Assembly (NCBI GenBank): GCA_002762705.1
Contig: PCVE01000108.1
Span: 1 to 36,485, forward strand
From: Candidatus Woesearchaeota archaeon CG11_big_fil_rev_8_21_14_0_20_43_8
GTDB taxonomy: Archaea > Nanobdellota > Nanobdellia > Woesearchaeales > CG08-08-20-14
Direction of reading: 5' to 3'
DNA length: 36,485 bases
Both the position numbers and the translations under genes were made by a program. Below are positions 1 to 36,485 of this stretch, one piece after another; within the stretch, counting starts at the first letter, position 1, and each line of letters opens with the position of its first letter. Under the pieces are notes generated by a model. The model did no database searches, was not told the DNA's origin, and saw nothing but the letters and a program-made list of their open reading frames with translations.

Positions 1-392
1 TCATAGAAATCCGGCTTGTGGACATCGCAGTATTTGCATTTATCCATCTCTTCTCCTTTCCATTTCACATGGTCGCATTCGACAGCGACGATCACAAGAT
101 TCTCACGAGACACCTGATGCTCCTGAAGAAGCCCGATGATACATTTTATATCGCAGCCTTTTGCGACGATACCGACACGTTCACCCCGCAACCGGCCAAG
201 AAAACCAGGAAGGCTCATCACACAGTGCTCATCAAACATCAGTTGCTCGATCTTTTTCTTGAGGTCGGTATCTCCTGAAGAAATATATATGGGTCGCGCA
301 CCTACATGTTCATCATGGCAGTAGCCAAGAAACACATCTATCTTCTTCTTGGCGAATAGATCGCCTGCGATTCTTCCTATCTCTTCATTCAT
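1..392 (-). CDS. FlxC-like / FrhB-FdhB-type Fe-S protein; C-terminus truncated by the window edge
   Basis: Absent from the ORF track because it has no stop in the window. My translation from ATG 392, which overlaps the mvhD stop: MNEEIGRIAGDLFAKKKIDVFLGY...RVGIVAKGCDIKCIIGLLQEHQVSRENLVIVAVEC...DKCKYCDVHKPDFY. The VGIVAKGCD...Q..RENLVI..V.C pattern and the position after hdrCBA-mvhD match FlxC of hdr-flx clusters. Confidence 0.75.
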   Translation of the reverse strand, partial: MNEEIGRIAGDLFAKKKIDVFLGYCHDEHVGARPIYISSGDTDLKKKIEQLMFDEHCVMSLPGFLGRLRGERVGIVAKGCDIKCIIGLLQEHQVSRENLVIVAVECDHVKWKGEEMDKCKYCDVHKPDFY

Positions 393-813
393 TCCCATCT
401 TCAAATATAATATTTCGCCCGACGCGATTCACAGTGTCAAGCACATCTTCAACCACGCTTTTCCACTTGGCCGCTTCTGAAGCCGATACCCAGCTCATCT
501 GGATCCGCTCTTCTTCTATCCCCATGAATTCCGTAAGTGTCTTGAATGTGAACATACGCCGTCTGGCGCGCATGTTGCCTTCGCTGTAATGACAATCTCC
601 CGGATGGCAGCCTGAAATCAATACTCCATCTGCACCTTCATACAATGCTTTTATGGCAAAGCGCGGACTCACACGACCAGAACACGGCACTTTGATGACA
701 CGGACGTTCTCAGGATATTTTACTCTCGAAGTGCCTGCAAGATCTGCACCTGCATAAGAGCACCACTTGCATAAGATCGCAGCGATTACCAGATCATCAT
801 TTCTTTTTGCCAT
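385..813 (-). CDS. mvhD: MvhD/FlxD-type [2Fe-2S] protein (methyl-viologen-reducing hydrogenase delta subunit family)
   Basis: Motifs CKWCSYAGADLAG, VPCSGRV and GADGVLISGCHPGDCHY; overlaps the end of hdrA. Confidence 0.93.
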   Translation of the reverse strand: MAKRNDDLVIAAILCKWCSYAGADLAGTSRVKYPENVRVIKVPCSGRVSPRFAIKALYEGADGVLISGCHPGDCHYSEGNMRARRRMFTFKTLTEFMGIEEERIQMSWVSASEAAKWKSVVEDVLDTVNRVGRNIIFEDGNE

Positions 814-2803
814 TCGTTTTTATCCCTGCATCATTTTTTCGTATCCCTTTTCCAAGGGCTTCAATCTCGACAAAAACATCTTCGGCGCTGAAACCAGATA
901 CATCGATCGCAGGCACAGGACACACTGATGAACACACTCCGCAGCCAGTGCACTTGCTTTCTATCACCTGTGCGACTCTACGTATCTTCTTTGTGTTCGG
1001 ATCTTTATAATCAACCATCTCGATTGCGCCGAACGGGCATGCCATGAAACAGTTCTCGCATCCGCTGCACAGGAATTGATTCACATGCGCGATTGTAGGT
1101 TCCAGTTCAAGCGAAGAGTGATTCAATATCGACATCGCCCGTGACGCAGCAGCTGAACCGCTTGCGACAGCATCTGGGATATCTTTTGGTCCCTGGCATG
1201 TGCCTGCTATGAACACTCCTCGTGTCGCAGTCTCGACCGGCGCGAGTTTAGGATGCAGTTCATTGAGCCAGCCATGAGTGTCTTTTGATAGGTTCAAGAC
1301 CCGCGCGATCTTCCTTGTCGACTTCGCCGGCACAAGACCATTCGCAAGCACGACCATATCAGCGTCCACTTTCACCTGATTGCCAGTCAATGTATCGGTG
1401 CCGAACACATGCAGCTTGCCATCGCGATCGAAGATACGCGACACACGACCGCGCAGATACAATGCTCCGGTCTCATCCTGGACTCTTTTTACGAATTCTT
1501 CATAATTCTTTCCAAAGGATCTGATGTCGATATAAAAAACATAGATGTCTGTACCCGGATGATGCTCATTCAAAAGAAGCACATGCTTCGCTGTATACAT
1601 GCAGCAGACACGCGAGCAATATGGATATCCTTTCTTCTCATCACGCGACCCGACACATTTTATGAATACGACGCTCTTTGGCACTTTTCCATCGCTTGGC
1701 CGCAGCACTTTTCCGTCAGTAGGACCGCCTGCGACAAGCATCCTCTCAAACTGAAGCGATGTGATGACATCAGGGATCTTTCCATAGCCATATTCACCAT
1801 ATGCAGAATCATCAAATATCTCTGAACCAGTCGCGACGATAACGACACCGAATGTTCTCTTGAAGATCTCATCTTTCTGATTGTACCTGATGCACTTCTT
1901 CGGACAGACTTTTGCGCATGCTCCACATTTGATGCATTTGTCATTGTCGATGCGCGGCACTTTCGGGACTGCCTGAGGGAAATCGAAATAGATGGCTTTG
2001 CGCTTCACAAGGCCCTGATTAAATGTCGATTCCGTCTTCACAGGACATACTTTCTCGCATGCTCCGCAGCCGATGCATAGTTCCTCATCCACATAACGTG
2101 TTTTCTTCCTGATCTTCGCATTGAACTCACCGACGTGTCCATCCAGCTCTTCGACTTCAGAGAATGTCAGCAGCTCGATATTCTCATGATCCCTTGTCTG
2201 CACCATCTTAGGTGTCAGTATGCACATAGAACAATCAAGTGTCGGGAATGTCTTATCGAACATAGCCATCTTGCCGCCGATAGTTGGCTCTTTCTCGACC
2301 ATGGTCACTTTGAATCCCGCATCTGCGAGATCGAGCGCGGCCTGGATCCCAGCTATGCCGCCACCGATCACAAGTGCTCTTTTTGTGACTTTGACAGATC
2401 TTTTCTTAAGCGGTCTTCCGTGTGATACTTTCGCGACAGCCATCCTGACGATATCTATGGCTTTCTCAGTCGCTTTGTCGATATCATCATGCACCCATGA
2501 GACCTGCTCACGGATGTTCGCGATCTCGACAGAATAATAATTGAGACCGTTCTTCTCTGCAAGCCCCCGAAAAGTCTTTTCATGAAGATTAGGAGAACAT
2601 GATGCGACAACGATCTTTGTCAGGTTATGTTTTTTTATCATGTCAGTTATCAATCCCTGGCCTTCGCTTGAACACATGTACATGCTTGTGGTTGAATAGA
2701 GCACTCCAGGAAAATCCGCTGCGGCTTTCGCTACATCTTCGACACGTACTCTCCCTGCGATATTATTTCCGCAGTGGCAGACAAAAACTCCTATCCGCAG
2801 CAT
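797..2803 (-). CDS. hdrA: Heterodisulfide reductase subunit A (FAD, Fe-S)
   Basis: N-terminal GVFVCHCG, ASCSP, FAD motif VIGGGIAG, KTFPTLDCSMC, CVGSRD...YCSRVCCMY, internal and C-terminal 2x[4Fe-4S] ferredoxin motifs, GTCQGPKDIP. Confidence 0.96.
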   Translation of the reverse strand: MLRIGVFVCHCGNNIAGRVRVEDVAKAAADFPGVLYSTTSMYMCSSEGQGLITDMIKKHNLTKIVVASCSPNLHEKTFRGLAEKNGLNYYSVEIANIREQVSWVHDDIDKATEKAIDIVRMAVAKVSHGRPLKKRSVKVTKRALVIGGGIAGIQAALDLADAGFKVTMVEKEPTIGGKMAMFDKTFPTLDCSMCILTPKMVQTRDHENIELLTFSEVEELDGHVGEFNAKIRKKTRYVDEELCIGCGACEKVCPVKTESTFNQGLVKRKAIYFDFPQAVPKVPRIDNDKCIKCGACAKVCPKKCIRYNQKDEIFKRTFGVVIVATGSEIFDDSAYGEYGYGKIPDVITSLQFERMLVAGGPTDGKVLRPSDGKVPKSVVFIKCVGSRDEKKGYPYCSRVCCMYTAKHVLLLNEHHPGTDIYVFYIDIRSFGKNYEEFVKRVQDETGALYLRGRVSRIFDRDGKLHVFGTDTLTGNQVKVDADMVVLANGLVPAKSTRKIARVLNLSKDTHGWLNELHPKLAPVETATRGVFIAGTCQGPKDIPDAVASGSAAASRAMSILNHSSLELEPTIAHVNQFLCSGCENCFMACPFGAIEMVDYKDPNTKKIRRVAQVIESKCTGCGVCSSVCPVPAIDVSGFSAEDVFVEIEALGKGIRKNDAGIKTNGKKK

Positions 2804-2805
2804 AT

Positions 2806-3702
2806 CTAGATCAACCTCTTTCTATCCAATAGTACTTGTGTATCGACAAAATGCGTATGCAGTCCAAGTTTTCTATGATCGATCCCAAGCGCGAGACCAA
2901 GCAATTGCGAGAAATAAAACACAGGCATATCCAGATCCATCCTGAGCTCTTTTCCGATCTCTTTTTGCTTCATATCAAGATTTGAATGGCATAACGGGCA
3001 GGCAACAACAACGCATTCAGCGCCTGATTTTTTAGCGTCTTCTAATATCTTGCTTGTAAGTTTCAATACAATCTCTGGTTTTGATGCAAAATACGAAGCC
3101 CCGCAGCATGTCACCTTATAATTCCAGTCGACTGTTTTCATGCCAAGGGTTTCGCAGAAATCATCCATCAGTTGCGGGTTTTCTGGTCTCTCATCAAACT
3201 CCATGACATCTTCTGGCCGTGTGAGAAGACAGCCATAATAGCATGCAGCTTTTAACCCGAGTTTTTTCTTAAGCAAGTTCTGCCACTTCTCGGGTTTTAT
3301 ATCTTTCATGAGCACTTCCAGCGGATGTCGGCATCTGATATTGCCATCATACCTATGCCCAGTTATTTTATACATCTCTTTTCTTATGTCTTCACGCTCG
3401 CATTCTTTATTCGTGACCTTGTGACGCTGAAAACACGCAGCGCATGGAATCGCTATCGTACCCATCCCCATTTCCTGTGTCTTTGCGAAATTGTGATAAG
3501 GAAGAGCGATGGCAAGATTTTTATCGGTCGCATGCGCGCTTGTGGCTCCACAGCAGATCCAGCTAGGGATTTCTATAAGTTCTATTCCAAGGGCAGAGAA
3601 ACTAAGTTCTATCGAGTCGCCGAATTCTTTGGTGGTCCCTTTTAGGGTGCATCCTGGGTAATACGCAATTTTTATTGTTTGATCTGTTTCATCTCTTGTC
3701 AT
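2806..3702 (-). CDS. hdrB: Heterodisulfide reductase subunit B
   Basis: Two CCG domains (YYPGC...ICCG...CAAC; YYGC...TCCG...CPLC); lies between hdrC and hdrA. Confidence 0.95.
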   Translation of the reverse strand: MTRDETDQTIKIAYYPGCTLKGTTKEFGDSIELSFSALGIELIEIPSWICCGATSAHATDKNLAIALPYHNFAKTQEMGMGTIAIPCAACFQRHKVTNKECEREDIRKEMYKITGHRYDGNIRCRHPLEVLMKDIKPEKWQNLLKKKLGLKAACYYGCLLTRPEDVMEFDERPENPQLMDDFCETLGMKTVDWNYKVTCCGASYFASKPEIVLKLTSKILEDAKKSGAECVVVACPLCHSNLDMKQKEIGKELRMDLDMPVFYFSQLLGLALGIDHRKLGLHTHFVDTQVLLDRKRLI

Positions 3703-4264
3703 TTTTCTCTACTGTGTTCTTGAATATCTTTTTCATGTCTTTTTTTGCAATGTTGCTTGGGATGAATTTGAGTTTTCCATGTACTAACATCTCAGGCGCC
3801 TTTGTTGTGTCTCTTAGTAGATGTCCTGAAAGCACATTATTCATGCCGACAAGCTCCACTTCAAAGAGCCGCCCATGTCGCCTGATATTATTTAGGAATA
3901 TCTCATTGAAAAGCGCGATATTTCTCTCGCTTCTGTCTTTTGGAGTCATCTTCTTCTTAATAGAGAATGATTTCAATCCATCCATTAGTTCGCTTATCTT
4001 CACTTTCCTTGGACATCTCGCAGAACATGTGCCGCATGCGACGCAGTTCCAATATGCGTTTGAGGAAAGGGCTTCATCTATGGCCCCTATCTGCACCAAA
4101 CGAATCATCCGTTGCGGAGGATTATCCATAAGATGAGCTACAGGACATCCGGCTGTACATTTGCCGCATTGATAGCATCCAGAGACATCAAGCCCATCGA
4201 TAAAACCTTCTATCTCCTTTATTTCGCTTTTCCTGTTTTTGCCAAGTACTTTTTCCATCCCCAA
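3689..4264 (-). CDS. hdrC: Heterodisulfide reductase subunit C
   Basis: CYQCGKCTAGCP and WNCVACGTCSARCP; the ATG at 4258 is an alternative start to the TTG at 4264. Confidence 0.94.
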   Translation of the reverse strand: MGMEKVLGKNRKSEIKEIEGFIDGLDVSGCYQCGKCTAGCPVAHLMDNPPQRMIRLVQIGAIDEALSSNAYWNCVACGTCSARCPRKVKISELMDGLKSFSIKKKMTPKDRSERNIALFNEIFLNNIRRHGRLFEVELVGMNNVLSGHLLRDTTKAPEMLVHGKLKFIPSNIAKKDMKKIFKNTVEKNDKR

Positions 4265-4494
4265 GGGGAAAAATAGCTAATGTGCTATATATATTTGATG
4301 CATATGGTTTGATTTTTACTGACTATGCTTATCCGAATCTAAACTGATTATTCTTGCTTTTTTGTTTACTTTACAGTACTATCTTTTTGGATTTTGACAT
4401 TCTATCAAGCTAATTTTTTTTATCTTAGATAGAAAAACATATAATATAGAATAAACTCAAAAGCATTTAATCACATTCATGGAGGGTGTTTATC

Positions 4495-6153
4495 ATGGCA
4501 AAATCAAAGAGAAAAGTCAAATCGAAAGCTAATCAGCGAAAATCATCAAAAACTAAACAAGAAAAGTCATCACATCCAAAATCAGATGATAAACCGACAA
4601 AGAGATTCTCAAACATGCGAAAATTCGTGATATTCTGTGTCTTTGTCGCTGTGATATTTCTTATATTTTTCCTTGGAAATGGGAAGCAGGGTCAGACCCC
4701 TGCAACAAATCTGGTCCCATCCGGAGAGATAACGGCAGGGGATACAGTTTCAGTCAAATATGTCGGTCGACTGATGAATGGCAGCATATTCGACACAAAT
4801 GATGAAGTGGCAGCAAAGAATGCCGGATTTGAGATACAACATACCGACCCGTTTGTATTTGAGATCGGAAGCGATATGGTCGTTCCGGGATTTGAAGATG
4901 CAGTGCTCAGCCTAAAGAATGGTGAAAGAAAGAAATTTGTCATCAAGGCAAGTGATGCCTATGGTATGCCGGATCCTACTTTGATAATGGATGTCCCAAG
5001 AACACAAGAGTTCTCCAGATTCCAGACCCTAAACAGGACCCAGAATATTCCGACTGATTTCTTCAAAGAATTATTCACCGTAGAACCAGAGATCGGAAAA
5101 GTGGTCTCAATCGAAAGCATGCCTTGGGAATATGAAGTCGTGGCTGTGAAAGCTGATGAAGTCAGCATAAAATCAAAACCAGTCCAGGGTCAGATTGTAG
5201 AGGTGCAAGGATCAGCATGGAACGCGACAGTCACAGCGATTGACGATAAGACAGTGACTTTAAGAGCAGATCCAGTCGATGGGACAACATTAGCGACACC
5301 TTTTGGCGACGCGAAACTCTCAATCACAAGCGACATGATCACGATAACGACAAACCCCGTTATCGGCGACGTAGTCACAACGATGTACTGGTCAGGTGTT
5401 GTGAATGCTATGAACAGCACATCGATAACCATAGATCTTAATCATCCACTGGCAGGAAAAGATCTTGAATTCGAGATTGAAGTGACAGATATTGAGAAAG
5501 CTGATTCGGCAGCGACAACAGAGACACTGGTTGCAGGGGCTACCGAAACAACGAAGACCAATAAGCCTAAAGTCCTCATGTTCGTCATGAGTTTCTGTCC
5601 ATATGGGCAGCAGATGATGGCTGTGATGAAGCCGGTATTTGAACTGTTTGGTGACAAAGTCGATATCGAACCGCATTTTGTCATCTATGGAAGCGCAAGC
5701 TACAAGGGAAAGGAGAGCAGCTATTGCATGGGTGATCTATGTTCGATGCATGGCTTATATGAACTCGAAGAAGACATACGTCAGGCCTGCATCTGGAACG
5801 ACGACCATAAAGCATATTGGGATTATTCTGAATGCATCAGCCAGAAATGTTCAAAAGCGAACCTTGACAGCTGCTGGAAATCTTGTGCTGATGATTTTGA
5901 CATAGATACTGCTGAAGTGGAGAAATGCCAAAAAGACGAAGGAAAGACCATGATGGGCCTTGAGAAGATGCTCAATTCCCAATATGGTGTGCAAGGATCA
6001 CCTACTGTCTTCATAAACGGTGAGACATTCAAGGGGCAGAGGACTCCTGAAGACATGAAGAAGGCGATCTGCAGCACGTTCGCAGATGTTCCATCCGAAT
6101 GCAGTCAGACACTCGGGACAGGAGCGACCACTGCTGCAGGAGATTGCGGTTAG
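4495..6153 (+). CDS. Membrane-anchored FKBP/SlyD-type peptidyl-prolyl isomerase fused to a C-terminal thioredoxin/DsbA-fold domain
   Basis: GGAGGG RBS at 4481 and ATG at 4495. Basic N-terminus plus one TM helix; FKBP motifs (VKYVGRLMNGSIFDTN, VPGFEDAV, AYG, DLNHPLAGKDLEFEIEV); C-terminal FVMSFCPYG and GVQGSPTVFING. Confidence 0.85.
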   Translation: MAKSKRKVKSKANQRKSSKTKQEKSSHPKSDDKPTKRFSNMRKFVIFCVFVAVIFLIFFLGNGKQGQTPATNLVPSGEITAGDTVSVKYVGRLMNGSIFDTNDEVAAKNAGFEIQHTDPFVFEIGSDMVVPGFEDAVLSLKNGERKKFVIKASDAYGMPDPTLIMDVPRTQEFSRFQTLNRTQNIPTDFFKELFTVEPEIGKVVSIESMPWEYEVVAVKADEVSIKSKPVQGQIVEVQGSAWNATVTAIDDKTVTLRADPVDGTTLATPFGDAKLSITSDMITITTNPVIGDVVTTMYWSGVVNAMNSTSITIDLNHPLAGKDLEFEIEVTDIEKADSAATTETLVAGATETTKTNKPKVLMFVMSFCPYGQQMMAVMKPVFELFGDKVDIEPHFVIYGSASYKGKESSYCMGDLCSMHGLYELEEDIRQACIWNDDHKAYWDYSECISQKCSKANLDSCWKSCADDFDIDTAEVEKCQKDEGKTMMGLEKMLNSQYGVQGSPTVFINGETFKGQRTPEDMKKAICSTFADVPSECSQTLGTGATTAAGDCG

Positions 6154-6187
6154 TTTTTTATTTTTTTGACTTTTTTGTTATCTTATT
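6154..6187 (+). terminator. Oligo-T tract between convergent genes (archaeal-type terminator)
   Basis: Several T runs directly after the stop at 6153. Confidence 0.5.
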
Positions 6188-6913
6188 CTATTTTGTCGCA
6201 AGGAAATACATCGATGGCGATTCTTTTGTATAATGGCAGAGCCCTGCGCCATAATAATGATGCTTTGAGAATCCTGCCGCATCTAATGCATGACTGAATT
6301 CTTCTCTAGTGTACATGGCAAAGGTGTTTTCATCTGTAAGTCTGACAATAGTTTCCTTTTCCATATCATGTATGATGCATCTCTGCTTATGTGTCAAGAT
6401 CTTTCCGTCAAGCGTATTTGTCTCGTGCACAATGACTTGAAGATTGTCCTGCGTACATTCATGCATCCTGTCCTTGTATTCTTTCTCTGGCCAGTGGTTT
6501 GGGGCATTGAATACCAGTCGCCCGTATGGCCTCAAGGCTAGATACATGTGCCTCAATCCATCAACCAATCTGTCTTCATCCAGTAGATAATTGATGGCCT
6601 GACGGACCATGATCCCATCGAATTCATTGTCTGCTGAAAACTCACACATCGATGCACAGGTGAATTCAAGATCGTATTTTTCTAGTTTTTTTCTTGCCAC
6701 TGAAAGCATCCCTAGCTCTGCATCCATGCAGGTGATATTCCAAAATCCCTTCTTTAGCAAGTGCGCAGTCACTTCACCTGTCCCGCAGCACAGATCAAGC
6801 AGTCTCTCGTCTCGATTGAAAGAATATTGTGTTAGTTTGAGAAATGTGTCTGACTGCTGGAACCTATTGTATATCAGGTCATAATATTCCGGAAATTCGT
6901 CATAGCAACTCAT
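6188..6913 (-). CDS. Class I SAM-dependent methyltransferase
   Basis: Motif I LLDLCCGTG and late motif LRPYGRLVF; ATGA overlap with the upstream gene. Confidence 0.9.
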   Translation of the reverse strand: MSCYDEFPEYYDLIYNRFQQSDTFLKLTQYSFNRDERLLDLCCGTGEVTAHLLKKGFWNITCMDAELGMLSVARKKLEKYDLEFTCASMCEFSADNEFDGIMVRQAINYLLDEDRLVDGLRHMYLALRPYGRLVFNAPNHWPEKEYKDRMHECTQDNLQVIVHETNTLDGKILTHKQRCIIHDMEKETIVRLTDENTFAMYTREEFSHALDAAGFSKHHYYGAGLCHYTKESPSMYFLATK

Positions 6914-7746
6914 TCTCCTGCACCCCTTATATGATTGAAGATATCTCCAATCCGGTTGCCAGGAACGACGATGCCATGATTTTTCAGCCGTACTGGTCCT
7001 GCTTCGCCCGCAAGTGTTTTCATTATCTCCTCGATGTCTTCTTTTGTTCCTGGAGAATAGTCGAATCTGGTTTCTTTCTCGAATGGCATATCGATATGCG
7101 AATGAAGGATATGGTTCAATTCAGGGAAATTTCTAAACATAACTGATGCCACATTCGCATTCAATGATGCCTTCTTTCCTTCGCTTGTGCAATAGATGAT
7201 TCTTTTTTTGTGGTCTACTTTGTCGACATGGACAATATCTCTTGTATCAATGTTCTTCTTATTGCTGCCTCTCGCTGTTATCAGGAAACTTTCGCTGCCT
7301 GTGCGTTCTGCATAGAAGCCGAATTGTTTTTCAGAACCCTCGTAATATAGAAGGAACAATCCTTTTTTTTCAAATAATCCAATATTTTGCTTGAATGAAT
7401 CAGTCATCAATGTCTCTATCGAGTCAACATCATTCTGTTCAGTGCGGTAATGGCGGTCTGATTTTCTTAATTCTATCAATCCAATTACCTGCTTTGGATC
7501 AACAAGTCTTCTGATTCCTTTTTCAGGCGTGATTGCAAAGATGCCATCAATCCCTTTCACAATAGTGAGGTTTGATTTATGTTCTATCCCTACCTTGTAT
7601 ATCTCATCGATATCAATCGATGCGAATGTTCCATGTCGTTCTAATACATAGGCATTGAACGTCCTATTTTCATCGGGACTTTGCCATCCATCATGCAAAT
7701 CAACTCCAGCAGGCATTCTTTGTTTCAGATAATCATATAATATCAT
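6910..7746 (-). CDS. Atypical class II aldolase/adducin-fold protein with an extra N-terminal domain
   Basis: FLITARG, metal ligands ILHSH and LKNHG. I prefer the start at 7746 (GGGGTGA RBS, ATGA overlap) over 7770. Confidence 0.75.
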   Translation of the reverse strand: MILYDYLKQRMPAGVDLHDGWQSPDENRTFNAYVLERHGTFASIDIDEIYKVGIEHKSNLTIVKGIDGIFAITPEKGIRRLVDPKQVIGLIELRKSDRHYRTEQNDVDSIETLMTDSFKQNIGLFEKKGLFLLYYEGSEKQFGFYAERTGSESFLITARGSNKKNIDTRDIVHVDKVDHKKRIIYCTSEGKKASLNANVASVMFRNFPELNHILHSHIDMPFEKETRFDYSPGTKEDIEEIMKTLAGEAGPVRLKNHGIVVPGNRIGDIFNHIRGAGE

Positions 7747-8864
7747 AGTGTCACCCCTTTTTGTCGCCATATCAATCTCCCAAAAGCATACTTCAGATTT
7801 TCAATACCCAGTCTAATCGTTTCAGGATCATTAGCTGCAAAATTCATACGGATATTGTTCCTGCTTTTTCCATCATGATGTGAAAAAGAATCCTGTTCAA
7901 GTTCGACGCCCACATGCTTTGCATAACTGAAAAATTCCATCTGATCAACATCTGCAGGCAGTGTCAGCATAAGGAAAATACCACCTTCTGGCTTTGTGTA
8001 TTCAACGCCGTACATAGACAAATGAAGATTATCCAGGGAAGCAACACAGGTGTCACGTCGCTCTTTGAATTCTTTTTTCAATAGATCTAGATATCGTTCG
8101 TGCACTAAAAGCTCTTTTGCAACAATCTGATTCAATGTTGATGTAAATAGGTCTGCAGTTATTTTTTCCGAACGTATTTTTCTGATTATATCTTTCTTTG
8201 CCATGATGTAACCAATCCTTAGTCCAGGAAGGGTGATTTTTGAGAGCGATCCGACAAAGATTGTCCTATCTGGTATCCTGTCAAATATCCTGTTTGGCAT
8301 TTTATTGTCATAATGCAAGAGGTCATAGGGATTATCTTCGATAAGGATATTATCGTCATGGTCCATCATTTCGGCAATATCATCTTTTTGTTCTTCTGCA
8401 TATGAGAATCCAGACGGGTTATGGAAATTCGACGTGAGGTACACCAGATTATGCCTTTCTGGATGACTTGGACAGACAAACGGCGGCCAGATATGGTTTT
8501 TGAAATCAGGACTTTCCTTGTAATGGAATTTTGCTGTATACCGGGTATCCAATCCCTTAAGCAGCCTGATGGCACCAAAGTATGCGGGTTCCTGTATCCA
8601 TTTTGTCCGTGTCTTCACTGAATCAAAAGCCAATGACAAAGCCTGCTGGGATGATGATGTTATCAGTATATTCTCAATGCTGACATCAAATCCCATCTTT
8701 TCTATGATTGTTTCACGAAGCTCTGGAAGACCTTGGATCATCCCATACTGCGAATAAAGATCAACTCTCTCACTGGCTTTGCATATGGCTTCTTTTGCGA
8801 TCTCTTCAAGTTCGGGCGTGAGTCCGATGTGTCCTCCGCAGAAACGTATCATCTGCTCTGCCAT
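7743..8864 (-). CDS. PLP-dependent class I/II aminotransferase (LysN/Aro8/MocR-like subgroup)
   Basis: QYG..QGLPELRE, SSQQAL, NFHNPSG, EDNPY and the PLP-Lys motif GSLSKITLPGLRIGY. Confidence 0.92.
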   Translation of the reverse strand: MAEQMIRFCGGHIGLTPELEEIAKEAICKASERVDLYSQYGMIQGLPELRETIIEKMGFDVSIENILITSSSQQALSLAFDSVKTRTKWIQEPAYFGAIRLLKGLDTRYTAKFHYKESPDFKNHIWPPFVCPSHPERHNLVYLTSNFHNPSGFSYAEEQKDDIAEMMDHDDNILIEDNPYDLLHYDNKMPNRIFDRIPDRTIFVGSLSKITLPGLRIGYIMAKKDIIRKIRSEKITADLFTSTLNQIVAKELLVHERYLDLLKKEFKERRDTCVASLDNLHLSMYGVEYTKPEGGIFLMLTLPADVDQMEFFSYAKHVGVELEQDSFSHHDGKSRNNIRMNFAANDPETIRLGIENLKYAFGRLIWRQKGVTL

Positions 8865-10105
8865 CTGTGCTTCATCTCCATTGCATAGTTCTCAAGGTGC
8901 TCACCAAGTCCGTGCGTGATGTGATCCTTTGAATTGAATGTTGAATAGTTTCGATATGTATCTATGAAATAACCGATGTGTTTTCCCACTCGGATATCTG
9001 AAAGATCATTTGCGATAACCAGATCGCATCCATTTTTTTGTAATGAATCATACGCTATTTCTCTGAGTTTCTCTGGACTTTTTTTGCTTTCAAGCTTGAA
9101 TCCGACTTTGTACATTTTTTTGCCTGTCTCTTCGGTGATTTTGTCGACCTCTTTTATGATCTTCTTTGTTGGGACAAGCCGCACATTCATTTCGTCACCA
9201 GATCTCACTTTCTCGTCGATCACTTTGTCAGGAGCATAATCCAGGACTGCTGCATTGAAGATGCTTATCCTGTAATTCTTATCTTTACGTCTGAGTTCAT
9301 CTTCTACTGCCTGCATCATCTCATCAGGGCCTTTTACATCAGTCACATCAAGATATCCGGGGGGATGCACAGTGCCGGGGCCATATGTCACTTTCACATT
9401 TGCGCCGCGCATATAGAGATCTTTTGCAATACGGATGCCAAGATCGCCTGATGATGTGTTTTTGATCTTTCTGACAGCATCGACATTTGCTTCGTTTGGT
9501 CCGACAGTCATCAACACATCGACCCCTGATAGCGGCCCATTGGCAAGCTGTCTTGTTGTTGCTGCGACAATCTCATCTAATTTTGCGAGCTTCGCTTTTC
9601 CTTCAGAAAAACGCGGTTCGATAATGTGGATATTGTAATCTTCATTGTTTCTGAATTCATTTAGGTTCTTCTGCAGGATAGGATTCTCATAAAGCGACAT
9701 GTGCATTGTCGGGGCAAGCATGATCGGAATACCCCTGCCCATGGCGCTTGCCACTGTTGTCGTCAATGGATTGTCTGCGATGCCTGCTGCGATCTTGTTT
9801 ATCGTGTTCAATGTGGCTGGCGCCACAAGCACTGCGTCTTCAAGGTCAATGTGCTGCGCAGTGCCATCAAGCGTCGTCACCACTTTATTTCCTGTCGCCC
9901 ATTCCATTGTCAAAGGTGTGATGAACTTCTGGGCTGCATCACTCATCACCGCACGGACATCAGCTCCGTATCTTCTTAGCATCCTTGCGACTTTTGGCAT
10001 CTCGATACTTGCAATCCCGCCACTGAGACACATTGTTATCTTCTTTCCTTTCAGATAATCCGCTATCGCATCTACCTGTCTATCTTCTAGTTCTTTCATA
10101 TCCAT
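8849..10105 (-). CDS. coaBC: CoaBC-family bifunctional phosphopantothenoylcysteine decarboxylase/ligase (archaeal type)
   Basis: HFCD domain (SGGIAS, APATLNTINKIAAGIADN, APTMH, PRFSEGKAK) plus CoaB/DFP domain (DAVRKIKNTSSG, NAAVLDY, VGFKLE, DLVIANDL); GAGGTG RBS. Confidence 0.9.
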   Translation of the reverse strand: MDMKELEDRQVDAIADYLKGKKITMCLSGGIASIEMPKVARMLRRYGADVRAVMSDAAQKFITPLTMEWATGNKVVTTLDGTAQHIDLEDAVLVAPATLNTINKIAAGIADNPLTTTVASAMGRGIPIMLAPTMHMSLYENPILQKNLNEFRNNEDYNIHIIEPRFSEGKAKLAKLDEIVAATTRQLANGPLSGVDVLMTVGPNEANVDAVRKIKNTSSGDLGIRIAKDLYMRGANVKVTYGPGTVHPPGYLDVTDVKGPDEMMQAVEDELRRKDKNYRISIFNAAVLDYAPDKVIDEKVRSGDEMNVRLVPTKKIIKEVDKITEETGKKMYKVGFKLESKKSPEKLREIAYDSLQKNGCDLVIANDLSDIRVGKHIGYFIDTYRNYSTFNSKDHITHGLGEHLENYAMEMKHRWQSR

Positions 10106-10163
10106 CGTCGCACCTCGTATTCTTCATAGCTATCGCTATGTTCTGTCTTAGATGGCTATAACC

Positions 10164-11003
10164 CTATAATCTCAGCAATCTCTTCGCGTTCTCGTAGTAG
10201 ACTTTATTTTTGTCTTCTGTGCTGTAGCCCATTGATTCTATATGTTCTATCGAATCTTCTATGGATTGGATAGGAAAATCTGATGCGAATAATACTTGCG
10301 AAGGATCACATTCGTGCGCTAATATCTTCAGCGCTTTTCTTGTGACTCTTATCTCTTTTTCTGTGTCGTCTTTTCCTGTCTTCCAAAGGCCAGAGACATC
10401 TGTGTATATGTGCGGATGTTTATTCAGCACATCCCTTGCGCTTTTTGTGAATGGCTGTCCATAATGGCAGATGACAAGATCAAGCGATGGGAATCTCTTC
10501 GCGACTTCACCTATGTGAGATGGGTGTGTCTGATAATGGAGATATTGTCCGGGATTATCTTCATCGATATCCCATGATTCAGGGAAATCACCTTCACCAG
10601 TGGTCTCTCCAGAGTGGAAAGCGACTGGTATCCCAAGTTCGCTTGCTAGTCGATATACCAGCGACATCTTCTCTTCATGAGGATAGAAGTCTTGATATCC
10701 TGGATAAAGTTTGATGCCAGATATCGAATCCTTGATACTGCGGAGTTCCTGGATACCAGCATCCATTGATCTCTCTACGTCAAGGCCGCCGAACATGAGA
10801 AATCTGTCGCTTTCTGAGATCAGATCAAGCATCTTCATGTTGCCGCTTCCCCTGTTCTGGTGCGGGAAGAATGTCGCCATGACCACTGCTTTCTCTATTG
10901 AATATCTGCTCATGACACTGACTAGGTATTCGGGTGAAGCATCATCTGTATACAGTCCTTCCTGCGTGTGCCTTGTCAAGTGTGTGTGAAAGTCGATCTT
11001 CAT
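10164..11003 (-). CDS. Amidohydrolase_2-family TIM-barrel metalloenzyme
   Basis: IDFHTH, GIKLYPGY, FHSG, CHYG, TDVSG and FASDFP metal-ligand motifs. Confidence 0.9.
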   Translation of the reverse strand: MKIDFHTHLTRHTQEGLYTDDASPEYLVSVMSRYSIEKAVVMATFFPHQNRGSGNMKMLDLISESDRFLMFGGLDVERSMDAGIQELRSIKDSISGIKLYPGYQDFYPHEEKMSLVYRLASELGIPVAFHSGETTGEGDFPESWDIDEDNPGQYLHYQTHPSHIGEVAKRFPSLDLVICHYGQPFTKSARDVLNKHPHIYTDVSGLWKTGKDDTEKEIRVTRKALKILAHECDPSQVLFASDFPIQSIEDSIEHIESMGYSTEDKNKVYYENAKRLLRL

Positions 11004-11029
11004 CTTGATATGTGGGGAGGCACAGGGCA

Positions 11030-11088
11030 GTATAAAGCTATTCTTTAAATCTTTAAAGATGTTTAAATTTAAAGCAAATTTATATATG
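11030..11088. promoter_or_regulatory. Divergent promoter region with back-to-back TATA boxes and a palindromic TTTAAA array
   Basis: Minus-strand TTTATA at about 11037-11032; plus-strand TTTATATA at 11079-11086. Each lies 22-28 nt from its ATG, implying leaderless transcripts. Palindromes ATCTTTAAAGAT (11049-11060) and TTTAAATTTAAA (11062-11073). Confidence 0.6.
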
Positions 11089-11108
11089 CAACCGCCTTTC
11101 CTATCGAT

Positions 11109-11588
11109 ATGTCAGACAAGGTGATGGTTCAGGCGGCAGTCATGGTGTTGTTACGTGAAGATGCCGGCCAGATAGAGACATATCTCACCAAACGTCCAGC
11201 CACATTCAGGACATATCCTGGAAGATATGTCTTTCCAGGTGGCACGATGGAAATGAATGACTCTGATCATCTTGATTGTGCGATAAGAGAGGCTTTAGAA
11301 GAAGTAGGTATCTGTCTGAAAAGAGCAGATGTCTTTTTTTTATCTGAGAATCATGTCGATCATTATCTTGATGATATCCAGTATCATGTATTCTCATATG
11401 CTGCGAAGATGCCTGATGACCAAGTGATCACATTGAATCCTGATGAAGTCGAAGAGGGTCTTTGGTTACGTCCGAATGATTGTTTACAAAAAGAAAAAGA
11501 GAGCAAGATGAGTCTGACAAAAATCACGCGACGGAATTTGCGTATGCTTTTGGACTATAAGACTCTTGATGAGGTCTTCAGAAAATGA
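11109..11588 (+). CDS. Nudix hydrolase, CoA-pyrophosphatase-like
   Basis: Nudix box GGTMEMNDSDHLDCAIREALEEVGI, preceded by LTKRPATFRTYPGRYVFPGG, which resembles the LTxR...R.H.G...FPGG motif of CoA pyrophosphatases. Confidence 0.85.
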   Translation: MSDKVMVQAAVMVLLREDAGQIETYLTKRPATFRTYPGRYVFPGGTMEMNDSDHLDCAIREALEEVGICLKRADVFFLSENHVDHYLDDIQYHVFSYAAKMPDDQVITLNPDEVEEGLWLRPNDCLQKEKESKMSLTKITRRNLRMLLDYKTLDEVFRK

Positions 11589-12511
11589 AGACCACAACAC
11601 GAAAACTGCAGGAGATCTCTGGTTCATTGCTAGTTACACTTCCATCGGAATGGGCGCAGAGATATAGGCTCAAGAAAGGATCAGAGGTGATGATCACCCA
11701 GAATGACGATACAACCTTGAAGATAAGCAAGGAATTTTTGTATGATGAGATCAAAGGTGAGAGTATCATAAAATACGATTCACTGCTTCTCAGACGTTTT
11801 TTCCGTGAATATCTCTCTTCTGTCGATTTTGTTGTCGTGCATTTCCAGGAGTGTGATACGCCAAAAGAAGAGATCCGGAGATTCTATGATTTCATACGTG
11901 ATTCTATGCTGAATGTCGAAGTGATCGAGGAGACAAAAGAGAAGATGGTCCTTCAGATATTCCGGATGAATGAGGTCACGATCGGGTCATGCATCAGGCG
12001 TATGTTCTATCTGGTGAAGAATATGATTGATATCCTGACATCGAAAGGCGATGCATCACAGATAATCGATCTTGATAAGACAGTCGCGAAATTCTATTAT
12101 ATGCTTGTCAAGCAGACAAGGATATTCCTTCAGCAGGGCAGGTACACAAAAGCAGAGGAACTCACTGTGATCGAAGCCATGGATCATCGGATGGTGGCTG
12201 AGAAGATAGAACGCATCGGTGACCTGGTAAAAGAGCTTGCGATTACATCAGATGGCAAGAGATTTGACAAGACGCTTCTTGATTTTTTCCTTTTTGTGGT
12301 GTCTCGGCTGGATTCTGCCTTTTCAGCCTTTATAAAGCATGATTTCGACTCGGCCCTCAGGATATGGGATGAGCAGAGATCGGTCTTTTCAAGGTTTTCA
12401 AGGCTTAAAGAGCAATATGCCAAAAAAAAGGATATGAAAAGCCTTGAGCTCTGCTCATATCTGAAAAATGTCTATGAACATACTAGGGATATCGCAAATA
12501 TCGTCAGATAG
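11585..12511 (+). CDS. phoU: Archaeal phosphate-uptake regulator (N-terminal AbrB domain plus PhoU repeats)
   Basis: RKLQEISGSLLVTLPSEWA AbrB motif; PhoU motif IERIGDL; ATGA overlap with the Nudix gene. Confidence 0.85.
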   Translation: MKTTTRKLQEISGSLLVTLPSEWAQRYRLKKGSEVMITQNDDTTLKISKEFLYDEIKGESIIKYDSLLLRRFFREYLSSVDFVVVHFQECDTPKEEIRRFYDFIRDSMLNVEVIEETKEKMVLQIFRMNEVTIGSCIRRMFYLVKNMIDILTSKGDASQIIDLDKTVAKFYYMLVKQTRIFLQQGRYTKAEELTVIEAMDHRMVAEKIERIGDLVKELAITSDGKRFDKTLLDFFLFVVSRLDSAFSAFIKHDFDSALRIWDEQRSVFSRFSRLKEQYAKKKDMKSLELCSYLKNVYEHTRDIANIVR

Positions 12512-12514
12512 AAA

Positions 12515-12529
12515 CGAAATGTTTTTAAA
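12515..12529 (+). promoter_or_regulatory. BRE/TATA of the r-protein cluster
   Basis: CGAAA-TG-TTTTTAAA, with a GAGGT RBS at about 12579 before ATG 12592. Confidence 0.55.
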
Positions 12530-12591
12530 TGCCCTCTAATTTCTGCATGGAATGGGTTTATTAAGGTTTAGCTCGTGAGAGGTATATAAAA

Positions 12592-13170
12592 ATGACGAGT
12601 ATGTATGATGTTTCAGCAGATGAATTGATCAGACTGACTGCAGAAGAACTAAAGAAGTTAGATTCGCTACATCCACCACAGTGGGCTGCGTATGTGAAGA
12701 CAGGCGTCCATAAAGAGAGACCACCCGTCGAGCAGGACTGGTGGTATGTCAGGGCGGCTTCAGTGCTTAGGAAAGTCTATATATTAGGTCCGGTCGGTGT
12801 ATCTAAGCTCCGTCGGAAATATGGCGGAAAGCGCAATATGGGCGCAAGACCAGAGCACTTCTTCAAGGGCTCAGGAAACATATTGAGAAAAATATCACAG
12901 CAGCTTGAAGCAGCAGGTCTTCTCCAGAAGAGCAAGACTTCACGAGCAGGAAGGATTGTCTCAGCAAAAGGAAGATCCCTCCTTGATGGAATCGCAGCAA
13001 ACATGGCAAGATCAGCGCCAGCAGTTGCAGCATCTAAGCCAAAAGCGAAACCAAAGAAAGAAGAAGCTGCTAAAGAAGAGCCAAAGGCAAAACCACAGAA
13101 GGAAGATGTTCCTGATGCCGAGCCTGAGAAGAAGCCGAAAGCTGAATCAAAGAAAGAGGCAAAGGAATAG
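12592..13170 (+). CDS. rps19e: 30S ribosomal protein S19e with a K/E/A/P-rich C-terminal tail
   Basis: PQWAAYVKTGVHKERPP, DWWYVRAASVLRK, GSGNILRK, QQLE. Confidence 0.96.
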   Translation: MTSMYDVSADELIRLTAEELKKLDSLHPPQWAAYVKTGVHKERPPVEQDWWYVRAASVLRKVYILGPVGVSKLRRKYGGKRNMGARPEHFFKGSGNILRKISQQLEAAGLLQKSKTSRAGRIVSAKGRSLLDGIAANMARSAPAVAASKPKAKPKKEEAAKEEPKAKPQKEDVPDAEPEKKPKAESKKEAKE

Positions 13171-13175
13171 ATAAG

Positions 13176-13508
13176 ATGTCTGAGCTTGATGCGCTGAAAA
13201 AGAAAAGGATGCTTGAACTTCAACAACAAGCAGCCTATCAACAAGATGCGCAGGCCGAGCAAGAACAACAGATTCAAGAGCAGCTCGCTCAACTCGAAGC
13301 GATGGTAAGACCATTGCTGACTCCTGAGGCGCTGCAGCGTTATGGCAATATCAAGATCGCGCATCCGGAGTTGACAGTGAGTGTCCTTGTCGCGCTTGGA
13401 CGTTTCGCACAGAGCGGAAAGATTAAGCGTGTCGACGATAATATGCTCAAGACGATCCTTATCGAGCTTCAGAAGACCAAGCGTGAGATCAAGATCAAAC
13501 ATAAATGA
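13176..13508 (+). CDS. PDCD5/TFAR19-like DNA-binding protein
   Basis: Q-rich N-terminus and LTPEALQRYGNIKIAHPE; canonical position after S19e. Confidence 0.9.
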   Translation: MSELDALKKKRMLELQQQAAYQQDAQAEQEQQIQEQLAQLEAMVRPLLTPEALQRYGNIKIAHPELTVSVLVALGRFAQSGKIKRVDDNMLKTILIELQKTKREIKIKHK

Positions 13509-13525
13509 TTACTCGAGGTATCAAA

Positions 13526-13699
13526 ATGGCAAGGTACAAAAAGACAGGCAAGAAATCAAGATTGATTAAGAAAGGCAAACAAACCAAATGGGCTCCATTC
13601 TGGACCATCCCAAAGATGTATGGTGTAGGAAGACAAGTCCATCCAGGACGTCATACAGTAGTCAAAAGGCACTGGAAACGTACTAAGACAAAGGCGTGA
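13526..13699 (+). CDS. rpl39e: 50S ribosomal protein L39e
   Basis: MARYK...KK.RL.K..KQTKWAPFW...RHWKRTK; GAGGT RBS at 13515; synteny. Confidence 0.88.
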   Translation: MARYKKTGKKSRLIKKGKQTKWAPFWTIPKMYGVGRQVHPGRHTVVKRHWKRTKTKA

Positions 13700-13704
13700 T
13701 TGAT

Positions 13705-14283
13705 ATGGCTAAACTTGAAAGAACTTATAATGTTCCCTTGAGGAAAGAGTTTCTAAAAGAGAAGAACTACAAAAGGACAGAGAAAGCAGTCAGGGCACTA
13801 AAAGAGTTCATGGCTAAACACATGAAATCCGATGATGTGAAGATTGGTCCGCAGCTTAACAAGAAATTGTGGGACAAAGGGATCAAGAACCCACCGCATC
13901 ATGTGCATGTCACTGCAGTCAAGGATGATGAAGGCGTCGTCAGGGTCGAGCTCTTCGGTGCACCAGCATTCGAAGCAAAGAAACCAACAGAGAAAAAATC
14001 TGGCGGTCTGAAAGATAAATTGGCTGGCGCGATAAAAGGCAAGGACGCTCCTGCAAAAGCTGATGACGCGAAGTCTGATGATAAGCCTAAGACTGATGCA
14101 GCAGAGAAACCTAAAGCTGATAACAAACCTGCTCCTAAGTCAGATGCTCCTAAAGATGCAGCAAAACCTGCTTCTGAGAAGAAAGTCGATGCTCCTGTGA
14201 AGAAAGCAGAAGAAGCAAAAGTCCCTGAAAAAAAGGAAGTTGCTCCTGCATCGAAAGATAAATCTGCAGAAACGAAACAATAA
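13705..14283 (+). CDS. rpl31e: 50S ribosomal protein L31e with a low-complexity tail of about 100 aa
   Basis: ERTYNVPLR, KAVRALKEF..KHMK, LNKKLWDKGIKNPP. Confidence 0.94.
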   Translation: MAKLERTYNVPLRKEFLKEKNYKRTEKAVRALKEFMAKHMKSDDVKIGPQLNKKLWDKGIKNPPHHVHVTAVKDDEGVVRVELFGAPAFEAKKPTEKKSGGLKDKLAGAIKGKDAPAKADDAKSDDKPKTDAAEKPKADNKPAPKSDAPKDAAKPASEKKVDAPVKKAEEAKVPEKKEVAPASKDKSAETKQ

Positions 14284-14306
14284 TTTTTATATACTTATTT
14301 GTTTTT

Positions 14307-14555
14307 TTGTTGTCTATGAAGATACTTAGTGCGATTATGATATTCTCAGCTGTGTTCATCATAGTCTCTACTCTTGGATTCTATGTGGAACATTTTTTCG
14401 AACCATATACGACGGAAGATGAAGGTTTCAACAAGATATTCAAGATGGTTGAACTCATCCTTCCAGGTGGTCTTGATTCATCAGGTATCCTTAGAAATCT
14501 TGGTTGGTCGATGTTAATCACGTTGGGATTCTCTTCTGTAGGCAAGAAAGAATAA
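14307..14555 (+). CDS. Small membrane protein, hypothetical
   Basis: Two hydrophobic segments; fills the gap and abuts the convergent pilin stop. The start may be ATG 14316. Confidence 0.5.
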   Translation: MLSMKILSAIMIFSAVFIIVSTLGFYVEHFFEPYTTEDEGFNKIFKMVELILPGGLDSSGILRNLGWSMLITLGFSSVGKKE

Positions 14556-15068
14556 TCAACAGAATTTGATATCTTTGACTTCAAGTGTCTGTGAACAACT
14601 GTATAACTTCCCTTCGATGTTCATACTAATTTTCGGTGTTATCTCAAGAGTGCTGATCCTCCCGAGTCTTTCCTGATCGAATTCCTGAGAAAATTGTCTT
14701 GCTTCATTTGCTGTCAACGCGATCCCTTCAAGGTCGAAGAAATCAGTCTCATAATCTTTTCCAATCATCACAGCTCTTATTCCATCAATAGTTATGCTGC
14801 CTTTATTTATCAGTTTCATCTTCAATGTCTTTTTTGTCTGAATGACGCATAGATCGGTCGCTGTCTCGTTGGCCATCTCGATAGCCACGAATTTCTCGCA
14901 CTTTATCTTCGCTTCTTCCTGTTTTTTTTCGATATCTTCCTGGAGCTTTGAATAGCTCGATCCCCAATTCATTATCACTGCGCCAAGCGCCATCGCAAAG
15001 AAGATCAATAGCACTGTCGCTATCATTGGTGATACTCCTTTTGGACCGATGGTCTTTCTCATACGCAC
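14556..15068 (-). CDS. Archaeal type IV pilin-like protein (class III signal peptide)
   Basis: PKG|VSPMIATVLLIFFAMALGAVIMNWG; NKGS motif; paired Cys. Confidence 0.88.
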   Translation of the reverse strand: MRMRKTIGPKGVSPMIATVLLIFFAMALGAVIMNWGSSYSKLQEDIEKKQEEAKIKCEKFVAIEMANETATDLCVIQTKKTLKMKLINKGSITIDGIRAVMIGKDYETDFFDLEGIALTANEARQFSQEFDQERLGRISTLEITPKISMNIEGKLYSCSQTLEVKDIKFC

Positions 15069-15071
15069 GCC

Positions 15072-16388
15072 TCATTCATTGATAGCAAGATTTTCTATAT
15101 TGATTAGGAGGAAATCGACACCGCCTTCAAGTGTCATGACAAGATCATATTCATAATGATTCCCTGCTGCTGAGCTGTTCATATGCATTATGACAACTGC
15201 AGCATCTGGATCAGTCCTTAGCTCTGATAATTTCACATAGCCTTTTCCATATGATGAGACCGGATCATTGTTTATGCTGAATGAGAAATTCTTCCCAGTC
15301 AGTTCCATGCCCGTGCTTGTGTAGTTCATCTTCTTTATTATGTCTGATGCATTGATATATTGCTGGATGCTTTCAGTTCCGACAGTCTTTCTGAATTCCA
15401 TTGCGAGATAAGTGTTGTTCACGTGATAGGTGTTGTCATCCATCTCGATGTCATCGATAGTGAATATGCCGCCACCTGTAGTGATGAATGGTTTAAGAAG
15501 ACCGGATTCAGATCGTGCACGCGTGGTGTTCCTTAGCAGAAGTCTCCAGTCTTTGTTGTTCTCGCTCATGAAGAAATCAGTATATGTCTTTCCATTCTCT
15601 GTCGTCTTTGTGATCATGAAATTATAATCTTTGTTTGATGTGTAGTTCGCTTTCCAATTCGTCGTACCTCTCTCATACGTCTGTATGGTCCCATATCCGC
15701 CACTATAATTCAACATTATACCTGCGACTATATTGGCACTTGAGACGGCAAGCGTGCTGTTCGCCCATCCGACGACAACAAGATCATCGGTCGTGACCGC
15801 GCCTGTATTGAACGTGAATCGCAAGGTGGTGTCCTCTTTTTCTGTGATGTTCTTATGTGAAAGGATATAATTATCATCCAGATTTCTGCAGCCACCAGTC
15901 GCGCTGTATTTCCCATTTATGATGAAATCATTTCCTGCGCAATTATCATATCTATACCAGGTGTTCGTAGACAGCGTCGAAGTGCTGAAATCTTCAGAGA
16001 AAGACTGAATTCCATCTTCAAATGTGATGAAACTATCGTCCCCTATTATCAGGTCACCGACAAAGACTTTTGTCCTTGGTTCAAGTATCTTCGCTTTTGA
16101 TTCCATCTTCCATTTTATCTGATTGTCCTGTATCGTCATATCGCCTTTCTTGATCTCGATCGGGATGACTCGTTGTGCGCCAGCGCCTTCAGATTGGACA
16201 TCTTTTATCTGAGAATCGATGTTCAGGAACATATCCTTTGTCTTTGTGAATATCGATTTATCCTTCACTTTTTCTAATAATGGTATCCCTGTATTCAATA
16301 ATAAAACTATTATGACTACTGTTATCAAGATGTATGATATCGCAGAAAGCCAGATCTGGCCCTTTCTAGGTGCACGCATAGATATCAT
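15072..16388 (-). CDS. Large pilin-like/adhesin protein (class III signal peptide)
   Basis: RKG|QIWLSAISYILITVVIIVLL; many N-X-S/T sequons; beta-rich body. The start may be the second Met (MRAPRKG). Confidence 0.8.
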   Translation of the reverse strand: MISMRAPRKGQIWLSAISYILITVVIIVLLLNTGIPLLEKVKDKSIFTKTKDMFLNIDSQIKDVQSEGAGAQRVIPIEIKKGDMTIQDNQIKWKMESKAKILEPRTKVFVGDLIIGDDSFITFEDGIQSFSEDFSTSTLSTNTWYRYDNCAGNDFIINGKYSATGGCRNLDDNYILSHKNITEKEDTTLRFTFNTGAVTTDDLVVVGWANSTLAVSSANIVAGIMLNYSGGYGTIQTYERGTTNWKANYTSNKDYNFMITKTTENGKTYTDFFMSENNKDWRLLLRNTTRARSESGLLKPFITTGGGIFTIDDIEMDDNTYHVNNTYLAMEFRKTVGTESIQQYINASDIIKKMNYTSTGMELTGKNFSFSINNDPVSSYGKGYVKLSELRTDPDAAVVIMHMNSSAAGNHYEYDLVMTLEGGVDFLLINIENLAINE

Positions 16389-16944
16389 CCTCCACTAGAT
16401 TCATGTTCCTGCAAAGTTGGGGACCAGTCCCTGCTTCGATATTGACATACGGCGCGAATGTCACCTGGACAACATCTTCGCCTAGCCCTGTGAAGTTGAA
16501 GCTTGTTGTCCCTTTTTTCACGCCACCAGCAGATATGCTGAATGTCTTTTTATCATCTACATAGCTTGTGTCATTTATTCCTATCAAAGCCACCATTATC
16601 CCGGCTATCGAGTCAGATCCTTTGTTCTCAAGAGTGTATTCCAGGACACCTGCTGTCGCGCTAGTGTTCTTGAAACAGAGCCGTTTTTCTCCAGCGATTG
16701 TCTTGACGCTCAAAGCGATAGACATTTGGCACGTGACTCCCAATTGTCCTTCGAGCTCTGCTTTTTCGGTTTGGCTTTCGACATTGCCCACACCCCATCT
16801 CATGACCATGGCGCCGATTGTGATGGTTATTGCAACAAGCAATATCGCGCTGATAAGCTGCGAGACACCCCTATTTTTAAGTTTGATAGAATTCTTTCTA
16901 ACCTTATTTTCCGGACTTAGGCCCAGATTCCTCTTTTTATACAT
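16366..16944 (-). CDS. Archaeal type IV pilin-like protein (class III signal peptide)
   Basis: NRG|VSQLISAILLVAITITIGAMVMRWG; ENKGS motif; paralogous to 14556-15068. ATG 16944 lies about 28 nt from the TATA box. Confidence 0.87.
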   Translation of the reverse strand: MYKKRNLGLSPENKVRKNSIKLKNRGVSQLISAILLVAITITIGAMVMRWGVGNVESQTEKAELEGQLGVTCQMSIALSVKTIAGEKRLCFKNTSATAGVLEYTLENKGSDSIAGIMVALIGINDTSYVDDKKTFSISAGGVKKGTTSFNFTGLGEDVVQVTFAPYVNIEAGTGPQLCRNMNLVEDDIYACT

Positions 16945-16971
16945 AATCAATATCTCTTTTATATAGAGCAC

Positions 16972-16986
16972 TATTAAAAGGTTTCG
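16972..16986 (-). promoter_or_regulatory. BRE/TATA of the pilin cluster
   Basis: The minus strand reads CGAAACC-TTTTAATA. Confidence 0.6.
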
Positions 16987-16992
16987 TCGTAT

Positions 16993-17034
16993 TGGGGTAT
17001 GGGGTATGGGATATGGGGTGTGGGGTATGAGTTA
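16993..17034 (+). repeat. Tandem heptamer repeat, consensus TGGGGTA, 6 copies
   Basis: TGGGGTA TGGGGTA TGGGATA TGGGGTG TGGGGTA TGAGTTA. Confidence 0.92.
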
Positions 17035-17126
17035 TTGGATCTTCATGAGTTTTGTACTGCGATTGTTCGGCGGTTTTTTGAAGCACTCCGTCCTGTTTTT
17101 AAGTCGTTTTTCACTTCACTTTGATC

Positions 17127-17738
17127 ATGAGAAACAAGATCCGTATAGTTATGATGTGGCTTCTTCCAGTGATTCTGGTCGGTGGGGTGATATGGCCATA
17201 TCTTGGTTTTCTGGTACTTGGCATGATGGTGTTCTTCCTTGTGCTTTCTTATTTCAAAGGCAGATACTGGTGCGGCAACCTATGTCCACGAGGGACTTTC
17301 CTTGACAAGTATCTACGCAGATTCGCAAGGGATAGGCATGTCCCGAGATTGTTCAAGAACTCTACTTTCAGATGGAGCGTCTTCATTCTTCTTATGGCGT
17401 TCATGGTATTTCGTCTGTCCATAGCTTCAAGCGCAGCCGCCGTCGGGCTTGTCTTTGTCACGATGTGCCTATTGACCACTGTGATAGCGATCCCTTTAGG
17501 TCTTGTGTTCCGGGCAAGAAGCTGGTGCGCGGTATGTCCGATGGGTACGCTTCAAGGGACATTGTCGAAGAGAAAGCATGCAGTCGAACTGAATAGCGAG
17601 TGCGCAGGATGTGGTGTCTGCAAGATAAAATGCCCGATAAGCTCAGATCCCTCATCTGGTAAAGTGCATAGCCGTGATTGTATCAAGTGCGGCAAGTGCA
17701 GCACTGTCTGTTTCAAGGACGCCATACAGCATAATTAA
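17127..17738 (+). CDS. NapH/NosR-like (Fer4_5) polytopic membrane Fe-S protein
   Basis: TM helices; GRYWCGNLCPRG and RSWCAVCPMG; two C-terminal CxxCxxCxxxC motifs. Confidence 0.88.
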   Translation: MRNKIRIVMMWLLPVILVGGVIWPYLGFLVLGMMVFFLVLSYFKGRYWCGNLCPRGTFLDKYLRRFARDRHVPRLFKNSTFRWSVFILLMAFMVFRLSIASSAAAVGLVFVTMCLLTTVIAIPLGLVFRARSWCAVCPMGTLQGTLSKRKHAVELNSECAGCGVCKIKCPISSDPSSGKVHSRDCIKCGKCSTVCFKDAIQHN

Positions 17739-17790
17739 TTCGAAATTTTTTTAATTGGATCTTGCTTTTGATGATTAAAGAGGGATCATT

Positions 17791-18249
17791 ATGAAAAAAA
17801 CATTAGTCTCATTGGTTCTTGGAATGACACTTGCAACCTCAGGATGTGCTTTCACTTCTGTTTCAGATGCTTATTACGGAACTATTGATAATAATCAAGT
17901 CCAGATCGTGAATATCATCAGAAGATCCATGATATCAACAACGATGAAAGTGGGTACGAATGCAAAAAGTGCCGAATCTGAGGTGGAACTTATCCTATTT
18001 GATTACAGCACAGGTGAACTTGGAGATGAAGAGCAAGATTACATCATGATTGGTAAAAAAGACGGCCCATGTAAGCTATATACTCCTAGATTCATGAACG
18101 AAAATGATTTCCCACCAATAACTTTTGATTCGTCTTCTAAAAGTGGACTTGCATCTGAGACAAAAAAGTTGTTTGAGAGATATAATCCTCTTTTTCGTGA
18201 TTATCTTGTGAAAGCAGCAAGACAGATGACTGGACAATCGCAGAAATGA
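17791..18249 (+). CDS. Putative lipoprotein, hypothetical
   Basis: MKK-hydrophobic-TSGC lipobox-like N-terminus; GAGGGG RBS. Confidence 0.7.
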   Translation: MKKTLVSLVLGMTLATSGCAFTSVSDAYYGTIDNNQVQIVNIIRRSMISTTMKVGTNAKSAESEVELILFDYSTGELGDEEQDYIMIGKKDGPCKLYTPRFMNENDFPPITFDSSSKSGLASETKKLFERYNPLFRDYLVKAARQMTGQSQK

Positions 18250-18319
18250 TATTTGACAGAAATGAGCAGATAGATTTAAATAACTCACATCGCATTGCAA
18301 TCCATAGGGTGGATTAATT

Positions 18320-19174
18320 ATGTTTGAGATCACAGGTCTTGCAATACTTGATACATTCTCATGGGACGCAGTCTCTGAAAAATTGCTTTCTTATGTGCCA
18401 AGATTGATTGTCTCGGTGATCCTCTTTGCGATTGGTTATGTGTTCATCAGGATCGTGGATGCAGGGCTCGCAAAGATATTCAAGCGGACGAAGTTCGACA
18501 GGACACTTGAGATCTTCATACAGAAGACATCAGTCGGCATATTGTGGATGATCATAGCACTTATTGTGCTCTCGAATCTCGGAGTCAATGTCTCTGGTAT
18601 AATTGCGGGGCTTGGCATCATGGGCTTTGTCGTCGGCTTCGCTCTTAAAGATACTCTTGGCAATTTTGCCGCAGGACTTTTCATCCTTGCATACAAGCCA
18701 TTCCGTGTCGATGATTATGTCGATGTCGGTGGCGTGTCAGGGACAGTGAAAGAAGTCGGGCTTGCGGCGTGTGTGCTTCGGAGCCCTGATGGGATCAAGA
18801 TTACTGTCCCTAATTCAGAGATCTGGGGAAAGGCCATCATGAATTATACCGGCAACACAGTGCGATGTATCAGAAATCTTAATGTCGGCATCGGCTATGG
18901 CGATGATATCAAGAAAGCGAAGAAGATAATCATGGATATCATGAAGAAAGATTCTCGCATACTTCCTGATCCTGTGCCGGAAGTGGTTGTGATCGCTTTA
19001 GGTGATTCATCAGTCAATCTATCTGTCCGTCCTAGCGTCAAAAAAGAGGATTTCTGGGCAGTCTATTTCGACTTGATTGTGCAAATAAAAGAGATGTTCG
19101 ACAAGAACGGGATATCGATACCTTTCCCACAAAGAGATGTGCATATGTATCAGGAGAAGAAAAAGAAGAGATGA
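18320..19174 (+). CDS. mscS: Small-conductance mechanosensitive channel
   Basis: AGLGIMGFVVGFALKDTLGNFAAG, KPFRVDDYV, VPNS, GISIPFPQRDV. Confidence 0.95.
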   Translation: MFEITGLAILDTFSWDAVSEKLLSYVPRLIVSVILFAIGYVFIRIVDAGLAKIFKRTKFDRTLEIFIQKTSVGILWMIIALIVLSNLGVNVSGIIAGLGIMGFVVGFALKDTLGNFAAGLFILAYKPFRVDDYVDVGGVSGTVKEVGLAACVLRSPDGIKITVPNSEIWGKAIMNYTGNTVRCIRNLNVGIGYGDDIKKAKKIIMDIMKKDSRILPDPVPEVVVIALGDSSVNLSVRPSVKKEDFWAVYFDLIVQIKEMFDKNGISIPFPQRDVHMYQEKKKKR

Positions 19175-19212
19175 TTATTTTGTGTTCTCTGATTCCATAT
19201 GCAAGAGGATTA

Positions 19213-20205
19213 TCACAGGAACAGCGGCGCGATGGACTGGACCTTGTCGACAAGCGACTTGTCAGGTATCACCCAGGTATTGCTGTCAGACTCCCTGAGC
19301 AGGTTCTCGCTATGGCCTGCGTAAGGCCAAGCATTGAAATGCAGCCACTCTTCTCCTGATTCAACACCATAAGTCACTTCCAGAAGGGAATTCGCTGTAG
19401 TCATCTCATGGGGTCTTCGGTCTATTCTGTCGCCACGCATGCTTCCATATCTCACTGGATTGAAGATGTATGCGTTTATGACTGGTGATGCATCAGAATC
19501 CTGGTCATGCCACCATGGCTTTATCAGAAGCACGTCGCCGGCATGATCTGCAAGAGATCCGTAACTACCCAACTTATTCTTCCCTTTTTCCATATCAAAA
19601 TAAGTGATCCTCTCATATGGGAAAACCGTGCCACCGATTATCTGGGCAATGACAACAGGGTGCAGCAGGTGTTTTGGGTGGATATTCCCATGCCCCTTTA
19701 GTATTTTAGGGACATCCAGGATAGGGCGTCGATGACGTTTCCAGCCTTTTTTCATGTAATTGTCCCGGAAGAAGCCTACAATCTCTTCTAACTCTGGATA
19801 GTTCTTAGGCCCCCTTCCATCCTTTGTTCTTTTCAGCCATTTGTGCGGATCGATGCCTTCATTCAGAAGAAGCTGCTTCGCCCGCGCGAGAATCTGTGTT
19901 TCATCTTCTGGTGTGTGATGATAGAATAGCTGGTATTCTATCGCTTCGCAGTCTATCATGTCGAGGTCAAATCCGCTTCCCGACATGATGCATTTGTTTG
20001 ATTCAAAATTGTCAAGAACAAGCATGTAGTCACCATTGCCGTTTCGCATATTATATTTTGCTTTCAATGGCACAGCGATGTCCTTGCCATGCTTGTCTGT
20101 CATGGTCTTGCTAGATTCTATAAGTATCTGGTCGGTATCATACACAGTTATTGTGATGTTGTCGTCTATGATCCGTTTTACTTCTCTGTGCTCTAATGGT
20201 CGCAT
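19213..20205 (-). CDS. Hypothetical soluble protein (orphan, about 330 aa)
   Basis: Long ORF; GAGGT RBS before ATG 20205; TATA-like AAAGTATAATA near 20250; no family recognised. Confidence 0.75.
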   Translation of the reverse strand: MRPLEHREVKRIIDDNITITVYDTDQILIESSKTMTDKHGKDIAVPLKAKYNMRNGNGDYMLVLDNFESNKCIMSGSGFDLDMIDCEAIEYQLFYHHTPEDETQILARAKQLLLNEGIDPHKWLKRTKDGRGPKNYPELEEIVGFFRDNYMKKGWKRHRRPILDVPKILKGHGNIHPKHLLHPVVIAQIIGGTVFPYERITYFDMEKGKNKLGSYGSLADHAGDVLLIKPWWHDQDSDASPVINAYIFNPVRYGSMRGDRIDRRPHEMTTANSLLEVTYGVESGEEWLHFNAWPYAGHSENLLRESDSNTWVIPDKSLVDKVQSIAPLFL

Positions 20206-20335
20206 GTGTCTCAAACCTCTTTGGTATTTTGGGGTATGTTGATGTCAGTATTATACTTTGTGTTTATGTTCCCACATCTTTTCGGCTCTGTAGAAAGTCG
20301 TCTTCTCCGGGAGATACATCTCATATTAGCTTCTA

Positions 20336-20374
20336 GCACGCTGACCAGATCCTCTGGTCAGCGTGCGCTTTTTT
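20336..20374 (+). repeat. Perfect 14-bp inverted repeat followed by a T-tract
   Basis: GCACGCTGACCAGA-TCC-TCTGGTCAGCGTGC-GCTTTTTT. Confidence 0.85.
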
Positions 20375-20623
20375 GCCCTGCCTGTCAGACCTTATATGCA
20401 TGATGGATCAAAAATAGCAGGGGCAGACAGTGTCTGGACCGCTTGAGGCGGCCCGGGACTCTGCCAAGAGGAGATATGAAAAGAATTATGCATCGATCAT
20501 CAAGACACGACTTTCTACAATGCCCATCTTTTCGGCTAATATGAAACCCTCTCCATTTATTTGTACAATTTAACACGAGAAAACGCATTATCTCGGCGGA
20601 TATGCAATATACATTCTGTCTAT

Positions 20624-20816
20624 CGGCTTCGCTCCGTCCCGGAGGGACTAACGCTTCAGCCGTTCTATAGGCCAGGTCAAAACCCTTTGTGGCTTCCTAG
20701 ATTGCTTCTCCGAGCTTAGGTATTCAAGACGCGCCTTACGGCGCAGCAACAGGATCAGATGCCACAAAGCAGCTCGTAGGACGAAGTCCGAAGAGCGTAT
20801 TTATTGGATCTTGGCC
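20624..20816. other. Hairpin-rich non-coding element (REP/MITE-like or ncRNA)
   Basis: Stems CGGCT/AGCCG, GTCCC-GGA-GGGAC, CTTTGTGGC/GCCACAAAG, GCGCC-TTAC-GGCGC, GGAC-GAA-GTCC and GGCCAGGTC/GATCTTGGCC. Confidence 0.55.
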
Positions 20817-20969
20817 CTTTTTTAATAGTCTCTGCCGTCGATAAAACGACTGATCTCGTCGGAGATATAGTTCTTTAGTCTAGAGGGTTTCACATTAGCC
20901 CATCTTTTCCTAAACTTTAAATATCTCTTATCAATAAAACATATGATGATATATGAAGGGGTGCTAGAA

Positions 20970-22328
20970 ATGTCAGTATTCAGAGCATATGATATAAGGG
21001 GTGTATACCCGACAGAGATCAATGAAGATATCGCCTATGGTGTCGGAAGAGCGTTTGTCCTGTTCCTTAAATGCAAGACTGTTGTTATAGGAAGAGATAT
21101 GCGATTGTCATCAGACAGCATATTCGAAGCATTGGCTCGCGGCATAACAGACCAGGGCGCAGATGTGATAGATATAGGTCTCTGCTCGACACCGATGGAC
21201 TATTTCACGATCGCGAAATATGGCTATGACAGCGGTATAATGATAACTGCGTCGCATAACCCAAAAGAATACAACGGCCTGAAGCTGTCGAGAGCGAAAG
21301 CCATCCCGATCGGTGGAGACAGCGGCATGAAAGATGTCGAAGCATTATACAACAAGCATAAAGGTGGGAGTTGGCCTGATGCAGAAAATAAAGGCACAAT
21401 AATAAAAAAAGATATCGAAGATGATTATGTCGCGCATCTTCTTGATTTCATGGGCGGAAAGAAATTATCTAACATGAAGATCGCAGTAGACGCGGCAAAC
21501 GCTACAGGTGTGATCGAATTTGAGCACATGAAAAAATTGTCCGATGATACTGTCGAATACATCCCGCTCTATATGGAGATTGATGGCACATTCCCAAATC
21601 ATGAAGCGAATCCACTAAAAGAAGAGAATATGAAAGATGTCGCAAAAGCAGTAGTAGACAACAAAGCCCACATCGGCCTTGCCTTTGACGGCGACTGCGA
21701 CAGAGCTGGTTTTGTCGATGAAGATGGAAAAGTAGTATCGGCAGATTTCATCACGGCGCTCATCGCGCGTCAGTTCCTCTTAGAGAAGAAAGGAGAGAAG
21801 GTTCTCTATGATCTCCGTTGCAGTTGGGTGACAAAAGAAGAGATAGAGAAAGCTGGCGGAATACCTATGATGTGCAAAGTAGGCCACGCATTCATCAAAA
21901 GACAGCTTAGAGATGAAAACGCCGTCTTCGGCGGCGAGCTAGCAGGACATTTCTATTTCCGGGATAATTTTTTCACAGATTCTGGTATAATTGCTATCCT
22001 TCAGATGCTCAAATATGTCTCATCGGCGATCAAGGGCGGTACCACAGTGTCCCAACTTGTGGATCCAATGCGAAAGTATTTCTGTACAGGCGAGATCAAC
22101 ACAAAAGTGAAAGATCCAGACGCGATCTTAAAAGACCTGGAAGACAATTTCACAGAAGGCGCTTCGTTGGTTTCGCATCTTGACGGTATCAAGGTTGAGT
22201 TCGACGACTATTGGTACAATGTGAGGAAGAGCAATACCGAACCAGTTCTCAGACTCATCGTCGAAGGCAGGACAAAAGAAGTCATGGAACAGAGAAGAGA
22301 TGAGCTTCTCAATGTGATCCGCGGATAA
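20970..22328 (+). CDS. Phosphomannomutase/phosphoglucomutase
   Basis: FRAYDIRG, ITASHNP (phospho-Ser), FDGDCDR, GELAGH, RKSNTEP. Confidence 0.95.
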   Translation: MSVFRAYDIRGVYPTEINEDIAYGVGRAFVLFLKCKTVVIGRDMRLSSDSIFEALARGITDQGADVIDIGLCSTPMDYFTIAKYGYDSGIMITASHNPKEYNGLKLSRAKAIPIGGDSGMKDVEALYNKHKGGSWPDAENKGTIIKKDIEDDYVAHLLDFMGGKKLSNMKIAVDAANATGVIEFEHMKKLSDDTVEYIPLYMEIDGTFPNHEANPLKEENMKDVAKAVVDNKAHIGLAFDGDCDRAGFVDEDGKVVSADFITALIARQFLLEKKGEKVLYDLRCSWVTKEEIEKAGGIPMMCKVGHAFIKRQLRDENAVFGGELAGHFYFRDNFFTDSGIIAILQMLKYVSSAIKGGTTVSQLVDPMRKYFCTGEINTKVKDPDAILKDLEDNFTEGASLVSHLDGIKVEFDDYWYNVRKSNTEPVLRLIVEGRTKEVMEQRRDELLNVIRG

Positions 22329-22341
22329 GGGTTTGATCCAT

Positions 22342-22758
22342 TCAGCCGATCATTTTTTTTATCTCATCCTTTATTCCGATGATGATATCGTGGCCAAGAT
22401 CCTTCTTTTCATATGGCGCATAGTTTGCGTCCGGCCTTGGATCAATAAAATCTATTCCATGGAAATTGCGAACAGAATGATACCTTGGTATCAAGTGCCA
22501 GTGCAGATGACGTACAGTATTTCCAAGACAGGCGACATTTGGCCAGTCGTGGTTGTATAATCTCTTTATGGCAGAATCCCATGCAGGTATGATCAGTCCA
22601 AACAGCTCATCTCGTTCGACAGGATCCATGTCTATAATCCTCTCGGCGTCAGGTCGTTTTGCCCATGCCACACATCTTCCAAGATATGGGTATTGCTCTT
22701 TGTGGATATAGAGCCCCCATTTTTCATAATCCTTGATCAGCAGATGTTCATATCCCAT
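22342..22758 (-). CDS. HIT-family nucleotide hydrolase
   Basis: LGNTVRHLHWHLIPRY histidine triad. Confidence 0.9.
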   Translation of the reverse strand: MGYEHLLIKDYEKWGLYIHKEQYPYLGRCVAWAKRPDAERIIDMDPVERDELFGLIIPAWDSAIKRLYNHDWPNVACLGNTVRHLHWHLIPRYHSVRNFHGIDFIDPRPDANYAPYEKKDLGHDIIIGIKDEIKKMIG

Positions 22759-22781
22759 GATTCTTTCTTTTTACCATTGCG

Positions 22782-25151
22782 CTAATGGTTACAGAGCGAG
22801 AACCCGCATCCTGGGCAGAGGCAACATCCTTCCTGGACAATCAAAGAGCTTTTGCATTCCGGACAGCTATCCGGCACTTTTCCAAAAGCGCTTGCCTGTT
22901 GTGGTTCTTTTTCAGGTTCAGGGATGCTTTTCAAATATACCTGATGAGCGGGCGTCGTCCCGAGAGATTCAGAGCTCTGCATGTTCGGCATGTCTGCAGT
23001 TATACGAGAATCTTTTTTTGGTTCAGCTTTCTTTTGTGCCTGCGCCACATTGTATATCATGTTGATCTTTTCGAGAAGCTCTGTCTGTTTCTCTTTTCTT
23101 GTCTCATTATCAATATTGAGAACTTGCTGGCTTCTTGACCTGTCACGGTATATCGTCACGCCTTTGCATCCGAGTTTGTATGCGAGCATATATGCGCTTT
23201 TGACATTGTCGACAGATGCGTTAGACGGGAAATTTATTGTCTTCGAGACCGCATTATCGATCTCTTCTTGGAACGCTCCCTGCATCTTTATATGCCATTC
23301 CGGCGATATGTCGTGCGATGTTATGAAAACATCTTTGATCTTTTCTGGGATAATCGGAATCTTTGAGATCGATCCAGTAAGAGCGACAAGCTCCATCAGC
23401 TCGTCAGAATAAAGGCCAGCTTCCCTGATGGTCTCCTCGAAATATTTGTTCACATAAAGAAGATCCTTCCCATCCATAACTCTCTTGATATAAGACAATG
23501 CAAAGAGCGGTTCTATCCCTGATGAACAGTCCGCGATCATGCTGATGGTTCCAGTCGGAGCGATTGTCGTAGTCGTCGCATTCCTCATCGGAGGAAGCCC
23601 TGGCTTGTCATAGATGCTGCCTTTGAAATTCAGGAATGGACCGCGTACTTTCGCAAGCTCCTGCGAAGCCTTCTTAGATTCATCTGAGATGAATTTCATG
23701 ATCTTGCCGCCCATCTTGACTCCTTCTTCAGAATTGTATGGTATGCCAAGCAATATCAGCATGTCAGCAAATCCCATGAGACCAAGCCCGATCTTCCTAT
23801 TTGCCTTTGTCATTTTCTCAATCTGCGGAAGGGGGAACTTGTTCATATCGATCACATTATCAAGGAAATGGACCGCGATATGCACGACTTTTCCAAGCCT
23901 TTCCCAATCGACTTTGCCGTTCTTGACCATCTTCGCAAGATTCAGAGAACCAAGATTGCATGATTCATAAGGCAGCAATGGCTGTTCGCCACATGGGTTT
24001 GTGCTCTCTATCTCGCCGACATGCGGTGTCGGATTATAGTCATTTATTCTGTCAAGGAAGACAATGCCTGGTTCTCCGTTTTTCCAGGCCATGGCCACGA
24101 TGAGGTCGAACACAGTCCTTGCAGACATCTTGCTAAGAGGTTCTTTTGTCCTTGGATTATAAAGATTATATTCTATGTCTTTCTCGACGGCATTCATAAA
24201 TTCATGCGTGAGTCCGACAGAGATATTGAAGTTGTTTAGCACATTCTCTTTCTCTTTGCATGTTATGAAATCCATGATATCTGGGTGATCTACTCTAAGG
24301 ATGCCCATGTTGGCGCCTCGTCTTTTCCCACCTTGCTTGATCACTTCTGTCGCAGCATCGAATACCCTCATGAAAGAGATCGGTCCGCTTGAGACGCCCT
24401 TTGTCGAATTGACGACATCGTTCTTCGGCCTCAATCTGGTGAAAGAGAATCCTGTCCCTCCGCCAGATTTATGTATGATCGCTGTGTTTTTTATGGTGTC
24501 GAAGATGCCTTCCATGGAATCCTCGACAGGCAGCACAAAGCATGCTGACAATTGCTGCAGATGATTGCCTGCATTCATCAGTGTCGGACTGTTGGGCATG
24601 AATTCAAGATTTGTCATGACCTCGTAGAATTCCATCATGGTTTTCTTGGTATCTGTGTTTTTGTCATATTTCTTGTCAGCTTTTGCGATGTTTTTCGCGA
24701 CACGGGTGAACAATTGTTCGGGAGTTTCGATGATCTCTCCAGATTCATTTTTGATAAGATATCTTTCCTTCAAAACTTTGAGCGCATTCATAGACAAGCT
24801 CGTATCGATGTTCTTTCCAAGGATAAGCGCGATCTCTTTTCGTAGCTCATTTCTTTTTTGTCTATACAAGATATATGCTTTCGCTGTCCTCACGTGACCT
24901 GTCTCGATAAGCACCCTTTCTACTATATCCTGTGTCTGTTCGACAGACGGCACAGTATGTCCATCATAGATCTCTTCGACCATCTCAGATACTTGCGATG
25001 CGAGTGTCTCTGCAAGCTTTCTGTCACTTCCACCGACGGCCACTGCCGCTTTGAAGATCGCAGTTGTGATTTTGTCTATATCGAATGGGACGACTCTGCC
25101 ATCCCTTTTTCTGATCTTAGAAATAGATCTCTTTTTTTTATCGCCAACCAT
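22782..25151 (-). CDS. nrdJ: Class II (adenosylcobalamin-dependent) ribonucleotide reductase with ATP-cone
   Basis: KIRKRDG ATP-cone, [43 protein letters not shown]; C-terminal CPEC...CPGCGFSLC. There is no adjacent beta subunit. Confidence 0.93.
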
Positions 25152-25511
25152 GTTCAACCCCTTTTTACTCCTCTTTTTTTTGAATGAAAAATTCTCTTCA
25201 CAAACGCCAATAAGCGAAGAGCATTACCTCTCTTTCTCCCATTTCCATACTAGAACCAAAAGGCTCTCTAAACAAGCAAACAACTAGTGAATAGTGCCCT
25301 TTTTCCAAATCCCCCACAAATCAGGGCATACTCTAGGATTCAAACATCCATAAAATATATCGTTTCTCGATGTTTATTAATGTTTGGTTAAGATTAATTG
25401 GTATCCGGTTTGATTTATATATATTTCCCGAATGCAAATTATATGTAGTATCCATTTCATTTTGATAGTCCTGTCTCAATGGATATATTGCAGTGGCACT
25501 GTCATTATCAT

Positions 25512-28253
25512 TCAATAAAAATCCGCTAGAAATTCGATTATGTGGCAGACTTTTACTTTCTCTTTCGAAAGACAATTCTTGAGTTGCATTATGCATGAGG
25601 GACAAGTTGTCACTATGACATCCACCCCTGATTGTATAATCCCTTCTCTTTTGTTCTTGTCGAATATCTCTTTTGAACTCTTCTTCTGGGTGATTGCATA
25701 TGATCCGCCCCCGCCACAGCATCTGTCTGCGCCATCGACTTCGACATATTCAAGAAAGCCTGATCTTTCAAAGGCGTGTAATAATTCCCGCGGGGCCTTC
25801 GTGATCTTCTGGGCAAGCATATGACAGGGGTCATGATAACCGACCTTCAGTCTTCTCTTCGGTATCTTTTTTGGCATCCTGATCTTCAGATGCTGGACCA
25901 GGAATTCAGTCACGTCCATGATCTTTGGAGACATGGATCTTGCTTTTATCTTGTATATATCATCCTTGAAGAAATCAGGATACGCTTTCAGACCATTCCC
26001 ACATGTCCCGCAGCTCGTGATTATTATATCATATTTCGCCAATGAATCGACATTCTTATGTCCCAATGTCTCCGCTGTCTTTGTGTCTCCATAACATCTC
26101 ATTGGCACACCACAGCACCATTGCTCAGGTAATTCCACATAGACACCATTCTCATTTAGGAGCCTGACCATCGCAGGCGCAGTCTCATCATCGATGATAT
26201 CTGTGGCGCAGCCATAGAAATAAGCGACAGACACACGCGCATCCTGCCTTTTGATAGAATTCTTCACTCTTGATCGCAATGGTTTTTTCGCAAGCTTTGG
26301 CATTGCGTCCATCCCGATGATCCTCCTTGTTATAGGATTATTCCAGATCGGATGTGTCCATCCAGCTGCTGTCGCCATAGATTCGAATAAGCTCTTGTTT
26401 TTCATGACAGAGAATATAAATTTCAATGAAATATTCTTCTTCCTTGAAGCAGCGACCTCTTTTCCGACAGCGGCCCTGCTCGGACATTCAAATAGGCATC
26501 TGCCGCAGACGAGGCATTTATCGATTGTGTCTTGATATACCTTTGATTTCTGTTTGTCATCGACACCATGCATTGCGAGAGATTTACCTCTTGGTGAATA
26601 GCTCTCATCAAGTGTTGTCCCATAGATGCTGCAGAACCCTCTGCATTTTCCGCAGGTGGAACATGCATATGAATATTTGTCGAAGAATGTGTCTTCATAA
26701 GCTTTCTTGTCGCTGATCATCACATCCGGATTCATGATATCCTCCGGATCAATGATGGCTTTTGTCTTAGCAAGCAATCTATGATACTTATCTCCAAAGA
26801 AACCTTTCAAGAAAGGGCCGCGGACTCTTCCGATGCCATGTTCGCCTGATAATGCACCGCCAAGAGATTTTACCTTTGAGAACATAAGCTCCCCAATCCT
26901 CCAAAAAGAGCTGACTGTTTTTTTGTCAGACATGTCAAGAAGCAATCTCATATGGAGATTGCCTTCACCAGCATGGCCAAATATAGCTCCTTCAACACCC
27001 TCTTTCTTGAATAACTTGTGAGCGAATGCGATAGCATCTTTTATCTTATCTGGCGGGACGACTATATCTTCGATTATGGGTATTGGTTTCTTGTTGCTGC
27101 CATCTGGATTAAGTGTCTTGTTCATGTAGAATGTGTTCAATAATGATGCAAGCGAACGCCTGGCTTTCCATAGCTTCTCTTTGTCTTCTTCATTGGTCGC
27201 CTTTGCCACAGATATCGGCTTGTATCTTTTGAGTATCTCAGTTGCTTTCTCAAGCTGATTTTTGATGTCTTCATCGACTTCCACGAGTAGCATAGCGCCG
27301 CATTTAGGGATGTCAAATTCCGGATAGGCGGCCCTTATGATATCGATCGCAAGCGTATCCATGATCTCAAGGCCGCTTGGCGAAAGTCTCCTCAACAGAC
27401 GCACAGCTTTCACCGCATCATCGATATCTTTATAGAATGCGAGCGCGACATAACTCTCTTTTTTGGCGTGGATCACCCTAAGCTTTGCTTTCGATACGAT
27501 GCCTAGTGTTCCTTCGTTTCCTATGAATAGGTGATGAAGATCAAGATAGCCCTTGGCCATGCCAGCTTCGATATCGAAGAGATCATATCCGCATGATGCC
27601 TTCAATGTCTTAAGTGCACTGTTTTGTATGAGCATTTTGTTGTCCTTGATAAGCTGCACCAGCTCTCCGACAGAAGGATATTCTGCAAGCAATGTCTTGT
27701 ATTCTTTTGAATCGATACTATAACGCTTTGCGATGAGTTTTGATCCGTCTGGCAGATATACTTCCAGTTCTTCGACATAATCTCTGGTCACACCATATTT
27801 CAGTCCGTTGCTACCGCTTGAATTATTCGCGATATTAGCGCCGATCTGGCAGACATCACCGCTCGATGGATTAGGCGCGAACAAGAGGCCATTCTTTGCT
27901 AGTTTCTTGTTCAGATCTGCATAGACGATCCCTGGTTCCACAGTGACAAATCTGTTTTTTTTATCTATCGAGATCATCTTTGAATATCTCGACATATCAA
28001 GTATCAGCCCTTTGCCTATCGACTGGCCGCAGGTGCTTGTTCCGGCGCCTCTTGGTGTTATCGGGATCCCATGTCTTCTTGCGACATGGATAGCTTTTTT
28101 AATATCTTCTTCAGTCTCGATGAAGATGACTGCTGATGGCATGATCCCATAGATCGAAGCGTCTGTCGAATACGCGCATAATGTAGCCGGGTCAGATGAT
28201 GATTTCTTACCAAAGGTCTTTTCAAGATCCTTCTGTATTTTAGAATTCAACAT
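25512..28253 (-). CDS. FAD-linked oxidase / Fe-S / CCG fusion (GlcD+GlcF-like 2-hydroxyacid dehydrogenase)
   Basis: PRGAGTS..GQ, GNEGTLG, GHAGEGNLH, SGEHGIG, two CxxCxxCxxxC motifs, two CCG domains. Confidence 0.92.
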   Translation of the reverse strand: MLNSKIQKDLEKTFGKKSSSDPATLCAYSTDASIYGIMPSAVIFIETEEDIKKAIHVARRHGIPITPRGAGTSTCGQSIGKGLILDMSRYSKMISIDKKNRFVTVEPGIVYADLNKKLAKNGLLFAPNPSSGDVCQIGANIANNSSGSNGLKYGVTRDYVEELEVYLPDGSKLIAKRYSIDSKEYKTLLAEYPSVGELVQLIKDNKMLIQNSALKTLKASCGYDLFDIEAGMAKGYLDLHHLFIGNEGTLGIVSKAKLRVIHAKKESYVALAFYKDIDDAVKAVRLLRRLSPSGLEIMDTLAIDIIRAAYPEFDIPKCGAMLLVEVDEDIKNQLEKATEILKRYKPISVAKATNEEDKEKLWKARRSLASLLNTFYMNKTLNPDGSNKKPIPIIEDIVVPPDKIKDAIAFAHKLFKKEGVEGAIFGHAGEGNLHMRLLLDMSDKKTVSSFWRIGELMFSKVKSLGGALSGEHGIGRVRGPFLKGFFGDKYHRLLAKTKAIIDPEDIMNPDVMISDKKAYEDTFFDKYSYACSTCGKCRGFCSIYGTTLDESYSPRGKSLAMHGVDDKQKSKVYQDTIDKCLVCGRCLFECPSRAAVGKEVAASRKKNISLKFIFSVMKNKSLFESMATAAGWTHPIWNNPITRRIIGMDAMPKLAKKPLRSRVKNSIKRQDARVSVAYFYGCATDIIDDETAPAMVRLLNENGVYVELPEQWCCGVPMRCYGDTKTAETLGHKNVDSLAKYDIIITSCGTCGNGLKAYPDFFKDDIYKIKARSMSPKIMDVTEFLVQHLKIRMPKKIPKRRLKVGYHDPCHMLAQKITKAPRELLHAFERSGFLEYVEVDGADRCCGGGGSYAITQKKSSKEIFDKNKREGIIQSGVDVIVTTCPSCIMQLKNCLSKEKVKVCHIIEFLADFY

Positions 28254-29119
28254 TTTATCTGCATTATCTCTGAATTGTAGTTTGTGTCTATCAGGTAATT
28301 CCCAGAATAAGTTATATCTCCCTTGAAATTCGACTCTAATCTGAGATAATATTTCTTATCAGGTTTTATGATCGGTGTGTCCATGAGAATGCACTTCTCG
28401 CAGATGGATATTGTCTTCTCGACGCCAAAAAGCGGGCCGAAACTGAATATTGTCTTGTAATCAGTCTCTGATTCTTCTCTGATCTGAAATGAACTGTTCG
28501 CAGGAGTGGATAGCTTATACTGTACATAAACAGCATTATGTTTTGTGCCAGGTTGACACGATCCTTTCACTGTGATCTCATAGAAATTGCTCCCTTCTGG
28601 AATCTTCGGTGCATTATACACCAATATCTCTTCTGGTTCCAGATCCTCTTTTGATTTTGTGTCTTCATCTACCACAGCATATTTCTGGACAATCTTTTCT
28701 GCGATGCATTTCCCATGTACACATGAAGCAGAGAGATCAGATGCCGACGTACATTCACCACATAAGAATTCATCCTCGCAAGCTGGACTCTTCCCGTCAT
28801 CAGATATGCTAATCTTTGATTTCGCGTCTTTGTTGATCGACAATGGACAAGAACAGCACTTGTCTGGTTTCACGATGATACAATCCTGATCTTCACTACA
28901 TGAGAATAATGATTTGGTATCGATTGGTTGAGGGCTGCTTTCCATCGTCGCGATATCGTTGATTGTAGAATTATCTTGGTCTGCTTTCAATTCATCCAGA
29001 TCTTTCACATCGGTGAAATCGAAATCATTGTATTCGCCTAATCTCTCAGGTTCTCTGTTACATCCTGCGAATATCAAAGATACAAGCAGGACAATGATAA
29101 TGATATAAACGGATCGCAT
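28247..29119 (-). CDS. Cys-rich putative lipoprotein
   Basis: Hydrophobic signal ending in FAGC; CSEDQDC...CCSC...C...C..C...C..GKC module; GGAGGG RBS. Confidence 0.75.
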   Translation of the reverse strand: MRSVYIIIIVLLVSLIFAGCNREPERLGEYNDFDFTDVKDLDELKADQDNSTINDIATMESSPQPIDTKSLFSCSEDQDCIIVKPDKCCSCPLSINKDAKSKISISDDGKSPACEDEFLCGECTSASDLSASCVHGKCIAEKIVQKYAVVDEDTKSKEDLEPEEILVYNAPKIPEGSNFYEITVKGSCQPGTKHNAVYVQYKLSTPANSSFQIREESETDYKTIFSFGPLFGVEKTISICEKCILMDTPIIKPDKKYYLRLESNFKGDITYSGNYLIDTNYNSEIMQIKC

Positions 29120-29222
29120 ATTGGTCAAATCCCTCCAACAGATGATATCGCAGCTAAGTGATTATATAAAGGTTTCTCTCGGAGAGCATGTGCAGAATCG
29201 TGTATATGGGAAGTCTTGGAAT

Positions 29223-30422
29223 TCACTTAGAACTGATTATCTCTATGACATCCCGATGGTTCAGCTTGTATTCTTTTCCGACAGTGATCTTTTTCTTGAC
29301 ATCGATGGCCCTTATGAAATTCTTGCCAAAATCCGTGTGCAGCTTGAAAGCGAAATCAAGAGCTGTCGAATCCGGAGGCATCAGAAAACAATCCGGAAGC
29401 ACGTTTCCATCCGAATCAGCGAGCTTGTTGACACCGCCAGGGAATATCGCTATATAACCTAGCAGACCAAAGACAGCAGTATCCAGTATATCTTGCACCC
29501 CCGAGCCATTGTTTCTCTTAAGGACATTGTCTCTTATGAATCCTAAAGCAGCTTTCTGTGTATCATTCAGGCGATCTTCACTAGTTATCTTGAAATCATC
29601 TTCACCAGGGATATATTCGATCAATCCATGCTTGGCTGCCTCTTTCAATGCAAGCTCAGATTCTGCTGAGCAGCCGATGATCCTGTGTTCTGGAAACTCT
29701 TTCTTAAGTCTCTCAAGGTTGTCCCTACCATTTCCTACATCCATCTTGTTGGCCGCGATCACCATAGGTTTTGTGAGTTTCCGAAATTCGACTGCCAGAC
29801 TTCTTAGCTGGCTCTCAGTCCAGGAGATGACGCTATCCACAGGAAGGCCTAAATTCCTGATGACGATATTTGCCATGTCTTCATCTACTCCGACACCGGA
29901 TAACTGCTTTGCGAGAGCGACTTCGATCTTTCCACCAGTCTGCTGGATAGTCCTTGCGAATTTCTCCCATCCTTTCTTGAGTATCCCAAGGTACCACATG
30001 TCAAGCTCGATCTCAAGGAATCTTACATCGTCAGCTGGATCATGTGTGCCTGGTTCGACAGGTTCTCCTTTATCGTTTGTCGCTCCTGCTGCGTCGATGA
30101 CATGGATTAGGACATCGGCCTGCCGGATATCATCAAGGAACTGGTTTCCCATGCCCTTTCCTTCATAGGCACCCGGGACAAGCCCCGCGACATCTATCAG
30201 CTCAACAGGGACGAAACGTTTGTGGTTCTGGCAGTGGCCAGTCCTTGGATTGCATTGCGTATCAAATTCCTTGTCGACACAGTCGATCTTCACATATCCT
30301 ACTCCTGAATTGGGTTTTATCGTCGCGAATGGATAATTTGCGATGAGAACATCACCTAATGTCACTGCTTTGAAGAATGTGCTCTTTCCAACATTTGCCT
30401 TGCCGACAACACCGACCATCAT
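29223..30422 (-). CDS. ychF: YchF/Ola1-related Obg-family NTPase, archaeal type, with TGS domain
   Basis: GKANVGKST, ANYPFATI, DVAGLV, ANKMD, C-terminal FAFKLHTD TGS domain. Confidence 0.93.
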   Translation of the reverse strand: MMVGVVGKANVGKSTFFKAVTLGDVLIANYPFATIKPNSGVGYVKIDCVDKEFDTQCNPRTGHCQNHKRFVPVELIDVAGLVPGAYEGKGMGNQFLDDIRQADVLIHVIDAAGATNDKGEPVEPGTHDPADDVRFLEIELDMWYLGILKKGWEKFARTIQQTGGKIEVALAKQLSGVGVDEDMANIVIRNLGLPVDSVISWTESQLRSLAVEFRKLTKPMVIAANKMDVGNGRDNLERLKKEFPEHRIIGCSAESELALKEAAKHGLIEYIPGEDDFKITSEDRLNDTQKAALGFIRDNVLKRNNGSGVQDILDTAVFGLLGYIAIFPGGVNKLADSDGNVLPDCFLMPPDSTALDFAFKLHTDFGKNFIRAIDVKKKITVGKEYKLNHRDVIEIISSK

Positions 30423-30691
30423 GGTATTTGCACTGATATGTGGGATGTATAAAAATATTACTAAATTGACGCAGTGTCATTTTTGCGTGATCTTCATTGG
30501 ATAGATATCACATATCCATCTGTATCGGCCGTGATATATGTTTTTATCAGTCTGATCTATTCCAATTGTGGTCATGCGAAAGGGGCAAGACTCTACAGGC
30601 ATAAAAATCAACCGGACCCTAAAGATGGTCCATATCTGCGACTTGCGTTTTACTAAATCTTTTTATATATATCTGATCCTTATGCTTTTGC

Positions 30692-31378
30692 ATGCTAAAG
30701 ACTGATCTTCACATACATACAAATGAGGATCCTCAGGATTCATTCATCAAGTATTCTAGCAGGGATCTGATAGATATAGCATCTAAGAATGGTTATGATG
30801 TCCTTTCTATCACAAATCATAATGATGTCTTCAGCGATAAGGCTGTATCAGCATACGCCAAGAGAAAGGGGATATTGTTGATACCTGGCGCAGAGCTCAC
30901 GATTGACAGAAGGCATGTCCTTGTGTATGGGATCACTAATGCTGATCTGAAAAAAATAAAGACGATGGATGATCTTGGCAAGGCTCCGTTTGTGATAGCT
31001 CCGCATCCATTCTATAAAGCCAGATCCTGCCTTGGAAACAGGCTTGTTGAGCATCAGAGAAGGTTCGATGCTATAGAATACGCACATTTCCATATGGGCC
31101 ATGTCCTGAATTTCAACAAGAAGGCGATGCGCTTAGCAAATGACCTAAGGATCCCGATGGTCGGGAATTCAGACGCTCATTATATGATGCAGTTCGGGAA
31201 GACATATTCTCTTATAGACGCAGAGAAGAAGATGGATGATATATTTGAGGCGATAAGGAAGTTCAAGGTGAAGATCGTCTCAAATCCGCTCACTCCGATC
31301 GAATACACAAGAGTGATGTTAAGATCAATTCTCCTGTCTCCATTCGGGCGTATCACGCGCCGGTTCCGTAATCTTTAA
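30692..31378 (+). CDS. PHP-family metal-dependent phosphoesterase
   Basis: DLHIHT, ITNHN, GAE, HVL, PHP, NSDAH. Confidence 0.92.
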   Translation: MLKTDLHIHTNEDPQDSFIKYSSRDLIDIASKNGYDVLSITNHNDVFSDKAVSAYAKRKGILLIPGAELTIDRRHVLVYGITNADLKKIKTMDDLGKAPFVIAPHPFYKARSCLGNRLVEHQRRFDAIEYAHFHMGHVLNFNKKAMRLANDLRIPMVGNSDAHYMMQFGKTYSLIDAEKKMDDIFEAIRKFKVKIVSNPLTPIEYTRVMLRSILLSPFGRITRRFRNL

Positions 31379-31404
31379 ATAGGCTCTTTCTCAAGATTAT
31401 ATGT

Positions 31405-31959
31405 ATGGCCACATCGTACAAGATAGCGCAACCAGAGATAATCTTCCAGGATGTGTTCAAGCTAAAAGAGGTCTATGAGCTTATCCATGACTGGTTGAAT
31501 GATGAGAAATATCTGGATAAGAGGGGCGGGGATCAGTTCATGGAGAAATATTACCATGAAAGGCGTATCCAGAATGTCGGAAAAGAGATCCGTATCTGGT
31601 GGAGGACTTTTAAGAACCCGACAAAATATTTCCAATACAAGCTGGATGTCGATTTCTTTGTCATCGCCATGAAAGATGTGGATGTCGTGAAAGATGGCAA
31701 GAAAGAACGCGCTAATCATGGCGAGCTGCAGATCAAGATCACAGGTACGCTTGTCGTGGATCCAAAAAATATGCTGACTGATAGTGTGATTCTAAGGCCA
31801 TTTCATTGGATATTTGAAAGAGTGTGGATGAAACAGGAACGTGATTATCATTACGCATATCTGCTTAAGAAAGTGAATCAGCTCGAAGGAGAAGTCAAGA
31901 CCCACTTAAAGATAACAAATTTCATGCCGCAGTTCAAGCCTTATCGTCCACAATATTGA
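31405..31959 (+). CDS. Hypothetical protein
   Basis: Clean ORF with TTTAAAT about 25 nt upstream; aromatic, beta-rich; resembles hypotheticals I associate with DPANN genomes (unverified). Confidence 0.75.
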   Translation: MATSYKIAQPEIIFQDVFKLKEVYELIHDWLNDEKYLDKRGGDQFMEKYYHERRIQNVGKEIRIWWRTFKNPTKYFQYKLDVDFFVIAMKDVDVVKDGKKERANHGELQIKITGTLVVDPKNMLTDSVILRPFHWIFERVWMKQERDYHYAYLLKKVNQLEGEVKTHLKITNFMPQFKPYRPQY

Positions 31960-31969
31960 TTACATGTCT

Positions 31970-32716
31970 TCACTTGATCTTTCTTACGAAACTAAGGAAA
32001 CCGGAATGGTTTATGGATCGTGATTTAGGTCGGACTTTTCGTCCTTCTATCTCCCATTGTCTCTCTGTGAGCTCGATCGTCTCGATGAACTGGAACTTGT
32101 CTCTGATCTTCACAGCCTCGACAAAATCGCTCACTTGCGGTATGCACGGAGAATAAGACACAAGCATGCCCCCCACTTTCAAGCACTTCTCTGCTGAATC
32201 AAGCGCGAGCCATGGTTCTGGGACATCGAGTGTCATCGTATCTGCATCATCCACTGGGACAGATTCATAGATATCATGTTGTTCTGCGACAATATTAGAG
32301 AATCCCATGAACTCGATATTCTTCTTTGCGACAGCAAGATGGTCTTCGCGTTTCTCGAAAGTATAGACTTTTTTCGCGATCGCGCCAAGCGAGATGGCGA
32401 GGGCTCCTGACCCAGCGCCAGCATCGACGACAACAGATTCTTTTGTTATCCCGCATCTGGTGATTATCAATCCGATATCTTTTAGCGGGATTATCTGTGG
32501 AGCACGTTTTATCTTCGAATAGATATCAAGAAAATTCGGTTCAAGGATGATGAACTCATCTTTTGTGTTGGATTGGACAATATTCCCTGCTTTCTTTTCC
32601 AGCTCTGTAGAGCAGACGAATCCGAACTGTGAATGGAAATCTACTGAAGTGTCCCTGACATAGAATTTTCTGCCGGTCTTCTTGTGCATCAGTATCTTCT
32701 TGATATCAATCGCCAT
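31970..32716 (-). CDS. trmI: tRNA (adenine-57/58-N1)-methyltransferase
   Basis: KRAPQII..KD, DAGAGSGAL, LDVPEPW, YSPCIPQV, RP....HSGFL. Confidence 0.93.
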   Translation of the reverse strand: MAIDIKKILMHKKTGRKFYVRDTSVDFHSQFGFVCSTELEKKAGNIVQSNTKDEFIILEPNFLDIYSKIKRAPQIIPLKDIGLIITRCGITKESVVVDAGAGSGALAISLGAIAKKVYTFEKREDHLAVAKKNIEFMGFSNIVAEQHDIYESVPVDDADTMTLDVPEPWLALDSAEKCLKVGGMLVSYSPCIPQVSDFVEAVKIRDKFQFIETIELTERQWEIEGRKVRPKSRSINHSGFLSFVRKIK

Positions 32717-32723
32717 GTTCTCT

Positions 32724-34526
32724 TCAATTATTGACCATTATCTCGACATTATTGCCGAAGAGACTCTTAAGGTCCTCAAATATCTTGCTCTTTAGCATTA
32801 TCTTCTCTTGGAACTTAGCCTCGCCCATGTATCTCTCGAACTCTTCCATATCGCTCTTATCGATCTTGTCAAGTCCGCCCGCTTCGGTGACTTTCGCTTT
32901 CCTTATCTCTTTTTCACCTTCATTGGCATCGTATAAGATAAATGCGTCGCCTTTCGCGAACATGATTATCTCAGCATACTTGTCGCCGAACTTGACCTTT
33001 ATCTTGCTTTTCTCGATCTCATTCGCACGTTTCCTCTGCATATATTCGACCATGAACTTGATGTAATTGTGGGCGTCTTTCCTTATGTTCTCGACGTCTT
33101 GTTTTGTGATGGTGCCTTTTGGGTAATCCACTTTCGCTTTCAGGATCTGTTTTAGCACACGCATCGTCTTGTCTGGGAAGATGCCAGCATTGATTATCTT
33201 TTCTTGGAAGACATTTGGAAGATCTTCTGCTGACACTTTTTTCACGCCTTCAAGTTTCAGGACATCTCTAGATGCTGCGACGACATTATCGTTTGCATGC
33301 AGCACAGTCTCTTCAAGTTTCTTCTTCTCGATCTCTCCATAGAGCTCTTTGATCCTCTTCAGATATCTCTCGACATTCTTAATGAGACGTTCTGCTTTTG
33401 AGCCGTCTAATGATTTGACCTCGTCATATTCATAGCTTTTCCATAGCTGGACCTGCTCATCGATTATGTCTCCGTACTCTTTCTCGAGCATCTTCTCCTT
33501 GTCGACAAAGACCTCTTTTATAAGTCTCGCTGTCTCTCTTGGTGTGGTCGGATTGATGCCATACATCATGAGAGCGGCCTGCGATGGATTGAGGATAGCA
33601 TAATATGCATCTTCTACACCAGCAGAGAGGATCTTGTTCTTCGCTCTCTCAAGGAATTGTTCTCCAGAATTCTGGAACATGTCGATAGATTCAGCTGATG
33701 GTTTTATCTTTCCCATCTTTAAGAGCTGCTTCCAAGGCATGTACATTCCCCGGTCATAGAACGGGATGCCATCTCTTAGGAATGTGAAGATGACTGGGTT
33801 CGCATCTTTTATCGAATCCCAAAAATCCGTGAGCAAATATGTCTGGACATGCAATTTTATCTTGACGCCAGTGATCTCTGCCGCTTTGTAGGCCATATCA
33901 TACATGATCGCAGTGAGCTTGTCCTTGAGCTCGCCACGGCTCATACGTTTGACATCTGTATCATCGATGACCACGAACGCGTCGATATCGCTCTTCTCAT
34001 GGCCGTCGCCCCTGAAATGTGATCCGGCACAGACATAACAGACGATGTATTTCTCGAACTTGTCAAGGCTCATCTTCTTGTGCACTTCTGATAGTTTTAT
34101 GCCTGAGATAGTGCCCCTGTCATAGACTGGCTGTGACATGGCGATCTGGTTCAATTTGTCGTATTTACCGTCATGACATTCTCCCCATATCTCTGAGACT
34201 ATCCATGTCTGGACTATCATGTTTGGATCCACTTCCTTTGCTAAGGATGCGATTATCGCGCCTAGCTTGTCGGAAAGCTCTTGCTTTGACATCTTTTGTG
34301 AATCGGAATCATCGACGACGACAAGCACATTGATATCCTCTTTCTTGTCTTTTGTCGGTGGGAGAAGTGTGACACCAAGTATGTATCTGTCGAATTTCTC
34401 AAGCACATTCTTTGAGAATAGGTCAAGTTTATCTTTCAGCTCTTTTAGTTCTGGCGGGAATTCTGGAAGCTTCTGGCTTGCCATGAAATCCTTCTTTTTC
34501 TCTTGTTTCTTTCCCTTGCTTGTCAT
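32724..34526 (-). CDS. Protein with tandem minimal nucleotidyltransferase domains plus a HEPN-like helical domain
   Basis: Second NTase intact (AGSHFRG...SDIDAFVVIDD); first copy degenerate (DINVLVVVDD); HEPN-like DAYYAILNPSQAALMMYG. Confidence 0.8.
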   Translation of the reverse strand: MTSKGKKQEKKKDFMASQKLPEFPPELKELKDKLDLFSKNVLEKFDRYILGVTLLPPTKDKKEDINVLVVVDDSDSQKMSKQELSDKLGAIIASLAKEVDPNMIVQTWIVSEIWGECHDGKYDKLNQIAMSQPVYDRGTISGIKLSEVHKKMSLDKFEKYIVCYVCAGSHFRGDGHEKSDIDAFVVIDDTDVKRMSRGELKDKLTAIMYDMAYKAAEITGVKIKLHVQTYLLTDFWDSIKDANPVIFTFLRDGIPFYDRGMYMPWKQLLKMGKIKPSAESIDMFQNSGEQFLERAKNKILSAGVEDAYYAILNPSQAALMMYGINPTTPRETARLIKEVFVDKEKMLEKEYGDIIDEQVQLWKSYEYDEVKSLDGSKAERLIKNVERYLKRIKELYGEIEKKKLEETVLHANDNVVAASRDVLKLEGVKKVSAEDLPNVFQEKIINAGIFPDKTMRVLKQILKAKVDYPKGTITKQDVENIRKDAHNYIKFMVEYMQRKRANEIEKSKIKVKFGDKYAEIIMFAKGDAFILYDANEGEKEIRKAKVTEAGGLDKIDKSDMEEFERYMGEAKFQEKIMLKSKIFEDLKSLFGNNVEIMVNN

Positions 34527-34700
34527 TTATTCATCGCCTCATAGTAATCATAAGTCCCTGGATAGGGAAATGTCCCCCCATTTATAAACATATATATAAT
34601 AACCCTATAACGACTGGGACAATTTGGTCACATATATACATAAAAAGGTTTTTAACCAACAGAGCCTTGATTATCATAAGCATAGAAAGAGGTGCTATAC

Positions 34701-36212
34701 ATGCGATTCAACATAGTCTCAACTGCTTTAAACACAATCTCTGGCGATGTCTGCGTCTTGGGCATTTATAAAGAAAAAGGGCTTCCGAAACAGGTATCTG
34801 ATATCGACAGAAGTTGCGGTGGTATGATAAAAGAGGCGATGCGATATGGATTCAACGCTGAATTCGGGCGGCAATGCCTTCTACATGTGGATAAAGGTAT
34901 CAAAGCCAAGAGGATCCTTCTGCTTGGACTTGGCAAGCGAAGTGAGCTTGATCTGAAGAAAATCAGGATACTGCTTGCAAGGATGTGTCTTTATCTGAGG
35001 CAACAGAACACAAAAAGCTATTGCATGCAGTTGATACGAAGCTCAGATAGGCGCGATTCATTCTCTGACACTGTCGAAGCGCATATAACCAGCCATGAAT
35101 CAGCGCTATACGAATTCAATCAGTACAAGACTGAAAGAAAAGAGGAATATATCCCGATTGTCGAGGCATCTTTTGTCTGTTTGGCATCTGAACTAAAAAG
35201 CGCAAAAGAATCAGCAAAGAAAGCGCATCATGTCGTTCAGGCGATGAACCTGATCAGGAATCTTGTTAACGAGCCTTCGAACATGCTGACCCCCTCAAAT
35301 CTTGCCAGATATGCTGTATCGATGTCGAAACGGGATGGGATATCATGCAAAGTCTATGGCAGGAAAGAGATAGAGAAGATGGGCATGCGCGCGTTCCTTG
35401 GTGTAGCGAAGGGCAGCGCAGAAGAGCCAAAATTCATAGTCATGGAACACAAGCCGAAGAAATCCCATGGCAAGATCTGTGTGGTCGGAAAAGGCATAAC
35501 TTTCGATAGCGGTGGCATATCTATAAAACCATCAAAAGGCATGGATGAGATGAAGATGGACATGGGAGGCGCTGCTGCGACCATCGGGATAATGGATGCT
35601 GTCGCAAGACTCAAGATACCTGTGCATGTGTATGGCATCGTCGCCGCATGCGAGAACATGCCTTCTGGTACGGCGCAGAAACCAGGAGATGTGGTCGAGA
35701 CCATGAGCGGAAAGACTGTCGAGATAGCGAACACAGATGCAGAAGGCAGGCTCATACTTGCAGATGCCCTTCATTATGCCACGACATTGAAACCAGATGC
35801 GATCGTCGATCTGGCAACATTGACAGGCGCGGTAGTGGTCGCGCTTGGAAGCCATGCCACTGGCATGTTCACAAACAACAGTGTCCTTGCAAAGACGATG
35901 GAAGCGGCTGCTTTTCAGAGCGGAGAGGCAGTATGGCGATTGCCTGTTTGGGAAGATTATCAAGAAGATGTCAAGAGCGATATCGCAGACATAAAGAACA
36001 TAGGTCTTCCGATGGAGGCAGGTTCGATAACTGCTGCTATGTTCCTGAAATTTTTTATCGGGAAGACTCCTTGGATACATCTGGATATCGCTGGGACAGC
36101 ATGGACAGATGGCAGAAAACACATCGGTGTCAAAGGTGCCACCGGCTCTGGTGTCAGGCTGGTGACACGGTTCATTGAAGAGATCAGCGAGATGAAGGCT
36201 TCTCGACGATAA
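34701..36212 (+). CDS. pepA: M17 leucyl aminopeptidase
   Basis: VGKGITFDSGG, MKMDMGG, NTDAEGRL, ATLTGA, HLDIAG; GAGGTG RBS before ATG 34701. Confidence 0.96.
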   Translation: MRFNIVSTALNTISGDVCVLGIYKEKGLPKQVSDIDRSCGGMIKEAMRYGFNAEFGRQCLLHVDKGIKAKRILLLGLGKRSELDLKKIRILLARMCLYLRQQNTKSYCMQLIRSSDRRDSFSDTVEAHITSHESALYEFNQYKTERKEEYIPIVEASFVCLASELKSAKESAKKAHHVVQAMNLIRNLVNEPSNMLTPSNLARYAVSMSKRDGISCKVYGRKEIEKMGMRAFLGVAKGSAEEPKFIVMEHKPKKSHGKICVVGKGITFDSGGISIKPSKGMDEMKMDMGGAAATIGIMDAVARLKIPVHVYGIVAACENMPSGTAQKPGDVVETMSGKTVEIANTDAEGRLILADALHYATTLKPDAIVDLATLTGAVVVALGSHATGMFTNNSVLAKTMEAAAFQSGEAVWRLPVWEDYQEDVKSDIADIKNIGLPMEAGSITAAMFLKFFIGKTPWIHLDIAGTAWTDGRKHIGVKGATGSGVRLVTRFIEEISEMKASRR

Positions 36213-36243
36213 GATTATATAGCTTTGCATCATTTATATCCTT

Positions 36244-36485
36244 GTGGCTGAGCACTATAGATCGGAAAAGAAGAAGATCCAGAAAGGAAAGCGATCATTG
36301 TTCTTTCTTCCGATTGTCGTGACCGCGCTTCTTGTCCTGAATTGGATTGGGCTTCCATCCGTTTTCAAGTGGCTTCTCCTTATTTACGCTGCATATCGTC
36401 TGATCATCCTTGCGATGGAGAATTTTACGTGCGGCCATTGCTTGTATCATTTTGGAGTGGCTTTTGCATTGGTGGTATTCGCTTG
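36244..36485 (+). CDS. Membrane protein, truncated at the window edge
   Basis: Open frame from GTG 36244, with TTATATA about 23 nt upstream: VAEHYRSEKKKIQKGKRSLFFLPIVVTALLVLNWIG...ENFTCGHCLYHFGVAFALVVFA. Confidence 0.55.
   Translation, partial: MAEHYRSEKKKIQKGKRSLFFLPIVVTALLVLNWIGLPSVFKWLLLIYAAYRLIILAMENFTCGHCLYHFGVAFALVVFA

Follow-up and report, generated by a model that had tools for sequence, protein, structure and literature searches.

A CoaBC operon of a woesearchaeon belongs to a recurrent and likely co-regulated gene cluster that may supply CoA synthesis without a kinase

A gene cluster found repeatedly in archaea with tiny genomes includes, among its arrangements, the operon at 6188..11003 of the window (the whole 36,485-nucleotide stretch analysed, from a Candidatus Woesearchaeota archaeon), and this cluster is likely a co-regulated unit with a dedicated regulator gene and a candidate operator motif. 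We tentatively propose, giving the idea somewhat less than an even chance, that the regulon provides CoaBC with 4'-phosphopantothenate and needs no kinase for it, a Nudix hydrolase and an amidohydrolase probably serving to recycle pieces of CoA. Such a supply route, probably one of recycling, would be undescribed. In about two dozen genomes CoaBC is kept, CoaD and CoaE mostly so, the entry step shows a gap, and a fixed set of uncharacterised enzymes is co-located under one regulator and one motif. The cluster enzymes are concrete candidates for this hole in the CoA pathway, which bears on CoA acquisition by host-dependent archaea.

All five open reading frames lie on the minus strand and encode an Amidohydrolase_2 family protein (10164..11003, 279 aa; PF04909, E = 2e-26), CoaBC (8849..10105, 418 aa), a fold-type I PLP aminotransferase (7743..8864, 373 aa; PF00155), a class II aldolase-fold protein (6910..7746, 278 aa; PF00596) and a class I SAM methyltransferase (6188..6913, 241 aa). 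The amidohydrolase gene is separated from coaBC by 58 nt, coaBC and the aminotransferase gene overlap by 16 nt (or by an ATGA, should translation begin at the in-frame ATG at 8852), and ATGA overlaps follow at 7746-7743 and 6913-6910, with a purine-rich, ribosome-site-like stretch before each. The ORF coordinates thus bear out the co-oriented, overlapping layout of the sequence-only reading, and none of the 33 window proteins scanned is a further CoA biosynthesis enzyme, as it had also stated. The unit reaches past the borders it gave, to 12511, with two divergent genes, and in the aldolase gene a CoaB C-terminal remnant (~95 aa) is joined to the class II aldolase domain. Contigs from other runs, spanning 6474-7906 and 7907-12523 (X4) and 6572-8476 (X5), show zero letter differences, which excludes faulty assembly as the source of the gene order. 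In GC and GC3 the operon genes lie inside the range of the contig or a little under it, and hence give no sign of recent transfer. A scan for bacterial promoters and terminators remained at chance level (22 versus 16.6 +/- 4.1), and a link to the adjoining hdrABC-mvhD genes was dropped, as none were noticed on reading through the open reading frames listed for other cluster loci.

The divergent genes, both on the plus strand and overlapping by an ATGA, encode a Nudix hydrolase (11109..11588, 159 aa), for which the CoA pyrophosphatase model NF007980 is the best NCBIfam match but at 38.8 bits stays far below its cut-off of 134, and a regulator-like protein with AbrB/MazE and PhoU domain matches (11585..12511, 308 aa). 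Matches to the latter at E<=1e-46 were found in 7 of 151 genomes, every one a cluster genome. Between the two transcription directions lies a 38-bp operator-like or divergent-promoter motif (11034..11071, no strand), composed of spaced TTTAWA repeats with a ATCTTTAAAGAT palindrome and present in 20/20 intergenic regions. Scanning the own genome gave one strong match of 43 bits, the next best reaching 19.7. The motif also precedes coaBC in G004, a site outside its training set, where coaBC is unlinked and the regulator and aldolase genes are on a different contig.

Recurrence was counted across 24 further records that share the CoaB/CoaC clade of the window, bearing in mind that related genomes are not independent samples; a single-protein query against the genome contigs gave no match and was repeated with an alignment query. 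The amidohydrolase adjoins CoaC or CoaBC in 18 of the 24, the class II aldolase domain, often fused to CoaB, occurs in 17, the methyltransferase in 5 and the aminotransferase in 3, while the regulator-like gene is found in the locus of 20. Conserved linkage, which the earlier reading had made its test, is established, each of the four partners being found in other genomes next to CoaB/CoaC or fused to it; all five genes occur together only in the window. Since they are missing from most copies, the methyltransferase and aminotransferase are not core components. Minimal clusters of amidohydrolase and CoaBC alone are present in 93-99% complete genomes (G081, G238, G367), G271 combines CoaBC with a CoaB*-aldolase-methyltransferase fusion, and G369 displays a run of regulator, Nudix, PanD, CoaB-aldolase, GNAT and CoaD-CoaE. 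Searches of open-access text turned up no description of a linkage between CoaBC and class II aldolases or of a CoA route in Woesearchaeota or DPANN.

CoaBC of the cluster is predicted to be the working CoA-synthesis enzyme in these archaea. The whole protein exceeds the TIGR00521 cut-off (288.6 versus 219.7 bits); its CoaC part is of the archaeal type, with His85, PxMH and E168/K172 kept, and its CoaB part retains D209, R212, N216, D289, K299, K315, F336, K337 and N366. The corresponding motifs (CoaC His and PxM(N/H); CoaB DxVRxxxNxSSG, AAVxD, K, GFK and AND), which serve catalysis or nucleotide binding, are kept. It departs from the archaeal majority at T204N, E206A and M222L, and falls into its own clade in a quick tree (SH-aLRT 99 for the CoaB and CoaC domains alike), marked by GGIA for GSxA, loss of Glu206 and an invariant His376; in this sense it is not an ordinary archaeal CoaBC. 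The archaeal bifunctional PPCS-PPCDC (CoaBC/Dfp) belongs to the PoK/PPS pathway (PMC6650551). Domain order and an above-cut-off score are common to both, and 145-147 other sequences, archaeal for the most part, have the PxMH and EEGKAK-type motifs of the window's CoaC as well as the nucleotide-binding motifs of its CoaB, whereas the window type forms a separate clade, is often split or aldolase-fused, has its own regulator, and was never next to PoK, PPS or PanB in the loci seen. Bacterial-type coaBC genes in pan operons (G015, G037, G023, G009, G048, G317) come from the same taxonomic order and are likewise accompanied by CoaD/CoaE, but belong to another CoaC clade with PxMN and adjoin panB, panD, PoK/PPS or panC/PanK-II.

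To our knowledge, 4'-phosphopantothenate is reached either through PanK (types I-III) or through PoK/PPS. In the own genome, which is 79% complete, no match was obtained for PanB, PanD, PanC, PoK, PPS, PanK-II, CoaX or PanK-I, the PoK search covering this genome and the fetched loci. Outside the window it has adjacent coaD and coaE genes, another coaD, two further coaE-like genes and three strong POR-family matches; the archaeal DPCK (PF04019) was not found in it, the bacterial-type CoaE being present instead. Among the 17 cluster genomes in the order sample, 16 have CoaD, compared to 100 of 401 genomes in the order. Searches for PPS and kinases covered cluster genomes other than G008, G055, G164, G271 and G369: PPS (PF02006) was found in 0/18 (71-99% complete; 3/4 pan-operon controls positive) and CoaX, the type III PanK, in 0/18, neither turning up even in genomes that are 98-99% complete. 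Type I PanK gave 0/5 above cut-off, with two weak P-loop matches, and the PF03630 search, with no match in any control, is uninformative. Because the late CoA enzymes are mostly kept and the known entry enzymes mostly not found, the cluster likely feeds CoA synthesis. Counting against kinase-free supply by recycling, the genomes are incomplete, the PanK-II query detected a type II-like gene in one of the 18 (G002), the P-loop kinase of G081 could be a divergent PanK, and about 19 genomes have a fused CoaD-CoaE type without any CoaB.

In the proposed recycling route, CoA-type molecules would first be trimmed down to 4'-phosphopantetheine by the Nudix enzyme; the amide bond to cysteamine would then be hydrolysed by the amidohydrolase to yield 4'-phosphopantothenate, from which CoaB (CTP, Cys) and CoaC (FMN) would rebuild 4'-phosphopantetheine, with CoaD and CoaE completing CoA; scavenged or damaged CoA fragments would thus take the place of pantothenate or pantoate kinase. 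The amidohydrolase carries HxH, Lys98, His130, His180, Asp242 and the clade motif YFPH, and its residues suggest a two-metal site. Its step would be of use for thiol ends that are oxidised, alkylated or foreign; the loop would pay only for damaged or foreign substrates, since intact 4'-phosphopantetheine could enter at CoaD, which speaks against recycling. So do the recurrence of Nudix relatives in 2/24 records only (G369 and G164), the amidohydrolase not being found in 6/24 (G004, G055, G008, G164, G271, G369), fold-search matches to it at 13-20% identity only, and CoaC not being found in G008, G164 and G369, where the aldolase domain is fused to CoaB. We also know of no amidohydrolase with the proposed cysteamine-amide specificity. 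ThnR of thienamycin biosynthesis is a Nudix enzyme. ThnR, ThnH, ThnT and ThnF cut CoA, hydrolyse the cysteamine amide and N-acetylate the amine (PMC6097109), a likeness of logic; ThnT, however, acts on a carbapenem-bound group, whereas the window hydrolase is a TIM-barrel amidohydrolase with CoaBC in its cluster. The aminotransferase, aldolase-fold protein and methyltransferase would form an optional module derived from a CoaB*-aldolase-methyltransferase fusion, with the CoaB product or the freed amine or thiol fragment as its most likely substrate; this is the weakest step.

In a rival view, which follows the sequence-only reading, the cluster makes a CoA or pantetheine analogue, or another N-acyl-cysteamine metabolite, that is built or tailored by the aldolase, the aminotransferase and either the methyltransferase or a GNAT. 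This view survives the conserved linkage and draws on the separate clades with their altered residues, on a methyltransferase whose closest solved relatives are small-molecule N-methyltransferases and whose place a GNAT takes in G002 and G369, on G008, where an aminotransferase accompanies CoaB*-aldolase-methyltransferase and neither CoaC nor amidohydrolase was found, and on aldolase-type genes that are common and solitary in large phages. The second coaBC that would cover housekeeping was not found, however, the genome giving a single PF02441 and a single PF04127 match; the strong CoaD co-occurrence and the minimal clusters also disagree with it. With the sole coaBC, its conserved residues, coaD beside coaE and CoA-using oxidoreductases, a separate small molecule is not supported so far, and we consider it unlikely. 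That a housekeeping coaBC merely has chance neighbours, the kinase being lost in incomplete assemblies, would fit the single copy with intact motifs in an incomplete genome and the PanK-II-like gene of G002, but is largely refuted by partner recurrence; fusions, regulator and motif common across many families, and PPS and CoaX not being found in nearly complete genomes, also speak against it, and we regard it as very improbable.

A new de novo route, in which aminotransferase, aldolase and methyltransferase make a phosphopantoate-like acid and a second CoaB fold joins beta-alanine, would account for the entry enzymes not found, for PanD within the G369 cluster, and for the many records in which the CoaB fold occurs twice (once in CoaBC or CoaB* and once in the X-aldolase protein), a number that fits the two amide bonds of pantetheine. 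It appears improbable, given that the second CoaB of the window is a mere remnant, no cluster holds a reductase, the methyltransferase looks N-directed, and the methyltransferase and aminotransferase recur so rarely. The aldolase-fold domain might alternatively be a flavin-free, metal-dependent decarboxylase that substitutes for CoaC on the CoaB product. Each of the 24 other records has at least one of CoaC and the aldolase domain, the aldolase is fused to CoaB in the three where CoaC was not found, CoaB-aldolase fusions lacking CoaC exist, and the fold includes the decarboxylases NovR, TqaM, Mlr6791 and YgbL. CoaC-CoaB-aldolase triple fusions, which make up eight of the ten best rows (the window protein is among the other two), would render it redundant, and non-oxidative decarboxylation of peptidyl-cysteine is chemically hard; this, too, seems quite improbable.

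The aldolase domain of the window shares fold and three-His metal site with class II aldolases (FucA, AraD, MtnB, YgbL/OtnC, NovR, TqaM) at 13-19% identity and differs in being CoaB-fused. Its triad His215/His217/His257 corresponds to ligands invariant in 10/10 aligned domains, while SLN and GF replace SSE and GN of FucA, removing the Glu and Asn that CoaBC-fused relatives keep (SSE/SSD and GN). The nearest relatives are CoaB*-aldolase proteins P0122-P0129. The aminotransferase, in which Lys209 is the catalytic residue, most resembles broad-substrate archaeal/LysN-type enzymes; of its four best orthologues in 401 genomes, three are encoded upstream of CoaB*-aldolase fusions. CoaB-aldolase families of phages and CPR bacteria differ from the window type, which in archaea is embedded with CoaC, amidohydrolase and regulator; by this context the fusion family is tied to CoA genes, the first strong context found for these widespread fusions of phages and CPR bacteria. 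It is possible, if doubtful, that these archaea enter CoA synthesis under a dedicated regulon and wholly without a pantothenate or pantoate kinase, the fusion family that they share with CPR bacteria and giant phages being an unrecognised enzyme of this route, perhaps with a chemically altered CoA as its product. The X-aldolase protein has an N-terminal part that is CoaB-like by eye; the expectation that it invariably accompanies fused CoaD-CoaE failed (1/75 genomes, G004). X-aldolase-type genes occur in 45 viral loci, with no amidohydrolase, methyltransferase (0/45 with the profile used) or CoaBC beside them, again counting against recycling, and scanning viral contigs with the CoaB*-aldolase alignment gave 18 pattern matches, none of them a relative. 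In favour of supply to CoA synthesis, CoaD-CoaE come directly after the aldolase-type gene on the viral contig L227, and a CoaD-like gene lies near it on L233.

The gene cluster around CoaBC is real, recurrent and probably regulated, and it is undescribed within the literature searched, as no description was found in work on CoaB-aldolase proteins and archaeal CoA synthesis. It is best placed as a putative variant of CoA precursor supply. Re-examination of the window, which is the entire 36.5-kb contig C85 of a 1.84-Mb, 79% complete genome and contains archaeal ribosomal genes, confirms the five genes, strands and overlaps described in the sequence-only reading (11003 down to 6188, minus strand), and contigs assembled from other runs show the identical gene order without differences. 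For the aldolase gene, 7746 is the most likely start; as its first ~95 residues align with the C-terminal part of CoaB, it is, judged by alignment, a remnant of a CoaB-aldolase fusion, and its relatives are such fusions.

The proposed linkage recurs in other genomes. A CoaBC alignment search yielded 160 loci, complemented by 7 loci from relatives; 30 loci were tabulated and, with split and duplicate loci merged, gave 24 records besides the window. The CoaB-fold ligase is the universal part of the cluster, and regulator, amidohydrolase and CoaBC are its commonest core. Partner counts in the 24 records, which are lower bounds with several contigs being short, are regulator 20, amidohydrolase 18, aldolase domain 17, methyltransferase 5, aminotransferase 3, 190-aa uncharacterised protein 3, Nudix 2, GNAT 2 and PanD 1; all five window genes occur together in none. 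The ten best CoaBC rows include the window's own protein and eight CoaC-CoaB-aldolase fusions (46-57% identity). Four of four long methyltransferase relatives carry the aldolase domain, three also CoaB, and three of the four best aminotransferase matches outside the window lie upstream of CoaB-aldolase fusions. Within the 160 + 7 loci, amidohydrolase matches are confined to the window's CoaBC clade, and many CoaBC loci outside this clade adjoin PoK, PPS or PanB. Across 401 genomes of the order there are 66 CoaB, 18 aminotransferase and 14 amidohydrolase matches, 11 of the latter in clusters; these tallies take in five or six unpublished genomes, and no claim depends on any one. Most titled records with the closest clusters come from Woesearchaeota, Pacearchaeota or Nanoarchaeia, which suggests that the window belongs to a small-genome DPANN archaeon; three bear a Methanosarcinales title, two being genomes placed in the window's order. 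In one genome (G369), Nudix, PanD, CoaB-aldolase, GNAT and CoaD-CoaE form a single run. Two outlying rows were dropped from the tally, a Myxococcota record (L060:7998-9185) and a short metagenome contig (L166, 1.9 kb), each with a cluster-clade CoaC lacking any partner gene. The conserved ~190-aa gene, immediately 5' of CoaB-aldolase-methyltransferase in three genomes (L316:4771-5352, L314:1001-1663, L083:7985-8614), has no Pfam match and a weak ferritin-like lead, and was not found in the window's genome. At L337:6382-10366, an aminotransferase orthologue instead follows DAHP synthase-like and SAM synthetase genes.

The AbrB-PhoU regulator gene (11585-12511) is divergent from the cluster. Of 151 genomes, 7 hold a close match to it, each of them a cluster genome, and 5 more hold a distant one. 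Between regulator and cluster, a 38-bp motif of spaced TTTAWA repeats is present in 20 of 20 aligned regions (leave-one-out 20-48 bits). A matrix built without the window finds a single strong site in its genome, at 11034-11071 (43 bits; next best 19.7). Outside its training set it also picks out sites preceding the coaBC of G004 and at the regulator gene of G012, both genes lying apart from the rest of their clusters. The motif was not found at G055, G238, G164 or either of two G271 loci. We infer that the regulator binds this motif, part of which may represent TATA boxes. At L341:3352-5642, a tandem of an X-aldolase (an aldolase-type protein whose N terminus resembles CoaB on visual inspection) and a degenerate paralogue follows regulator and motif; coaBC of that genome lies on a different contig, likewise preceded by this motif.

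Clustering with ordinary archaeal CoaBC, which would have spoken against a distinct system, is not seen. In quick midpoint-rooted trees (87 of 209 CoaC rows and 96 of 216 CoaB rows), a single branch (SH-aLRT 99) sets all cluster proteins apart, both from ordinary archaeal CoaBC and from the CoaBC encoded in pan operons of the window's order. The window CoaC and CoaB retain the conserved residues, and the clade is marked by GGIA, an invariant His376 and the loss of Glu206.

What the cluster may supply is indicated by the surrounding pathway. The known archaeal CoA pathway is described in PMC6650551, according to which Nanoarchaeota lack PoK/PPS. Of the 17 cluster genomes in the order sample, 16 have CoaD, versus 100 of 401 overall, while PPS and CoaX are each found in 0 of 18 cluster genomes, a PanK-II-like gene in 1 of 18, and PanK-I above cut-off in 0 of 5; PanK comes in three types, as stated in PMC12570885. 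In the window's genome, queries from relatives gave no matches for PanB, PanD, PanC, PoK, PPS or PanK-II, and neither did the CoaX, PanK-I and archaeal DPCK models. A bacterial-type coaD adjoins coaE on C1; in all, the genome has two copies of coaD and three coaE-like genes (C1, C47, C115, C106). Four matches to the POR family, of which three are strong, suggest that CoA is needed. PHP and MBL-fold hydrolase genes follow the C47 coaD. Elsewhere, a ~200-aa domain that bears an HD-like motif and matches nothing in Pfam accompanies CoaD-CoaE or CoaD, either as a fusion partner or encoded behind it (L205:4998-6863, L206:4730-6484, L211:3192-4283, L209:4384-5040), possibly a phosphohydrolase of CoA salvage.

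Given that the later enzymes are present and the entry step was not found, feeding CoaBC would be the simplest role for the cluster. We tentatively favour, at somewhat under even odds, a predicted recycling of CoA precursors, in which the Nudix hydrolase (11109-11588) and amide hydrolysis would regenerate substrate for CoaBC. Thienamycin synthesis offers a precedent for this logic (PMC6097109). At 13-20% identity, the amidohydrolase model (pLDDT 86) resembles lactonases and decarboxylases of the Amidohydro_2 family as well as uncharacterised proteins, and its set of ligands suggests a two-metal site. Against recycling, the amidohydrolase is missing from 6 of 24 records and CoaC from three, and a divergent kinase is possible. 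According to PMC12570885, uptake of phosphorylated intermediates is not known in E. coli.

An analogue or tailored thiol as product is unlikely; a separate small molecule, as earlier proposed, is so far not supported, the only CoaC and CoaB matches in the 79% complete genome both being within the coaBC of the window. The methyltransferase is nearest to N-methyltransferases, and the aminotransferase retains its PLP lysine. A de novo route that employs a second ligase of the CoaB fold appears quite improbable, and so does the aldolase domain as a CoaC substitute, which is compatible with recycling. The aldolase protein as modelled (pLDDT 90) resembles the class II fold, shares three His with FucA-type aldolases and lacks the FucA glutamate. 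Chance neighbours, given the recurrence, are very improbable.

X-aldolases also occur in 45 viral loci without other cluster genes; 136 scanned neighbours include CoaD-CoaE (1), CoaD-like (1), Nudix (3), NAPRTase (1) and an ECF S component (1). Elsewhere in the window of this small-genome archaeon lie an mvhD, hdrA, hdrB, hdrC-like run (385-4264, minus strand; FlpD, Fer4/FAD, CCG and Fer4 domains), a GlcD/CCG fusion oxidoreductase (25512-28253), two pilin-like genes flanking an uncharacterised 438-aa ORF (14556-16971, minus strand) and a nucleotidyltransferase of 600 aa that weakly matches HEPN (32724-34526, minus strand). A membrane-anchored isomerase of the FKBP type, which carries a cysteine-rich thioredoxin/DsbA-like domain as a fusion partner (4486-6153, plus strand), has paralogues on C128, C88 and C24 of the same genome.
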